Shown one piece after another: positions 1 to 64,000 of a stretch of 64,000 nucleotides of DNA. A model generated the notes under the pieces. That model was given only the letters and a program-made list of their open reading frames with translations. It was not told where the DNA came from and searched no databases. Positions within the stretch are counted from its first letter, which is position 1. The number at the start of each line of letters is the position of its first letter. Both the position numbers and the translations under genes were made by a program. The stretch comes from an uncultured Candidatus Saccharibacteria bacterium. GTDB lineage: Bacteria; Patescibacteriota; Saccharimonadia; Saccharimonadales; 2-12-FULL-41-12. The stretch covers positions 135,230 through 199,229 of the forward strand of contig CAZNIK010000002.1 of assembly GCA_964573095.1 (NCBI GenBank). The letters are read 5' to 3'.

Positions 1-1
1 A

Positions 2-220
2 ACTTCTCCGGCGACATTTCGTACTTTTTTTCAGTCGGCAATCGACAATACCATCTCTAGAATTGTGGGGGGAATAGTAAGAACCGCCATGTTGGGCATG
101 GCACTGCTTTTTGCCGTTGGCGTGATCGGCATCGGCGTTATCCGGTTCATTGTTTGGCCATTTATTCCGCTCGGGGTCGTGATACTTCCAATACTTTTTG
201 TTATCGGGGGGGTGACATAA
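2..220 (+). CDS. C-terminal fragment of a hypothetical membrane protein (gene starts left of the window)
   Basis: Frame +2 is open from the window edge to TAA 218-220. The product ends ...AMLGMALLFAVGVIGIGVIRFIVWPFIPLGVVILPILFVIGGVT*, which is two hydrophobic helices. There is no start in the window, so it is absent from the ORF track. Confidence 0.3.
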   Translation, partial: TSPATFRTFFQSAIDNTISRIVGGIVRTAMLGMALLFAVGVIGIGVIRFIVWPFIPLGVVILPILFVIGGVT

Positions 221-224
221 ATCT

Positions 225-2624
225 ATGAACCCCACATTTAATCCGCGTACTGCTCGGTCTGTTCGGGCCAAGTCTGCACAAATTCTAAACAAAAGTTGGC
301 TGAAGAACTCCTTGCGAGTGTTTTTGGCAGTAAGCGTTGCTATATCGGTATATCTGTGGATACAGGAAAGTAGTGGTGTGTGGCTCGTGCTCGGTATCGC
401 CTCGGCACTTGCGGTTATCAGTGAGTGGCAACGGGGTGATCTAGCGCACATTGCCTACGAAAAGAGGGCCTCTGCTGACGGAACGCTGGAAGTAGAGAAG
501 CTGCTCGAGCCATCGACACTCGCAAACCTTCGGACCGCTCAACCCTCTTCATACGATATTTGGGTGGCCTTGGGTGGCTCCGAAGAAAAGTTCTTCTTTC
601 AGAACCGCTTTCTTATCGATGATTCGCTTTTTGAACACCAGCTAGACAGATCACCAGACAGTGGTACCAAGATTTGGACGACGGCCTACGCTTTCCGCGA
701 AAAGTACGCACTGCCAGGAATGACAAACGCAAGCTTGTACGCATCACTTATTTTAAACATTCCAAATATTGAGCAGATTTTGCACCAGATAGAGCTTGAT
801 CCTCGTGATATTGAGACCGCCGTTGCTTGGATGCGAGATATAACCGCAAAACGTGACCTTGTAAGAAAACGCCACAATTTTGGTGGCATTGGCAGAGACT
901 GGGCTTACGGCTATACACCGATTTTGAGCTGGCTAGGACATAATATTTCCGCCGGGATACAAGGGTATGGGTTTTTTCTCGACACCCAAGCACATCAAGC
1001 CGTCGTCACGCAAATGATCCAAATTATGAGCAACAACGCTTCTACGGTCACTCTGGTGGGAGATCCCGGTGTGGGCAAAACAACCTGTGTTCATGCGTTT
1101 GCAGCCCAAATTCTCGAAGACGGGACGCTTCCCGATAATCTGCGGTATCACCAAGTGGTCCAACTCGATGCCCCAACGCTTATTGCGAACGCCAAGAATC
1201 ACGGCCAATTAGAGGAACTTATGCTTCGGTTGCTGCGCGAGGCTCAGAAGGCAAAAAATATTCTTTTATTTTTTGATGACGCTGAAGTTTTTTTTGGACA
1301 AAGAGAATCTGGTGTCGACCTTAGTCATATACTTTTGCCAATTTTAGAGTCGGGTGGAGTGCGAATTATTATGGCAATGGGCCCATCGGCGTGGCAACAA
1401 ATGAGCAGCGGGGGTATTGCCGCGCAGCTAAAACCAATTACGGTAACCCCTGCGGACGAATCTACGACACTGGCCGTTCTTCGCGATGCGATCAGCACTC
1501 TAGAATTTCGACATCATGTAGTGTACACCTATCAATCCCTGCGTGAAGCCTACAAACTTGGTAGTCGATATGGCACCAGTCAAGCGATGCCAGGCTCTGC
1601 GCTCAGCGTGCTTGACCAAGCCGCCACCGCCACCCAACAACAATTGATTACCAAAGAAGTGGTGCAAGAGTCAATCGAACAGGCATACGGGATTAAACTT
1701 CAAAAAGCCGAAGGTAGTGAATCCGCAAAGCTACTCGACCTCGAAACTGAGCTGCATAAATACGTCATTCATCAAGATCGTGCGGTTACCGTTGTCTCTG
1801 ACGCGCTCCGGCGGGCCCGAAGTGGAGTCGGTAACCCAAATCGCCCAGTTGGAACATTTCTGTTTCTTGGGCCAACTGGCGTCGGAAAGACTGAATTATC
1901 CAAAGCCCTCGCCCGGGTTTACTTTGGCGACGAAGCAGCCATTGTTCGAGTCGATATGAACCAGTATGTAGCGCCAGAAGATGTCTCGAGATTAATCCAG
2001 CCAATGTTCGGTAACGAGCTTGGTTTTTTGGGACATGTTCGAAAACAGCCCTTTAGTGTCGTGCTTCTTGACGAGATCGAAAAGGCCCATGAATCGGTAG
2101 TAAATGCCCTCTTGCAGATGCTTGACGAGGGCATTATGAAAGACAGCGACGATAAGCCCGTTTCGTTCAAAGACGCCATAATAATTGCAACCTCAAACGC
2201 TGGTGCGGATGAAATTCGCCGCCTCATTGATGCGGGAGAAAATATAGAGAAAGCCGAGTCACTTTTTGTAGAAACCTTGATAGAGCGTGGCTTATTTAAG
2301 CCAGAGCTTATTAATCGTTTCGATGAAGTTGTTGTGTTCGCCCCACTTGATCAAGCCGATTTGATAAAAGTCATTGACCTCATTATTGGTGAGATAAATA
2401 AAACACTCGACGCCCAAAAAGTACACGTAGATCTCACTGACCAGGCAAAACACTGGTTGGTAGAAAAGGGCTATGACTCAAAACTTGGCGCACGGCCAAT
2501 ACGACGCATGGCCCAAAGATATGTCGAAAACATCATTGCAAAAAAACTGTTGGACACTAGCCTCGGTTCTGGTGGTTCAATTACCCTTGACGTATCGGAT
2601 TTTGAAGCAGTTGAAACAAAATAG
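225..2624 (+). CDS. Clp/Hsp100-family double AAA+ ATPase with N-terminal membrane anchor (ClpA/B/C-like)
   Basis: 799-aa ORF with two N-terminal hydrophobic helices (LRVFLAVSVAISVYLWI, VWLVLGIASALAVI). D1 Walker A is GDPGVGKTT. D2 has Walker A GPTGVGKTE, Walker B VVLLDEIEKAH and sensor-2 GARPIRR. Confidence 0.8.
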   Translation: MNPTFNPRTARSVRAKSAQILNKSWLKNSLRVFLAVSVAISVYLWIQESSGVWLVLGIASALAVISEWQRGDLAHIAYEKRASADGTLEVEKLLEPSTLANLRTAQPSSYDIWVALGGSEEKFFFQNRFLIDDSLFEHQLDRSPDSGTKIWTTAYAFREKYALPGMTNASLYASLILNIPNIEQILHQIELDPRDIETAVAWMRDITAKRDLVRKRHNFGGIGRDWAYGYTPILSWLGHNISAGIQGYGFFLDTQAHQAVVTQMIQIMSNNASTVTLVGDPGVGKTTCVHAFAAQILEDGTLPDNLRYHQVVQLDAPTLIANAKNHGQLEELMLRLLREAQKAKNILLFFDDAEVFFGQRESGVDLSHILLPILESGGVRIIMAMGPSAWQQMSSGGIAAQLKPITVTPADESTTLAVLRDAISTLEFRHHVVYTYQSLREAYKLGSRYGTSQAMPGSALSVLDQAATATQQQLITKEVVQESIEQAYGIKLQKAEGSESAKLLDLETELHKYVIHQDRAVTVVSDALRRARSGVGNPNRPVGTFLFLGPTGVGKTELSKALARVYFGDEAAIVRVDMNQYVAPEDVSRLIQPMFGNELGFLGHVRKQPFSVVLLDEIEKAHESVVNALLQMLDEGIMKDSDDKPVSFKDAIIIATSNAGADEIRRLIDAGENIEKAESLFVETLIERGLFKPELINRFDEVVVFAPLDQADLIKVIDLIIGEINKTLDAQKVHVDLTDQAKHWLVEKGYDSKLGARPIRRMAQRYVENIIAKKLLDTSLGSGGSITLDVSDFEAVETK

Positions 2625-2626
2625 TT

Positions 2627-2716
2627 TGGCGGAAGGGGTGGGATTCGAACCCACGGTACCGTTTCCGGCACGACGGTTTTCAAGACCGTTTCCTTAAACC
2701 ACTCGGACACCCTTCC
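2627..2716 (-). tRNA. tRNA-Ser (anticodon UGA)
   Basis: 90-nt cloverleaf on the minus strand: acceptor GGAAGGG/CCCTTCC, anticodon loop CTTGAAA, long variable arm, GGTTCGAATCC T-loop, encoded CCA. Confidence 0.9.
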
Positions 2717-2777
2717 AAACATTTATTCTAGGGGTCCATTGTACCAAACAAACGTCTGTTTGTGAGATAATCTGAGC

Positions 2778-3044
2778 ATGCCCAAAAAACCACACGTGGT
2801 GAGTTACATAAAAAAAGCCCGCGAAGCAGGGAAGTCTGACACTCAGATCAAAAGCGACCTTCTCGATGCCGGCTGGCAAATAGATGTAATTAATCATGCC
2901 CTTAAGAACCACCCCCTTGAACCGCTGAACCAGCCAACCCCGACTCACTTTACAAAGTACAGCGACTGGTACACCCAACGGCGGGTTGTATACGGCTTTG
3001 GGGCAGCAATTTTCGTCGTCGTTTTGCTGGTAGTGTTTGCCTAA
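2778..3044 (+). CDS. hypothetical small tail-anchored membrane protein
   Basis: 88-aa ORF with a soluble N-terminal part and a single C-terminal TM helix (VVYGFGAAIFVVVLLVVFA). No recognisable motif. Confidence 0.45.
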   Translation: MPKKPHVVSYIKKAREAGKSDTQIKSDLLDAGWQIDVINHALKNHPLEPLNQPTPTHFTKYSDWYTQRRVVYGFGAAIFVVVLLVVFA

Positions 3045-3081
3045 TTTCTTTCACGTGGCGGTAGTTTTTATCAAAAAATCG

Positions 3082-3537
3082 CTAGACCGAAGGACCAAGC
3101 CACGATTCTGGAATCTTGTATTTGTTCACGGTTTCTTGAGGAACATCACCGTTGCCTTGATAGACTATGCTCCATTTGGTATTTTCTTTAGCGAGGATTA
3201 TTTGAGCGCCTCCCATTGCCCCGCCCGCCATTACTCTGGCCAGATTGTCTCGTTTTTCGGCGATCGAGCATTCGTTTCCTTCTTTGATCCGAGCCTTACA
3301 ATCAACCGCCAATAGTATTGCGTCATCGTCACTAATTGTTGTAGCTGACTCTCTTTTATCAGAATTACTATCGTCATCCTTGTTCCGCAATTCGCTAATT
3401 TGCTGCTCTAACCTTTCGCGATCCTTTTTGTCTTCTCCTCTCGAATAAACCAAAAACCCTGCAAGCCCCGTGACACCTATCACCACAATAATCAGCAGTA
3501 TTTCTACTGCGCCAAAACCCTTTTGATCGTGCTTCAT
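3082..3537 (-). CDS. type IV pilin-like protein (prepilin-type N-terminal signal)
   Basis: The N-terminus MKHDQKGFGAVEILLIIVVIGVTGLAGFLVY matches the class III signal: G|F cleavage motif, Glu at +5, then a hydrophobic helix. Confidence 0.7.
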   Translation of the reverse strand: MKHDQKGFGAVEILLIIVVIGVTGLAGFLVYSRGEDKKDRERLEQQISELRNKDDDSNSDKRESATTISDDDAILLAVDCKARIKEGNECSIAEKRDNLARVMAGGAMGGAQIILAKENTKWSIVYQGNGDVPQETVNKYKIPESWLGPSV

Positions 3538-3781
3538 AAAATATACCTTTACCCAATGTATTCATATCTGTAGCTTTTGGGTCTACTATTTTCAACATAA
3601 ACACCAGTACTAGGAGCTCTGGGCGTACGGTATGTGGTTGATCAACAGCCCCGTATTGCATCAACCAGCCAAATGATTGATCGTTTGGGCTTACAAGAAG
3701 CCAAACTTCACTCTAACTTAGAGTTTAGGTTTGATCACGCCTAGAGATCAATATCTTTGATTAGGTAGAAGACTTGTGAAT

Positions 3782-3858
3782 TGGTACACCCGGCAGGATT
3801 CGAACCTACGACCTTTGGCTCCGCAAGCCAACGCTCTATCCAGCTGAGCTACGGGTGC
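3782..3858 (-). tRNA. tRNA-Arg (anticodon GCG)
   Basis: Reverse complement is GCACCCGTAGCTCAGCTGGATAGAGCGTTGGCTTGCGGAGCCAAAGGTCGTAGGTTCGAATCCTGCCGGGTGTACCA. Anticodon stem is TTGGC/GCCAA and the loop TTGCGGA gives anticodon GCG. CCA is encoded. Confidence 0.9.
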
Positions 3859-3928
3859 TCGTCGACGCGATAAATATTCTCTGACGAAACAGGGGTTATT
3901 CTAGCATAAAACAGGGGTGCGCACCAGC

Positions 3929-4483
3929 CTAAAACTTTAGCTTGCGCATCAAACGATCGACTTTGCGTTCGCCTTCTTGTTCGTTGGGGAGGTGCGTGGC
4001 CAAAACGTTGAATATTTTTTGCTCGTCCTCTGGTGCATAGTACAACGAGAGCTCTGGCATAAACCTTCTAAGCGGTCGGAGATCGATGTATCCAATAGCG
4101 CCGTCTCTTAAAACGTTAAATGACTTAAAGTCGTGATACGGAAATAGTTTGCTGTCTACAGTAACTCCTCGGTCATCAATCATAAATGACCGTTGTCTTG
4201 GGGCTCGGCCCGCAATAATTGCAAACAATATTCCTGCAAGTACTAACGTCACAATAGTTACAAGGTCCTCAACAGTAACGTAAATAATTACCGAAATAAC
4301 GGTCAGTGCTGCAACTAGAGCAACGTACCATGAGGCACCTTTGGGTTTTGCAATAAATTCGGAGCCCGTCCACGAAATCGGTTCGGTGACTTTTTGTGTT
4401 TCTGGCCCCTCCGCAGATTGAGAGGTTCCAGGGTCACTTTTATATGCCCAACCTGCGCCTTGAAATTCTTCCCCGTTTGCCAT
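3929..4483 (-). CDS. hypothetical membrane protein (two TM helices plus soluble C-terminal domain)
   Basis: The ORF-track entry 3929..4810 runs antisense through tRNA-Ser, so it is trimmed to ATG 4483 (MANGEEF...). TM helices are WYVALVAALTVISVIIYV and IVTLVLAGILFAIIAG. A ~100-aa C-terminal domain might be PH-like, which is inference only. Confidence 0.5.
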   Translation of the reverse strand: MANGEEFQGAGWAYKSDPGTSQSAEGPETQKVTEPISWTGSEFIAKPKGASWYVALVAALTVISVIIYVTVEDLVTIVTLVLAGILFAIIAGRAPRQRSFMIDDRGVTVDSKLFPYHDFKSFNVLRDGAIGYIDLRPLRRFMPELSLYYAPEDEQKIFNVLATHLPNEQEGERKVDRLMRKLKF

Positions 4484-4555
4484 AATCGTATTGTAAACCG
4501 TTTCGGCACTTCCTTCTATAGGTTGTCGATCTTTGCTATAATTTACACCTGTTAC

Positions 4556-4648
4556 GGAGAGGTACCCAAGAGGCTGAAGGGGGCGGTTTGCTAAATCGCT
4601 AGGGGGGAGCAATCCCTCGCGAGGGTTCGAATCCCTCTCTCTCCGCCA
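4556..4648 (+). tRNA. tRNA-Ser (anticodon GCU)
   Basis: 93 nt: acceptor GGAGAGG, anticodon loop TTGCTAA, long variable arm, GGTTCGAATCC T-loop, encoded CCA. Confidence 0.9.
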
Positions 4649-4789
4649 AACTAAAGCTGCTCCGTTTGGGGCGCTTTTAGTTTGCAGATGTGAAGATGAT
4701 TCGAACGACAATGTCCAGTGGACATTGGCCGCCTTTAGCCCCGCGCGGGGGTCCACTTGGCAAATCTTTGCTTTTGATTTGCCGTGAAG

Positions 4790-4815
4790 TCGAATCCCTC
4801 TCTCCGCCAAACTAA
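4790..4815 (+). repeat. direct repeat of the tRNA-Ser(GCU) 3' end plus flank (att-like scar)
   Basis: tcgaatccctctctccgccaaactaa repeats 4627..4654 (tcgaatccctctctctccgccaaactaa) except for one CT unit. No matching 5' tRNA half lies upstream. Confidence 0.8.
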
Positions 4816-4874
4816 GGTGTTTGATTTGTACAGCACCTAAAACTCCTCTACAATCAAAGGCTTAACAATCAAGT

Positions 4875-4982
4875 AAATATAAAGGGTGCAGTGAGGGATC
4901 TAGCCCGTTGACCTGCCAGCAACCTGTCCTATCCAAGGATAAGGTGCTCCATCTAGACCCTCGTTGACTGGGAAAGATATTT
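4875..4982 (+). promoter_or_regulatory. SAM-I (S-box) type riboswitch aptamer
   Basis: The conserved core elements GAGGGA..GCCC..TGA..GCAACC..AGGTGC..AAAGAT occur in canonical order. The P1 candidate is AAATAT (4875-4880) paired with ATATTT (4977-4982). It lies ~80 nt upstream of a Cys/Met-metabolism PLP enzyme. Confidence 0.7.
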
Positions 4983-5010
4983 CGATAGACCCTTAAATCA
5001 ATAAGTGTTG

Positions 5011-5062
5011 TCCTTTCTTCTTCCCAGCACCATTGCGACGGAAACCAAAGAAAGGATTTTTT
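5011..5062 (+). terminator. riboswitch expression platform: terminator / SD-sequestering hairpin
   Basis: tcctttctt (5011-5019) pairs with aagaaagga (5048-5056) and is followed by T6 (5057-5062). The right arm contains the SD AAAGGA for ATG 5064. Confidence 0.5.
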
Positions 5063-5063
5063 G

Positions 5064-6218
5064 ATGTCAATAGAAGCGGGAAGAGAGCAGGTAGCGGTGC
5101 CGTGTTTTGAGTCACCAGACCAGCTACGAGCAGGGCTGCTAGCAAGGGCTGCTTTTGATGCAATCGACCTTTACCCAAGGGACGGTAGCGAAAGACTAGC
5201 CAAAACTGAAGCAGCGGTTGCCGAGATTGCAGGCGTCGAATCGAACAGTGTTGTGTTATTCAATTCGGGAATGTCTGCAATCACCACTGCCGTAGAGGTT
5301 GCACTTGCCGCTTCTGAAAATCCGAAACCGGTTCTGGCATGTGCGGAGCAAATGTATGGACAAACCTGTGGCTATGTTGAGGGTTGGCTGGTAAAAAGAG
5401 GGGTTCGGGTAGTGCGTTTTGACAGTGGTTCCACCGATCACATTAATTCGGTCTTGGAAAAACACCAACCCGATGTGTTTGTGTCCGAAACAATTGGCAA
5501 CGGCCCCGATATGCCCGTAATCGATATCGATAACCTGCTAAAAACAACCCGCGACCAGGAAAAGCCGCCAGTTCTGGTTCTCGATAACACTTTACCGCTC
5601 TCTACAGCACTTCCCTTGAGCGATAGACTAACTCCAAAGGACAAGACGATAGTTGTCGAAAGTGGTACCAAATCGTATAGTTTCAACACAGAATTATCGG
5701 GTATTGCCTACACCAAAAACTCGGATTTAGTTCACAAACTAAAGGGTCATCGACGAATGACGGGTTCGATGCCTGGACTTAGCAGCCTAAAAAATATCGC
5801 AAATCTTCTTCCTTCGTCAAAGGAGTTTTTTGACGAGCGAAACCGGCGGATCTATCAAAACACCGGCCGGCTCGCGGTTGCGCTGAGTGACATTACACAC
5901 GCAGCAAGCGATATTCTTGTTTCACATCCATCTCTCCCAACCCACGATAACTACGAATTTGCGAAAGAAACGAAGCTCGACCACGCTTCTCCTGTACTAT
6001 TCCTTCAGTGCACGGGCAATACCAGCCAGTTTGAGCTCACGCGTACGCTTTGGCAAAGTGAAGGTGTAAGAAAACACGCAAAGCTGGGACAAAGCTTTGG
6101 CTTTGATCATGCGCGAATATTTCCAGACGAGACGGCCCCGGCGGTGAGGGTGGCCCCTGGAGCTTACTCTGACATCGAAAACCTCGCACGCGAACTACGG
6201 ACCACACTTCAAAGCTAA
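5064..6218 (+). CDS. Cys/Met-metabolism PLP-dependent enzyme (cystathionine gamma-synthase/beta-lyase/O-acylhomoserine sulfhydrylase family)
   Basis: The ORF-track start is TTG 5061, and ATG 5064 is the next codon. It carries the SGMSAI motif and the PLP-lysine motif ESGTKSYSF, and it lies downstream of the SAM-I element. Confidence 0.7.
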   Translation: MSIEAGREQVAVPCFESPDQLRAGLLARAAFDAIDLYPRDGSERLAKTEAAVAEIAGVESNSVVLFNSGMSAITTAVEVALAASENPKPVLACAEQMYGQTCGYVEGWLVKRGVRVVRFDSGSTDHINSVLEKHQPDVFVSETIGNGPDMPVIDIDNLLKTTRDQEKPPVLVLDNTLPLSTALPLSDRLTPKDKTIVVESGTKSYSFNTELSGIAYTKNSDLVHKLKGHRRMTGSMPGLSSLKNIANLLPSSKEFFDERNRRIYQNTGRLAVALSDITHAASDILVSHPSLPTHDNYEFAKETKLDHASPVLFLQCTGNTSQFELTRTLWQSEGVRKHAKLGQSFGFDHARIFPDETAPAVRVAPGAYSDIENLARELRTTLQS

Positions 6219-6224
6219 CGCTTG

Positions 6225-6253
6225 TTGATAACCATATTTTGTGTTATTATATA
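6225..6253 (+). promoter_or_regulatory. sigma70-like promoter (possibly giving a leaderless mRNA)
   Basis: TTGATA (6225-6230)-N17-TATATA (6248-6253). The expected TSS falls at or within a few nt of ATG 6261. Confidence 0.4.
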
Positions 6254-6260
6254 CATAGTC

Positions 6261-6581
6261 ATGAACTTTTTTGAGGGTCAAGAGATTTTTACGCCAATTG
6301 TTTCTGGCGAGGGTGAAGTCTCGATAAAAAGAGGCCAGGTTGCGAAGACACCGAACGACCGACATCCGCAGATTCAACTCGAAGGCCAAGAACATTCGAT
6401 GACCTCGATTGATCCTTCCAAATTGTTTACTATCGAGGATATTGCGGACCTTCACGTCTTACCTGCCGAAAGCGCAGTTGATCAACAGCCGGTCGATGAA
6501 GTCCTAAAAGACCCTACAAGAAATCAAGAACTTGCCAGAGCCTTGCTCCGTGTTGGGTTTGCAAAAGCAATGGACAATTAG
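6261..6581 (+). CDS. hypothetical protein
   Basis: The ORF-track entry 6222..6581 is trimmed to ATG 6261 (MNFFEGQE...) because the promoter-like element occupies 6225-6253. No recognisable motif. Confidence 0.35.
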   Translation: MNFFEGQEIFTPIVSGEGEVSIKRGQVAKTPNDRHPQIQLEGQEHSMTSIDPSKLFTIEDIADLHVLPAESAVDQQPVDEVLKDPTRNQELARALLRVGFAKAMDN

Positions 6582-6589
6582 CGGCAAAC

Positions 6590-7267
6590 TTACGCCGTCG
6601 CAAATACTGCCGCTTCGACTTGCTTTGCGCCGCTTTTCATTAGTACCGCAGAAGCCGATTCTATGGTTGCACCAGTGGTCAACACATCATCGATCAACAA
6701 TATTTTGGCGCCCTTTATTCGCGTGGTGCTCTTTGGCTCGAAGGCATTCACCAGCTGCTCAAACCTCGTTTTTCGGTCCACCCCAACCTGGCGCGACGAG
6801 GTTCTGCGAATGAGCAGTTCCTCAAAGACCAACTTTCGCCGAAAAGCCAGTTGTTTGGCAATACATTTTGATTGATCATAACCCCGAAGACGAACCCGAC
6901 TATTTGTAGTTGGCACATATGTTACGACTGTGCCTTTTGGGAGAAGTGGTAGCGTTTCATCCAATAACCCAGCCACAATGGTGCTTGCTGACACCGCTCT
7001 TTCAAATTTCAGTTTGTATAGCAGATCTTTTGCAAGCCCGTTATACTCGGCTGCAACCCAGACGCGGAGCAAAGAAACCTTTCGTCGACAATTCGGACAC
7101 ACTTTTGACTGCTGCGTAACAGCGTGACACCGGTAACACCGCGGGGGAACTAGTCCCGTGATTCCCGTGGCACACTGTTCGCAGAGTAGTGTATCCTCCA
7201 CACCACAGCCAAGACAGTGGTGTGGCGCTAAAAGCGTAATCGCGCGTTCCAACACATTCATTCTCAC
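6590..7267 (-). CDS. comF: ComF family protein (phosphoribosyltransferase-like, competence-associated)
   Basis: N-terminal Cys clusters (CLGCG..CEQC, CYRC..CPNC) and the PRTase motif ILLIDDVLTTGATI near the C-terminus. Confidence 0.75.
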   Translation of the reverse strand: MRMNVLERAITLLAPHHCLGCGVEDTLLCEQCATGITGLVPPRCYRCHAVTQQSKVCPNCRRKVSLLRVWVAAEYNGLAKDLLYKLKFERAVSASTIVAGLLDETLPLLPKGTVVTYVPTTNSRVRLRGYDQSKCIAKQLAFRRKLVFEELLIRRTSSRQVGVDRKTRFEQLVNAFEPKSTTRIKGAKILLIDDVLTTGATIESASAVLMKSGAKQVEAAVFATA

Positions 7268-7394
7268 ATTAGCCTAAACCTTTATAAAAACCGCGGAAAC
7301 CATTTTTCAAAATATTAACACTCATAACAGATTGAGCTTTGATAGCTTTCATTAGTGTAGTAATTTTTGTGTTGTAAATATAGACGCTGGACTA

Positions 7395-7422
7395 TTGCTG
7401 TCAATTATTGATCAGCTATACT
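7395..7422 (+). promoter_or_regulatory. candidate sigma70-like promoter of hsp20
   Basis: TTGCTG (7395-7400)-N16-TATACT (7417-7422), leaving a ~80-nt 5'UTR with a hairpin at 7446-7467. Confidence 0.35.
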
Positions 7423-7510
7423 GTAACTAACATAAAAACTCCCAAGCAGTAGCAAAATTGCTAATGCAACCGATAATCAAATCAAACCAAATACCTGGAG
7501 GGTACACGTT

Positions 7511-7990
7511 ATGGCGCGACGGAACCGCGACGAAGACTTATTGATGGAAGACGAGCTCACGGCTGCTTTTTTAGGTGACGATGATCTAGTAACTGCGGAG
7601 GAGCCAAAGGAAACCGCGACTGCAACAGCCGTGGTCGAAGAGGAGTGGGACGAAGACGACGCCGTTCCAGGACAACTCGCTGTTGATGTATTTGAGACCA
7701 AAGAAAAGTTGGTTGTAAAAGCGCGAACTGCAGGAGTCAACAAGGACGAGCTGGACGTAAGCATCTCGGACAATACGCTTAGCATTCACGGAACGCTCAG
7801 CGCCGGCAACGAAGAAGGGGTAGAGAACTACTTTGTTCAAGAGTGTTACTGGGGAGAGTTCAGCAGAAGTATCGCACTACCCGTACCTGTAAAAGAAGAT
7901 GAGATCGAGGCCGTTCTAAAAGACGGTGTGCTCACAGTCAGCTTTACGAAGGTCAAACAGGATACCGTAAAGAAAATCCAAATTCAGTAA
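7511..7990 (+). CDS. hsp20: Hsp20/alpha-crystallin family small heat-shock protein
   Basis: Acidic N-terminal arm followed by an alpha-crystallin domain (AVDVFETKEKLVVKARTAGV...GVLTVSFTK). SD GGAGGG precedes the ATG. Confidence 0.85.
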   Translation: MARRNRDEDLLMEDELTAAFLGDDDLVTAEEPKETATATAVVEEEWDEDDAVPGQLAVDVFETKEKLVVKARTAGVNKDELDVSISDNTLSIHGTLSAGNEEGVENYFVQECYWGEFSRSIALPVPVKEDEIEAVLKDGVLTVSFTKVKQDTVKKIQIQ

Positions 7991-8030
7991 CTCGCGCACT
8001 TCACATCAATGGAAGCGCGCGTAGAACTAT

Positions 8031-8057
8031 AAAACTCCCGAACCAGTCGGGAGTTTT
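8031..8057. terminator. bidirectional intrinsic terminator between convergent hsp20 and the pilin operon
   Basis: aaaactcccg (8031-8040) pairs with cgggagtttt (8048-8057) across a 7-nt loop. A/T runs lie on both sides. Confidence 0.6.
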
Positions 8058-8086
8058 AGGTTTGTTTTAGAAAAATTACTGTGTAC

Positions 8087-8515
8087 TTAGTTTCCAGCTT
8101 CGATTGCACTCTTCAGCACAAACTTCACGATAAACTGTGCGAGAGCCACGATCACGAGACCGATAACCGCGTAGAGAATGGTGTTCTTTGCACCCGTAAC
8201 GTTCCCGGAGTCGCCCCCAGAAGTAATGTAGCGGAAGCCGCCAATGATTATCATCACCACGGCAACCACCCCAACAATTACTGAGAAGATGTTGACGATC
8301 TCGGTAATTAGCGAGTTTACCTTATCCTCGGGGTTTTGGTTCCCTTGGTTACAGCTTTCATCGCCGCCAAACTTTAAGTCAGCACCCTGGCAAAGCGATC
8401 CATCAATATTAGCCCCAGCTTGCGCCCCCACCGAGCTCGAAACCGCCAGCGCCGGTACCGCAAGCAGTCCTAATGCAAAAGTCGCCAACATTAATTTTTT
8501 TAGTTTCGTAATCAT
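8087..8515 (-). CDS. VirB2/TrbC-like T4SS pilin paralog 1 of 6
   Basis: Signal peptide MITKLKKLMLATFALGLLAVPALA and the Cys pair CQGADLKFGGDESC. The C-terminal TM hairpin is IVGVVAVVMIIIGGFRYITSGGDSGNVTGAKNTILYAVIGLVIVALAQFIV. Confidence 0.6.
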   Translation of the reverse strand: MITKLKKLMLATFALGLLAVPALAVSSSVGAQAGANIDGSLCQGADLKFGGDESCNQGNQNPEDKVNSLITEIVNIFSVIVGVVAVVMIIIGGFRYITSGGDSGNVTGAKNTILYAVIGLVIVALAQFIVKFVLKSAIEAGN

Positions 8516-8583
8516 TTTTTAATTTCCTTTCTAATCACTGCTTGGTTTATATCATAATTTCTTATGCTTGTACAACCATTTAT

Positions 8584-8985
8584 CTAGAGAGTTTTTATGA
8601 CAAACTTGACTATTATCTGCGCAAAGGCAGCTACCGCCAAACCAACAAATGCATAAATTAAGCCGTTTCTCGCCGAAGCAACCGCGTTAGAGTCACCCCC
8701 AGACGTGATGAACCGCAGGCCATAGATAATTATCATTATCACTGCCACAATTCCGACAATAATGCTTAAGATGTTAATTACTCTGCCAATAAGCCTATTG
8801 ACTCTATTTCGTTGAACCTCCGAATCGCATGTTCCGCCAGATCCAAGATTTGCGCCTTTGCAGACTTCCTGTTTTGATGCGCTAAATGGACTCTGGGCGC
8901 TTGCAAACGACGGACTCAAAACCCCTAGCACCAACACCGCCAGAAGTGTCATACTCACCACTATTCTTCTAGTCATTTCTGTCAT
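8584..8985 (-). CDS. VirB2/TrbC-like T4SS pilin paralog 2 of 6
   Basis: Signal peptide and the Cys pair CKGANLGSGGTC. The hairpin is IVGIVAVIMIIIYGLRFITSGGDSNAVASARNGLIYAFVGLAVAAFAQIIV. Confidence 0.6.
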   Translation of the reverse strand: MTEMTRRIVVSMTLLAVLVLGVLSPSFASAQSPFSASKQEVCKGANLGSGGTCDSEVQRNRVNRLIGRVINILSIIVGIVAVIMIIIYGLRFITSGGDSNAVASARNGLIYAFVGLAVAAFAQIIVKFVIKTL

Positions 8986-8989
8986 CTCC

Positions 8990-9376
8990 TTATACCTGCG
9001 ATATAAATAATCTTACTATCAACTGAGCGGCACCAACAATTACAAGCCCAACCGCGGCATAAATTACCATGTTCCGCGTAGTCGCAACCTCTTGAGGATT
9101 ATTGCCGCTCGTAATAAACCGCAACCCCGCAACAATAAAGATAATAACCGCTGCGATGCCCGCAATAATTGACACCAGATTTACCAAATTGGTGATAATA
9201 CCTTCTCTACCGTACAGCGGGTTTGCGCCGTCTAGATTTTTGTCTTTGCAGACACTAGAGTCTCGGGCATTACCCTTACAAACATCTTTGAACGTGTCTA
9301 CTGCATGCACTTGAGCGGCGCCTCCGATGGGGGATAGGGTGAACAGAATCAGCGGAATGAGTAAAAATCTTTTCAT
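8990..9376 (-). CDS. VirB2/TrbC-like T4SS pilin paralog 3 of 6
   Basis: Signal peptide MKRFLLIPLILFTLSPIGGAAQVHA and the Cys pair CKGNARDSSVC. The hairpin is IAGIAAVIIFIVAGLRFITSGNNPQEVATTRNMVIYAAVGLVIVGAAQLIV. Confidence 0.6.
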   Translation of the reverse strand: MKRFLLIPLILFTLSPIGGAAQVHAVDTFKDVCKGNARDSSVCKDKNLDGANPLYGREGIITNLVNLVSIIAGIAAVIIFIVAGLRFITSGNNPQEVATTRNMVIYAAVGLVIVGAAQLIVRLFISQV

Positions 9377-9666
9377 TAGAATTGTCCCAAAAGCGTAATT
9401 ACAATCGAATAGGCCAAAAGCACAATAGCCAACCCAATTAGTGAATATATTATGGCATTTTTAGCCCGAGATATTTTTTCGGGATTATCGCCGCCGGTGA
9501 TGAGATTAAGCCCAGCAATCACAACTATTAATACTGCAATTGCACCTGCTACCCCAAATACAACCGCCATAATATCGCCAATAGAGCCCTGGTCAGCTTT
9601 TACCTCCGGCAGTTTGGTAAGTTTGCTATTGTCAATTTTCGCTTGGGCCAGCAATTCTTTAATCAT
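9376..9666 (-). CDS. VirB2/TrbC-like T4SS pilin paralog 4 of 6 (short, no signal peptide)
   Basis: 96 aa with the hairpin VFGVAGAIAVLIVVIAGLNLITGGDNPEKISRAKNAIIYSLIGLAIVLLAYSIV. Its stop overlaps the next start as TAATG. Confidence 0.55.
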   Translation of the reverse strand: MIKELLAQAKIDNSKLTKLPEVKADQGSIGDIMAVVFGVAGAIAVLIVVIAGLNLITGGDNPEKISRAKNAIIYSLIGLAIVLLAYSIVITLLGQF

Positions 9667-10082
9667 TGTTGAAATGTCCCCGCAATAAAGCTCACCACCG
9701 CAGTCGCCGATACGGCGATGATAAGACCAATCAGTGCATCAATCACGGTTTTTTTTGCAGTACCGATCTTATCTGGAGAGCCTCCACCGCCCGATTGTCC
9801 GCTAGCGGTAATGTATTTGATGCCACCAACAATCACAAACATCACCGCCACCACAACCGCCACCCGCAGAAGAATCTCAATTATTGCGAGCACTATTAAC
9901 CAGACGTCATTTAGGCCGGTCAGCTCTGGAGTGCACACTCTCTGACCTTCTACGATAGATCTTTTGCCGTTTAGGTATTTATACCACTTTGGAAAGCCAA
10001 AAAAACTTCCACCTGGACATGGGGCCCCAAACAAAAAGCTATGTTCCAGATTTAGTTTGAGGTGCAAAAGTGTCAAATACAT
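9663..10082 (-). CDS. VirB2/TrbC-like T4SS pilin paralog 5 of 6
   Basis: The hairpin is VAVVVAVMFVIVGGIKYITASGQSGGGGSPDKIGTAKKTVIDALIGLIIAVSATAVV. It overlaps paralog 4 by 4 nt. Confidence 0.55.
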   Translation of the reverse strand: MYLTLLHLKLNLEHSFLFGAPCPGGSFFGFPKWYKYLNGKRSIVEGQRVCTPELTGLNDVWLIVLAIIEILLRVAVVVAVMFVIVGGIKYITASGQSGGGGSPDKIGTAKKTVIDALIGLIIAVSATAVVSFIAGTFQQ

Positions 10083-10099
10083 ACTGGTTAGGTCTTATC

Positions 10100-10726
10100 T
10101 TACTTAAAGAGCCCTCCTGGCACCAAATATTGAACAAGCGCAAAACTGAAGATATACACAACCAAACCGATGACAGAGTTCTGAATTCTGTTCTTTGCGG
10201 CCTGGGTTTGTTCGGGATTGCCTTGAGAAGAGCTATACAATATACCGGCGTAAATTATCGACCCCACGACGATCAGCCCTACGCCCGCCGAAACAAAGCG
10301 AATTATTGAAAAAACCAAATCCAGTATTGGATTAACTGATGCGCCTGGGTATTTTGGGCCAAGACAGCCGAAGTTAAACTTGGTGTTTACCACCGCACCT
10401 TTCTTGCCGTCTTTTTTTCCACACTGATATTTACCAGCTTCACCAAGAGAGATGCTACTGGAGCCACCGGTAGATGTGGAGTCACCCGGTTTTTTGTCCT
10501 TGTAGTCCTTCGCGATGTTGCGAGCGCAGTCGTCCTTTCTTTCCAGAACTGTGCTGGTACACTTCTTATTAACTTCGGCAACACATTTTTTATTTTCTAC
10601 TTTATTCGGACATTGATCCGATGGAGCCGCACCGACTATTTGACTTTGAGCAAAAACAAGGCAAAAAACACCGAAAAACATTCCAATCGATAGGGTGAAA
10701 AGTCTTAATGATCGAGATCGGCGCAT
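10100..10726 (-). CDS. VirB2/TrbC-like T4SS pilin paralog 6 of 6, with a long Lys/Cys-rich N-terminal ectodomain
   Basis: The ORF-track start 10765 overlaps the promoter -10, so ATG 10726 is preferred; it gives the signal peptide MRRSRSLRLFTLSIGMFFGVFCLVFA. The C-terminal hairpin is FVSAGVGLIVVGSIIYAGILYSSSQGNPEQTQAAKNRIQNSVIGLVVYIFSFALV. Confidence 0.5.
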   Translation of the reverse strand: MRRSRSLRLFTLSIGMFFGVFCLVFAQSQIVGAAPSDQCPNKVENKKCVAEVNKKCTSTVLERKDDCARNIAKDYKDKKPGDSTSTGGSSSISLGEAGKYQCGKKDGKKGAVVNTKFNFGCLGPKYPGASVNPILDLVFSIIRFVSAGVGLIVVGSIIYAGILYSSSQGNPEQTQAAKNRIQNSVIGLVVYIFSFALVQYLVPGGLFK

Positions 10727-10764
10727 ACAATAATTTTTTATTTTTCTAGTATTACTATTCCACA

Positions 10765-10793
10765 ATTATGCACTTTGATAGGTTTATTTGCAA
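10765..10793 (-). promoter_or_regulatory. candidate promoter of the pilin operon
   Basis: On the minus strand, TTGCAA (10793-10788)-N17-CATAAT (10770-10765). Confidence 0.3.
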
Positions 10794-10860
10794 TTAACAT
10801 AAGATTGTTAGGCATTTTATTAATGATAAAGCTGTATTAGACTTAAAAGCAGATAAGCTT

Positions 10861-11631
10861 ATGCGTAATAAAACACCAAAATTACTTGTTTGCGCTATTT
10901 TGATTTTCGCCTCCAGTGCGAGCTTTCTGATTGTTCCACCAAAGCATACCTTTGCGGCGGCGCCTGAAGGTTTAAAGAAATCTGCATGTAAGGATGTTCG
11001 AGTAAAAAAGTCTTGCGAAGATGGTGTAGATCTTGGTTACGACAAAAGCGTCGCTGGCGCAACCGATGAAAACAAAGTTTGCGGGAATAAGCCTAAGCCG
11101 GTTGGCAAGGGAGGTACTGGACTAACTGTCGAGGCTGCCGACAAGCGCATAGGCTGCGTTGCGGGTGTTGCTGCGGGCAAGACCCAGGGCGAAAAAGCTA
11201 ACCAAGACAAAGCCGAAGAAAAATGTAAGAACAAAAGTGGCGCAAAAAAGGAAAGTTGTATTAAAGGCGCAAAGGCGGCACTTGCTGGCGAGAAAAAAGA
11301 GGACGCTTGTAAAGACGACGCCAACAAGTCCGACTGCGAAGACGGCTTTGATCTTATCAATAGCGAGGATGCCAACGACCAACCCGACTGTGATACAAAA
11401 CTTACTTCAACGCTTAGTTGGATTATCTGTCCTCTGGTTGACATGGGGGTTGGGCTTACAGACTACGTGTTCGAAAACTTTGTTCAGCCATTTCTGGACA
11501 GTGTGCCCGTGAGCACAGACACAAAATCTGGAACCTACAAAGCGTGGCAACAATTTAGAGTTATTGCGAATGTGCTGTTAATAGGTACGCTGCTTGTGGT
11601 TGTCTATTCGCAAATAAAGGGGGATCGATAG
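10861..11631 (+). CDS. secreted Lys/Cys-rich protein with C-terminal TM helix (T4SS-locus component, unknown function)
   Basis: Signal peptide MRNKTPKLLVCAILIFASSASFLIV..FAAAP. It has a duplicated CKD-x5-CEDG-x-DL motif and a C-terminal TM helix VIANVLLIGTLLVVVY. It ends at TAG 11629-11631, in frame with the next ORF. Confidence 0.5.
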   Translation: MRNKTPKLLVCAILIFASSASFLIVPPKHTFAAAPEGLKKSACKDVRVKKSCEDGVDLGYDKSVAGATDENKVCGNKPKPVGKGGTGLTVEAADKRIGCVAGVAAGKTQGEKANQDKAEEKCKNKSGAKKESCIKGAKAALAGEKKEDACKDDANKSDCEDGFDLINSEDANDQPDCDTKLTSTLSWIICPLVDMGVGLTDYVFENFVQPFLDSVPVSTDTKSGTYKAWQQFRVIANVLLIGTLLVVVYSQIKGDR

Positions 11632-13608
11632 TTGCTTGACGCGTACACCGTTAGAAAAGCCATTCCGCGGATTGTTGTGGCGGTAATTGCTATCAATCTG
11701 TCGATTTATCTGTGTGTGGCCGCGCTTGATATTACTACTGTCGTCGGCAAGGGAATTGGGCAAATACTTGTGTCTGCATTTGTAGAGCCAGGTGATTTCA
11801 AAGGAATAAAGGTAGAGCCCAATACAGAAAATAGCATATTGGGTGTGCTCGGTGTCGGGGGAATTGGAGCAATAATTGCAGCAATTATTGCAAGTGGTGG
11901 AGCAATTGCCGTATCGCTTCTAGGATTATTGTTGCCTCTCGTAATCACAATTGCCTTGACTGCGCTGGCAATACTCTTTACTCTAGTCATCTGGCAAGCA
12001 CTTGTTATTTTTCTGACAGTAATTTCGCCGGTTGCAATTGCATGTTATATCTTGCCAGGAACAGAGAAGTATTTTAAGCAGTGGTGGGACCTATACTTTA
12101 GAACTTTGCTGGTTTATCCAATCATTGCCGTTCTTTTTGCAATGGGAAACGTTATGGGAGCAATCTTGCTTGGTGCGTCAACCAGCTCTCCAGACGGCGT
12201 AGGAACAATTCAATTGGTCGCCGCAGTTTTGGTAATTTTTGCACCATTGGTGCTTATTCCTTTTGCGTTCAAATTGGCCGGTGGAGCAATTGCGTCGGTA
12301 ATGAACCTCGCGCAAGGCCGAGCATCAACTTTGGCGGGTAGAGCTGGACAGTCAATTCAAAAATCTCGACAAGACCCAAACAGCTGGCTGGGCAGTCGCG
12401 CGTTTCGGGCAAGGGAAAACCGCAGAACCGCCGGTTTTACTCCCGGCCAAATAATGAGCGGCTTATCAAGTGGCACAAAAGCAACTTTGCGGGGCAGGTC
12501 ATTTAGATCCGCATATAGTGCTGCATCAGGGACACTTGGCAGAGAGTCAGCTTTTGATCAAGCAAGTGCTTTTATGGAGAACAATGCTGCGTTCAAGGCA
12601 ATTAGTGGAAACGACGATACCTTGTGGGCATTTCGACACGGCAAAAACGAGGCAGAAGTAAGAAAATATCTAGGTGAAAAAGGCTTGGAGGGAAGAGACC
12701 TTGATGAATCCGTAGCTATGGTCATGAGAGCTCGCGCGCAAACTAGTAAAGAGGTTGGTGACATTGCTGCAGTTCGCGCTCAAGCCAAAACTGGGACCGG
12801 CTATGCCGATAATGCCGATATGTACGAGGATATCATTACTGCTGCGGGTGGCGACATGAACCTTGGGGCGAGAATGTATGCAGAAATGCGTGGTTCGGCA
12901 GTTAATTCAGGTCGCATGGAATTAGGCACCGCAAGCTTCATGGCTGGAGTAGAAGGCATGAGCGGTATTCGTGATGCAATCGCGTCTGGAGATAACGCAG
13001 CTGTTATGAGTGCAAAAGAAGCCGCAAACAAAAAAACATTGCGATCTGTTATTGACTCCAATTCATCGGCTGCCGCTGTCCACGGCAAACCAAAGAGCGC
13101 GGAGGCAATCGCTGAAGCCCACAGAGAAAAAATCGATGACTTTATGCACAGCCTAAGCACCGGCGCAGTTATTGACGTAAACGGTCAGCAGAGAGTAGCA
13201 ACTGCAAGAGACGTAAAACAGGCACTTGCGGCTGCACACGGTGTACACGATGCCATGCAGAGTGCATCTCCTCAAAACGCAAGAGCTTTCGCAGATAAGT
13301 TGATGGGCGGAGGCATTAATGTGGCCGGTCTATCCAGTGAAGCAAGGGCATCGCTAGGTCCAGCTTTCGAAGCTCCTGCAATTGGTGGCCAATCTTCGCT
13401 TGGCCCTTCCGGGAACTTAACCTATAAAATGGTAATGGATGACTTAGCTGGTAGAGATCAAACCTACGCTGAGCTAAGGCGCGATTTTGCCAATGCCAGC
13501 CTTGCTCAACAAGCAGAAAGAGACTATGAAATTCGTAGCCAAATGAACCCACCCGCTGCGGGTCAAAATCCTGGCGGACCTCCGCCTCCTCCCGGCGGTA
13601 CACCGTAA
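11632..13608 (+). CDS. VirB6/TrbL-like polytopic membrane protein with long C-terminal extension
   Basis: The TTG start directly follows the upstream TAG, with SD AAGGGGGA at 11617-11624. The first ~230 aa contain at least 6 hydrophobic helices. A ~400-aa Ala-rich hydrophilic region follows, ending in the Pro-rich tail GGPPPPPGGTP. Confidence 0.55.
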   Translation: MLDAYTVRKAIPRIVVAVIAINLSIYLCVAALDITTVVGKGIGQILVSAFVEPGDFKGIKVEPNTENSILGVLGVGGIGAIIAAIIASGGAIAVSLLGLLLPLVITIALTALAILFTLVIWQALVIFLTVISPVAIACYILPGTEKYFKQWWDLYFRTLLVYPIIAVLFAMGNVMGAILLGASTSSPDGVGTIQLVAAVLVIFAPLVLIPFAFKLAGGAIASVMNLAQGRASTLAGRAGQSIQKSRQDPNSWLGSRAFRARENRRTAGFTPGQIMSGLSSGTKATLRGRSFRSAYSAASGTLGRESAFDQASAFMENNAAFKAISGNDDTLWAFRHGKNEAEVRKYLGEKGLEGRDLDESVAMVMRARAQTSKEVGDIAAVRAQAKTGTGYADNADMYEDIITAAGGDMNLGARMYAEMRGSAVNSGRMELGTASFMAGVEGMSGIRDAIASGDNAAVMSAKEAANKKTLRSVIDSNSSAAAVHGKPKSAEAIAEAHREKIDDFMHSLSTGAVIDVNGQQRVATARDVKQALAAAHGVHDAMQSASPQNARAFADKLMGGGINVAGLSSEARASLGPAFEAPAIGGQSSLGPSGNLTYKMVMDDLAGRDQTYAELRRDFANASLAQQAERDYEIRSQMNPPAAGQNPGGPPPPPGGTP

Positions 13609-13637
13609 TAGAACATAAAACCAGCCTCTAGCTATTC

Positions 13638-14663
13638 CTAGGGATTTTCGCCTTCGGTCTTCTCAATATTTATCAGTGTGCTGTTTAAAATCGATAGCAC
13701 TTCAGCATCACTTACTAATGCATAGCCGTGCTTTGTACTTTCTTCCATTGTGTGAGTATTCTCAATTAATCCAGCAAGAAGTGCGTAGTATTTTTCTCTC
13801 TCTTCATCACTTAGGGATTTAACGTCCGTCGGAAGATTCGGCATAATAAAATCCGGGTCGGAAAACCAAACTTGACGATTTATTTTCTTTGTTCCGCCAC
13901 TTTCAATCAGACTATACTCTCTGTTCAGTTCGCCTTGCTGCGTGCGCTCAACAAATGTAATGCTTGCTATCTCCGTGTGTTCCATCAATAGATTCTCTTT
14001 TCTGTCGTTTTTGTTAATCCAGGCAAACGTTACATTTTGACCACCAATAATTTCATAACTTGAGATATGGAAATTCCCCGTAGTAGCTCCGCTTGTTTTT
14101 GAGAAAAATTCTACAACTTCTGAAAAAGCGGATATCGTGCTGTCCATGGGCAACTCGCTGCGATTGGATACCTCTAAATTGTAGGATTTTACATAGCTAG
14201 GGGTCACAAAATTTCTGCCCAGCGTAAACTCATTTACTGGAGCCATTTGTTTTGGTATTGCAATAAGCTTTTCGCTTGGATCTATCTTTTGATACCTTAT
14301 CAATTCGCCGTCTTTACGAACAAACTTACCCATTGCGTATTCTGCTAACACACCACTTTGATGCCTCGTGTATACTCCGCGCTCAACGCCTCTTCTGTCA
14401 TTTAATGCCGCAAAGAGCGGACTCACTTCATGAAGCTTTTCCCTGGCTGCCATTACAGGAGGGGCAAATACGTTAGGGTCCAGGGCTTGGAGTTTATCTA
14501 AAGTATATGCATTCTCTTTTGATAGGTGTCCGAGCCAACGATCGTTTGGCCAAGGAAGCCCAGTTTCACCGGAAACAGGATCATAGTTGCTTAGCTTTGG
14601 GCCAGCCTCTCCAGCGGAGATTGGGTTATTTTGGGGATTCATAAGGACTTGATTATGGCTCAT
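13638..14663 (-). CDS. hypothetical cytoplasmic protein (orphan embedded in the T4SS locus)
   Basis: 341-aa ORF with no TM helix or signal peptide and no motif I can assign. Confidence 0.5.
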   Translation of the reverse strand: MSHNQVLMNPQNNPISAGEAGPKLSNYDPVSGETGLPWPNDRWLGHLSKENAYTLDKLQALDPNVFAPPVMAAREKLHEVSPLFAALNDRRGVERGVYTRHQSGVLAEYAMGKFVRKDGELIRYQKIDPSEKLIAIPKQMAPVNEFTLGRNFVTPSYVKSYNLEVSNRSELPMDSTISAFSEVVEFFSKTSGATTGNFHISSYEIIGGQNVTFAWINKNDRKENLLMEHTEIASITFVERTQQGELNREYSLIESGGTKKINRQVWFSDPDFIMPNLPTDVKSLSDEEREKYYALLAGLIENTHTMEESTKHGYALVSDAEVLSILNSTLINIEKTEGENP

Positions 14664-14679
14664 TTTCGGTCCCTAAAGT

Positions 14680-15387
14680 CTATAGTCCCTTTATCATTAG
14701 TTCGATTCGTTTTTTAAGTCTGCTAAACTTATCAACGACCTTCTCTTTTTCAGCTCGGCTTTTTTTGTTTGCTTCATGTAGCATCTCTTGTTTTTCGCGC
14801 GATGCTTCGTATCTTATTGCGTTACGCCGCTCTCGTCCTTTTTCCGAATCTGAGTACTCGCCACTTTCTAGCCTTTGTTCCTGCTTTGGCGTAGCAACAT
14901 CTTTGCCATAGATAAATTCAAGCCTTGCTTGTTTGGCTCCCTCCTTAAAGGCCTTTCTTTTTCTACGCTCAACTTTATCAAGCCTCCGTTTTTCTTTCCT
15001 GGTAATTGGTTTGTGCTCGGTTGAAGCTTGAGTGGATATTGCTGCCTCAACTAGCTCGTACAACCTAGTTTTTGGTTCGTTAGACTCTGGTACTTTTTTT
15101 GATTCTGGAGCTTCCGTACTTGCCTGTTCTTGTCTCGTCAACCGTCTTCCTATTTCAGAAAGGCGAACATTATTATCGACACTCTGGGGAGTTGGGCTTG
15201 GCTGAATTTGCATCACATCTCTACGGGTTAGTGGGATTGCTTGTTGCTCTGGAATGGCGTTAATCTGCGCTGTTGTTGATTCATGTGTAGCAGCAGCACC
15301 TAATTCCATTGTTATTTTCGGAGTATTGGGTACAAGGTAGGAAATCTTTACTCTTTCTGAAGTGTAGTTTTTTTGTTTTTCTGACAT
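14680..15387 (-). CDS. hypothetical highly charged Lys/Arg/Glu-rich protein (orphan embedded in the T4SS locus)
   Basis: The ORF-track entry 14680..15492 is trimmed to ATG 15387 (MSEKQKNYTSERVK...). The C-terminal half is a charged helical region (KEKRRLDKVERRKRKAFKEGAKQ...KKSRAEKEKVVDKFSRLKKRIE). Confidence 0.45.
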   Translation of the reverse strand: MSEKQKNYTSERVKISYLVPNTPKITMELGAAATHESTTAQINAIPEQQAIPLTRRDVMQIQPSPTPQSVDNNVRLSEIGRRLTRQEQASTEAPESKKVPESNEPKTRLYELVEAAISTQASTEHKPITRKEKRRLDKVERRKRKAFKEGAKQARLEFIYGKDVATPKQEQRLESGEYSDSEKGRERRNAIRYEASREKQEMLHEANKKSRAEKEKVVDKFSRLKKRIELMIKGL

Positions 15388-15547
15388 AGGTAAGTAATAT
15401 ATTAACATATATAGTTGAGTATTGCAAGTGTCCCGGTAAGCTTCCCGGTGTTTACCCGAAACTGCATGTTTGGACAGCTTCAAGACCCTCACTGAGCTAC
15501 GCTAACACTGCTCCTCACCTCATCTGCTACAATAAGCGTAAGAAGTT

Positions 15548-16543
15548 ATGGCGACACACAAAGTAATTCAAGACATTGAGGCCGAAGACAAGTTTCTTGG
15601 TCCTCTGACGATCAAACAGTTCATATTCGGGGCAATTGGGGTGTTTTTTGGGTGGTTAAACTTTTTTGCCTTTGCCAAAGGCTTTCCTTTGGCGGCAATT
15701 GTTTTTGCGCCGCCGATGTTGCTCGGCTTTTTCTTGGCTATTCCCTGGAGCAAAGATCAACCAACTGAAGTGTGGGTACTTGCCAAGTTGCGGTTTCGCC
15801 TTAAGCCAAAGCGGCGAGTGTGGGACCAAGATGGTATTCAAGAACTCGTGACAATTACCGCACCCAAAAAAGTAGAGAAATATCTGACAAACACCCTGTC
15901 TCAGACGGAGGTAAAAAGCCGACTAAAAGCCCTCGCAGAAACCATAGACAGCCGTGGCTGGGCCATCAAGCACGCGTCGCTAAACACGCCTGTCGTTGGG
16001 GCGGAAGGGACTGATCGGCTTCTTGGGGCGCAAGCCTTTGCCGATGAAGTGCCAGCAGTCGACACAAACTCTATCGAAGACATGTTTGAAGATAGCCCAG
16101 TTTCTAGCGCCTTTGACCACATGATAAAAGAAAAAACCCAGGAAGTTCGTCAAGCCAACCTCGACAAACTTGACCGAATTCGACAAGGCGAACCCTTGGA
16201 GACAATCCACCAAAATCCACCGGTCATCACGCCGCCGTTAGAAAATGTAAGCCCGGCCGCAGCCACTCTTGCTCCAGACACTAACGAGAAACAGCTGAGT
16301 CAACAATTAGCAGCCAGTCGGGCAGCAACCAACGACGCCTACGAAAATATGCATAAAATCGGCTCCAAAAAACCCCAAAAAGTTGACGACGATCAGCAAA
16401 AAGCACAAGCATCTATCGCAACCCTGTCTACCCCTGCTATAATGAGGCTAGCCCATAACGACTATCTCGACGTCGCGACCATTGCCAGACAAGCAAAAAA
16501 GGAAATTGGCCAGGTTGACGAGGTGGTCGTATCGCTGCACTAA
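15548..16543 (+). CDS. PrgI/VirB3-like T4SS membrane protein
   Basis: The N-terminus IEAEDKFLGPLTIKQFIFGAIGVFFGWLNFFAF plus a second TM helix matches the PrgI-family pattern. A long hydrophilic C-terminal tail follows. Confidence 0.6.
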   Translation: MATHKVIQDIEAEDKFLGPLTIKQFIFGAIGVFFGWLNFFAFAKGFPLAAIVFAPPMLLGFFLAIPWSKDQPTEVWVLAKLRFRLKPKRRVWDQDGIQELVTITAPKKVEKYLTNTLSQTEVKSRLKALAETIDSRGWAIKHASLNTPVVGAEGTDRLLGAQAFADEVPAVDTNSIEDMFEDSPVSSAFDHMIKEKTQEVRQANLDKLDRIRQGEPLETIHQNPPVITPPLENVSPAAATLAPDTNEKQLSQQLAASRAATNDAYENMHKIGSKKPQKVDDDQQKAQASIATLSTPAIMRLAHNDYLDVATIARQAKKEIGQVDEVVVSLH

Positions 16544-16594
16544 GACAAACAATCATCTAGCGATTACTCTGGTGGGAAGTAACGAGTAGACGAC

Positions 16595-17569
16595 ATGGAA
16601 CCCAATCAACAAAATCAACAATCTACCGCGCCTCAACAAGCAGCCAATGCTTTGCCGCCCCAGCCTGCACCCAACCCTCCCCAAGTTGGCGCACAAGGAG
16701 CAGTCTACATCGATCCAATACAGGCCGCCGAGCCTCAGCCGACGCCGCCGCGACCTGGTTTTATCCCCGACATTCAGCCTGGAGTAGTTATTCCAGGAGA
16801 CCCAAACAAACCCGCCCAGAGCGGTGTAGCGCGACCACCCGTAAACCCCAACAGCACTCAAAACAACCTGCAGATTGCTGAGGTCCGTGATGGAATTGTC
16901 ATTATGAACGACGGTTCTTATCGTTCGGTTCTTATGGTAAAATCTATCAATTTTGACCTCATGAGCCCCGCCGAACGCGAAGGTGTAGAGTTTAGTTATC
17001 AAGCGTTTTTAAACTCCTTGTATTTTCCAGTGCAGATTTTTGTACGATCCCAAAAGGTGGACTTAGGCCCCTACATAGAAAAGTTGGACAAAATTCGCTC
17101 CGAACATGACAACATGCTGCTTGCTGTGTTAATGGACGACTACATTGACTACATTGATCAGTTGTCGGCCCAAACCAATATTATGGACAAGCACTTCTAC
17201 GTCGTTATCCCGTTCTTTCCAGTGATTGAAAAACAGCAAGCGTTAACATCGAGCAAGAATTTACTCGACGGGGTTATGAGGCTATTCGGAGACAACAAAA
17301 CACACGTAGTTATCAATGAGGCGCACCTCGAGGAAGCAAAGGCCGAGTTGCGAAATCGTGTCCAGGCCGTGCTAGGAGGCTTGCTGCAGTGCGGCGTCCA
17401 AGGGCTTCCGCTCGACACCCAAGAGTTGATCGAGCTATACTACGACACCTACAATCCCGACACCGCGACTCGCCAACAGTTGAAAAATTTCGACGAAATG
17501 ACAACCCCGGTCGTGACAAAAGGCACCGGCGAGGCTCCTCAGCCAAACCTAGAAAGGGAACTAGGATGA
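16595..17569 (+). CDS. hypothetical protein resembling a VirB4 N-terminal domain, without an ATPase domain
   Basis: The N-terminus is Pro/Gln-rich. The block DGSYRSVLMVKSINFDLMSPAEREGVEFSYQAFLNSLYFPVQIFV resembles the N-domain pattern of conjugative VirB4-type ATPases. No Walker motifs are present. Confidence 0.4.
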   Translation: MEPNQQNQQSTAPQQAANALPPQPAPNPPQVGAQGAVYIDPIQAAEPQPTPPRPGFIPDIQPGVVIPGDPNKPAQSGVARPPVNPNSTQNNLQIAEVRDGIVIMNDGSYRSVLMVKSINFDLMSPAEREGVEFSYQAFLNSLYFPVQIFVRSQKVDLGPYIEKLDKIRSEHDNMLLAVLMDDYIDYIDQLSAQTNIMDKHFYVVIPFFPVIEKQQALTSSKNLLDGVMRLFGDNKTHVVINEAHLEEAKAELRNRVQAVLGGLLQCGVQGLPLDTQELIELYYDTYNPDTATRQQLKNFDEMTTPVVTKGTGEAPQPNLERELG

Positions 17570-17630
17570 GGCGACACTCTTCGCTATCCTTGGTGGTAAG
17601 GTCTGGTGTCGACCTAAGGAGAGATGTCTG

Positions 17631-19553
17631 ATGGGCCTTTTTGGAGGTAAAAAAGCCCCACCAACTGACCCAGCAGCAATTGCCCAAGCGCAGCGAGCGC
17701 GCGAAGAGCAAGAGGTTTCTGTTGCCTTTCAAAAGGGTTTGGTGGCACTTCGAGACTTCATTGCACCAAGTTCGATCGAGTTTAGTAATACTCATTTTCA
17801 GCTCGGCACTCGCTTTGCCAGAACCTATTATGTCTACGGCTATCCCCGCCAGCTCACTACTGGTTGGTTGAGCAGCATGGTGAACTTGGATGAAGTGATT
17901 GATCTTTCGATGTACATTTACCCCGTTGAGAGCCAAGTGGTGCTGAACAATCTTAGAAAAAAAGTGGCCCAACTCGAAGCCGGGCTGCAAATTGACTCCG
18001 AAAAAGGTAAGGTCAGAGACCCCGCCAAGCAATCGGCAATTATGGACGCCGAGGAAATGCGCGACAAATTACAAGTCGGCGAAGAGCGCTTTTTTAGATT
18101 TGGTTTGTATTTTACGGTGTACGCCAGCTCGATGGATGAAATGGAGTTTATTAGTCACAAAATTGAGTCAATTTTGGGCCAGCAGTTGGTGTACTCTAAG
18201 CCAGCGAGCTCCCAGCAGGAACAGGGACTAAATAGCACGGTACCGCAATTTACTGACCAGCTCCAAATACGGCGGAACATGAATACGGGAGCCATCAGCA
18301 CGAGCTTTCCGTTTACCAGCGCAGACCTAACCCAAGAAAACGGAATTCTTTACGGTATTAACATGCATAACTCGGGTCTGGTTATTTTTGACCGGTTCAC
18401 GCTCGAAAACGGCAACGCTGTGGTGTTTGCAAAATCGGGCGCAGGCAAAAGTTTTACCGTAAAACTCGAGGCCTTACGGAGCATGATGCTCGGAACCGAG
18501 ATATTTATTGTTGATCCCGAAAACGAGTATCAACGCATGTGCGAAGCCGTCGGCGGTGCCTACGTGCGACTAAGCTTGAACTCGACTACAAGAATCAATC
18601 CGTTTGATTTGCCACAGGTGGTTGATACCGAAGAAGCCGACAACGCCCTGCGCAGCAATCTAATTACGCTTCATGGGTTACTGAGATTAATGATGGGGGG
18701 CGCCCAGGCACAAGTGCAATCCAGTGGCGGAGCAATGATGGCCCCAGCCCTCAGTCCTGCTGAAGAAGCCGATTTAGATGCTGCACTAATCGAAACCTAC
18801 GCCAAAGCCGGTATTACAAATGACCCCCTTACCCACAATGCGACGCCCCCGACAATTAACGACCTTTACGAAACCCTGCTTCATATGGGCGGCAGCGGGC
18901 CACAGCTCGCCCAGCGATTAAGAAAGTATACATCTGGAACGTTTGCGGGCATTTTTTCTCAACAAAGCAACATTAATATCAATAACCCGATGGTCGTATT
19001 CAATATTCGTGACCTCGAGGACGAACTTCGACCAGTGGCGATGTATATCGTGTTGAATTACATCTGGAACAAGACCAAAAGCGACCAAAAGCGAAGATTA
19101 CTGGTGGTTGATGAGGCCTGGCAGCTTATGAAGTACGAGGATAGTGCAAATTTCTTGTTTTCGCTTGCCAAACGTGCCCGAAAGTATAACTTAGGAATCA
19201 CCACCATCACCCAGGATGTTGAGGATTTCATGGGGAGCCGCATGGGGCGGGCAATTGTTGCCAACTCTAGTATGCAAATCCTTTTGAAGCAGTCGACTTC
19301 GGCGGTGGATGTACTGTCTGATGTGTTCAAGCTCACCAGCGAAGAGCGAAAACGCCTCAGTCAATTCCCTGTGGGGCAAGGGTTGTTCTTTGCGGGGCAG
19401 AACCACGTGCACATCCAAGTTGTCGCCAGTCCGACAGAAACCAATCTCATCACAACCAACCCCCAGCAAGTACAGCAGGTGCAGCAGACTGGAGAAATTG
19501 ACGGCGGCCAGGGCTCGATTGACCTTGGTAATCGATTGTACCCAGGAGTGTAG
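17631..19553 (+). CDS. virB4: VirB4-type T4SS ATPase
   Basis: 640 aa with SD AAGGAGAG 7 nt upstream. The N-domain is FIAPSSIEFSNTHFQLGTRFARTYYVYGYP, Walker A is FAKSGAGKSF and Walker B is RLLVVDEAW. Confidence 0.85.
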   Translation: MGLFGGKKAPPTDPAAIAQAQRAREEQEVSVAFQKGLVALRDFIAPSSIEFSNTHFQLGTRFARTYYVYGYPRQLTTGWLSSMVNLDEVIDLSMYIYPVESQVVLNNLRKKVAQLEAGLQIDSEKGKVRDPAKQSAIMDAEEMRDKLQVGEERFFRFGLYFTVYASSMDEMEFISHKIESILGQQLVYSKPASSQQEQGLNSTVPQFTDQLQIRRNMNTGAISTSFPFTSADLTQENGILYGINMHNSGLVIFDRFTLENGNAVVFAKSGAGKSFTVKLEALRSMMLGTEIFIVDPENEYQRMCEAVGGAYVRLSLNSTTRINPFDLPQVVDTEEADNALRSNLITLHGLLRLMMGGAQAQVQSSGGAMMAPALSPAEEADLDAALIETYAKAGITNDPLTHNATPPTINDLYETLLHMGGSGPQLAQRLRKYTSGTFAGIFSQQSNININNPMVVFNIRDLEDELRPVAMYIVLNYIWNKTKSDQKRRLLVVDEAWQLMKYEDSANFLFSLAKRARKYNLGITTITQDVEDFMGSRMGRAIVANSSMQILLKQSTSAVDVLSDVFKLTSEERKRLSQFPVGQGLFFAGQNHVHIQVVASPTETNLITTNPQQVQQVQQTGEIDGGQGSIDLGNRLYPGV

Positions 19554-19587
19554 CTATTATTCGACAAAAACTAAATCCTAAGCAAAC

Positions 19588-22500
19588 ATGACCACACAAA
19601 CACCCCCAAAAAAACCAGAAGATAGTGAACACCTCGAATCGCAACCTACTCCTAGGTTTCCGATAAACAAAAACCCACGGGGTGGCGTGATGGATGACCA
19701 GAATCGTCCCTCTGGTGACGCCTCCGACCCGAGAGGACCTGGCCCAGACAAGGTCGTCACACCCCAAGATCTCAAGTCGGCTGAGTCTTCGGCTTCACGG
19801 CCCTCAACTGGCACTATCGGCGCCGAAGAAAAAGGTTTAATGGGAAAGGCTGGTGACACCGTCGGAAAAGGCTACACCGGCAATGAGAGTCCCGGTCGCC
19901 TTCAACGACTTCGAGGGATGTTTACTCGTCGTCGCGCGGCTGCAGGAGGTGGGGCCGTTGGAGTGGTTGTTGGCGGTTTAATAATATTTGGCGTCGCCCA
20001 AGGTCCTTTTCAATTTGTGAACGCCGCCCAAATTTTACAAAAGTTACATTTTGAGCGGAACGAGAATTTTGGAAATCGACGAACGATGAAAATGCTCCAA
20101 CGCGCCCTACGAGATTCTGGAACGGAGCGTGGAAGACTTGGATTTATTAGGAATGATGTGGCCGACAAATGGGAAAAAGAACTTGTCGACAAAACCGGCC
20201 TCAAGCCTGCTTACAGCCAAAAAACTGGTCGATTTGTTGGTTTTGAGATCGTCGATGAAAACAAAGCAGCAAATACCCTCAGCGACCTTAATGATAATAA
20301 AAAGAGCCAGCGACTCGTCGAGAAGTCTTTTGGTAAAGGCGCCGAGATTAAAACCCAGGCGGAAATGGGGGGAAGACAGGAGATTCGAGGGACAAGAGGC
20401 GAGCCCATCGATGAAAAACGCAGAATTGTTGATCTTAGCAATGTGAGTTACGGCGACAGAGGGTCTTACATCAAGACAATCGGTCGAGCGACTGGCACAT
20501 ATAAGGTTACCAGCGCGATTGGCTCCAGATTATTGATTAAGCGTGGCGGAGTTGACTTTCAGCCCTATAAGAATGTAAAAAGAAAAACCAACGATAAGCT
20601 TGCTGATTGGCGGGCAAAGATTCGCCAAGATGCAGCCGAGAGAGACAAGAAAGGCGTAAAAACCCCCGAGGAGATCCGGGCAGCCAGCGAAGACAAAGAC
20701 GGTGACGGAACCCCCGAAACAGACCCCGGCGCAGAAAAAGCCAGCGCTGAGGGTAAAGAGCTTATCGCTGAAGCAGATAACCAGCTACAAGAAGGTGGAG
20801 GCAATGGCGAAAGCAGAAGCAAGCTAAAAACTAATTTGGCTCGTGGTGCGGGAGGAGCCGCAATGATTGGAGTGTTGTGTACCGTTCGGTCGTTTGGAGA
20901 CGACGTCGAAAACTATAAGTACGTCAACAACGCTCTTCCCATGATGCGTATGGGAATGCGGGTTATCAGTATGGGTAATGGGGTTATGAGCGGAAAGGGG
21001 TTTAGTCTTGACGAGCTAGGAGCCTTTCAAGAAGCTTTCTATGACAAAGAGGCCAAGACATCCTTCTTATCCGCCAGGAATATTCAGGCAGGAATTGGCA
21101 AAAAACAAACCGGCCCCGATATCCCGAGGGAAGCAAAACTAGCCAACGTTGGCGATAAGCCTGCGTTTTTCAATGTAGTAGACAGCATACCTTTTCTCGG
21201 AGAGACGTGCGGAATAAGTGATGGATTTTTTGGGCTTCCAGTCATAAAGCAAGTCACGAGTGTTGTTGGAGACATCGCTGGTGCCGCAACCGACTTGGCG
21301 CTCGGCCTAGCCGACACGAACACCGAGGAGTTGATGGGTGATGCGCTGGCTGCCGCTTCTGGAAACAGTGTAAATGTTTTCGCAAAAGGTGCCGAATTTG
21401 GCAATTTAGCCAACACGGGGGCATTCTTGGCGGCAAATGAACAAGCAATCAGTATGGGCGGTTCTGCGCTGTCTGAAAGACAGGTTGCTCAACTGAGAGA
21501 AGAGTCTCGCCTATTAGACAAAGACGACTACTCAAATCAAAGCTTTTTTGCAAGATACGTTGATGTTTCCAACTCTTCTTCTTTAGTTAGCAAATTTTTA
21601 AATAACTCGCCAAAGAGCGGTAGCGAGTTTGTAGGATCTGTATCGAGTTCGTTTAGTAACGCGTGGCGTAGCTTTGCAGGGGCTCTTCCTGTGCTGGGTT
21701 CTTGGGTTCACGCTGCCGACTCAGCTTATGATTACGGCATGAGGACCTATGGGTTTTCATTGGACGAAGAGAAGCAGTTTGATGACCCTTACGAAAACGC
21801 TGACTATGTGGTGCCGCGACTCGACGAGCTAAACGAGAAATACGGAAAGTGTTTTGGCATGAAGGTAACCGCAGACGACAATGGCCCCCATATCCAGACC
21901 GATGAACTTGGCAGCGAGGATGCCTTTAACGCATTCAAGCTCGATGCCAAGAAGAGTGGTTACGAACAGTGTAATAATCCAAACGACGAGGATTTGCTTC
22001 GATACCGATTTTACCTTGCTGATGCTCAAACCGGCCTAAGCCTGGCCTGTTACTATGACGATGAAGATGCGTGTAGTGAGATTGGGGCGGCATCCCCACG
22101 TAGACAAGGGGAAGCAGACAGCTCTAGTAGTGTTAGTGTTGATGGTACTGTGCAAGAGCTCGCAAAAAGACTAGTGGACTCTGGTAAGTTAAGTGATCAA
22201 GACGGGCGATACATGTCTCAAATAAAAGCGCTTGCCAATGGCAATGGCAGCTGTAAAATAAATCCAACCATTTTAAAAATGTTGGTTGGAATAATTGAAG
22301 AGGGCCACACTATTACGATGAGTTCATTAAACAGACGATGCACGGGGGTTCTCACCGCATCCGGGTCAGCAAGCTATCATTATCGAGATGGTGGAGGCCA
22401 CGCTGTTGACGTTGTTTCGTTTGACGGACAAGGAACTAATGGTGGAAATGCTGCTAGCGTTAACTATTTAAAGCTCGCGTTAAAATATATTCCCTCGGGT

Positions 22501-22626
22501 TCTGGTGTTGGACAATTTCAAGCTGGAGGTTGCGGTGCAAGTTTTGATTTTCCAGAAGGTATTTCCAATTTCGCCGACTCATGTAACCACGTCCACATTC
22601 AGGTGCCTATAGAGGGGGCCAGGTAG
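19588..22626 (+). CDS. 1012-aa membrane-anchored envelope protein with a C-terminal LAS (M15/VanY-like) zinc-peptidase-like domain
   Basis: Disordered N-terminus, one TM helix (GGGAVGVVVGGLIIFGVA) and an ~850-aa ectodomain. The C-terminal SYHYRDGGGHAVDV ... CNHVHIQV fits the H..D / HxH metal-ligand pattern. Confidence 0.5.
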   Translation: MTTQTPPKKPEDSEHLESQPTPRFPINKNPRGGVMDDQNRPSGDASDPRGPGPDKVVTPQDLKSAESSASRPSTGTIGAEEKGLMGKAGDTVGKGYTGNESPGRLQRLRGMFTRRRAAAGGGAVGVVVGGLIIFGVAQGPFQFVNAAQILQKLHFERNENFGNRRTMKMLQRALRDSGTERGRLGFIRNDVADKWEKELVDKTGLKPAYSQKTGRFVGFEIVDENKAANTLSDLNDNKKSQRLVEKSFGKGAEIKTQAEMGGRQEIRGTRGEPIDEKRRIVDLSNVSYGDRGSYIKTIGRATGTYKVTSAIGSRLLIKRGGVDFQPYKNVKRKTNDKLADWRAKIRQDAAERDKKGVKTPEEIRAASEDKDGDGTPETDPGAEKASAEGKELIAEADNQLQEGGGNGESRSKLKTNLARGAGGAAMIGVLCTVRSFGDDVENYKYVNNALPMMRMGMRVISMGNGVMSGKGFSLDELGAFQEAFYDKEAKTSFLSARNIQAGIGKKQTGPDIPREAKLANVGDKPAFFNVVDSIPFLGETCGISDGFFGLPVIKQVTSVVGDIAGAATDLALGLADTNTEELMGDALAAASGNSVNVFAKGAEFGNLANTGAFLAANEQAISMGGSALSERQVAQLREESRLLDKDDYSNQSFFARYVDVSNSSSLVSKFLNNSPKSGSEFVGSVSSSFSNAWRSFAGALPVLGSWVHAADSAYDYGMRTYGFSLDEEKQFDDPYENADYVVPRLDELNEKYGKCFGMKVTADDNGPHIQTDELGSEDAFNAFKLDAKKSGYEQCNNPNDEDLLRYRFYLADAQTGLSLACYYDDEDACSEIGAASPRRQGEADSSSSVSVDGTVQELAKRLVDSGKLSDQDGRYMSQIKALANGNGSCKINPTILKMLVGIIEEGHTITMSSLNRRCTGVLTASGSASYHYRDGGGHAVDVVSFDGQGTNGGNAASVNYLKLALKYIPSGSGVGQFQAGGCGASFDFPEGISNFADSCNHVHIQVPIEGAR

Positions 22627-22629
22627 TTT

Positions 22630-25600
22630 ATGCCCTATAGAAGTCTAAAAACTGCCCTGCAATTGCTCAAAGTCCGACATGTAGACGATATTGGGAGTCA
22701 AGCTTTGATGCAAATCTTTTATCAAAAATTCGTGTCGGGATTTCAAAAAATCTGCTCTTTGTCCACGATCTTTCGAGCAGCCATTTTGTTTATTGGTTTG
22801 ATTTTTTTGTTTTCTAACTTATTTGCTTCTACCGCCTTAGCGCTCTCAAAGGAACAAAAACGACTTTATGACAAAGGGGTTTACTATTACGACCTGGGGT
22901 GTGACTCTTTGGGCCAACAGAGCTCTACCTCGCAAGCCAGTGGCGACCTACAAGAACTCGCCAAACAGATGCTTGAAAATGACAAAATTGCTTATGGGGC
23001 TTTTCCGCCAGACAGACCAGCAGCAGACTGGCAAAGTAGGGTGCCAGACGGTGGCAATAAAAACTCTATAGACACTAAGGATGTCGTGAGAGCCCTTGCT
23101 GATGGTCAAAAAGCCTATACTACAGCAGGCAATGCGAGCAATAAAGAGGCTGATCTTAATCCAAATATTCTTAAATTTATTCTAGAAGTGGCAAAAACGG
23201 ATAAAATAACGATTAATGCTTTAACTGACAAAACGCACGGGAATGGCTCAGAACACTATAAAGGGCTAGCGATTGATCTAGAAGATGGTTCAGCGTCTGC
23301 GCCTTTGTCAATCTTAAATCCTGCGGCTAAGAAGTTTGGTGGTACAAAAAATGGCGAGACAGGCCATCACCACTACGACTTTCCAAATAGACCACCTGCT
23401 TCACAAAACATCCCCACCCCTAGTACAGAAAACACCACAACTGGCTACGAATATATTGCAAGAGGGGACATACCAAAAAGTGGACTAAAGGTAGTCTCCA
23501 CCTATTTTGGGGGCAGCTGGCATGACAACAGCTGGTATATAGAAAACCAATACCAGGTCGGTCTAATTAACAGTGGCAAGAAAAAAGCTTCGGATTACGA
23601 CGCCAGGGTCGGAAACCCTGGTGACGACAATGGCTTAGACAGTTATGGTGGCAATAGCGACAATAAGACTGTCTACGCCGAAATTATGGGTGGAACTTCT
23701 CTCGGCGGATTGCCAAAAGGCACAAAGCTTGAAATTTCGTACAAAGGCAAAAAGATAATCGCGGAAAAAAACCAAGTTGGAGGCGGGGCTCCTGGGGCAC
23801 GCCTTGATTTGTGGTGGGAAGCCGCGCGGTTGCTTGATTTTAAAAGCGGCAAAGACACTGTTGAGATTCATGTTGTTCCCGATAACACCCCGGTAACTCC
23901 AGTTGATGGATCCGGAACAGAGAATCAAGTTAACAATGCGGCGGCCACAGATTGTGCCTGTCCCGAAAATAACGATAATAGCGAGGCTTCTGGCGCTTTG
24001 GGCGGACTAGTTGGTGAAGATAACGCCGAGAAGGCCTTTAACTTTTTCCTTGGAAAAGGTCTCAGCGCAGTCCAGGCAGCCGCACTAGTGGGAAACCTGG
24101 ACGCTGAGTCCGGGATTAACTCAAAACGTGTTCAAAGCGGAAGCGACAGCGAGGAAATGCCAGCTGGAAGAGGTTATGGTATTGCTCAGTGGACTGTATC
24201 TTCCCGCCAAAACGCATTAAAGAAACACGCTTCCAAGCTTAGTAAGCCGTACTACGATCTTGAGGTGCAGCTGGACTTCCTTTGGTTTGAACTTACCACA
24301 GGCTATAAAAACGTCTTGATAAAACTCAAGAAGAAAACCGACCTTCGAGAGGCGACTGTTTTTATAAGATCAGACTTTGAGGCGCCGAGCATACACAGAG
24401 ACGAAGAAAGATATGCCTCCGCAAAAAAATACTTTGATAAGTACGGTGATAACGTCGGGTCGTCTTCCACCTCAGAGAGTGCGGCCGGCGCAAGCTGTGC
24501 GTGCAAAGACGCTTCTACATCCGGGAGTGGGGTTGTTGTTCTCGACCCCGGCCATGGGCCAACCAGTGTTACAAAAAATGATCCCGAAAGTGGTCTGCGG
24601 TGGGTAGGTGACGGAGGAGGATATGGGGGTGAAGCAAAAGATATGTGGGAGGCTGCCCAAAAAGCGAAGAAAGGACTTGAAGAAAGCGGCTATAAAGTTA
24701 TTCTTACCAAGGACCGCTATGACAAAGTTGCAACGCTCATCGACAGATATAAGTTAGCCGATCGGGTAAATGCTGATATTGCAATCAGTCTTCATGGCGA
24801 CACAGGACTTCCGCACACAGGCGAAATCTATGTTCAAAAAAACGGACTCTATCGCGGCTCTGGCAATAATAAGGTTGTATTTAACAACACAAAGCTGGCA
24901 GAACAAAGCCAGAAGTACGCAGAAGCAATTAAGTCTGGTCGTGAAAAGGTTGAGGGCAGCGACATTGTAATAAAAGATAATAGCTTTGATGGCAGAGGGG
25001 GCGTAGAGCCTGGTAACATTCCAATAATGATGCTCTTGTCAAAAAAGACTCCTTGGGTGTATAACGAAAAAAAGATGCCTGGAAACCTCGACAAATATGC
25101 GGAAGGGATTATTGAGGGAACAAAAAAGGCTCTGGGGTCTTCTGGGGCACAGTCAAGTCAATCGCAAAACAATTGCCCTAGCGGCGAAAATGGCGATGCT
25201 GCTCAAAAGGCTATGGAGTACGCGTGGCCAGAATACCACCCACCAAACTATTTCAAAATGAAACCAGAGTACGAAAAGGCTGTTAGAAGAGCACAGGCAG
25301 ACGGAAGATATGTTGGTGGCGGTGAGCATCCCGGTATTGATTGCGGCGGTTTTGTGACCACTGTTATGCACGATAGTGGTGCTGACAAAGACTACAACAA
25401 TCTCAAGCAACAAGAGGGACACGTCGGAATACAGAGAGAGTATCTGGATGCCCACCCAGAAAAATATGAAAAGGTTGGTCGGGTCAGCAATACTAGTGAA
25501 CTCAAACCAGGGGATATTGCTATTAAATACAATAATCAACACACCTACATGTACGTGGGGCCGATTTCGGAGCACCCAGATTTTAAAGGCATCGCCGCCT

Positions 25601-25698
25601 CTGCCTCGTACAGCTCCACTGGAAGTTCGTGGCGAACTCCCATGGCGGATGACGCCAGTGACTTTAAGGACTATGATTGGTATAGGCTTAAAAGATGA
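22630..25698 (+). CDS. 1022-aa multi-module peptidoglycan hydrolase (M15-like, RlpA-like DPBB, phage-tail-lysozyme-like, Amidase_3-like, NlpC/P60-like)
   Basis: Signal-anchor FRAAILFIGLIFLFSNLFASTALA. The five modules are SEHYKGLAIDL...GETGHHH (M15); STYFGG...LPKGTKLEISYKGKKIIAEKNQVGGG..ARLDLWWEAA (DPBB); AFNFFLGKGLSAVQAAALVGNLDAESG...GYGIAQWT (tail lysozyme-like); VVVLDPGHGP...ADIAISLHGD (amidase); and GIDCGGFV...HTYMYVG (NlpC/P60 Cys/His). Confidence 0.7.
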   Translation: MPYRSLKTALQLLKVRHVDDIGSQALMQIFYQKFVSGFQKICSLSTIFRAAILFIGLIFLFSNLFASTALALSKEQKRLYDKGVYYYDLGCDSLGQQSSTSQASGDLQELAKQMLENDKIAYGAFPPDRPAADWQSRVPDGGNKNSIDTKDVVRALADGQKAYTTAGNASNKEADLNPNILKFILEVAKTDKITINALTDKTHGNGSEHYKGLAIDLEDGSASAPLSILNPAAKKFGGTKNGETGHHHYDFPNRPPASQNIPTPSTENTTTGYEYIARGDIPKSGLKVVSTYFGGSWHDNSWYIENQYQVGLINSGKKKASDYDARVGNPGDDNGLDSYGGNSDNKTVYAEIMGGTSLGGLPKGTKLEISYKGKKIIAEKNQVGGGAPGARLDLWWEAARLLDFKSGKDTVEIHVVPDNTPVTPVDGSGTENQVNNAAATDCACPENNDNSEASGALGGLVGEDNAEKAFNFFLGKGLSAVQAAALVGNLDAESGINSKRVQSGSDSEEMPAGRGYGIAQWTVSSRQNALKKHASKLSKPYYDLEVQLDFLWFELTTGYKNVLIKLKKKTDLREATVFIRSDFEAPSIHRDEERYASAKKYFDKYGDNVGSSSTSESAAGASCACKDASTSGSGVVVLDPGHGPTSVTKNDPESGLRWVGDGGGYGGEAKDMWEAAQKAKKGLEESGYKVILTKDRYDKVATLIDRYKLADRVNADIAISLHGDTGLPHTGEIYVQKNGLYRGSGNNKVVFNNTKLAEQSQKYAEAIKSGREKVEGSDIVIKDNSFDGRGGVEPGNIPIMMLLSKKTPWVYNEKKMPGNLDKYAEGIIEGTKKALGSSGAQSSQSQNNCPSGENGDAAQKAMEYAWPEYHPPNYFKMKPEYEKAVRRAQADGRYVGGGEHPGIDCGGFVTTVMHDSGADKDYNNLKQQEGHVGIQREYLDAHPEKYEKVGRVSNTSELKPGDIAIKYNNQHTYMYVGPISEHPDFKGIAASASYSSTGSSWRTPMADDASDFKDYDWYRLKR

Positions 25699-26336
25699 GA
25701 GACAAGAAGCACTTAATAGTAGTCCTGTTGGTTTTGGGGGTCTTGCTTGTGATCGTGCTTTCCGTCCTTGCACAACGTGGACGCGCTGGAAAAGAGCGGG
25801 TTGAGCTCTTTGTTGCACCCAACACCGCAACCATCCTAATCGACGGAAAAACCGCAAGGAGCAGCGTAGTGTTCTTGTCGCCTGGAAAACACAAAATTGA
25901 ATATTCGTTAGAGAATTTCAATAGTGGCAGCAAAGACATTACGGTCATAAAAGATGGGGCGCAAAAAGTTTTTATTAGTCTTGATCCTGCAAATAGCGAA
26001 GGACAAAAGTACATTGAAGAGAATAATTTACAAAAACAATTGGAAACCGTAGCTTCTGCAAAGTTTGGCTACAAAGGACAAAGACTGTCTGAAAAATATG
26101 CATTTCTGCAAGACTTACCAATCAATGGATCTTCTTTTCAAATCAGTTACGGCGATCCGGAGAAAGCTCCTTCAACCGATCAAGACCCCTCGATAGCACT
26201 TTATGTTGAGGCCTATACGCCCGAGGCCAGGAGGGCGGCGCTGGAAAGATTATTAGCTGTAGGAATCGATCCAACTTCAGTAGAGATAGTTTTTGAGAAC
26301 GCGGCAAACCCCTTCCAAGGAGATGCTGGTGAATAA
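25695..26336 (+). CDS. bitopic membrane protein, hypothetical (possible PEGA-like beta-sandwich)
   Basis: ATGA overlap with the upstream stop. The N-terminal TM helix is LIVVLLVLGVLLVIVLSVLA. The segment ATILIDGKTARSSVVFLSPGKHKIEYS is PEGA-like, which is weak evidence. Confidence 0.45.
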   Translation: MRDKKHLIVVLLVLGVLLVIVLSVLAQRGRAGKERVELFVAPNTATILIDGKTARSSVVFLSPGKHKIEYSLENFNSGSKDITVIKDGAQKVFISLDPANSEGQKYIEENNLQKQLETVASAKFGYKGQRLSEKYAFLQDLPINGSSFQISYGDPEKAPSTDQDPSIALYVEAYTPEARRAALERLLAVGIDPTSVEIVFENAANPFQGDAGE

Positions 26337-26976
26337 AAAAAGATTGGTCTTAGTGTCGGTGGTGTTAGTTATGATTGTTGTCGCGCTTATCGGTGTCCGG
26401 AGCTATCAAAGTTCATTCGGCGTTCTTCGTGTGTCCTCAGACGATGGTTTTGAGCTTCGTTTGTTTGCGCTTGACAAGACTGGCCAAAGGAAAGAGTCAA
26501 ACAATGAGGCTGTTCGTACCATTAGCTCTCCTGGAAACTATAAATTAAAAAAGGGGGAATATTCCTACAAAATAAGTGGTGGCCTCGAATATGAGCCTCA
26601 AGAAGGACAGCTAACACTTGATGGGGTTGACGACATAAAAGTTGAGCTGCCCCTTACCCCCCAGCAATTAGCAGAAATCAAAGAGAAGGAGCAGAGCAAG
26701 GTAGTTGCTGCGCTGAACCAAAAGTACCCTACACAAATGAGAGACTATGTGTTTAGCGAGGGTCGTGTATTTGGACGAGGAGGTTGGTATTTTGGCGTGC
26801 TTACTCCAAAAGCACCAGAAAAGCAGGACGCCCTGGTTGTAATTCTTCAAAACAAAAATGGTTCTTGGGAAGTTGTGACCGATCCCCCAAACATAGTGAT
26901 AAGCAAATCTGTTTATCCAAACATTCCCGAGGAAGTGTTTAACTACATTTCGAGTCGATTTACTGGAGAGGAATAA
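26329..26976 (+). CDS. bitopic membrane protein, hypothetical (size and topology compatible with a VirB8-like component)
   Basis: The ORF-track start is 26293. GTG 26329 sits 6 nt after SD AAGGAG (26317-26322), and ATG 26323 is the alternative. The TM helix is LVLVSVVLVMIVVALIGV, followed by a ~190-aa ectodomain. The 3' end overlaps recF by 17 bp. Confidence 0.4.
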   Translation: MNKKRLVLVSVVLVMIVVALIGVRSYQSSFGVLRVSSDDGFELRLFALDKTGQRKESNNEAVRTISSPGNYKLKKGEYSYKISGGLEYEPQEGQLTLDGVDDIKVELPLTPQQLAEIKEKEQSKVVAALNQKYPTQMRDYVFSEGRVFGRGGWYFGVLTPKAPEKQDALVVILQNKNGSWEVVTDPPNIVISKSVYPNIPEEVFNYISSRFTGEE

Positions 26977-28021
26977 TCTTTGTTTTTTGTGTGAAGCTTT
27001 TGACCACCACATCGGCGTCTGTGGTGGTGATAAGTGTTTGGTAGCGACTAAGGTGCCCGGTGAGCGCGCGTCGGCGGGCACCGTCTAGCTCACTAAAAAC
27101 ATCATCGAGAAGGAGCAGGGGTCTTTTAGAAGTGTATTTTTCTAAAAGTTCTAGCTCTATCACTTTGAGCGCCAGCAACACCGTTCTTACTTCTCCGCGT
27201 GACGCTTGGTGTACTGCCAGTTTTTCGCCAAAATAGACTAATAAATCATCTCTGTGCGGGCCGCTGCCCGTAAAACCGCGCGCAAAATCAATCTCTTGAG
27301 TCTTTTGAAGTTGCTTCAAAAGAGCTGTTTCATAGTTTTTAGTGGGGGTGTTTGTGTGGTACTCCAGCCTAATATCCCTTTTTTGACCGGCAATTTTGTT
27401 GTAGGTATGAGCAATTTCTTGATTTAGCGTGGCAATAAAACTAACGCGCTTTGCAATAATTTGAGACGCCGCCTCACATAACTTGAGATCCCAAACAAAA
27501 ATCTGGTCTTTTGCAAGCTCTCCTTTTTTTAAAAGTGCGTTTCTTTGAGCCAGTATTCGGCGATATTTTGCGAGCAATCCTTCGTAGCCCATCTCGTATT
27601 TTGCTACAACCCTATCAATATACTCTCTTCTTTTGTTTGGCTCTGCCAGCAATAAAAATAGGTCGTTTGGCTCGAACAACACAACTGGGTGTTTTTGGGT
27701 TAACGGCAGTCTTTTATAGATTTTGTCGTCAATCTGGTGGGTTTTGTGTGTTTTTTCATTAAGTGCTGTTTGTAGTTTAACGGTTCTGGTTTGGTTTGTG
27801 TTGGTGTGTGCGTCAATTCTTGCCCATTTTTTGCCGTATGCAACCAGTGCCTCATCTTTCGCTCGATACGAAGAGCTCCCTGCGGACATCATCAACGCCT
27901 CTAGAAGGTTGGTTTTGCCGGCTGCGTTTGGGCCAACAATGATATTAACACCTTCTCCCAAGTCAAAAGATGCGTCCTCATAAGATCGGTATTGTTGCAC
28001 CCGTATATCTGTAAAAATCAT
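26960..28021 (-). CDS. recF: DNA replication/repair protein RecF
   Basis: N-terminus MIFTDIRVQQYRSYEDASFDLGEGVNIIVGPNAAGKTNLLEAL (Walker A) and a C-terminal LLLLDDVFSELD signature. Conserved dnaA-dnaN-recF order. Confidence 0.9.
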   Translation of the reverse strand: MIFTDIRVQQYRSYEDASFDLGEGVNIIVGPNAAGKTNLLEALMMSAGSSSYRAKDEALVAYGKKWARIDAHTNTNQTRTVKLQTALNEKTHKTHQIDDKIYKRLPLTQKHPVVLFEPNDLFLLLAEPNKRREYIDRVVAKYEMGYEGLLAKYRRILAQRNALLKKGELAKDQIFVWDLKLCEAASQIIAKRVSFIATLNQEIAHTYNKIAGQKRDIRLEYHTNTPTKNYETALLKQLQKTQEIDFARGFTGSGPHRDDLLVYFGEKLAVHQASRGEVRTVLLALKVIELELLEKYTSKRPLLLLDDVFSELDGARRRALTGHLSRYQTLITTTDADVVVKSFTQKTKIIPLQ

Positions 28022-28045
28022 CTATTGGTATTATGCCACGATCGG

Positions 28046-29137
28046 CTAGCTCTTGAGCGGCATGATGATGTGTGTATAATCGGGGTTCTTTGTGCCCTTA
28101 ATAACACATGGTTCTAGTTTGCCGTTGAAAGATATCGAAACCTCGTTGTCGCCTATGACCGCAAGCGCATCCAAAATATACCTCGAGTTAAGCGTAATTG
28201 CTCCCTCTCCCACAATTTGTGCCTCTGCAGTCGCGATGTTTTCTCCAAGCTGTGATGCAACCGAGCGTATTCCGATTTGATTTTTGGTAGGATCCACTTC
28301 TAATGTTACGCTGCCGGCACTTTCTCTTGCAAACAAGCTTGAGACTTTTGTGATGTTTGCGAGCTCCGTGCGCGGCAAGATAGCACTTACTGCAAATTTT
28401 GTTGGAATTAGTTTTTTATAATCTGGGTATTTTCCATCAATTAGTCTCGTTACCAGTTCGACATCACCCACCTTAAACAGCACCTGTTGGTCGTCGTGCG
28501 TTACCTCTATCTCTTCCTCGCTGTCACCAATAATTCGAAGCAAGTCTTGTAGGGCAGTAGCAGGAATAAGTAAGCTTATGTCGTTTTTTATAGGTGCTAC
28601 TTTCTTCTCGGCGAGCCGATAGCTGTCAGTTGATACGAGGAATAGATCGCCTTGATTAGTGTGTAAAAAAACTGCGGTAAGCACTGGTCTTGCCTCGTCG
28701 CCGCTGGCTGCTACCACCACCTGCTGGATTGCTTTCTTTAGTTTCGATGAAGAAATTTTCCACTTATTGCCGTTGTTAATTTTGGGCATCACTGGGTACT
28801 CGTCCGGTGGGGTTCCGTTGATTGTGGAGTCATATTTTTCGGTTTTTATATGAAGTTTTGTGTCTTCAACCACCACATCAATTACCCCACTCGGAAGACT
28901 TGCTACGAAGTCTTGCATTAATCTTGCAGGTACCGTTATTGAGCCTTCCTCTTTTACTTTTGAGCCAATGTAGTTTGTGATTGCAATATTTAGGTTTGTT
29001 GCCGCGACACACACTCGGTTGTCGGACGTTTTGATAAGTACATTTGAAAGGATGGGCAGCGCATTTCTCCCCGACGCAACGCGTGCAACGTTGTTTAGTG
29101 CACGATTTAGGTTTTCTTGAGTGACTTGTAGTTTCAT
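28046..29137 (-). CDS. dnaN: DNA polymerase III beta sliding clamp
   Basis: 363 aa starting MKLQVTQENLNRALNNVARVASGRNALPILSNVLIKT, located between dnaA and recF. Confidence 0.9.
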   Translation of the reverse strand: MKLQVTQENLNRALNNVARVASGRNALPILSNVLIKTSDNRVCVAATNLNIAITNYIGSKVKEEGSITVPARLMQDFVASLPSGVIDVVVEDTKLHIKTEKYDSTINGTPPDEYPVMPKINNGNKWKISSSKLKKAIQQVVVAASGDEARPVLTAVFLHTNQGDLFLVSTDSYRLAEKKVAPIKNDISLLIPATALQDLLRIIGDSEEEIEVTHDDQQVLFKVGDVELVTRLIDGKYPDYKKLIPTKFAVSAILPRTELANITKVSSLFARESAGSVTLEVDPTKNQIGIRSVASQLGENIATAEAQIVGEGAITLNSRYILDALAVIGDNEVSISFNGKLEPCVIKGTKNPDYTHIIMPLKS

Positions 29138-29213
29138 GTGGGTTTCCTTCCTAGATAATAATTAATAGTGTTTTATTTAGAAGAGTAGGTTTAGTAGAAG
29201 GGGTTGGGTAAAA

Positions 29214-29391
29214 AGTGGAAAAAATAGACACGAAAGAAGAAAAACACAGTTTTGGGTTGTGTAAAAACAAGTGCACGACGTGTGTGTAAAAAAGTAAAAC
29301 TAGCTGCTTTACCCACACCAATACACCCACAAAACCACGTTCTGTGAAAAACCCAAACTTTCTCCACACACCCACCTGGTAATTATCCCCA
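29214..29391. other. DnaA-box cluster (oriC part 1, dnaA-dnaN spacer)
   Basis: Boxes related to TGTGGATAA/TTATCCACA: agtggaaaa 29214, tgtgtaaaa 29258, tgtgtaaaa 29283, ctgtgaaaa 29342, ttctccaca 29360, ttatcccca 29383. Confidence 0.6.
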
Positions 29392-29406
29392 AGAACAACA
29401 CAGCCA

Positions 29407-30783
29407 CTACACATACAACCGCTCCTTAATGTCTGCAATTGCCATCCGCACTTCTTGGTCAAAAGCCTTTTCTTTCTCAATTTTTTCTACCGAATGAATA
29501 GCGGTGGTGTGGTCTTTGCGGCCCAACTCTCTCGCAATTTTAGGGAAACTTAAATGCAGCTCGCTCCTTAGGATGTACATGGCGATTTGTCTAGGCACAA
29601 CAATCTCTTTGTCCCTTTTTGGTCCCAGAATGTCTTCCATAGAAAGATGAAAATGCTTGGCGGTTTTTTCTATTACCTGGCGGGCGTTGAGGTGTTTGGG
29701 GCGAGACTTTGAGTTTCCGAGCAATGCCGAGGCAACCTCAACCGTTGGCTCTAAGCCCCGCATTTCACAGAATGCCAACAACTGGTTAAGTGCTCCCTCG
29801 AGCTCCCGGATATTGTTCTGGACATACCCCGCCAAATGCTCAACAACAGCATGCGGCAAACGAACCCTGTGCACGTGCGCTTTGGCTTGAATGATTGCAC
29901 ACCTTGTCTCAAAGTCCGGAGCCTGCATGTCAATCGCCATACCCCACTCAAAGCGCGACCGAAGGCGATCAGTAAGAGTGGGGATGTCCTTGGGTCGACT
30001 GTCGCTCGTGATAATAATTTGTTTATTGGCTTGATGTAGCGCATTGAAGGTGTGAAAAAACTCTTCCTGGGTTTTTTCTTTTCCGGCAATAAACTGGATA
30101 TCGTCAACAATCAACAAATCAGCGCTTCTGTAAAAGCCCGCAAAATCAGTGTTCTTCTTATACCTAATTGCATCGAGAAACTCTTGCACAAACTGTTCCG
30201 TCGAGACATATACAACATGGGAGCCCTTTCTGTTTTCGACCACCATATTGCCCACCGCTTGAATAAGGTGTGTTTTGCCAATCCCCACCCCGCCATACAA
30301 AAACAAAGGATTATACTTGGTTCCCGGATTGTTTGCGATCGCCTGGCACGCCGCGTGCGCCAACTCGTTGCCCGAGCCGACAATAAATGTCTCAAAGGTG
30401 TACTTTTCGTTCAAACCCTGCCGATAGGAGTGGGCAAGACTGCTGGTTGTATTGTTGGGCTTTTCGTTTTCCTCAGACACAGAAGGACCGGGTCGCAAAA
30501 TTACTGTTTCGTCTTCAACTTTTCTGTGCAAAGAAGAGGCGGGGAGAATTTTATACTCCAAGTCAATAGCCTCCACCCCGTTATTTTTTAGAGTTTGGGC
30601 CACCAGGTCGCTAAACTTTCGTTCGAGTTGCTGTTTTACGAAAACATTTGGCGCCCCCACCACCACATGGTTACCATCAATTTTTAACAATCGAGTATTT
30701 TTGAACCATGTCACATAATTGCCATGTGACACTCCTAGCTCAATTTCTCCAAGTACTGCTTGCCAAAGGCTTGCTGTATCCAT
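29407..30783 (-). CDS. dnaA: chromosomal replication initiator DnaA
   Basis: Walker A is GGVGIGKTHL and the C-terminal DNA-binding region is RKDHTTAIHSVEKIE. The ORF-track start is 30903, but ATG 30783 (MDTASLWQAVLGEIE...) fits the usual DnaA N-terminus. The start remains uncertain, with 30831 also possible. Confidence 0.9.
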   Translation of the reverse strand: MDTASLWQAVLGEIELGVSHGNYVTWFKNTRLLKIDGNHVVVGAPNVFVKQQLERKFSDLVAQTLKNNGVEAIDLEYKILPASSLHRKVEDETVILRPGPSVSEENEKPNNTTSSLAHSYRQGLNEKYTFETFIVGSGNELAHAACQAIANNPGTKYNPLFLYGGVGIGKTHLIQAVGNMVVENRKGSHVVYVSTEQFVQEFLDAIRYKKNTDFAGFYRSADLLIVDDIQFIAGKEKTQEEFFHTFNALHQANKQIIITSDSRPKDIPTLTDRLRSRFEWGMAIDMQAPDFETRCAIIQAKAHVHRVRLPHAVVEHLAGYVQNNIRELEGALNQLLAFCEMRGLEPTVEVASALLGNSKSRPKHLNARQVIEKTAKHFHLSMEDILGPKRDKEIVVPRQIAMYILRSELHLSFPKIARELGRKDHTTAIHSVEKIEKEKAFDQEVRMAIADIKERLYV

Positions 30784-30865
30784 GTGGTCTTTTGTCTTCC
30801 CCTTATGTTTTGAGCACACTTTTTTGCTCATTTCGGTACGTCCAACTATAACAAAAAAACCAAAG

Positions 30866-30991
30866 TTTTCCACAGCTACATACAAATTCACTACAAAATT
30901 CATTAAAACCTACCCAAACAGATAGATACTTATACACACAAACCCAACACATCTGTTAATGTGTGGAAAAAAGTTGGTGCAAGGTGGAAAA
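30866..30991. other. DnaA-box cluster (oriC part 2 / dnaA promoter region)
   Basis: ttttccaca 30866, ttatacaca 30930, tgtggaaaa 30962, ggtggaaaa 30983. An AT-rich stretch follows at 31011-31050. Confidence 0.55.
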
Positions 30992-31054
30992 CTTGCTAAG
31001 ATATGGGGGACTAATATTGTTAATTTAACGTAGATCAGCTAAAAATTGCGCGGT

Positions 31055-31084
31055 TTGACGACCGTGACACAACTGCCCTATAGT
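31055..31084 (+). promoter_or_regulatory. candidate rpmH promoter
   Basis: TTGACG (31055-31060)-N18-TATAGT (31079-31084), ~18 nt upstream of ATG 31102. Confidence 0.45.
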
Positions 31085-31101
31085 CTATAGAGAGAATACT
31101 T

Positions 31102-31239
31102 ATGCCAAAACGAACCCATCAACCCAAAACCAGGAAGCGCGCCAAAGTGCACGGATTTTTAAAGCGTATGTCGACGAAACCCGGCCGAAACGTCTTGCGC
31201 CGCCGTCGAAACAAGGGGCGCAAAGCTATCTCGGCTTAA
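31102..31239 (+). CDS. rpmH: 50S ribosomal protein L34
   Basis: 45 aa: [45 protein letters not shown]. It is below the ORF-track size cut-off. Conserved position before rnpA. Confidence 0.9.
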
Positions 31240-31291
31240 AAATCACCACACAAAACTAGTCCCTTTTTTGTAATTCCTATACCCTAGTACT

Positions 31292-31651
31292 ATGATCTCG
31301 CGCCCTTTTCGGTTTCATGGCTACAACTCGCTGCGCCACGTATATAAAACTGGTTCAGTCCAGCGCACTGACCTAATGTCACTCCGATATTCACCGTCAA
31401 AAAGGACTAACTACCGACTGGCAGTAGTAGTCAGCAAGAAGGTGAGCAAAAAAGCTGTAGTGCGCAACCGAATCCGGCGCCGGATTTATGAAGCCACAAG
31501 GCGCCTACACAACGAAACAGGCCAAAACTGGTCACAGGACATAGTCATAACGGTGTTTGATGAAAAGGCTGCAACCATTGCAGCAACCAAACTGCAAGAA
31601 GTAATAGAAAAACTTCTACAAAAAGCCGACATACTATCGCGCTCACGCTAG
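31292..31651 (+). CDS. rnpA: ribonuclease P protein component
   Basis: 119 aa and basic, with the RNR motif region AVVRNRIRRRIYEA. It sits between rpmH and yidC. Confidence 0.85.
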   Translation: MISRPFRFHGYNSLRHVYKTGSVQRTDLMSLRYSPSKRTNYRLAVVVSKKVSKKAVVRNRIRRRIYEATRRLHNETGQNWSQDIVITVFDEKAATIAATKLQEVIEKLLQKADILSRSR

Positions 31652-31775
31652 TGTCAGCCGCAAGTGACGTGTTAGGCTATATACATAACACAAACACGCA
31701 AGCCTCGAGCCTATTTCGAGGCGAGGGGAGCGCAATCGCGCTTTCATTACGGTGGTCGTGTAAGAAGGAGAGCCC

Positions 31776-32699
31776 ATGTTTCAAACCTATGTTGAGCAAC
31801 CTGTTTTTAACCTCTTGGTGTCTATTTATGCACTAGTGCCGGGGTATGACCTCGGGCTCGCAATAATCTTATTCACGATTGTCATTCGGCTGGCGCTTTG
31901 GCCACTGGTTCGCAAGCAGCTTCATCACGCTCGAGCGATGCGCAAGCTCCAACCAGAACTAAAGAAGATCAAAAAAGCCGCCAAAGGAGATCGCCAAAAA
32001 GAGGCCCGCCTCCAAATGGAGCTCTATAAAGAGCACGAGGTACGACCATTCGCCACAATCGGCACTCTTATTGTGCAGATCCCGATCTTCATTGCCCTCT
32101 ATCAATCGGTGTTAAAGCTTATTAACAATCCCGACACACTGTACTCGTTTACCTATAGCTGGGTAAAAAACCTCCCTCACATTCAAGATTTAGCCAACGG
32201 AGTTGCACAGTTTGACCCGTACTTCTTGGGTCTTGTCGACCTAACCAAATACGGTTTTCAAAGAGGTGGAGGAATCTATTTTGGGGCACTGGTGCTGGCC
32301 GCTATCGCTGGGTTTACGCAGTACAAACAAAGCAAACTAATGTTGCAAGACCAAAAAGACGCCCGAAAACTATCAGTGATTCTCAAAGAGGCGTCATCTG
32401 GCAAGCAAACTGACCAAACCGAGATTGCCGGAGCTGTCACCCGAGGCATGGTGTACTTTTTGCCGTTTATTACCTTCATTTTTGCTATGAACGTACCCTC
32501 GGCTCTGTCGTTGTATCTAATCACAAGTTCTGGGGTGGGCTACTTACAACAGTGGTTAGTGCTCCGCCAAGATCAAGAAGAACTTCAAGAAATTGCTGAC
32601 GAGCCGACTGAAGAAGAAGCAAAGGTCAAAAAACCCAAAAAAGCAAAGAGCAAAGCCAAAAAATCTTCTCAATCGAAAAAGAGGAGGAAAAAACAATGA
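31776..32699 (+). CDS. yidC: membrane protein insertase YidC (short, Gram-positive-like form)
   Basis: SD AAGGAG precedes the start. It has the conserved LWPLVRKQ...MRKLQPELKKIKK segment, multiple TM helices and a Lys-rich tail. Confidence 0.85.
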   Translation: MFQTYVEQPVFNLLVSIYALVPGYDLGLAIILFTIVIRLALWPLVRKQLHHARAMRKLQPELKKIKKAAKGDRQKEARLQMELYKEHEVRPFATIGTLIVQIPIFIALYQSVLKLINNPDTLYSFTYSWVKNLPHIQDLANGVAQFDPYFLGLVDLTKYGFQRGGGIYFGALVLAAIAGFTQYKQSKLMLQDQKDARKLSVILKEASSGKQTDQTEIAGAVTRGMVYFLPFITFIFAMNVPSALSLYLITSSGVGYLQQWLVLRQDQEELQEIADEPTEEEAKVKKPKKAKSKAKKSSQSKKRRKKQ

Positions 32700-33190
32700 G
32701 TACAGATGACAGGGGTATGGAGGCCTCAATCTTGTTTGCCAAGAAATACCTCGAGGACCTATTATCGTTTTTTGGTCTTAACACAGACGTTCGTGCATCC
32801 AACAGCGAAGATGAAGTTATAGAACTCCACGTGCCCTCAACACACCTTAACGGCTTCTTGATTGGTCAAAGGGGCGAAACCATGCACGCTCTGCAATTCT
32901 TGGTTGGTAGCGCCCTAAAGAGTTCCGAGTACGAAATAACCAGGGTGAATGTTGACGTTGCGGAATATAAAAAACAACGCGCTGAGCGACTTGCTCAAAA
33001 AGCCCAGGAATGGATCAAACACGTCAAGGATTCGAGCGAAAAACTCGAATTAGAGCCGATGAACGCCGCAGACCGCAGAACAGTTCATAAGGTTGCCGGC
33101 GAACATGGTATCGTGACAGAATCTGTTGGAGAAGGGCGAGATCGCCACATTGTTCTAAAACCAATCGAAGACCTATCAGAAAAAAACTAA
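32696..33190 (+). CDS. jag: Jag/KhpB-type RNA-binding protein (KH + R3H)
   Basis: ATGA overlap with yidC. The R3H region is LEPMNAADRRTVHKVAGEHGIVTESVGEGRDRHIVL. Confidence 0.8.
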   Translation: MSTDDRGMEASILFAKKYLEDLLSFFGLNTDVRASNSEDEVIELHVPSTHLNGFLIGQRGETMHALQFLVGSALKSSEYEITRVNVDVAEYKKQRAERLAQKAQEWIKHVKDSSEKLELEPMNAADRRTVHKVAGEHGIVTESVGEGRDRHIVLKPIEDLSEKN

Positions 33191-33256
33191 CACAACATTT
33201 CTTGTTATTGAAGCAGTAGGCTATACTTTGCCCACAACCACAGAGAGGCACACCCT

Positions 33257-36200
33257 ATGCGCAGACTGTTTTTAAGAACGGCAGCCATTACAATCATTGC
33301 AATTGTAGGGTATTTTGTTTTTCATACACCACAAACAAAAATATCGGCCGAAACCGCGACCTGGACGATCGGGTCCATGCCAACACTAACGGTCGGTCAA
33401 CCCGTGTCTGGCCCCTTGCCACCACAATGCTCACCAACAGATATTACCTATCAATCATTCACAACTGCAGCGGGTGCTTTTTCGGCTATCCCAAGAGACG
33501 TCACAGTTTCGATGTGCGCCACCGCAAATTATATTGCCGACTACGCCTCTCCAGGTGCTGGAGTTACAAACTATGGCTACATAAAGCCAAAAACCAACTA
33601 TGCCTACAGAGTTGTAGATGAGCTCGAGCGGCCAACCGGACTTCTGCCAATCCCCAACAGCGGGAGGGCAATTTTTACTCAGTCAGACGGCAACATTAAT
33701 GGCGGAAGATCTATTCGCATACTTTCCAATCTCGCATCAAGCGGGACATTTGGTCCAGTCTATGGCTCAATCAACGAAATGGCCTACAAGCTAACAAGCC
33801 CTGGACAACCACTAAAAGACAGTGCCGGAAATATTATTCACATGATGGACGGGTATGCGTTTTCTCCCAACGGACGGTGGATGGTTATCGAAGCTGATAA
33901 TATTGGTCTTCTCAGAATAAATACCGAGACAAAACAGATGCAGCTTATTAACACAGAATATTACACCTACGGTGGCGGTTTTCGCCCAGTGCTTACGCTG
34001 GCAATTAGTGACGATGGCGAGAGCGTAATTCGCAGCGGAGTTGGCCTCAACAACACAGCAGTTTTTGATCTTTCAAACTGTCAGCCAACGGCATTTATCA
34101 AAGGATCAAGCGCCAACCAAGCCACAGGTTGCGTAAAAAGGAGTGTTCAAGACAATATCGTCGCTCAATTTAGTGGTTTTCGGGCGATGTATGGAATGAA
34201 CTATAGCGTCGAGGGCAAGAGTGTGAGTGGCAGGATCCAACGGACAGGCGCCCTTGGAGTTATTGAGAATTTTTCGATGACGTACTCGGTTGCAGGCTAT
34301 CAAGCTCCTCAAACAAGCTATCTTGCGCTTGGAGACAGTTTTAGTAGCGGAGAAGGAGCCTATGACTACGAGCCGGAAACAGACCAAAAAACCCCTGCAA
34401 ATTTTTGCCATACCAGCAAGAACAGCTATCCGTATCTCGCAGCAGCGTCACTGGGTATAACAAATTTTCACAGCGTGGCGTGTAGTGGCGCAAAAACTTT
34501 AAACTATCATGAGAAAAGCCAAGCGAGCAGCCTACTATCGGGAGAAGATTTTATTAGAAGTTGGGTACCAGGAGTTAAGCCACAAGTGGAGTATTTGAAG
34601 AGGGGTCGAATCAGTAACACCGTTACAATTTCCATGATTGGTAACGACATAGGTTTTGGCAACAAGCTCAGAAGATGTGTTCTGGTCTCGGATGCATGCT
34701 TTCATTTTCGAGAAGACAGAGAAGCGATCGCAAAAGAAGTCAATTTAAAGTTTGACAGCCTGGTTAATATGTACACAGACATAAAAACACAGTCAAACTC
34801 CGCAAAAGTTTATGTGTTGGGCTACCCAAATCTTTTTAGTGAGACCGAAAACTGCGAGCCAAATGCGCTAATGGAGCAAGAGGAGCGGGTTTTTTCCAGA
34901 GCGATGGTGAGTTATCTCAACACAACCATAAAGTCAGCTACCGAAAAAGCTGGCGTGCAATACATTGATGTTGAGCACACATTTAGCGGACAGCAATTAT
35001 GCGACCCGGGTCGGCCCAAAGCAGTCAATGGTTTTACGTGGGGAGACAGCGGACCGATAACGATCGGTCCTTACAGTGGCCCAGTCGGAAACGAAAGCTA
35101 TCATCCAAACAAACTCGGACAATATCTTTTTTCACAAGCACTGCTTGCACAATCACAGAACTTTACAAAACAAATGCCTACGCCAAACACCTCTGCAAAA
35201 CCACCTCTCGCCACGTCGGCTGCATATACAAGATTGGTCAATAATGCACCCAACGGAAGCACGATAAATCGAGGCATTTACTCTGAACTCGAAGGACTTG
35301 AGGTGCTAATAAAAAACAAAGCTACCCCAATACGACAAGCCGAAAAAGCGCTAAAAAGTAACAGCGTATACGAAGTTTGGATTAACTCGACTCCGACGAA
35401 GCTCGGAGACATCAATACTAACTCGGCAGGCGAGCTCGAAGGAGAGTTGGCAATACCTCAAGATATTTCTCCAGGTTTTCACACACTTCATATTTATGGA
35501 CAAGATGTTGCTGGCGAGAGTATTGACCTCTACAAAACCATTTATGTTGCCGAAACGGAGGACGACATAGATGGTGACGGCACCCCCAACGTCCAAGAAA
35601 AGTGCTTAGCAATCGGCCCAAGCAATATCGACGTAGATAGGGACGGCAGAGACGATGCTTGTGATGCAGAAATTGGCGATCCGCCATCAGATAACATACT
35701 CCCGCAGATAACCGGCGTGTTTAGCACGCAACCAAATGCTCTGGGGTGGCTTAACGCTCCAACCACAATTAACTGGTCGTCTATTGATCCCGAGCCGAGC
35801 AGTGGAACACCCACTCAACCCACAAGCACTGAAGTGAACAACGAGGGAGAATATGTCGTTACAAGCAGTTCGAGCTGTGACCCTCTCAATAACTGTGCAA
35901 CAGGCAGCATAAGTGTAAAGCTTGACAGCAGTCCCCCTATATTTGGCACTCCAGAGTGGACCCAGAACCCAAAAAGTACAAGTGGATCAACGAGGATTTC
36001 GATACCGGTTTTAGATTTACACTCTGGTGTAAACACAGCGGAATATTTTATTGGTGACAATGATCCAGGGCTGGGCAATGGCGCGACAATGCAACTTGAT
36101 GCGGGTGGCGCATACACTGAGTTTGGGAGAGATTTCCCAAGCGGTGTATTCAAAATAACCATGCGTGCAAAAGATTTTGCAGGAAACTGGAGCGAAAAAG

Positions 36201-36724
36201 TCAGTGACTTTCTAGTTGTGTACGGCCCCAATGACGCGCGAATTAGCGGAAGACGAGCAGTTATTCCAGCAATTGCGTTAGGGGATCGACTTCCAGGACT
36301 CATTAACGAGTTGCAACAAAATAAACTGCGATTTGGTTTGCACGTTATGTATAACAAACAAAACCAGATTCACCCAAATAGCGACTTCTTCATTAGTTAT
36401 AAAACTGGCACAAAATGTGCGAATGTTCAAAAGGCTCAAAACTGCCACACTACATATCTAGATTCTCAAGAAATCAACTGGCTCGCATTTCAGCCCGCGA
36501 ATACAGGCATATTTGAAGGCAAGGGCATCTTGAATGTTGACGGCACACAGACAGCAGTGAGGTATAGAGTATATGCGACAGATGTACAGAAAAACTTTGG
36601 AGGTGGCAAAGACAAGATCAAGATCGAAATTTTTGGCGAACAAGCGAACAGCAATGTTGATCAGGCTCTATACCAAGTCAATGCCGAACTCGCAAAAGGT
36701 GATATAGTTATCAAGACGAAGTAA
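33257..36724 (+). CDS. 1155-aa secreted SGNH/GDSL-family hydrolase with N-terminal beta-propeller-like region, thrombospondin-type-3-like Ca-binding repeats and Ig-like C-terminal modules
   Basis: Signal-anchor LRTAAITIIAIVGYFVF. SGNH blocks are LALGDSFSSGEG (block I Ser), SMIGNDIG (block III) and ESYHPN (block V His). Asp-rich repeats are DDIDGDGTPN and DVDRDGRDDACD. Confidence 0.65.
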   Translation: MRRLFLRTAAITIIAIVGYFVFHTPQTKISAETATWTIGSMPTLTVGQPVSGPLPPQCSPTDITYQSFTTAAGAFSAIPRDVTVSMCATANYIADYASPGAGVTNYGYIKPKTNYAYRVVDELERPTGLLPIPNSGRAIFTQSDGNINGGRSIRILSNLASSGTFGPVYGSINEMAYKLTSPGQPLKDSAGNIIHMMDGYAFSPNGRWMVIEADNIGLLRINTETKQMQLINTEYYTYGGGFRPVLTLAISDDGESVIRSGVGLNNTAVFDLSNCQPTAFIKGSSANQATGCVKRSVQDNIVAQFSGFRAMYGMNYSVEGKSVSGRIQRTGALGVIENFSMTYSVAGYQAPQTSYLALGDSFSSGEGAYDYEPETDQKTPANFCHTSKNSYPYLAAASLGITNFHSVACSGAKTLNYHEKSQASSLLSGEDFIRSWVPGVKPQVEYLKRGRISNTVTISMIGNDIGFGNKLRRCVLVSDACFHFREDREAIAKEVNLKFDSLVNMYTDIKTQSNSAKVYVLGYPNLFSETENCEPNALMEQEERVFSRAMVSYLNTTIKSATEKAGVQYIDVEHTFSGQQLCDPGRPKAVNGFTWGDSGPITIGPYSGPVGNESYHPNKLGQYLFSQALLAQSQNFTKQMPTPNTSAKPPLATSAAYTRLVNNAPNGSTINRGIYSELEGLEVLIKNKATPIRQAEKALKSNSVYEVWINSTPTKLGDINTNSAGELEGELAIPQDISPGFHTLHIYGQDVAGESIDLYKTIYVAETEDDIDGDGTPNVQEKCLAIGPSNIDVDRDGRDDACDAEIGDPPSDNILPQITGVFSTQPNALGWLNAPTTINWSSIDPEPSSGTPTQPTSTEVNNEGEYVVTSSSSCDPLNNCATGSISVKLDSSPPIFGTPEWTQNPKSTSGSTRISIPVLDLHSGVNTAEYFIGDNDPGLGNGATMQLDAGGAYTEFGRDFPSGVFKITMRAKDFAGNWSEKVSDFLVVYGPNDARISGRRAVIPAIALGDRLPGLINELQQNKLRFGLHVMYNKQNQIHPNSDFFISYKTGTKCANVQKAQNCHTTYLDSQEINWLAFQPANTGIFEGKGILNVDGTQTAVRYRVYATDVQKNFGGGKDKIKIEIFGEQANSNVDQALYQVNAELAKGDIVIKTK

Positions 36725-36740
36725 AAGGGGGTGGATTAGT

Positions 36741-37322
36741 ATGGTGCGCAAGAACGCTCTCAAGAAAAAACCAAAAAAACCAACAATATTCTCAAAAAAA
36801 GCAACGGGAGTGGTGCTGTTAAGCATTGTGCTCATAGCCACTACATTATTGGCATATTCAAGGCATGCTCAATACCAAGATGCAAAAAAATTTAAACAAG
36901 CGCAAAGCCAAAAGACACAAGTGTTTAACGCAATGGTTGATAGCCTTGGAAATGTTTACAAAAAAGAAGAAAAGAATGTTTGTTTTCAGTCCGAGCAAGG
37001 ACCTTACGATAATGGAAAATTATGGTGCCAAGTGTCCTCTGCAGCATACTTTCAGCGACCAATACCAGAAGCTGAAATGAAAGATATTTACGAAAAAATT
37101 GTCACACAGGACCAGATGAATCAAAAGTATTTTCAGTCGGATACTTCCCGAGAAAAGGCGCAGAAAAATCAAAAGAAAAAGATTTGCACTATTGAAACAT
37201 GGAACGGGGTAGATGCTTCAACAACTCCGTATTTTTTTTCAGACATTGACAGTTCAAAGACAACAATAGTCGTTAAGTGCGCGGATAGAGCAAAAGCCAA
37301 ACACTACCCCTTCGTCGATTAA
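36741..37322 (+). CDS. small exported/membrane-anchored protein, cassette paralog A
   Basis: 193 aa: MVRKNALKKKPK..., a TM helix, CFQSEQGPYDNGKLWCQ, and the C-terminus CADRAKAKHYPFVD. It is a paralog of 37407..38000. Confidence 0.55.
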   Translation: MVRKNALKKKPKKPTIFSKKATGVVLLSIVLIATTLLAYSRHAQYQDAKKFKQAQSQKTQVFNAMVDSLGNVYKKEEKNVCFQSEQGPYDNGKLWCQVSSAAYFQRPIPEAEMKDIYEKIVTQDQMNQKYFQSDTSREKAQKNQKKKICTIETWNGVDASTTPYFFSDIDSSKTTIVVKCADRAKAKHYPFVD

Positions 37323-37343
37323 CCCAAGTGAAGTGTTTATTAA

Positions 37344-37371
37344 TGACAAAAAACGCGATCACGTAAAATAG
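37344..37371 (+). promoter_or_regulatory. promoter-like conserved motif, copy 1
   Basis: tgacaaaaaacgcgatcacgtaaaatag contains ATGACA-N15-TAAAAT, 36 nt upstream of ATG 37407. It matches 40473-40501 at 26 of 29 positions. Confidence 0.4.
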
Positions 37372-37406
37372 TAACATGCCTAAAGAAGTAAAGGGGGTGG
37401 ATTAGT

Positions 37407-38000
37407 ATGGTGCGCAAGAACGCTCTCAAGAAAAAACCAAAACTGCCTCTAAGGCGACGTATTATCCAGTCCAGAAGAAGAAAAGCCACCTTGGCGGTAT
37501 TCGGGATACTGATAGTGTTTTTGGCTGGAGGGCTTCTTTACAAACAAAACCTTCAAAACCAGGACTTAAATCGATTTACGGATGCTAAATTCACACAAAG
37601 GGAAATTAGCAGCAATGTTATTGCTTCAACAACCGGCAGCGTCGCTTCTTTAAGCAACAGTGACGAATGTTTTAATGCAGGACAGGGGCCGTACGATACG
37701 GGAAAGCTTTGGTGTCAAACTGCAACCATAGTTAAGCTTAAACAAGATGTCAATTTCAGTGAACTGGGAAAAACCATAATTAAATCGGCACGCACAAAAG
37801 GACTCATGGCTGGATACAACAATGATGACTACTGGTTTAGAACCGCCCAGGGAATTGACTGCAAGTACAGAGTAAAAACTGCTAACAGAGACTTGCTGGG
37901 GAGTGTAACTAATGACACGCTTTACTCCATCGAGGGACCAGCATTTACGATAGCTTGTGCCGATAGAGCAAAAGCCAAACACTACCCCTTTGTCTATTAA
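37407..38000 (+). CDS. small exported/membrane-anchored protein, cassette paralog B
   Basis: 197 aa: MVRKNALKKKPK..., a TM helix, CFNAGQGPYDTGKLWCQ, and the C-terminus CADRAKAKHYPFVY. Confidence 0.55.
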   Translation: MVRKNALKKKPKLPLRRRIIQSRRRKATLAVFGILIVFLAGGLLYKQNLQNQDLNRFTDAKFTQREISSNVIASTTGSVASLSNSDECFNAGQGPYDTGKLWCQTATIVKLKQDVNFSELGKTIIKSARTKGLMAGYNNDDYWFRTAQGIDCKYRVKTANRDLLGSVTNDTLYSIEGPAFTIACADRAKAKHYPFVY

Positions 38001-38023
38001 CCCAAGTGACATGTTTCAAGGAG

Positions 38024-39145
38024 TTAAGGTTTTGTTTTGAGGAGGGTGGTGTAGATGTCGAGGGTTTTATGAGCTGTTTTTTCCCAAGAATAGTGCCGAA
38101 GCTGGTCAAAACCCCTCTTTTTCAGAGAATTCCTTAGATCACCAGAACTAATCACTTCCCCAGTTTTCTTTGCTATATCTTGAACATCAAGGGGATCAAA
38201 AAACTGGGCAGCATCCCCGTAAACCTCGGGCAGACACGTCGCGTTACTGCTCACAAGAGGACAACCATGTGCCATTGCCTCTAGTCCGGGCAGACCAAAG
38301 CCTTCACTCAAAGAAGGCAGAACATATGCTTCAGCGTTTTCATAAAGCCAGCGAAGCTGTGTATCGGGAACGAACCCGGCATAAATTGTCGCTCGATAAG
38401 AAGATCGTTGTTTGTGCCAGTCCTCTAGCTGTTCAAAATAATATTCTTTTTTTCCCGCCAGCACCAAAAGCAGCTTCGGATTGTTTTGTCGAAGCACCTC
38501 AAAGGCTTCTATGAGGCGCTGAATGTTTTTGTGCGGAAAAGGGCTACCAACATGGAAAATGAACGGTTTTTCGACGCCCGGTACGGGCTGAGAGGGTTCA
38601 CTTATTGGTGGCTCGCTGGCTTCGTACGTTACAACAATTTTTTGTTGAATGGATGGTTGATAGTTCGCAAGGTCGTCTTTTACAAATTGCGAGGGTACAA
38701 TAATAGCCTTCGACTTGCGATGTGCGTGGCGGAAAAGCAGCCGATAGGCAAATCGCTTGATCAAAAAAATAGGCGCAAATGCACCTTTTCTGCGCACAAA
38801 ACGCAGCATCGTTAGGTCGTGGGTGGTGGTGACGATGTTGCCAAAATAAAATAACGGTTGTTGCGTCATAGTAAAGTGCACAAGATCTGGTCTCAATCTG
38901 TAAAGCAGCAACGAAAAACCAATTTGCTCAAGCGGATTCAGAGAAAATTGTTTGTATCGACACTTTTTAGTAGAAAAATTTTTGGCGTAGGGCTGCCATG
39001 GGTCACCGCTACCAAGAAGCACCGTGTAGCGATTGTCGCTATCAAGCTTCTGCAAATGCTCAAGGAGGCGATCGGTATAGCGCCCAGTGCTGGCGCGACG
39101 GATACGTGCATCGATAACAATATGTCTAGAAGGTGAGTCGCTCAT
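38024..39145 (-). CDS. glycosyltransferase family 4 (GT-B)
   Basis: C-terminal EGFGLPGLEAMAHGCPLVSS (E-x7-E region) typical of GT4. Confidence 0.75.
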   Translation of the reverse strand: MSDSPSRHIVIDARIRRASTGRYTDRLLEHLQKLDSDNRYTVLLGSGDPWQPYAKNFSTKKCRYKQFSLNPLEQIGFSLLLYRLRPDLVHFTMTQQPLFYFGNIVTTTHDLTMLRFVRRKGAFAPIFLIKRFAYRLLFRHAHRKSKAIIVPSQFVKDDLANYQPSIQQKIVVTYEASEPPISEPSQPVPGVEKPFIFHVGSPFPHKNIQRLIEAFEVLRQNNPKLLLVLAGKKEYYFEQLEDWHKQRSSYRATIYAGFVPDTQLRWLYENAEAYVLPSLSEGFGLPGLEAMAHGCPLVSSNATCLPEVYGDAAQFFDPLDVQDIAKKTGEVISSGDLRNSLKKRGFDQLRHYSWEKTAHKTLDIYTTLLKTKP

Positions 39146-39169
39146 ACTACTGATACAATTGTACTAACA

Positions 39170-40468
39170 ATGCAGACAGTTCAGAAATACCTTGTGTACG
39201 CAGCGTTGGCACTGTTTATTTATATGCCGTTTCATATATTTCTGGCGTTGTGGCTGAGCACGTTCACCGGTGGACTGGATGCATGGAAAATAGCGAAAGA
39301 TGTGTTTACGGCTGCACTTACCTTAATCAGCGTGGCGCTGGTTTTTGGTACACAAAAACACACCAGACTATACGTGTGGCTAGTTGGGCTCACGGCTCTG
39401 TACGGACTTCACCACTTAGGAATCATGTTTTTTACCAATCAACCGCTCGATACGGGCTTCTTGTCGACTGCCTATAACGTTCGGTTGTTTTGTTTTCTTT
39501 TGATTGGCTACAGCGTGGCACTGCTTGTACCAAAACAGTTCAACACTCGGTTGTTGGTTCGACTACTGATCATAACCAGCACCGCCATTTGCTTAATTGG
39601 TATCGCACAGTACCTATTGCCAAAAGACATAATGACGCACTTTGGCTACAGTCTTGAGAGGGGCGTAAAGCCGATGTTCTTTATTGATGATAAGCCCGAT
39701 TTACCGCGAATAATGTCAACTATTCGCGACCCCAACTCTCTGGGGGCGTTTTTAATTCTACCGATCACAATACTAGCCCAAGCACTGGTGCGTGGCTGGA
39801 AAATGCGGCTTAGGATGCTACTTTCGGGCCTTTTGATCTTGCACGTATGGGCGCTATTCTTGACGTTTTCAAGGAGTGCATTTGGGGCGACTATTGTGTC
39901 TCTCGGTGTGGCTTTTGCATTCGGCTATCAAAAACAGATCCGCTCCTTTGCTAAAAGATACAGTTACTTGATTATTGTAGGAGCTGTGATTTTGTTTGTC
40001 GGAGCGTTTGCGCTGAGGGATCAGTATTTTGTCCAGAATGTAATCTTTCATGCGGATGAGTCGACTCAGCTGGATGACCCACAAGAACTTCGTGTGTCAC
40101 TGGTTCAACGAGGGATTGACGGCATCATAGGCAAACCCCTCGGCAATGGACCGGGCACAGCCGGTTTGCCATCGGTACACAACGAAAACGGTGGTCTATT
40201 GCCAGAAAATTACTTCGTGCAGATCGGGTACGAAGTGGGAGTTTTTGGGCTCATACTATTTCTGGTGCTGCTTGGCTACATATTCTGGCAGTTGTGGCAA
40301 AGGAGAGCAGACCAGATTGTACAAGCGCTGCTGGCCAGCTTTGCGGGGCTATTTTTGATGAATATGGTGCTTATGACCTGGGCAAACGAAGCCGTGGCCT
40401 GTGCTTGGTTTATGCTCGCCGGAACGGCGCTCATTTTGAAAGTAAACAAACCCAAAGCTGCACAATAA
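39170..40468 (+). CDS. O-antigen ligase/polymerase-like (Wzy_C-type) polytopic membrane protein
   Basis: About 11 TM helices, with the LTFSRSAFGA motif followed by a periplasmic loop. Confidence 0.6.
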   Translation: MQTVQKYLVYAALALFIYMPFHIFLALWLSTFTGGLDAWKIAKDVFTAALTLISVALVFGTQKHTRLYVWLVGLTALYGLHHLGIMFFTNQPLDTGFLSTAYNVRLFCFLLIGYSVALLVPKQFNTRLLVRLLIITSTAICLIGIAQYLLPKDIMTHFGYSLERGVKPMFFIDDKPDLPRIMSTIRDPNSLGAFLILPITILAQALVRGWKMRLRMLLSGLLILHVWALFLTFSRSAFGATIVSLGVAFAFGYQKQIRSFAKRYSYLIIVGAVILFVGAFALRDQYFVQNVIFHADESTQLDDPQELRVSLVQRGIDGIIGKPLGNGPGTAGLPSVHNENGGLLPENYFVQIGYEVGVFGLILFLVLLGYIFWQLWQRRADQIVQALLASFAGLFLMNMVLMTWANEAVACAWFMLAGTALILKVNKPKAAQ

Positions 40469-40472
40469 AATG

Positions 40473-40501
40473 TGACAAAAATACGCGACCGCGTAAAATA
40501 G
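40473..40501 (+). promoter_or_regulatory. promoter-like conserved motif, copy 2 (points into a convergent gene)
   Basis: tgacaaaaatacgcgaccgcgtaaaatag contains GTGACA-N16-TAAAAT and the palindrome TACGCG-AC-CGCGTA. It lies between the convergent genes 39170..40468 and 40526..41488. Confidence 0.3.
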
Positions 40502-40525
40502 GCGCACTTTTTGATCTGTTTGTTG

Positions 40526-41488
40526 CTATAATTTAGGGATTTTGGGAGGGCGGTTTTTGTAGAGGATGGAGTTGATGTGCTTTGTGGTGGCCTTTCGGGA
40601 TTTTTGGATTTGGTGTCTATCCTTTAGAACTGCTGGAAGGTGGAATATGAAGTATCCAAAACCCTTTAGATATGCCCATATGCCGCCTCGGAGGAGGCTT
40701 GTGGCGCACATACGAAGCATGGTGTAGGTAAAAAGTGGGAGATATTTCCAATAGAGCCAGCCGGGCATATTTTTTGTGTACAAAATAAAGAGGTTTTTTA
40801 CGGAGTGGTATCGGGTAAATGACCCAAGCTTGGAGCTTGTGGCTCCGATTCGGTGATAAGCAATTGCTTTTGGCTCGTAGCGTACCTTCCAGCCTGCTAA
40901 TTGTGCTCGGAAGGATATATCGACATCTTCGTAGTAGGCGAAAAACTTTTCGTCGAACAGCCCAAGTTCTCTTAACATGTCTGCTTTGTATAGACTTGCG
41001 CCGCCGGATGCACCGAAAACTTCTTCGCTCGTATCATATTGGCCGATATCTTCTTGGTTTCGGCCTCGCGGGAAAGCGATCCCATATCTCGAGTAAATGT
41101 CTCCTGTGCTGTCGATATGTTTGCCGTCCAGGTGTAATAATTTACCAGTAACAATACCGACTTTCTCGTCATCGAGACCTTTAACGAGATTACTAAGCCA
41201 ATCTTTTTCAGCGACTGCATCATTATTGAATAGTGCCACCGCATCAGCGTCATTTTCTAATGCATAACGAATCCCAGTATTTACCCCACCGGCAAAACCA
41301 AGATTCGAATCGTTTTTTAATAAGATGACATTAGGAAACTGGCTTTTTACAATCTCGGCAGAGTTATCAGCCGAGGCGTTATCAACCACAATAACAGAGG
41401 AGCTGTATGATTGTTTTTCAATAGATTCGAGACTTTCAGCAAGCCACTCTGCCCCGTTCCAGTTGGGTATGACAACGAAGATGTTCAT
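40526..41488 (-). CDS. glycosyltransferase family 2 (rhamnosyltransferase-like)
   Basis: N-terminus MNIFVVIPNWNGAEWLAESLESIEKQSY..VIVVDNASADNS, plus DDA and YEDVD motifs. Confidence 0.75.
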   Translation of the reverse strand: MNIFVVIPNWNGAEWLAESLESIEKQSYSSSVIVVDNASADNSAEIVKSQFPNVILLKNDSNLGFAGGVNTGIRYALENDADAVALFNNDAVAEKDWLSNLVKGLDDEKVGIVTGKLLHLDGKHIDSTGDIYSRYGIAFPRGRNQEDIGQYDTSEEVFGASGGASLYKADMLRELGLFDEKFFAYYEDVDISFRAQLAGWKVRYEPKAIAYHRIGATSSKLGSFTRYHSVKNLFILYTKNMPGWLYWKYLPLFTYTMLRMCATSLLRGGIWAYLKGFGYFIFHLPAVLKDRHQIQKSRKATTKHINSILYKNRPPKIPKL

Positions 41489-41534
41489 TATTTACCCATC
41501 TTATCACTACAATAGTCCTAACTGAGGTATAATT

Positions 41535-42350
41535 GTGACTAAGACTTTCATGAAACAAGCCTTTTCTAAGCAAAACAGAGCTTTGTTGGCCGAACTTGTT
41601 CGGACAGACTTTAAATTACGCTATCAAGGTTCGGTTCTTGGCTATGCGTGGTCTTTGCTGCGACCACTTTTTCTTTTTGCCATACTCTACGTTGTATTTG
41701 TAAAATTTTTAAAACTTGGTGCAGGCATCGAGCATTTCCCAATCTATTTGCTCCTAGGAATAGTTCTCTGGACTTTTTTCGCCGATTTAACAAGCCAAGG
41801 ATTAGGGTCAATCGTGGGCAGGGGAGATTTAATTCGCAAAATTAGGATACCTCGTTGGATTATTGTGCTCTCGACGAGTTTTTCTGCCGTTATCAATCTT
41901 GCATTGAACATGATTGTTGTGGTTGTTTTTATGGTTCTGAACAAGGTGAATCTTTTAGAGACCAGCCTTTGGCTTCCACTGATCATTTTTGAGATATTTA
42001 TTCTTGGTTTTGGACTTGCGCTTTTTCTGTCTGCTGCTTTTGTAAAATACAGAGACATTAGCTATATATGGGAGATTATTTTGCAGGCAGGATTTTACGT
42101 CACACCGATTTTGTATCCCCTAACACTGATCACAAACGTTGATTATCAGAAGATACTCCTACTTAATCCCATGGCCCAAGCCATACAAGATGCAAGATAT
42201 GCGCTGGTCACACACCAAACAATCACCATGGATCAAGTTTTTGCTCAAGAATGGATACGACTACTGCCACTAGGCCTATGCTTGTTTATTTTTGTTTTTG
42301 GGGTGTGGTATTTCAAGCGAGAAGCCAAAAGCTTCGCGGAGAATCTATAG
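41535..42350 (+). CDS. ABC-2-type polysaccharide exporter permease (Wzm/TagG-like)
   Basis: GTG start with SD TGAGGT. It has FKLRYQGSVLGYAWSLLRPL and 6 TM helices. Confidence 0.75.
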   Translation: MTKTFMKQAFSKQNRALLAELVRTDFKLRYQGSVLGYAWSLLRPLFLFAILYVVFVKFLKLGAGIEHFPIYLLLGIVLWTFFADLTSQGLGSIVGRGDLIRKIRIPRWIIVLSTSFSAVINLALNMIVVVVFMVLNKVNLLETSLWLPLIIFEIFILGFGLALFLSAAFVKYRDISYIWEIILQAGFYVTPILYPLTLITNVDYQKILLLNPMAQAIQDARYALVTHQTITMDQVFAQEWIRLLPLGLCLFIFVFGVWYFKREAKSFAENL

Positions 42351-43502
42351 ATGAGCGACGTAGCAATAAAAGTTGATAATGTAAGTAAGACTTTCAAGTT
42401 ACCTCACGAGAAAACGGGCTCTATTAAAAATGCTTTCACCGGGCTTTTTAGCGGTAAACGAACATACGAAAAGCAAGAAGTGCTAAAAGATATTTCTTTC
42501 GAGATAAAAAAAGGTGAATTTTTTGGCATAGTTGGCCGTAATGGATCGGGGAAAAGTACGCTACTCAAACTAATGGCTGGGATTTATTCTCCAGACCAAG
42601 GAGCCATACAGGTCAATGGTAAACTAACCCCCTTCATTGAGCTTGGGGTTGGCTTTAATCCTGAGCTGACAGGCCGAGAGAATGTATACCTAAATGGTGC
42701 TTTGCTTGGGTTTAATCGTACAGAAATAGGAGAGATGTACGACGAAATTGTGGGGTTTTCTGAACTTGAGAACTTCATGGATCAAAAACTAAAAAATTAC
42801 TCATCTGGTATGCAGGTCCGCCTTGCATTCTCGATTGCAATTCGTGCAAAGAGTGAAATATTAGTTTTAGACGAAGTGTTAGCTGTTGGCGACGAGCGTT
42901 TTCAAAACAAGTGTTTAGCTGTCTTTAATGAAATAAAAAAAAGTGGCCGCACAGTTGTCTTTGTTAGTCATGATATGAGCTCTGTAAAAAAATTCTGCGA
43001 CCAAGCGGTCGTCTTGCATAAAGGCGAATATAAGTTCAAAGGAAATGCCGAGGATGCCGCAACAGAATATATAAAACTAAACTTTCCAGAAATGATGGCC
43101 ACCGAAGATAGGCAAGATAGCACAATTCAAGTAAGGATGAACAATTCCAACGGTCAAAAAATAAAGGAAAGAATACTAAAAACAGGAGATGAAGTAGGGC
43201 TTGATATATCTTGGTCAAATAAAGATATTGTAAAGAACGCTGGCGTTGCGATACTTAGAGATGATGGGCAGTACATTTTTGGCACGAATACCATAGTTGA
43301 TAACTACAAAATAAGATCAAACCATATTCGATATAAGGTAAAACTTAGCTTAGGTGAAGGAACGTATCATTTCCAGTTGGGGCTATTTGGAGATAGTGAC
43401 ACGGACAAGATTAGTTTTATTGACAGAGCACTTTCATTTAAGGTTGTTAACGCTAAGGGCTGGCAAGGATCAAGTGAACTTAGTCATAGTTGGGAAGGCT
43501 AA
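42351..43502 (+). CDS. polysaccharide ABC exporter ATP-binding protein (Wzt/TagH-like) with C-terminal beta-sandwich extension
   Basis: Walker A GRNGSGKSTL, signature YSSGMQVRL and Walker B ILVLDEVLAVGD. A ~140-aa C-terminal extra domain follows. Confidence 0.8.
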   Translation: MSDVAIKVDNVSKTFKLPHEKTGSIKNAFTGLFSGKRTYEKQEVLKDISFEIKKGEFFGIVGRNGSGKSTLLKLMAGIYSPDQGAIQVNGKLTPFIELGVGFNPELTGRENVYLNGALLGFNRTEIGEMYDEIVGFSELENFMDQKLKNYSSGMQVRLAFSIAIRAKSEILVLDEVLAVGDERFQNKCLAVFNEIKKSGRTVVFVSHDMSSVKKFCDQAVVLHKGEYKFKGNAEDAATEYIKLNFPEMMATEDRQDSTIQVRMNNSNGQKIKERILKTGDEVGLDISWSNKDIVKNAGVAILRDDGQYIFGTNTIVDNYKIRSNHIRYKVKLSLGEGTYHFQLGLFGDSDTDKISFIDRALSFKVVNAKGWQGSSELSHSWEG

Positions 43503-44425
43503 TGTCGAACTATACTTTAAACCAGTACGTCAATGATCAGAATAATTCATGGAGTATGGTTTTTAATTTTGTTCCTAAAAAGACAAAAGTTCTAGACATA
43601 GGGTGCAGTAGTGGAAATTTTGGGGCAGAGCTCATAGCGCAGAAGGGCTGTACAGTTGACGGTATAGATATCGATGCCAAAGATGCTCGTCTGGCTAAAG
43701 CTAAATTAAGAAATGCGTGGCACATAGATATTGAAACTGCTTCCCTTGATTTCACATCAGAGAAATACGACGTTGTGCTGATGATGGATGTTATTGAGCA
43801 CTTGAAAAACCCCCCAGAAACTCTTAAAAAAATCTCGTCCCTTTTAAGGCCGAAAGGATTTTTGATTTTTTCAGTGCCAAACATGGCACATATTTCTGTT
43901 AGGCTTGACCTGCTCAAGGGCAATTTTAACTACAATCAAACAGGTCTATTAGATAACACACACCTGCACTTCTATACAGAAGAAACTCTAAAAAGAGTTT
44001 TGGCGCTCGGCGGATACTCCTTAGAAGAGATGACTTCTACGAGTGTAAGCTACCCGAAACAAATAATTGAGAAAAAACTTAAGGAGGTTGGCCTCCAATA
44101 TTCCTCGGAATTTAAGAATGACCTAGAAAAAACAAACGGTAGTATATATCAATTCGTAGGAATTGCTGAAGTAGGGAGAACAGACAGAAAAATAAAACCA
44201 CTGCCCAAAAAACATCCTCATGAAAGACATTTTGATGACATAGAAAGGGCCATGGAGTCTCAGCATCAGCAAATAATAAGACTAAAAGCAGACATCCTAA
44301 TAAAAAATCAAAGGAACGCAGAGCTAGAGAAGCGTATAAACAAAATTGTAAACTCAAAGCTTTACAAGATAGCTAAAATGGGGGCTGCTCCATATCTAAA
44401 GGTGCGGAAAAGGGTGGGCAAGTAA
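43502..44425 (+). CDS. class I SAM-dependent methyltransferase with C-terminal coiled-coil
   Basis: TAATG overlap with the upstream stop; TTG 43490 is an alternative start. Motif I is VLDIGCSSGNFG. The C-terminal heptad-like region is QHQQIIRLKADILIKNQRNAELEKRINKI. Confidence 0.7.
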   Translation: MSNYTLNQYVNDQNNSWSMVFNFVPKKTKVLDIGCSSGNFGAELIAQKGCTVDGIDIDAKDARLAKAKLRNAWHIDIETASLDFTSEKYDVVLMMDVIEHLKNPPETLKKISSLLRPKGFLIFSVPNMAHISVRLDLLKGNFNYNQTGLLDNTHLHFYTEETLKRVLALGGYSLEEMTSTSVSYPKQIIEKKLKEVGLQYSSEFKNDLEKTNGSIYQFVGIAEVGRTDRKIKPLPKKHPHERHFDDIERAMESQHQQIIRLKADILIKNQRNAELEKRINKIVNSKLYKIAKMGAAPYLKVRKRVGK

Positions 44426-44426
44426 T

Positions 44427-46100
44427 ATGCACAATAATCCCGTAGTTTTAGCAGTCTTTAGGAAACTGAGTAGGCCTGGTAGGGTGCTGCTTAGACCGGT
44501 CATTGAAGCTCATAGAAAATATCAGAAGATGAAATTAAGTTTGAGCTATCATCCTTGGGCATTCGAGAATGAAGAAGAGTGTTTTGTTAATAATAGACTA
44601 GAAGGCCCGGCCATAAGTGTTGTTGTTCCTGCTTATAACACTCCTACAGAGCATCTCCTCCCAATGGTTTATTCTGTAGTAAATCAGCACTATGAGAACT
44701 GGGAGCTTGTACTTGTTAATGGTTCAACGGAGCAAGCAAGCAGAGACAGGATTAATGCCTGCGCCAAAATAGATACGAGAATAAAGATCGTTGATTTTGG
44801 GGAAAATCTTGGTATTGCCGGCAATACCAACGCCGGCATAGAGAGCGCCTCCGGAGAGTATGTTGCATTTCTCGACCATGATGATCTTCTTCATCCGTGC
44901 GCACTTCACTGTATTGTTCAAGAAATATTAAAAAATAAAAGCGAGCTTATATATACAGACGAAGATAAAATTAACCACCAAGGAACACATTATTCAGAAC
45001 CTCATTTAAAGCCCATGTGGTCACCACAACTTTTTGAGAATGTTAATTACCTCAATCATTTAACAGTCGTAAAAACTGACTATGTGAAGGGAGTGAAGGG
45101 TCTGAGAAACAAACTTGATGGTGCACAAGATTACGACCTATTACTAAGAATAGTTGACAAATATTCACCAACTATTAGTCACATACCAAGAATTCTTTAT
45201 CACTGGAGAGCGGCTGATAGCTCAACTGCTAAAGATATTGCAAATAAGCAATATATATTTAAAGCCGGTGAACGTGCCCTTAACGACCATCACACGAGAA
45301 AGAAAATAAAAGCGAAAAGCCGAGTCATAGCCAACAAGCCTGGGTTTTATGAAACAATTTACATGAACCCCTCAAAGGTTTCGATTGTAGTTGGTCCTGT
45401 TGAGAAGGGCTATGAAAGACTATCTGCTTGGTGGTTAGGAGAGCTTTTAAAAAAAGAAGGCGACCTAACAAACGCAGAACTATTAATAGAGAGCTGGTAT
45501 AGACGGTTTGCAAAAGACGATATAAAAATAAAATATATTGATGAAAATAATTTTTGGCGGAACGTGATAGAAAAATCAGACGGTGAGGTAATTGTCTGTT
45601 TCCAGGAGGCAGCTTTGACAAGAAAATCGGGTGACATAAAGAAGCTAGCTTCAGTTGCAGAAAACATAAAAGGATCGTTTGTTGCCCCGATTATAGTTGG
45701 TAAAGATGGGACCATAATTGATGCTGGCTTAGTTAAATCGGAGTATGGGCTGCAGCCACTTTTCAAGGGCTGTAAATATAGTGATAGTACATTTTTTGGC
45801 TCAACAGACTGGGTAAGAAATGTTGATTCTTTGACCCTTGACATCTTTGCTACAAGAAAAGAAAATCTTTTAGCTTGTGGCGTTGATGGCATTCCAAAGA
45901 GAAGACTTATCACGAAAGACCTAGAAAAAGAAACTACGTGTATCAGCTGGGCGCATGTTGTCTGTGATTACAACGGGTTTTTGGCCAATCAAGTTGTGCA
46001 AGACACGTATTTTAACCACCAGCTTGCGAGTGCATCATATGAGGTAAGTATGAAAGTAACTTCTAAAGAAGGTTATCATGAACGGGATAATGGAGAATGA
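44427..46100 (+). CDS. glycosyltransferase family 2 with a large C-terminal extension
   Basis: ISVVVPAYNTPTEHL..., FLDHDD (DxD) and YHWR motifs. 557 aa. Confidence 0.7.
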   Translation: MHNNPVVLAVFRKLSRPGRVLLRPVIEAHRKYQKMKLSLSYHPWAFENEEECFVNNRLEGPAISVVVPAYNTPTEHLLPMVYSVVNQHYENWELVLVNGSTEQASRDRINACAKIDTRIKIVDFGENLGIAGNTNAGIESASGEYVAFLDHDDLLHPCALHCIVQEILKNKSELIYTDEDKINHQGTHYSEPHLKPMWSPQLFENVNYLNHLTVVKTDYVKGVKGLRNKLDGAQDYDLLLRIVDKYSPTISHIPRILYHWRAADSSTAKDIANKQYIFKAGERALNDHHTRKKIKAKSRVIANKPGFYETIYMNPSKVSIVVGPVEKGYERLSAWWLGELLKKEGDLTNAELLIESWYRRFAKDDIKIKYIDENNFWRNVIEKSDGEVIVCFQEAALTRKSGDIKKLASVAENIKGSFVAPIIVGKDGTIIDAGLVKSEYGLQPLFKGCKYSDSTFFGSTDWVRNVDSLTLDIFATRKENLLACGVDGIPKRRLITKDLEKETTCISWAHVVCDYNGFLANQVVQDTYFNHQLASASYEVSMKVTSKEGYHERDNGE

Positions 46101-47074
46101 GTAAAGTTGCCTATATTGTCATTGGATATAACAACAAGGATATTCTTGCAGAGTGTTTTGACTCCATATATGCTCAAACCCATAAAGAACGTACAGTAAT
46201 TTTTGTTGATAACTTGTCTAGCGATGGCTCTTCCGAGTTTGTTAGAAAGTACTATCCATCCGTTGAGATTATTGAACCTGGACAAAACACTGGTTTTGCC
46301 AAGGGCAACAATATAGGCATCGCATGTGCCCTCAAGGACGTAAGTGTAGGTCATATTGCTCTAATAAACTCAGATGCAAGACTTGATGAAAACTGGACGG
46401 AAAAAATAATAAAGTTTTCTGCCTTAAAGCCCAGGGGAGCATTGTTTCAAGGCACAACATTTGATTATTACGACAACGAGGTGATTGATTCCACGCACAT
46501 CTTTGTTTCACAAAATGGGCAAGGCACGCAAGGAAATTGGCGTCATTATTATGAAGCCGAGATCGGTCCCAAAAAGGTCTTTGGTGTTAATGCGGCAGCC
46601 TGTATGATATCGAGGAGCTTCATTGAAGAGCAGCCTTTTGGCGCAAAGCTTTTTGATGAAACCATGTTCATGTACTTAGAGGACATTGACACAGCAGCTC
46701 GGGCTACAATTATGGGATGGGACAACTATCTTGTACCAAAAGCCAGAGCTCTTCATATGGGGTCTGTCTCTTCTGGCAAGAACCCAGGCTTTTCTCTTTA
46801 CATGACGTTTCGTAACAATAGCGGCATGCTTTTTAAAAATTTCCCACTGACGCTTTTGTTTCGTATGCTCCCTAAAATTATCCGAGGAGACATAGACACG
46901 GTACGCGCACTAAGGCGTATGGGTAAGAAAGACTCTAGCAATAAGGTAATAAAGGGAAGATTGATTGGCATCCTTAGGTTGCCATTATTCTTGCCGAAAA
47001 GACTAAAGCTCAGAAAGTATCGTCGAGTAGTCAATAAGGACTACGTATGGCAACTGATGAGAAAGGGCTACTAG
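46097..47074 (+). CDS. glycosyltransferase family 2
   Basis: VAYIVIGYNNKDIL...VIFVDNLSSDGS, with NSDA and YLEDID motifs. Confidence 0.7.
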   Translation: MSKVAYIVIGYNNKDILAECFDSIYAQTHKERTVIFVDNLSSDGSSEFVRKYYPSVEIIEPGQNTGFAKGNNIGIACALKDVSVGHIALINSDARLDENWTEKIIKFSALKPRGALFQGTTFDYYDNEVIDSTHIFVSQNGQGTQGNWRHYYEAEIGPKKVFGVNAAACMISRSFIEEQPFGAKLFDETMFMYLEDIDTAARATIMGWDNYLVPKARALHMGSVSSGKNPGFSLYMTFRNNSGMLFKNFPLTLLFRMLPKIIRGDIDTVRALRRMGKKDSSNKVIKGRLIGILRLPLFLPKRLKLRKYRRVVNKDYVWQLMRKGY

Positions 47075-48798
47075 TTGCCCAGCGCAGGTAAGTTCGTAGC
47101 AATATTACTCATCCACGTTTGATACCCAGGATTCCAAGTATGAATCTCAATCCTGCCACTGCCAGTTGTTCTATAAATTGCGAATATCATCTCATCTCGC
47201 CCATCGGCGTTAGTATCTGCAGACAAGACCTCTCCATTTGCAGGATCAAGCATAGGGTGATTAGTCGCAACATTGGTTAACCAATGTTGATACCCAGGAT
47301 TCCAAGTATGAATCTCAATCCTGCCACTGCCAGTGTTTACATACTTCACAAACGATAGGCGATCACGCCCTTCAGTATATACATCGGCGCCGATTACTTT
47401 ACCATTATCTGCTTCTGTTGAAGGCATGCTCGTAGCAATATTACTCATCCACGTTTGATACCCAGGATTCCAAGTATGAATCTCAATCCTGCCACTGCCA
47501 GTGTTTCTGTATTTAACAAAGATCAGCTCATCCCGATAGTCTCCTATAACATTTGCAGCGATGACTCTTCCTTCTGAAGGATCAATTGCCGGATAGTTCG
47601 TAGCAATATTACTCATCCACGTTTGATACCCAGGATTCCAAGTATGAATCTCAATCCTGCCACTGCCAGTGTTTCTGTATTTAACAAAGATCAGCTGGTC
47701 GCTTCGTGCGCCTACAATATTGCCGGATATAATTTCGCCATCCGCAGGATCAATTGCTGGTAGATTGGTCGCAACATTGGTTAACCAACTTTGATATCCA
47801 GGATTCCAGGTGTGAGCTTCTATACATTTCGAGCCGGTATTATTTAAAATAGAGAGGCTTAATCTATCAGGCTCACCAGGTGCGTACCAGTTTGCTATTA
47901 CTTTGCCACCCGAACCAACACTTGAGACATTCGTACTATTTTTGCAAGAATAGTCAACTGGGCCAAACGTGCTACCAAACCAGTCATTGAACATTCTCCA
48001 AAAATTGCGATTTCCGTACGCTCCGCACCCGTCTCCCGTTCCATACAAATTTGCTAGGGCAGAAGGGTTTGGTTGGTAGGGCGTGTAGTTGTAAAGGCTA
48101 GCAGTTGCCTGGTTCTGGATATAAACTGTTGAACCGCCACAGCCTGCATTTGGGTTGTACTGTATATAATTATTAAACCCAGCTCTGTAGCTGAAGAGGC
48201 TAGAATCTCTGGCGTATCTCTTAAACTGGCGAGCAGCATTATAAACTTGATTGAAGAATCCATAATATGCAGAGTCACAAGCAGCAGTGTCTGGGCATCC
48301 GTAACCAGTTGCGCTTCTGTATTGTATTGGCCAGGGCCAATCATCTGTAATAAGGGATTGTTCTTTCTGCAAGAGTACTATAAGCACTTGTGGATTAATG
48401 CCACAACTAACACTTACCCAGTAAATTATTTCTGCAGCTGTTCCGCTGCCTGCAGGTAACCCATTACATAGGCCCAGTTCGGCTGACTTAGCTTGAACCG
48501 TATCTCTTGAGTCTTTAAGGCAAGTAAATGGAGTTGAGACCCCCCGACTTGCCGCATACGCTGCACGGGTTGTTCCAGCATATGGTTGCGTGCCCCAAGT
48601 ATCACATACGGGGACCTTAGCATTGAGAAAATTCTGTATGTCGTTAATCCCCATATTTGGAGCACTAAAAAACTTGCTGTCATCAATAATTCTTCCAGCT
48701 TGAAACTCACCACCACTTAGAGCGAATGTTCTGACTGAAAAAAGCGGCGCAATAGTTAAAATACCGAGTAAGAGGTAGGTAAAAAGACGTTTAGTCAT
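47071..48798 (-). CDS. secreted protein: N-terminal Cys-containing domain plus five 56-aa FG-GAP/VCBS-like repeats
   Basis: Signal peptide MTKRLFTYLLLGILTIAPLFSVRTFA. The N-domain contains GINPQVLIVLLQKEQSLITD. The repeats read GSGRIEIHTWNPGYQ.W..N.AT..P..DP..G..., some with Asp-rich loops such as ADTNADGRDE. Confidence 0.6.
   Translation of the reverse strand: MTKRLFTYLLLGILTIAPLFSVRTFALSGGEFQAGRIIDDSKFFSAPNMGINDIQNFLNAKVPVCDTWGTQPYAGTTRAAYAASRGVSTPFTCLKDSRDTVQAKSAELGLCNGLPAGSGTAAEIIYWVSVSCGINPQVLIVLLQKEQSLITDDWPWPIQYRSATGYGCPDTAACDSAYYGFFNQVYNAARQFKRYARDSSLFSYRAGFNNYIQYNPNAGCGGSTVYIQNQATASLYNYTPYQPNPSALANLYGTGDGCGAYGNRNFWRMFNDWFGSTFGPVDYSCKNSTNVSSVGSGGKVIANWYAPGEPDRLSLSILNNTGSKCIEAHTWNPGYQSWLTNVATNLPAIDPADGEIISGNIVGARSDQLIFVKYRNTGSGRIEIHTWNPGYQTWMSNIATNYPAIDPSEGRVIAANVIGDYRDELIFVKYRNTGSGRIEIHTWNPGYQTWMSNIATSMPSTEADNGKVIGADVYTEGRDRLSFVKYVNTGSGRIEIHTWNPGYQHWLTNVATNHPMLDPANGEVLSADTNADGRDEMIFAIYRTTGSGRIEIHTWNPGYQTWMSNIATNLPALGN
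47074..47915 (-). repeat. intragenic tandem repeat, 5 x 168 bp
   Basis: The anchor gatacccagg (gatatccagg in the last unit) occurs at 47121, 47289, 47457, 47625 and 47793, exactly 168 bp apart. A 72-nt core is identical in three units, and 98 nt are identical in two. Confidence 0.9.
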
Positions 48799-48802
48799 GC
48801 TA

Positions 48803-49369
48803 CTATTTTATTTCCAAACTTATTGATTGTGATGAGCTTCCATATGCGGAACTTGATGAATAGCCAAGAGATACCAACCAGTTGCCAGGAGATAATTCGC
48901 TACGCGATACAATGATTACTCCGCAAGATACGATTTGTGCATCTTTGCTAGCCTTACTTGTTTTTGTGATCTTCTGTCCGGATTTTTCCAGTGTAAGGGT
49001 ACAATTGCCACCATCTTCGTAGACTCCAGAAACAAAACCCGATATTTCTGCAGATTGCGTTTGTGGGTTTTGCCCCCAAGAACTTATAACAGGAGTGATG
49101 TTCTTTTTTTGGCCCTGTGTGTTCTGGGATGGAGCAGACGCAGAAGAGGATACTTGCTTGTCCTTGAATGCTTCTGTTTCTTTTTTCTCTTGCTCGGTTG
49201 GAGGTCCATAGTTGATTGCTCCAGTAGGGACAGAAGCCTTATCCTTGTTAGGAACTAAAGGTAAGTTGATGAGGCCAGTTCTGTCCATAATAATAGCTGA
49301 TAAAGCCCCAATAATTATAAGAGAGGAAAGGACAATTTTTTTACTAGCTAACACTTTAGGCGTATGCAT
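48803..49369 (-). CDS. hypothetical signal-anchored exported protein
   Basis: ATG 49369 (MHTPKVLASKKIVLSSLIIIGALSAIIM...) is preferred over the ORF-track start 49402. A Ser/Gln-rich linker is followed by a small Cys-containing C-terminal domain. Confidence 0.45.
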   Translation of the reverse strand: MHTPKVLASKKIVLSSLIIIGALSAIIMDRTGLINLPLVPNKDKASVPTGAINYGPPTEQEKKETEAFKDKQVSSSASAPSQNTQGQKKNITPVISSWGQNPQTQSAEISGFVSGVYEDGGNCTLTLEKSGQKITKTSKASKDAQIVSCGVIIVSRSELSPGNWLVSLGYSSSSAYGSSSQSISLEIK

Positions 49370-49442
49370 TTTTATTTTGAATTCCCAACAGAATTTTAAC
49401 ATAGTTGCTTATGTTTTTCAAGTCGCTGACACAAAAGTTAAA

Positions 49443-51413
49443 TTAACGAGATATTTTATATATGAAGAATTGTTTGGCAGGAAAATTAACCTGGTCGATT
49501 TGTGTTGTGCAAGGATAGATCAATGCGTGAGTAGCTACCACGTATTGGACATTTCTTTGTACGAAATCGTCACATGCAAACTTGATTTGAAAACTATCAA
49601 ACTGTATTAACCTTATGGGGTCTGAAAACCCTGGATCACTATTAAATATAGTATGTGCATAACGATTATAAATTGTGTCGTATTGTGTGCCACCAATTTG
49701 ACGCCATAGTCCCAAGTCGGGGTAGATCTGAATACCTGTGAGAGAGTCTTCGCCACTAACCAATGCGAGATTCTCAAACTGGATGTCGTCGACCACAGCC
49801 CACGAACCCATATTATTAGATGAGGCCTCAATCTTCTTAGTGAGTGAGCTATTATAGATTGGGCCGAGACCTTTATAAAGTGGGTGGATGAGCGCAACAG
49901 ATACTAAAGATAGTGTCGAAAACACCACTGCTGCTAGTAGTGTTTTCTTTCTAAGCAGAAGATATACAATAGAAGTCATTACAAGAGACAAAAAGACAAT
50001 TGCTACTGTACTGGAAATATACTTTGGGTAAGTGTGTTTTAGGTATCTGCCAGCATAAATTAGAACAAGAAAAACAAGCGTACTGTATATAGTGATTAGA
50101 CCTTCCACCTTTTTTGATATCGGAAAACTATGAACAAATTTTGCTGTGTAAATAAGCTGAATAAAACCAACAAAACCTAAACCAATAAAGAGTCTTTCGT
50201 GGGGAATGCTTGCTAGACCAATGAGTCTATATAGGGGGTCAAAATAGGGGATGGTCATTCTCGCCAAAAATATTACAGCGATAATATGAAGAGCAAGGTA
50301 AACGAAGCTAATACATCTTTGTTTCCATTGCCTCCAAAGTATTATGACTCCCGGTAACAACAGGAACGGTATAAGAAGTATAAAATTCGAGGCTTCACTT
50401 TGATTGGTAAAGTAGTTGACTGCTCTCTCTTTACGCTGCAATTGAACTTGAAACTCAGTAGAAAGTAGTTGAAATGGTTTTATGCCACCACTTTTGACAA
50501 GTCTTTTTCCGGGGTAAACAGTATCTTGGATGCTTGATACGGCATCGTGTCGTGTGAACAGGAATATTCCCACCAGAATACTGGATATAACAAGTGGTAT
50601 TGCAAGGAGTCCCGCACTTTTTAGGAGGGCCTTTTTATCCTTTGAATGGTTTTGCAACAGATAACCGGCAAAAAAGGCTAATACCACAAGTGCGACCGGT
50701 ATTTGAAAAGGGGGATACAAAATAAGAGCGAAACACACTAAAACATATGTAAGTAAGCTCAAGTGCACTATGTTTGATGCCTGTTTTGATAAACTGCCAA
50801 TACGCTCTCTATTGATAATGCGGACGCCAAGCAACAGCATAAAGAACCCATAGAATAATGGGGCTATTGTGGCCGTCTGATACCACCAGAACACAAAGGG
50901 AGACAATGCAAAGCCAGAAGCAAAAAGCGCTGAAAGGAAATATTGTTTAGGGAATAAGCGCAACACAAAGAAGTATGAACTAACAATGAGGAGGTATAGC
51001 AAAAGCCACCATTTAAACGCAAAGGCATTTTCTAGGGGCATTATGAAATATGCGAGATTCTGCGGCTTAAATATTGTTGACCATTCTTTGTAAGGTACAT
51101 CAGTAATGAGAGACATGTCTCTTCCTGAGTTAATGTTTTGATTAACTTTAGGAAATCCTTCTTTTGACTGTGCTATTGTCATTTGAGTAACAAAAAGCCA
51201 TTCATCAGAACGTATCGGTCTAGGTTCTCCAAGCACTAGGGAAGGGTTCTTTTGCTCGGGGCCGTACAGTAGCTGATGATAGATCCCGACTGAAGTTCCG
51301 CTTATTTTAGTGATGGTAAAGAAAACCAAAGGGATAAGTAATAGTAAGGGGAACACCCAGGCCGTTGTGATGCGTGTGATAAGTTTTGACTCTGATTTTT
51401 TAGGCATGATCAA
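49443..51413 (-). CDS. large polytopic membrane protein, putative GT-C-type glycosyltransferase
   Basis: 656 aa with at least 12 hydrophobic segments followed by a ~170-aa soluble C-terminal domain. The assignment rests on architecture only, with no motif-level identification. Confidence 0.45.
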   Translation of the reverse strand: MIMPKKSESKLITRITTAWVFPLLLLIPLVFFTITKISGTSVGIYHQLLYGPEQKNPSLVLGEPRPIRSDEWLFVTQMTIAQSKEGFPKVNQNINSGRDMSLITDVPYKEWSTIFKPQNLAYFIMPLENAFAFKWWLLLYLLIVSSYFFVLRLFPKQYFLSALFASGFALSPFVFWWYQTATIAPLFYGFFMLLLGVRIINRERIGSLSKQASNIVHLSLLTYVLVCFALILYPPFQIPVALVVLAFFAGYLLQNHSKDKKALLKSAGLLAIPLVISSILVGIFLFTRHDAVSSIQDTVYPGKRLVKSGGIKPFQLLSTEFQVQLQRKERAVNYFTNQSEASNFILLIPFLLLPGVIILWRQWKQRCISFVYLALHIIAVIFLARMTIPYFDPLYRLIGLASIPHERLFIGLGFVGFIQLIYTAKFVHSFPISKKVEGLITIYSTLVFLVLIYAGRYLKHTYPKYISSTVAIVFLSLVMTSIVYLLLRKKTLLAAVVFSTLSLVSVALIHPLYKGLGPIYNSSLTKKIEASSNNMGSWAVVDDIQFENLALVSGEDSLTGIQIYPDLGLWRQIGGTQYDTIYNRYAHTIFNSDPGFSDPIRLIQFDSFQIKFACDDFVQRNVQYVVATHALIYPCTTQIDQVNFPAKQFFIYKISR

Positions 51414-51504
51414 CTAATTTTAACAGATATATTGGTGCATACCTGTAAGTCTGTATCATAGATAGAGTATAGTAGTTACAATAGGTATAAAAGGCGAGGA
51501 ATTA

Positions 51505-52608
51505 ATGATATACATTGCAAAGCCAGAAATTGGTGATGAGGAAATACATGCAGTAAATCAAGTCCTAAAGTCGGGCATGCTTTCCCAAGGACCAAAAGTG
51601 GCAGAGCTTGAAAAGGATTGGGCCGAATATTGCGGGACTAAACATGCGCTTGCGGTGAATAGTGGTACGGCAGCGATACACGCAGCCCTTTTTGCTACAG
51701 GAATTCAGACAGGTGATGAAGTTATAACTACACCATTTAGCTTTATTGCGACAATTAACCCCATAATCATGCTCGGTGCAAAGCCAGTGCTTGTTGATAT
51801 AGATCGGGAGACATTTAACATAGATTCAACAAAAATCGAGGCAGCTATCACTAGCAGAACTAAGGCGATCATGCCTGTTCATTTATACGGTCAGCCTGCT
51901 GATATGACCAAGATACAAGATATAGCCAACAGGAACAACTTAACGATAATTGAAGATTCTTGCCAAGCAATTGGGGCTGAGTATAAAGGTAAAAAAGCTG
52001 GGAATCTCGGCTCTCTTGGGTGCTTTTCTTTGTATGCCACAAAAAATATTATGTGTGGTGAAGGTGGCATTGTGACTACTAATGATGATGAGCACGCAAA
52101 GCTGATTAGACAGTTTAGACAGCACGGAATGAGCGGTAGCTATCAGTATGAGCATCTTGGCTACAACTATCGGTTAACCGATCTGCAAGCTGCAATTGCG
52201 GTTGAACAACTAAAAAAGGTAGATAAATTTACGAAAGCCCGTCAAGATAACGCAGAGTTCTTTGATGAACACCTTAAAAACGTATCAAGCATTGTCACAC
52301 CAAATCCAACATCCGATAGAACGCATGTCTATCATCAGTACACCTTAGTAATTAGTGACAAATGTAGGTTTTCTAGAGATGAAATAGTCAAAAAACTTAA
52401 GGAGCAAGGTATCGTTGCGGGAGTTTATTATCCTCAGCCTCTTCATCACATAGAGCACATTGCAAAAATAACTGGTAGGCATCCTGGAGACTTTCCTATT
52501 ACAGAGGAATTAACAAAAAAGGTATTGTCCTTGCCAGTACACCCTATGCTTACACCAGAAGATCGCGAAACCATTGTTGGCGCTATTAAGGAGGCTACGG
52601 GTGAGTAG
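51505..52608 (+). CDS. DegT/DnrJ/EryC1/StrS-family sugar aminotransferase (PLP)
   Basis: Diagnostic segments are IGDEEIHAVNQVLKSGMLSQGPKV, SGTAAIHAAL and FSLYATKNIMCGEGG (PLP Lys). Confidence 0.85.
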   Translation: MIYIAKPEIGDEEIHAVNQVLKSGMLSQGPKVAELEKDWAEYCGTKHALAVNSGTAAIHAALFATGIQTGDEVITTPFSFIATINPIIMLGAKPVLVDIDRETFNIDSTKIEAAITSRTKAIMPVHLYGQPADMTKIQDIANRNNLTIIEDSCQAIGAEYKGKKAGNLGSLGCFSLYATKNIMCGEGGIVTTNDDEHAKLIRQFRQHGMSGSYQYEHLGYNYRLTDLQAAIAVEQLKKVDKFTKARQDNAEFFDEHLKNVSSIVTPNPTSDRTHVYHQYTLVISDKCRFSRDEIVKKLKEQGIVAGVYYPQPLHHIEHIAKITGRHPGDFPITEELTKKVLSLPVHPMLTPEDRETIVGAIKEATGE

Positions 52609-53602
52609 TAGTTTGCCCCTCCGGGTTGCAGTTGTAGGAGCAGGGAACATGGGGGGCCATCATGTGCGCAACTACTCTGTTTTGCTCGAAGCAGAACTTG
52701 TTGCACTCGCAGATGTAGATATAAGTAACAAAAAATTAGCAGATGATCACGGCGCAAAATTCTACACAGATTACAAAAAAATGTTGGATGAAGAAAAGCT
52801 TGATGCAGTTTCAATTGTTGTGCCCACGCCCATTCATTATGAAGTTGCCTCATATGCAATGGAGCGAGGAGTACATTGTCTTGTTGAGAAGCCTATAGCA
52901 TATTCACTGGACGAGGCAGAGAAGCTAATTAAGTTAGCAGATAGCAAGAAAGTAGTATTCACAGTGGGGCATATTGAGAGGTATAACCCGATAATTCGTG
53001 CTATCAAAAAAATAGTTGATGAAAATAAACTGGGACAGATTACCTCAATCGTTTGTCAGCGCGTAGGTGGGTTCCCAAAAATTGAGCCAAAGACAGACGT
53101 TATTATTGATCTGGCAGTCCACGATATTGATATATTGAACTACCTTGTTGGAAGCTACCCTACAAATCTATATAGTCATGGTTCAAGAACACATCATTCA
53201 CAGAAATTAGACTCAGCAGAAATACTGCTAGACTATGGCAAGATCTCTGGATTTGTGCGCGCAAACTGGCTAACTCCTGTAAAAATACGAACAATTTCTA
53301 TAACAGGATCAAAAGGTTATCTTGAAGGAAATTATATAACTCAAGAACTTGTTTATTATGAGCATAATATGAAGAAGGTAAAAGATGCTCAATTTAGTAC
53401 ATTCGTTATTACTATGGGAGATCCGAAAAAGCATGTTATACCAGTTGATTTTGAAGAGCCGCTAGCCGTGGAATTAAAAGCCTTTTTGCACACAGTGGCA
53501 GGCAATGAGTATGAGGAATTGGTAGATCCAAGGGATGCTAAAGAGGCGCTAAGGCTATCGCTCATTGCTGTAAAAGAAAATAAAGGAGAAGAAAAGCTAT
53601 GA
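52601..53602 (+). CDS. Gfo/Idh/MocA-family sugar oxidoreductase
   Basis: GTG 52601 lies 6 nt after SD AAGGAGG; the ORF-track TTG 52574 is less likely. The Rossmann N-terminus is LRVAVVGAGNMGGHH, and EKP is present. Confidence 0.75.
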   Translation: MSSSLPLRVAVVGAGNMGGHHVRNYSVLLEAELVALADVDISNKKLADDHGAKFYTDYKKMLDEEKLDAVSIVVPTPIHYEVASYAMERGVHCLVEKPIAYSLDEAEKLIKLADSKKVVFTVGHIERYNPIIRAIKKIVDENKLGQITSIVCQRVGGFPKIEPKTDVIIDLAVHDIDILNYLVGSYPTNLYSHGSRTHHSQKLDSAEILLDYGKISGFVRANWLTPVKIRTISITGSKGYLEGNYITQELVYYEHNMKKVKDAQFSTFVITMGDPKKHVIPVDFEEPLAVELKAFLHTVAGNEYEELVDPRDAKEALRLSLIAVKENKGEEKL

Positions 53603-54678
53603 AAAGGATTTTGGTTACTGGTGCTGGTGGTTCTCCAGCTGTAAACTTTACACGTTCGCTGCGACAGGCAAAAGAAGACTACTATCTCGTAGGTACAGAT
53701 GCCGACAAATACTACCTACTGAGGGCTGAAGTGGATGCTCGATATTTAGCACCGCCGGCCAAGGATCCAAAGTACATTAGTTTCTTAAACCACATAATCG
53801 AAAAAGAAAAAATTGATTTTGTGCACGCCCAAAACGATGTTGAAGTTTCGGTGCTCAGTAAGAATCGTGAAAGGATTAATGCTAAAACATTTTTCCCGAC
53901 CATGGAAACAGTAGAGATACTTCAAGATAAATATGAGTCATTTAAAGTCTGGGAGAATGCGGGCATTAAGGTGCCCAAGACTGTACTTATCGACAGAAAA
54001 TCTAATTTAAAGGAACTGCTTCATGATTTTGGTGGCTCTATGTGGATCAGAGCCATTAGTGGAGCAGGTGGTCGAGGCTCTTTGCCTGTTCATGACATTG
54101 AAGCTGCAAAGAACTGGCTTGATTTTAATGAAAAAAATGGTGCCTGGGATGGTAATTTTACGGCATCTGAGCTGTTGGAGCCAGAGACTGTAACATGGAT
54201 GTCAATATGGGATAAGGGAAAGCTTGTTGTTGCGCAAGGGCGAAAGCGACTATATTGGGAGTTATCAAAAATCTCACCTTCTGGCGTCACTGGAGCCACA
54301 GGAACAGGATTGACTTACTCAGATCCTAAGCTTGACCAAATAGCCGAAAAAGCTGTACTTTCAATTGATGCTAAGCCGAGTGGTTTATTCGGCGTGGATA
54401 TGGCCTACGATAAACAAGGGATACCAAATCCCACAGAAATCAACATTGGCAGATTCTTTACGACGCATCAATTCTTCACAAACGCGGGCCTTAACATGCC
54501 CCAGATATTTGTTAGTCTTGCCCTAGGAGAACCCATTGTTGAAATTAAAAATAGGAAAAATCCACTGCCCGACGGAAAAGTATGGATTCGAGGAATGGAC
54601 TTTGAACCAGTTCTCTCGGACGTTCAAGAGGTGCAAGAGTCAGTTGACCGGATGAATGAAATACTAGGGAAAATTTGA
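53599..54678 (+). CDS. ATP-grasp domain protein
   Basis: MKRILVTGAGGSPAVNFTRSL is followed by a central ATP-grasp-like region (WIRAISGAGGRGS). Length and layout resemble carbamoyl-phosphate-synthase-like ligases. Confidence 0.55.
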   Translation: MKRILVTGAGGSPAVNFTRSLRQAKEDYYLVGTDADKYYLLRAEVDARYLAPPAKDPKYISFLNHIIEKEKIDFVHAQNDVEVSVLSKNRERINAKTFFPTMETVEILQDKYESFKVWENAGIKVPKTVLIDRKSNLKELLHDFGGSMWIRAISGAGGRGSLPVHDIEAAKNWLDFNEKNGAWDGNFTASELLEPETVTWMSIWDKGKLVVAQGRKRLYWELSKISPSGVTGATGTGLTYSDPKLDQIAEKAVLSIDAKPSGLFGVDMAYDKQGIPNPTEINIGRFFTTHQFFTNAGLNMPQIFVSLALGEPIVEIKNRKNPLPDGKVWIRGMDFEPVLSDVQEVQESVDRMNEILGKI

Positions 54679-54685
54679 ACGGAAA

Positions 54686-55582
54686 ATGGTAGTCGTTACA
54701 GGCAGCTCTGGGTTTATAGGTAGCGCACTTGTTAAAAGTTTTGGCCCGAATGCAATTGGACTACAAAGAAGTAAGAATACTGCGGACGCAATTAATATTT
54801 ATAGGTGTGATTTGCTGAATAAAAGGTCTGTAGAAAAGACTATAAATGAGATAAAGATATATCCGATATCACATATTATCCATACTGCTGCCGTAACACC
54901 CTGGGCTAAACAGAATAACTATGGACTGGATTTAGTAATGGCTAAAGAGGTGCTTGAAATTGCTAATCACCTAAAAGTTCCTAAAATAGTTTTTTTGTCT
55001 GGGTGGAATGTTTACGATTCAAAAGGGGCATTACCTATAAGTGAGGACTCTAAAACAAACCCCATAGATCCGTATGGTTTAAGTAAATTGAATGTAGAAA
55101 AACTACTTTTAAGTAACCGAAATGGTGTTCAAATTCTCAATCTTCGAGTAGCGTCATTATATGGTCCTGGACAATTTTCAAAAGGCTTGATACCCAATTT
55201 GGTTGGGGCAGCACTAGACGGTAGAAGGCTAGTGATTAATTCTCCTGGGACGAAAAGAGACTACATGTACATAGAGGACTTTGTTCATGGAATACAAAAT
55301 ATTATTGCCAAGAAAACCCTAAAGGATTACAAATATATGAATATTGGAAGTGGGCATTCGGTTTCGATACTTAACGTAGCGCAAGCCATAAAGACTATCT
55401 TTCAGAATAAATACGAAATCAATGTCCAAATCGAAGTCCATAAAGGCGAGCCATCTATTCCGATGGATAATTTACTCGATATAAAAAGGGCAAGACGAGA
55501 GAAAATCATAGATACGTATACACCAATCGAAGAAGGTCTAATGGAGTATATTTCATGGAGAAAAAATGAAGATATTTTGTGA
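54686..55582 (+). CDS. NAD-dependent epimerase/dehydratase (SDR) family protein
   Basis: N-terminus MVVVTGSSGFIGSALV and the YxxxK motif (YGLSKLNVE). Confidence 0.75.
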   Translation: MVVVTGSSGFIGSALVKSFGPNAIGLQRSKNTADAINIYRCDLLNKRSVEKTINEIKIYPISHIIHTAAVTPWAKQNNYGLDLVMAKEVLEIANHLKVPKIVFLSGWNVYDSKGALPISEDSKTNPIDPYGLSKLNVEKLLLSNRNGVQILNLRVASLYGPGQFSKGLIPNLVGAALDGRRLVINSPGTKRDYMYIEDFVHGIQNIIAKKTLKDYKYMNIGSGHSVSILNVAQAIKTIFQNKYEINVQIEVHKGEPSIPMDNLLDIKRARREKIIDTYTPIEEGLMEYISWRKNEDIL

Positions 55583-56198
55583 TCTTGATGGAACACTCAT
55601 AAACGTTAAAAATAGGCACTATGCAGTATATAGGGATGTAGCAGTGGAGCTTAATGGGCAAGCCATAACGAAGAGTGAATATTGGACACTTAAGAGGCAG
55701 AAGTGTAAATGGCCAGAAATCCTTATAAAGAGCAAGCTATCATTCAAGGATGAAGGAGTATTTCTAAAGAAATTTATTTGCAAGATAGAAGACCCTAAAT
55801 ATCTTGCACAAGATACTCTTTTTCCTGGTGTGATAAGTGCGCTAGAGATAATTAGTGATTATGGCGATCTTTATCTAGTAAGTCTGCGAAGAAACAAGGA
55901 TAATCTACTAGGTCAGCTAGAAGCTCTGAATATAGCCCAGTATTTCCAGACAGTACTTACGGGTCATTCTGAAAACGATGGATATGATGTAAAAATACAG
56001 CTCATCGAGAATCTTTTGGAGAAAGATAAAGGAATTGTTATTGGCGATACTGAGGCAGACGTAATGACAGGTAAAATACTTGGATTGACTACCGTAGCAG
56101 TGAAAACCGGCATAAGAGATGAAAAGTTTCTAAAAAAACTCGAACCAGACTATTTGATAAGCGACATTACGCACATAAAAGATCTAGATATTAGCTAG
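55566..56198 (+). CDS. HAD-superfamily hydrolase (phosphatase-like)
   Basis: Motif I is FCDLDGTLI and the C-terminal motif is VIGDTEADV. Confidence 0.7.
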   Translation: MKIFCDLDGTLINVKNRHYAVYRDVAVELNGQAITKSEYWTLKRQKCKWPEILIKSKLSFKDEGVFLKKFICKIEDPKYLAQDTLFPGVISALEIISDYGDLYLVSLRRNKDNLLGQLEALNIAQYFQTVLTGHSENDGYDVKIQLIENLLEKDKGIVIGDTEADVMTGKILGLTTVAVKTGIRDEKFLKKLEPDYLISDITHIKDLDIS

Positions 56199-57139
56199 CT
56201 ACGATTCTCGTTGTTCATGTCCATTGTAATCGCTGATAAGAGAAGCTGAAATCCAAGTATGAGAGGAAGAACAGCTAGCATTACGGTTCCACTTGAAGGA
56301 GTAGTGCCAGAAAATAGTTTCACAATAACTAAATACAGACCCAAAGAGATTCCTATAATAGTGAGTAGCAAACCGCTAAATATAAATAAAGCAATCGGGT
56401 GAAAATTAACAACCACATATTTGTGGAATATACGTCTCCAGAATCCTTTCCATACAACACTCAAAGCTCGCAGCGTTGTTTTGAAAACTGGTATGGTGCT
56501 TTGTTCGTCACCGTATATAGCTGGTACAGGCTCGTCGTTTATTCGTGCTCCCATGATAGCTAGGGATATTAATAGGGTATTCTCATAATCATATCGTCTG
56601 CCAATGTGTTCAACGGGCAGATTTTGAAGTGTTTTTTTTGTAAAAACACCGTACCCATTTTGCGAATCGAATATGCTGTAGTAGCCTGAGGAAAATTTTG
56701 TAAGAATAGTAATTATTGTATTCCCAATTCGGCGATAAGTTGGCATCTGCTTTAATTCTTCAAGATGGACAAAGCGGTTCGCTTTTACATAGTCAAGTCT
56801 TTCATCAAGTAAAGTATCGATCATGTTGGACATATAGTCTTGGTTGCACTGTGCGTCTCCAGCCATTGTAAATATTAGATCAGCGCCGTTTTCAAGTGCC
56901 TTTTCAAATCCACTAATGTATGCCCCACCAATCCCTTGGTTTATAGATAAGTGCACGGGAAGTATCTTGCGATTCTTTTTTGCCAAGTGTTTAATAATAA
57001 CCCCTGTTTTGTCTGTGCTTTTATCGTCCACAGGGATAATTAAATCGACAAAATTTGGCAGTGTCGTAATTGTTTTTTCGATGAGCTTTTCCTCATTATA
57101 ACAAGGTAATATAGCTGCAATTTTTAGCTTTCTGTACAT
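56195..57139 (-). CDS. GT2 polyprenyl-phosphate glycosyltransferase (GtrB/DPM1-like) with C-terminal TM helices
   Basis: N-terminus IAAILPCYNEEKLIEKTI...IIPVDDKSTDKT, a DxD-like motif (MAGDAQ) and two C-terminal TM helices. Confidence 0.7.
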   Translation of the reverse strand: MYRKLKIAAILPCYNEEKLIEKTITTLPNFVDLIIPVDDKSTDKTGVIIKHLAKKNRKILPVHLSINQGIGGAYISGFEKALENGADLIFTMAGDAQCNQDYMSNMIDTLLDERLDYVKANRFVHLEELKQMPTYRRIGNTIITILTKFSSGYYSIFDSQNGYGVFTKKTLQNLPVEHIGRRYDYENTLLISLAIMGARINDEPVPAIYGDEQSTIPVFKTTLRALSVVWKGFWRRIFHKYVVVNFHPIALFIFSGLLLTIIGISLGLYLVIVKLFSGTTPSSGTVMLAVLPLILGFQLLLSAITMDMNNENRS

Positions 57140-57185
57140 AGTGTGAGTTCGAGTTAGACTACTATTAACTCTAGCACGATTTTTA

Positions 57186-57632
57186 ATGCCAAGCAGGTAC
57201 TTAGTTTATAATACGTCCATTGTGGTGAAGAGAAGCAACATAAAACAAATTCTATTTTTTGGGCTTGTTGGTGTAATCACTTTGATGATTGATGTTGTTG
57301 TTACGAAAAGTTTGTATCAGTTTTTTAGCTTTCCTGCATACCTCGCAAGTGCGATAGGCTTTATGTCTGGGTTTTTCTTCAATTTTCCGATGAACAGGAA
57401 CCGCGTCTTTAAACATACCTCCAAAGACCAATTTACAGTTCGGTATCAAGTGGCGATGGTGTTGTCGCTGAGTATTTTTAACTTGATATTCACCAGTGTA
57501 TTCGTAGACACATTGGTTCGTTTAGATTTGCTTGATATTGCTATCGCAAAAGTTGTAGCAACAGCCATTATTGCAACATGGAATTTTGTAGTCTTTAAAT
57601 GGTTTATATTCTCCAAAAATGTCAACGCTTGA
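57186..57632 (+). CDS. GtrA-family small membrane protein
   Basis: Four TM helices, with [20 protein letters not shown]... and [11 protein letters not shown] typical of GtrA-like proteins. The start is uncertain. Confidence 0.65.
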
Positions 57633-58485
57633 TAAGCTGAAGTAAATATTCACCGTAACCAGATTTTTTAAGGGGCTCGGCGATTTCAAGTAACCTTTGC
57701 TTATCTATGAAACCCTGCTCGTAAGCCACTTCTTCTGGGCAGCCGACTTTGATGCCTTGGCGCGCCTCGACGACTTCTACAAACTGTGACGCTTGATTCA
57801 TGCTTTCGAATGTTCCCGTGTCCAACCAGGCTGTACCGCGATCAAGTAAACAAACTTTTAGCTTGCCCATTTTTAGGTATGCGTCAAGCACAGAAGTGAT
57901 TTCAACTTCTCCTCTGGCGCTTGGCTGGACGTTTTTGGCGATCTCTACAACTTGGTTGTCACAAAAATATAGACCGGCATTTGCATAGTTTGACTTAGGA
58001 TTTTCGGGCTTCTCTTCGATAGAAAGCACATTCATGTCGTGGTCAAATTCGTACACGCCGTATCGTTTTGGGTCGGTAACTTGGGCAGCAAAACCAACTG
58101 CTCCATCGATATCTGTAAATTCTTTTAATTGTTTGTCCATCTGAGAGCCGTAAAAGATGTTGTCGCCGAGGATCATGGCTACTTTTTGGTCGCCAATAAA
58201 CTCGGCACCAATAATGAAGGCATCAGCAAGTCCGCGGGGTTCCACCTGGACCTTGTAACTAAGTGAAATGCCCCAATCTGAACCATCGCCCAGAAGTTTT
58301 TGGAACTGCTCTTGGTCGTGGGGAGTAGTAATAATTAGTATTTCTTGGATGCCTGCAGCCATAAGTGTACTGAGAGGGTAGTAGACCATGGGCTTATCGT
58401 AGATTGGTACGAGCTGTTTGCTGATTGCTCGGGTGATTGGATAGAGTCTAGTACCAGAGCCTCCTGCCAGTATTATTCCCTTCAT
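57622..58485 (-). CDS. rmlA: glucose-1-phosphate thymidylyltransferase
   Basis: N-terminus [38 protein letters not shown]. Confidence 0.9.
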
Positions 58486-59414
58486 GATGATTTTTTCTCC
58501 TTTTCCATATACGCTTTCAAATCTTGTTGCCAGTCTGTGGGCTGGAATCCTGTCAATTCAATTTTACTCAAGCTAAGAGTGCTCTGTAGAGGCCGGGGTG
58601 CGATGCCTTCCTTGCCTTCGAAATACTCGGCCGTGGTAGTGTTGGATACTGTCAGATCATTCCTATTGAGTTCTCCGAAAATTGTACGGGCAATATCTGC
58701 CCAGCTGGCTGAATCCCCAGAGTTACTGATGTTATAGGTGCCGTAGGGCTGACCAGTACTCAATAGATAATTAATTGCACGAACAAGCTCACTAGTGAAG
58801 GTGAGTCTCCCAACTTGGTCATGAACAACTGTCGGCGATATGTTCCTGTCCGCGAGACTAATCATAGTACGAACAAAATTTTTGCCTTCACCTATAACCC
58901 ACGACGTGCGCAGTAAATAGTGTTTTGGGGTGGTTGAGCAAGCAAGGTCGCCTGCAGCTTTACTGGCACCGTACACCGACAAAGGACTCATGGACTCATC
59001 TTCGGTGTGGTTATTGTTTGTGCCGTTGAAGACATAGTCTGATGAAATATGGAGGAGAATGATGTCATGTTTGTTAGAGACACATGCAAGGTGTGATACG
59101 GCAGTTGCATTGACTGCCCAGGCAGCGACACGGCCTTCGGGTGTTTCGGCGCCATCAACATTGGTGTACGCCGCCGCATTCAAGATGTGTGTAATGTTTG
59201 ACCAATCAAAATTCTGGACAGCCTCTCTATCAGTTATATCTAGCTCATCACTATCGACAGCTTTTGCGTCTGGATACTGGGCCTGTAAAGCTAAGCCTAG
59301 TTGCCCTTTTGATCCAATTATCAAAAATCCTGCGCCAGACAGTCTGTTCTCCGGCAAGCCAGAGATGCCACTGTCTTGTTGGCTATTTTCGGCTTGATTT
59401 CCTACAATACTCAC
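58482..59414 (-). CDS. rmlD: dTDP-4-dehydrorhamnose reductase (with ~25-aa N-terminal extension)
   Basis: GTG start 59414. It has [10 protein letters not shown] (Rossmann) and YGASKAAGD (YxxxK). Confidence 0.85.
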
Positions 59415-59521
59415 TTCAACGTACCTCTGTGTACGTTTCGTTCCGTGTTTCGGAATCGCACCGAAACTATCTCAACCTCAGAATTTTTGATCACAAATAG
59501 ATTTCCTGCGCCAGACACCAC
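59411..59521 (-). CDS. 36-codon bridging sORF between rmlC and rmlD (hypothetical)
   Basis: GTG 59521 overlaps the rmlC TAG by 1 nt, and TGA 59413-59411 overlaps the rmlD GTG as GTGA. The product begins VVSGAGNLFVIKN, echoing Rml[14 protein letters not shown]. The 14-nt tcctgcgccagaca is shared with 59329-59342. Confidence 0.25.
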   Translation of the reverse strand: MVSGAGNLFVIKNSEVEIVSVRFRNTERNVHRGTLK

Positions 59522-60069
59522 TAAAACTCCATAGGGATTACATTTTTGAGTAGCGGGTGGTTAATATCTTTTTCGGAAAGCAAAGAAGGATCAATAGGGA
59601 CTGGCCATTCAATGCCGAGCGCTGGATCCTGGAGATTTACAAAAGTATATCGAGAATCTGGTGACCAATGCTCGTTGACCAAGTAGGTATATGCTACGTT
59701 TTCATCTAGCGTTTGGTAGCCATTGGCAACGCCTCGTGGAACAAAAACAGCTTTTTCTGGCGTGAGCTCTATAGTCAGCACCGTGCCAAACGAGATACCC
59801 TTGCGCAGATCAACCCATGCACCAAAAACTCGGCCGGTCGCGACAGAAATAAACTTCTCCCAAGGTTCCGCGTGGAGGCCCCGGGCGACACCTTTTTCAG
59901 CGTTGAACGAGATGTTATTTTGAACAATTTTGAAAGTAGGGAGCCCAAGAGCTTCTAGTTTTTCGCGCTGATAATTTTCCTTAAACCAGCCACGATTATC
60001 GCCGTGTACCACAAGATCTACTTCATAAAATCCTGGGATTTTTGTTTCCTTGACAGCTAGATCTGCCAT
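59521..60069 (-). CDS. rmlC: dTDP-4-dehydrorhamnose 3,5-epimerase
   Basis: 182 aa with FKENYQREK, RGLHAEPW and FVPRGVANGYQTL motifs. Confidence 0.9.
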   Translation of the reverse strand: MADLAVKETKIPGFYEVDLVVHGDNRGWFKENYQREKLEALGLPTFKIVQNNISFNAEKGVARGLHAEPWEKFISVATGRVFGAWVDLRKGISFGTVLTIELTPEKAVFVPRGVANGYQTLDENVAYTYLVNEHWSPDSRYTFVNLQDPALGIEWPVPIDPSLLSEKDINHPLLKNVIPMEF

Positions 60070-60173
60070 TATCGACCCAACTCCGAATATTTAGCTATAA
60101 TGAGACACCCATAAACGGGTTTCTCATCGCGCGGTGCACGGAATGAATCCGATGCTCCGGCTGCTCTTCCCAT
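60069..60173 (-). CDS. 34-aa bridging sORF between rmlB and rmlC (hypothetical)
   Basis: ATG 60173 lies 5 nt after the rmlB TGA, and TAA 60071-60069 overlaps the rmlC ATG as TAATG. The product is [34 protein letters not shown], whose last 8 aa equal the RmlB C-terminus. Confidence 0.25.
   Translation of the reverse strand: MGRAAGASDSFRAPRDEKPVYGCLIIAKYSELGR
60071..60096. repeat. 26-bp exact duplicate of the rmlB 3' end (partner at 60181-60206)
   Basis: atcgacccaactccgaatatttagct occurs at 60071-60096 and at 60181-60206. The 84 bp between the copies contain the hairpin atgagacaccc-ataaac-gggtttctcat (60100-60127). Confidence 0.9.
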
Positions 60174-60178
60174 TGTTT

Positions 60179-61757
<1,579 letters not shown>

Positions 61758-61768
61758 GGAGAGGACGT

Positions 61769-62542
61769 ATGAAAAAGTTAATTGCTTTTGATCTGGACGG
61801 AACGCTTGCACCGAGTAAATCTCCACTACCAGATAGAATGAGTATATTGCTTGGGAAACTCCTTGAGAGATACGAGGTGTGCATAATATCCGGTGGGAAA
61901 TATAAGCTATTTCAGACGCAAATCTTGACCAACCTACAATGTGAGTCAGAGCAATTGCGACGCTTGCATCTGATGCCAACCAGCGGAACTCGGTACTATT
62001 TTTACGATGAGACAAGGAGCGATTGGCAACTTGCCTATGCTGAAGATATTAAGCCTGCGGACAAGCAAAGGATCATTCAAGCACTGAATGATGGTCTCGA
62101 CGAAGCTGGCTATCGACCAGATAAAACCTACGGCGAAATTATTGAAGACCGGGACAGCCAGATTACACTTTCTATTCTTGGACAGGAAATTGTCGCAGAG
62201 CTCGGCCTAAAAGGCGTGGAGATCAAAGAAGCGTGGGATCCAGATGGGTCAAAAAAGATATACTTACGAAACATAATCGCGCCCAAGATCCCAGAATTTG
62301 AGGTTCGAGCTGCAGGAGCAACCTCGATTGATGTGACAAGACCTGGGATAGACAAAGCCTACGGCATGAGAAAACTGATGGAAGCTACTGGATTGGAAAA
62401 AAAAGACATACTATTTATGGGAGATAAGATCCTTGAGGGCGGCAACGACTATCCAGTTAAGACGATGGGCATAGATTGCATTGAGGTTCGATCGTGGGAA
62501 GATACCAGCTACGCCGTAGAAGCACTAGTGAAGGTCCTATAA
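61769..62542 (+). CDS. HAD-IIB family hydrolase (phosphomannomutase/sugar-phosphatase-like)
   Basis: SD AAGGAGAGG precedes the start. Motif I is IAFDLDGTLAPSKS, a cap domain is present, and the C-terminal motif is FMGDKILEGGNDYP. Confidence 0.65.
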   Translation: MKKLIAFDLDGTLAPSKSPLPDRMSILLGKLLERYEVCIISGGKYKLFQTQILTNLQCESEQLRRLHLMPTSGTRYYFYDETRSDWQLAYAEDIKPADKQRIIQALNDGLDEAGYRPDKTYGEIIEDRDSQITLSILGQEIVAELGLKGVEIKEAWDPDGSKKIYLRNIIAPKIPEFEVRAAGATSIDVTRPGIDKAYGMRKLMEATGLEKKDILFMGDKILEGGNDYPVKTMGIDCIEVRSWEDTSYAVEALVKVL

Positions 62543-64000
62543 CTATTCGACGGTGACGGATTTGGCGAGGTTTCGGGGCCGATCAACATTCATGCCTTTT
62601 TTGACTGCCACATAATATGCAAACAACTGCACTACGGTGGCAACAATAATTGGCTGCAACTGCGGAATTGCCGAAGGTACAAACAAAACGTCATCCGTAA
62701 GGTGCTTGATCTCCTTATTGCCCCTGGTAGCAATAGCTAGAATTGGTCCTTTTCGGGCTCGAATTTCCTCTATGTTTGACAAGCTCTTTTCCAAAAATGG
62801 TCCGTCGCAGGCAAGGGCAACAGTCGCAAACTTGGGATCGATCATGGCGAGCGGCCCGTGTTTCATTTCGCCAGATGCATACCCTTCGGCGTGGATATAA
62901 CTTATCTCTTTGAGCTTTAAAGCTCCTTCAAGCGCGCAAGGGAACAGATAACCTCGTCCAATAAAGAGCATGTTTGTGTAGTGTGAGTATTTTTTTGCCA
63001 TCTTTTCTATGTCGCTCGAGTCTTTTAGTAGTTCTCGAACAAGGTCGGGTAGTTCGAGCATTCCTTGGATAATGGATCGGTATGACTTGTAGTTGTCTTT
63101 GGCAAGCAGCAGCGCAAGTTCCGTGAGCACGGTTACTTGGGCGACAAATGCCTTGGTGCTGGCAACTGATTTTTCGGGCCCCGCGTGGCAGTAAACACCG
63201 GCGTCGGTAATTCGTGAAATTGTTGAGCCAACAACGTTCACAACTCCCAAAGTTAACACGCCGTATTCTCGAACCTTCTCGAGCCCAGCGATGGTGTCGG
63301 CGGTTTCGCCAGATTGGGATATTGCAATAATTGCGGTTGATCTTGAAAAGGGCTCATCGCGGTACTTAAACTCACTGGCAAGCTGAACCTCGACAGGAAT
63401 ACCAGCGATTTCCTCGATCAAATATTCGCCAACCATGCCCGCATAGTATGAGGTTCCACAGGCAATAATAACGATTCGATCGATGTGCTCAAGTTGGGTT
63501 TTCACCGATTCGAGGCCGCCAAGTTTGATGGGATTGATAGGCGAGCGGAGTCGTCCACTGATTGCGGACTCGATAGTCTGAGGAATGTCGTGAATCTCTT
63601 TGAGCATGTAATGAGGAAAATCTTGTAATGCATCGGCGTCTTCCTCGCGTTCGATCTCGGCGGCCAGCGGGGTGATGTCTGTTTTTTCTTGAATATTTCT
63701 GACAGACAAACTATCTTTCCCAACTTTTGCGATTTCGTAGTCGCCCAGGAAGATAACTTTTTGCACATTATGATCGAGCGCCGTTTGGTCTGATGCGATG
63801 TAGTGTTCGTGCGGGCCGGTTCCGATTACGAGTGGGCTGGAGAGACGAGCTACATATATGTGGTTTGGGTCATAAGAGCTCGTGGCCGCGATGGCGAAGG
63901 CGCCATCCAATTCTTTTATTGTTTCTTCGAAGGCAGTTTGAAAATCGTTGGTTTGTGTGTAATGAAAATCCAGCAAATGAGGAATGACCTCTGTATCGGT
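62543..64000 (-). CDS. glmS: glutamine--fructose-6-phosphate aminotransferase (isomerising), N-terminus beyond the window edge
   Basis: SIS domains (GTSYYAG, SQSGETADT) and the canonical C-terminus RPRNLAKSVTVE. The frame stays open past the ORF-track Met 63976 to position 64000 (..TDTEVIPHLLDFHY..). Confidence 0.9.
   Translation of the reverse strand, partial: TDTEVIPHLLDFHYTQTNDFQTAFEETIKELDGAFAIAATSSYDPNHIYVARLSSPLVIGTGPHEHYIASDQTALDHNVQKVIFLGDYEIAKVGKDSLSVRNIQEKTDITPLAAEIEREEDADALQDFPHYMLKEIHDIPQTIESAISGRLRSPINPIKLGGLESVKTQLEHIDRIVIIACGTSYYAGMVGEYLIEEIAGIPVEVQLASEFKYRDEPFSRSTAIIAISQSGETADTIAGLEKVREYGVLTLGVVNVVGSTISRITDAGVYCHAGPEKSVASTKAFVAQVTVLTELALLLAKDNYKSYRSIIQGMLELPDLVRELLKDSSDIEKMAKKYSHYTNMLFIGRGYLFPCALEGALKLKEISYIHAEGYASGEMKHGPLAMIDPKFATVALACDGPFLEKSLSNIEEIRARKGPILAIATRGNKEIKHLTDDVLFVPSAIPQLQPIIVATVVQLFAYYVAVKKGMNVDRPRNLAKSVTVE

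Follow-up and report, generated by a model that had tools for sequence, protein, structure and literature searches.

Canonical diderm T4SSs have a single VirB2 pilin and a separate VirB5 tip protein; unlike them, the locus described here carries six tandem VirB2-like genes and no detected VirB5. This raises the question of what a Saccharibacterium does with six pilins, and in particular whether they are parts of one structure, interchangeable variants, channel components, or duplicates in decay. We addressed this question in a 64,000-nucleotide stretch of DNA (the window; contig CAZNIK010000002.1 of assembly GCA_964573095.1) and by comparison with other genomes.

Quiñonero-Coronel et al. (2025, Microb Genom; PMC12102498) reported 441 VirB2 arrays of 2 to 11 genes in 383 Patescibacteria assemblies, located near virB4, close to dnaA, relaxase-free, and commonest in Saccharimonadia and Microgenomatia; they stress the variability of the arrays and suggest a role in antigenic variation or host range. 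Six pilins have been described in Southlakia epibionticum ML1 (PMC10633639), and a 2025 FEMS review likewise counts "6 ... VirB2-like pilins" (PMC12857230), so the original prediction started from an outdated premise in treating a sextet as unusual. The array in the window agrees with the published description of Patescibacteria arrays and, since arrays of this kind are already published, adds one more instance only. The fixed order of six types and the candidate promoter before the last type, both described below, are new relative to PMC12102498, whose main text does not contain the word "ortholog."

Six pilin genes beside a T4SS

Six consecutive pilin genes, W6 to W1 in order of transcription, were read from the open reading frames and sequence of the minus strand at positions 8087-10726, with the W6 frame reaching back to TTG 10765 (Table 1). 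All of the frames originally predicted are present and intact. The proposal that they encode VirB2-like pilins was borne out by profile searches, as every one of the six exceeded the PF18895 (T4SS_pilin) gathering cutoff of 26.6 bits, a whole-protein score (W1, 59.7; W2, 45.2; W3, 51.8; W4, 43.1; W5, 29.9; W6, 34.9; E-values from 6e-7 to 3e-16). W5 scored closest to this cutoff. The gathering cutoff of PF04956 (TrbC/VirB2; 27.9 bits, also for whole proteins) was exceeded by W1 only (37.5 bits); W3 (26.9), W4 (23.5), W2 (21.4), and W5 (13.5) fell below it and W6 had no match. The search for homologs yielded 4,940, and precomputed annotation assigns both families to most of the 120 listed (PF04956 to most of the W1 homologs). 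None of the six reached the curated cutoff of 40 bits for NF045849, the NCBIfam model of pilin-like conjugal transfer proteins (Mbov_0395 family) of Mycoplasma ICEs (W1, 38.8; W6, 37.3; W4, 34.0; W2, 25.1; W3, 23.2; W5, no match); by these scores, the array pilins are related to that family and not members of it.

Table 1. Features of the pilin array and the surrounding T4SS locus, in window coordinates
Feature	Position	Strand	Description
Hairpin with T-runs	8030-8058	.	12 pairs; where the W1 and Hsp20 genes converge
W1 pilin	8087-8515	-	142 aa; distal gene; signal peptide, C42/C55 segment, VirB2-type hairpin
W1 promoter-like element and ribosome-binding site	8525-8575	-	In the W2-W1 gap; read from sequence
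W2 pilin	8584-8976	-	130 aa; signal peptide, one Cys pair, hairpin
W3 pilin	8990-9376	-	128 aa; signal peptide, C33/C43, hairpin; start overlaps W4 stop (TAATG)
W4 short pilin	9376-9666	-	96 aa; no Cys; start overlaps W5 stop (ATGA)
W5 pilin	9663-10082	-	139 aa; no signal peptide; Cys-bearing N-terminal segment, then hairpin
W6 pilin	10100-10726	-	208 aa; first array gene; signal peptide, Lys/Cys-rich ectodomain, hairpin ending LVPGGLF
Promoter-like site for W6-W2 operon	10765-10793	-	TTGCAA-17-CATAAT; divergent intergenic region; consensus match alone
Cys/Lys-rich exported protein	10861-11631	+	256 aa; divergent from array; abuts VirB6-like gene
VirB6-like membrane protein	11632-13608	+	Weak TrbL/VirB6 match (E 0.0027)
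PrgI/VirB3-like	15548-16543	+	T4SS core
TrsD-like (weak)	16595-17569	+	T4SS core
VirB4 ATPase	17631-19553	+	About 7 kb from pilin array
1012-aa protein	19588-22626	+	Within T4SS core
Cell-wall hydrolase	22630-25698	+	Lysozyme, amidase, NlpC/P60 domains
YidC	31776-32699		Encoded in window

The common C-terminal hairpin could be aligned over all six proteins (TM1, loop, TM2), and the other paralogs are 25 to 46% identical to W1. Hydropathy gave three hydrophobic segments, a signal peptide and two TM helices, in W1, W2, W3, and W6, and the two hairpin helices only in W4 and W5; of the two elements that define a VirB2-type structure, the hairpin is therefore found in all six and the leader in only four. 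The original descriptions of W1 to W3 (signal peptide, one Cys pair) and of W4 (96 aa, leaderless) fit these results, and W5, noted for a Cys-containing segment, has C22/C50. AlphaFold2 (AF2) models of W1 and W6 show the hairpin, which by the alignment is also present in the remaining four. The W1 model has hairpin helices at residues 62-98 and 103-141, with block-mean pLDDT of 84-93 (about 90) over residues 71-140; the W6 model has a helix pair (45-76), a disordered stretch (82-94), a small beta unit (100-115), and the hairpin (133-201), the ectodomain being small and modeled with moderate confidence.

A profile of the six paralogs searched against all PDB chains returned no pilin; its matches, among them viral fusion proteins and PsbX, were due to chance (E>0.3). 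Foldseek searches of the PDB with the W1 and W6 models gave nothing at E<0.001. The conjugation pilus of Aeropyrum pernix (8dfu) ranked 23rd (E 4.1; TM 0.65 on target) with a hairpin fold too simple to be telling; because helical hairpins match many coiled coils, Foldseek neither favors nor disfavors the VirB2 fold. In Agrobacterium VirB2, RP4 TrbC, and F TraA, all small proteins, the leader is cleaved and a short loop with basic residues connects two hydrophobic helices. The window pilins resemble them as small two-helix proteins, leader-bearing in part, of which W1 passes the Pfam TrbC model, and differ in being six paralogs in a monoderm envelope with added disulfide-bearing N-terminal segments.

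The T4SS assignment made originally also holds, as VirB6-like, PrgI, VirB4, and hydrolase genes lie beside the array. Homologs of the VirB6-like protein bear PF19590 and PF04610 (for one of them the source name is TrbL/VirB6), and this gene adjoins the pilin array in every related locus where it was found. The locus lies near dnaA, dnaN, and recF of a Saccharimonadales genome, with Hsp20 and ComFC-like genes past the W1 end, and homologs of the neighboring genes are exclusively Saccharibacterial. Pfam and NCBIfam searches of about the 45 largest of the 91 open reading frames in the window found no relaxase or coupling protein. With more than the requisite two tandem PF18895/PF04956 genes beside virB4, and no relaxase among the frames searched, the locus is a Saccharibacterial T4SS pilin array as these are defined. 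An identical W1 protein is present in GCA_041907465.1; the lineage is that of an environmental Saccharimonadales MAG.

Gene starts and junctions

The W2 gene probably starts at ATG 8976, preceded by GGAG 9 nt upstream, instead of at 8985, which would give 133 aa; public gene calls likewise have 130 aa. For W6, the most likely start is ATG 10726 (MRRSRSLRLF...) and not TTG 10765, because the promoter-like site ends at that TTG and public calls have 208 aa. With the start moved, the mature W6 ectodomain is about 105 aa and not the approximately 130 aa originally given; its Lys/Cys-rich character (17 Lys, 6 Cys) stands. The FGAPC stretch of W5 was considered as a lipoprotein lipobox and rejected against the known lipobox consensus, as its Cys is preceded by Pro and the ortholog consensus F-a-a-x-C is unfit.

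The two stop/start overlaps originally noted were read directly, TAATG at 9374-9378 and ATGA at 9663-9666. Translational coupling of the whole sextet, also proposed, is narrowed to these W4/W3 and W5/W4 junctions, the others being gapped (W6-W5, 17 nt; W3-W2, 4-13 nt; W2-W1, 68 nt). W1 is not coupled, because the 68-nt gap before it contains a promoter-like element. At the other end of W1, the hairpin at 8030-8058 is likely a bidirectional terminator closing the array.

A similar six-pilin array in Southlakia epibionticum

Wang et al. (2023, Cell; PMC10633639) described a syntenic six-pilin array, SEML1_0014-0019, in the T4SS of S. epibionticum ML1. The array is required for growth of S. epibionticum on its host, and each of its six PF18895 genes was scored essential by Tn-seq (PMC10633639 supplement) from 11-15 insertion sites per gene, a setting in which essentiality of an upstream gene can reflect polar effects. 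In both loci a monoderm-type T4SS lies close to the origin and includes PrgI, VirB4, and a lysozyme-type hydrolase; both also have a divergent VirB6-like gene and, beyond the last pilin, a convergent Hsp20 gene and then a ComFC-like gene. In both, genes 2 and 3 overlap by 4 nt and a gap precedes the last pilin (83 nt in ML1, 68 nt here). Gene lengths are also alike (132/185/103/126/127/138 aa in ML1 versus 208/139/96/128/130/142 aa here), except that the long gene is the second in ML1 and the first, with its Cys/Lys-rich ectodomain, here. This likeness is one of synteny, PF18895 membership, and length pattern.

Conservation of the six positions

We compared the array with 52 pilin arrays from other Saccharibacteria. 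The best match in another genome lay at the same array position in 94% of cases for W6, 92% for W5, 68% for W4, 52% for W3, 50% for W2, and 76% for W1. Positional orthology is weaker at positions 3-5 (50-68%). Matches between genomes at the same position outscore those within a genome at different positions (median, 81 versus 51 bits). Conserved motifs and Cys patterns also differ from one position to the next; the N-terminal motif of W5, for example, consensus F..C..gsFfGfPtWYKYL...C, is kept in 19 positional orthologs. A short gene of about 100 aa stands at position 3 in most arrays, as W4 does here. Among the 19 canonical-order arrays listed, the first five genes stand about -20 to +27 nt apart, with one outlier at -73 nt. 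By these comparisons, the order of the six pilins is fixed, and they are orthologs by position.

All six genes are under purifying selection, with dN/dS of 0.015-0.21 versus the nearest relative. Values for W1 to W5 lie at 0.015-0.08 (W1, 0.078; W2, 0.071; W3, 0.069; W5, 0.057; W4, 0.015, the lowest of the six), and W6, at 0.21 overall, divides into an ectodomain at 0.22 with indels and a hairpin at 0.04. Divergence between species is rapid in the membrane-distal portion of the W6 ectodomain. Among strains sharing an identical W1, W6 is 96-98% identical and thus not hypervariable at the strain level.

That one paralog works and the rest are decaying duplicates, a condition under which the original prediction was to fall, is hardly conceivable given these data: apart from the W5 score near the Pfam cutoff (29.9 versus 26.6), nothing points that way, and against it stand the intact frames, the dN/dS values, the positional orthologs across the 52 arrays, and the Tn-seq scoring of all six counterparts in ML1 as essential. 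We are all but certain that the six genes encode nonredundant VirB2/TrbC-type pilins of a chromosomal, origin-proximal, monoderm-type T4SS conserved in Saccharibacteria.

The pilins might instead be interchangeable, any of them forming a filament alone, with the array serving antigenic variation or choice of host strain. This is the role suggested for Patescibacteria (PMC12102498), and, as cited in PMC12102498, tandem virB2/trwL paralogs occur in Bartonella Trw and in Anaplasma/Ehrlichia T4SSs, with a variant role proposed for Bartonella Trw and Anaplasma virB2. Low identity within arrays (25-46% to W1 here; 25% on average in PMC12102498), the fast-diverging membrane-distal part of W6 with its indels, and the 2-4 W1-type duplicates of some genomes would fit such a role; the duplicates make variation within the W1 class possible in those genomes. 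We nevertheless consider interchangeable variants quite unlikely, as each type keeps its position and motif across diverse Saccharibacteria, selection is purifying on all six, and W6 hardly varies where W1 is identical. W6 to W2 are moreover packed as one operon and would therefore be co-expressed and not switched, and six essential genes of six in ML1 would be unexpected under redundancy. The systems cited in PMC12102498 resemble the array in that the T4SS is not used for conjugation and has multiple VirB2-family genes in tandem; those paralogs are regarded as variant surface subunits, whereas the ones here are ancient, architecturally distinct, and fixed in order, with counterparts in ML1 that were individually scored essential. 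The comparative evidence favors a co-assembled structure, in keeping with the heteromeric or stratified filament first proposed, which the fixed positions, separate motifs, and purifying selection all favor.

A candidate promoter before W1

The W2-W1 gap contains a putative -35 element, TTGTAC (8570-8575), an extended -10 element, TGATATAAA (8546-8554), and a Shine-Dalgarno sequence, AGAAAGGA (8525-8532). Across Saccharibacterial arrays, TGNTATAA occurs in the largest intra-array gap of 31 of 52, versus 0.9 expected (shuffled gaps; maximum, 5), and an exact match is absent from 21. It is accompanied by [AG]AAGG in 27 arrays, in which the distance from the end of TGNTATAA to the start codon is 23-48 nt, mostly 30-35 nt. 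A conserved candidate extended -10 promoter and Shine-Dalgarno sequence thus precede the W1 gene type. The internal W1 promoter is here a conserved sequence motif with a GAAAGG ribosome-binding site, found via conservation across loci; a sigma-70 consensus scanner gave 5 sites in the region versus a shuffle expectation of 5.5, no excess, and missed the W1 element because its -35 matches the consensus at just 3 of 6 positions.

W1 stands apart in two further respects. Its hairpin is the best conserved of the six between genomes (0.66 mean identity versus 0.44-0.54), and extra pilin copies in other genomes are nearly always of the W1 type.

A proposed heteromeric structure

We propose that W1 to W6 would enter the membrane in the form of helical hairpins, with W1, W2, W3, and W6 taking the Sec route with signal peptide cleavage, and W4 and W5, both without a signal peptide, possibly using YidC. 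The topology of W4 and W5 may differ from that of W1 to W3, as they lack the signal peptide. The VirB4/VirB6 machine would then pull the pilins from the membrane into one heteromeric tube. W1 would be its major, repeating subunit, a role proposed because of a conserved candidate promoter and a strong ribosome-binding site of its own, its best-kept hairpin, and its amplification in other genomes. W6, W5, W4, W3, and W2 would be made in roughly fixed ratios from their tight, partly overlapping operon and serve as low-copy, specialized minor subunits, e.g., in a base or initiation complex or at the tip; W6 is a candidate host-contact element because the membrane-distal part of its disulfide-rich ectodomain varies between species. 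The assembled tube would be a short conduit linking epibiont to host. That six T4SS pilins work by such a heteromeric tube, the whole taken together, seems to us somewhat better than an even bet.

Type IV pili and type II secretion pseudopili likewise combine an abundant subunit with an operon of low-copy paralogs that have a common hydrophobic assembly domain; their fold and machine are unrelated to the array, and the analogy is one of function and not of homology.

In diderm T4SSs, VirB2 is thought to act within the channel, and the pilins here may form no extracellular pilus, remaining in the membrane or cell wall as channel parts of a pilus-less monoderm T4SS; such a role might also be comparable to that of the Mycoplasma ICE pilin-like protein. 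Consistent with this, Gram-positive T4SSs lack pili (PMC10633639; PMC12857230), the nearest NCBIfam score is to the Mbov_0395 family of ICEs of wall-less Mycoplasma (38.8 versus 40 bits), W4 and W5 are without signal peptides, and no filament has been tied to the array genes. Tube-like conduits about 9 nm wide have, however, been seen in two Patescibacteria-host systems (PMC11880426; bioRxiv 10.64898/2026.06.21.733656), and the conserved, apparently strong W1 expression signal better suits a polymerizing subunit than a stoichiometric part; we therefore regard a purely channel-forming role as rather unlikely. One of these conduits, the tube or "lance" of the Saccharibacterium M. amalyticus, reaches the host, measures about 9 nm across and 61-70 nm in length by cryoET, and carries a barb at its tip (PMC11880426). 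That W1 polymerizes on or under five ancient, individually required minor pilins, with W6 as a pilin-adhesin fusion at the host-contacting tip and corresponding to the barb, is a more tentative proposal, to which we give somewhat less than an even chance. Our search found no newer structural or genetic work on Saccharibacterial array pilins beyond PMC10633639, PMC12102498, PMC12857230, PMC11880426, and bioRxiv 10.64898/2026.06.21.733656.

Implications

How ultrasmall CPR/Patescibacteria epibionts obtain host resources is the larger question to which this array belongs, and the T4SS with its pilin array is the leading conduit candidate. Our results argue against the published idea that such arrays serve mainly antigenic or host-range variation. 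The useful specifics are six ordered types, a separately promoted and amplifiable W1, and a fast-diverging membrane-distal ectodomain in W6; from these, the comparison predicts which gene would encode the tube and which would encode specialized parts, a prediction useful for cultivated systems. If the more tentative proposal, with W6 at the tip, is true, no earlier T4SS pilus would have had VirB2 paralogs forming a minor-pilin complex that replaces VirB5, and the components of the tube through which CPR epibionts feed would be named.

Identity and architecture of the six pilins

Inspection of the ORF list and of the sequence bore out the original prediction of six consecutive minus-strand genes between positions 8087 and 10765, here W1 to W6, of which W6 is first in the operon and W1 distal. 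All six proteins exceeded the curated cutoff of the Pfam T4SS_pilin profile PF18895 (29.9 to 59.7 bits versus 26.6 bits), and W1 also passed the TrbC/VirB2 profile PF04956 (37.5 bits versus 27.9 bits), showing that they are VirB2/TrbC-family proteins, as proposed. The shared C-terminal hairpin (TM1, loop, TM2) could be aligned across all six paralogs, and hydropathy analysis placed an additional N-terminal signal-like hydrophobic segment in W1, W2, W3, and W6, with none in W4 or W5. A single Cys pair in each of W1 to W3, the FGAPCPGG...C segment of W5, and the 96-aa length of W4, which has no signal peptide and is also Cys-free, were all as described. The W6 ectodomain has the expected Lys/Cys-rich composition, but its mature length is ~105 aa (17 Lys, 6 Cys) and not the ~130 aa first given. 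The stop/start overlaps at 9374-9378 (TAATG) and 9663-9666 (ATGA) were exact; W1, 68 nt from W2, is not translationally coupled. W6 most likely starts at ATG 10726 (208 aa) rather than at TTG 10765; this protein is 208 aa long in public gene calls, and a promoter-like site (TTGCAA-17-CATAAT) ends exactly at this upstream TTG. The start of W2 is probably ATG 8976 (130 aa), with GGAG ahead of it.

In the AF2 model of W1, made from a 58-sequence alignment, a linker that contains Cys and was modeled at low confidence joins the signal helix to a confidently predicted helical hairpin (residues 62-98 and 103-141), with block-mean pLDDT of 84 to 93, about 90, over residues 71-140. In the W6 model, the signal helix was followed by a helix pair (45-55 and 61-76) bearing four Cys, then by a Ser/Gly linker modeled as disordered and a small beta unit (100-115) with the conserved C102 and C121 on either side, and finally by the hairpin. 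Foldseek searches of the PDB with both models gave no significant match, the archaeal conjugation pilin 8dfu appearing only at rank 23, and a sequence-profile search of the PDB gave no match; family membership is therefore carried by the Pfam profiles and not by fold comparison.

Features of the pilin array and its neighborhood (positions in the window)
Feature	Position	Strand	Remark
ComFC-like gene	6590-7267		Other flank of array
Hsp20	7511-7990		Convergent with W1; other flank of array
12-bp hairpin	8030-8058		Between W1 and Hsp20; resembles bidirectional terminator
W1	8087-8515	minus	Distal pilin gene
Putative Shine-Dalgarno AGAAAGGA	8525-8532	minus	Ahead of W1
Predicted extended -10 TGATATAAA	8546-8554	minus	Ahead of W1
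Predicted -35 TTGTAC	8570-8575	minus	Ahead of W1
W6 (ORF)	10100-10765	minus	First pilin gene of operon
Cys/Lys-rich exported protein, 256 aa	10861-11631	plus	Divergent from array
VirB6/TrbL-like polytopic protein	11632-13608	plus	Abuts 256-aa gene; divergent from array
341- and 270-aa ORFs	13638-15492	minus	Inside T4SS locus
PrgI/VirB3-like protein	15548-16543	plus	Downstream T4SS gene
Weak TrsD-like protein	16595-17569	plus	Downstream T4SS gene
VirB4	17631-19553	plus	Downstream T4SS gene
1012-aa protein	19588-22626	plus	Scanned against Pfam only; no match at E ≤ 0.001
Cell-wall hydrolase (lysozyme/amidase/NlpC-P60)	22630-25698	plus	
recF, dnaN, dnaA	26960-30903	minus	Beyond T4SS genes
yidC	31776-32699	plus	
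1155-aa protein	33257-36724	plus	Near origin region
Surface-polysaccharide cluster	42000-57000		Lower GC

Conservation of six pilin types in a fixed order

An HMM built from the six window hairpins was run against all ORFs of 68 related loci, and complete-looking arrays of 5 to 9 pilin genes (mode, 6) were present at 52 loci, the window counted. The pilin genes of all 52 lie on the strand opposite the VirB6-like gene, and most arrays lie directly upstream of it. When each pilin was compared with the window paralogs by BLASTP, the order W6-W5-W4-W3-W2-W1(xN) emerged at locus after locus. In a non-circular test, in which each pilin's best match was taken in every other genome and position was counted from the VirB6 side, same-position best matches between genomes amounted to 94, 92, 68, 52, 50, and 76% for positions 1 to 6 and beyond; the median score was 81 bits between genomes at matching positions versus 51 bits within one genome at differing positions. 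The types carry position-specific signatures: W6 usually has six Cys and ends in LVPGGLF, W5 has F..C..gsFfGfPtWYKYL...C, W4 is short (~100 aa), W3 has D.f.dvC...vC...NPl.Gp.Gi, and W1 has lC.Ga.L...C with a nearly invariant hairpin. Between genomes, the hairpin of W1 is better conserved than that of any other type (mean identity, 0.66 versus 0.44 to 0.54), and almost all copy-number variation comes from additional distal W1-type genes.

Compared with the nearest species-level relative (L002; dS 0.64 to 0.92 for W1 to W5 and ~1.06 for W6), dN/dS was 0.078, 0.071, 0.069, 0.015, 0.057, and 0.21 for W1 to W6, respectively, and within W6 it was 0.22 in the ectodomain, which also has indels, and 0.04 in the hairpin. 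Because W6 is 96 to 98% identical among near-identical strains, there is no strain-level hypervariability of this protein. These comparisons show that selection keeps each of the six as a separate orthologous type and that their order is fixed. Decay of the paralogs was refuted.

Some Saccharibacterial loci have a further W1-like pilin gene ~1.4 to 1.6 kb from the array and on the other strand (plus-strand genes at L053, 593-1003; L060, 3826-4230; L061, 5299-5709); no such copy was found in the window. A comparable separate "pilin" gene of Southlakia epibionticum, SEML1_0024, is non-essential (PMC10633639).

Putative expression signals ahead of W1

In the 19 arrays listed as having the canonical order, spacing among the first five genes is about -20 to +27 nt (single outlier, -73 nt). 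Next comes a gap of 44 to 108 nt and then a W1-type gene, in most cases the first of them. This gap contains the extended -10 motif TGNTATAA in 31 of 52 arrays (shuffled gaps: mean 0.9, maximum 5), and a GAAAGG-type Shine-Dalgarno lies ≤16 nt from the start codon in 38 of 52. Where an [AG]AAGG site is present as well (27 arrays), the distance from the end of the motif to the start codon is 23 to 48 nt, mostly 30 to 35 nt. The 12-bp hairpin beyond W1 looks like a bidirectional terminator. The signals described here are conserved motifs rather than mapped transcript ends.

Relation to published arrays

The array of S. epibionticum strain ML1 (SEML1_0014-0019; Wang et al. 2023, PMC10633639) has the same layout as that of the window: six PF18895 genes (132, 185, 103, 126, 127, and 138 aa) flanked by a VirB6-like gene on one side and Hsp20 and a ComFC-like gene on the other, with a 4-nt overlap between genes 2 and 3 and an 83-nt gap before the last. 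All six were scored GD/ES/ES (essential). A survey of Patescibacteria reported 441 VirB2 arrays of 2 to 11 genes, with 25% mean within-array identity, in 383 assemblies, most of them from Saccharimonadia and Microgenomatia; it noted dnaA proximity and suggested a role in antigenic variation or host adaptation (Quiñonero-Coronel et al. 2025, PMC12102498). A 2025 FEMS review mentioned 6 VirB2-like pilins and speculated on the T4SS and pilus as a conduit (PMC12857230). The window array is therefore one more instance of a published feature, of a kind already experimentally characterized. That the paralogs are interchangeable or antigenic variants, one of the readings first offered, is disfavored by the positional orthology of the six types, purifying selection, operon packing, and the essentiality of the whole ML1 set, although it could still hold among the duplicated W1-type genes of other genomes.

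Genomic neighborhood

The six pilins are encoded beside a VirB4/VirB6 machine. Homologs of its VirB6-like protein and all 68 related loci belong to Saccharibacteria/Saccharimonadia MAGs, and a protein identical to W1 is present in GCA_041907465.1 and several metagenomes, with gene order preserved. No relaxase or coupling protein was matched by Pfam or NCBIfam among some 45 of the largest ORFs of the 64-kb window. The 256-aa protein, whose stop abuts the VirB6-like start (11631/11632), starts with a signal peptide and has a hydrophobic segment at its C terminus as well as a region rich in Lys and Cys (CKD...KKSCEDG..., with C-x-K motifs repeated), and it had neither a Pfam nor an NCBIfam match; because its composition resembles that of the W6 ectodomain, it may be a further exposed T4SS part. 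The 341- and 270-aa ORFs likewise had no Pfam (E ≤ 0.001) or NCBIfam match; the ML1 region corresponding to these and the 1012-aa ORF encodes essential hypothetical proteins, one with an NTF2-like (VirB8-like) fold (supplement, PMC10633639).

The T4SS adjoins the replication-origin gene set (26960-33190), the placement reported for Patescibacterial T4SSs, with two small unannotated ORFs between the hydrolase gene and this set, in which recF/dnaN/dnaA are followed by plus-strand rnpA, yidC, and a Jag/KhpB-like gene. The 1155-aa protein has a GDSL-like lipase/acylhydrolase domain as its sole Pfam match (E = 9.5e-11); this putative large exported lipase could help epibiont feeding on host envelope lipids. 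The polysaccharide cluster (GC 0.39 to 0.41 versus ~0.46 to 0.50 elsewhere in the window) encodes a Wzm/Wzt ABC transporter, GT2/GT4 glycosyltransferases, a methyltransferase, a DegT aminotransferase, a GFO/IDH oxidoreductase, an epimerase, and a DUF7657/DUF7654 protein, and may be a glycan island that either was acquired horizontally or evolves fast.

Proposed roles of the pilin types

We infer that W1 to W6 co-assemble into a single structure, in keeping with the heteromeric filament or conduit originally suggested. W1 would be the polymerizing tube subunit, given its separate, apparently strong expression signals, tightest hairpin constraint, and amplifiability, whereas W6 to W2 would be low-copy specialized subunits in fixed proportion. 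W6, whose disulfide-rich ectodomain differs between species in its membrane-distal part, is a candidate for the host-contacting end. More speculatively, W4 and W5, having no signal peptide, may insert via YidC. Suggestions in the literature for what is transported include effector export and nutrient or nucleic-acid uptake (PMC12857230 among sources).

Five of the six pilins matched NCBIfam NF045849 (Mbov_0395 family pilin-like conjugal transfer protein of Mycoplasma ICEs) with scores under its cutoff, the best reaching 38.8 versus 40 bits; W5 had no hit. These scores hint at pilins of the PF18895 type being native to monoderm systems of the MPF-FATA type, as opposed to the borrowing from diderm T4SSs that has been considered possible (PMC12102498). 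This similarity to a protein of wall-less bacteria, together with the general absence of pili from monoderm T4SSs, would also suit membrane-resident channel components that form no pilus, but we consider this less likely in view of the W1-specific expression signal and of the tubes, ~9 nm wide with tip density, that join another Saccharibacterium to its host in cryoET (PMC11880426). Possible T4SS pili have also been described in another cultured member of a bacterial lineage that has a reduced metabolism and depends on hosts (bioRxiv 10.64898/2026.06.21.733656). What the present analysis adds to the published picture is comparative: evidence that the pilins fall into six fixed orthologous types and that one of these, the proposed major type, has its own promoter. 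Both points sharpen the hypotheses that can be addressed in cultivated systems.
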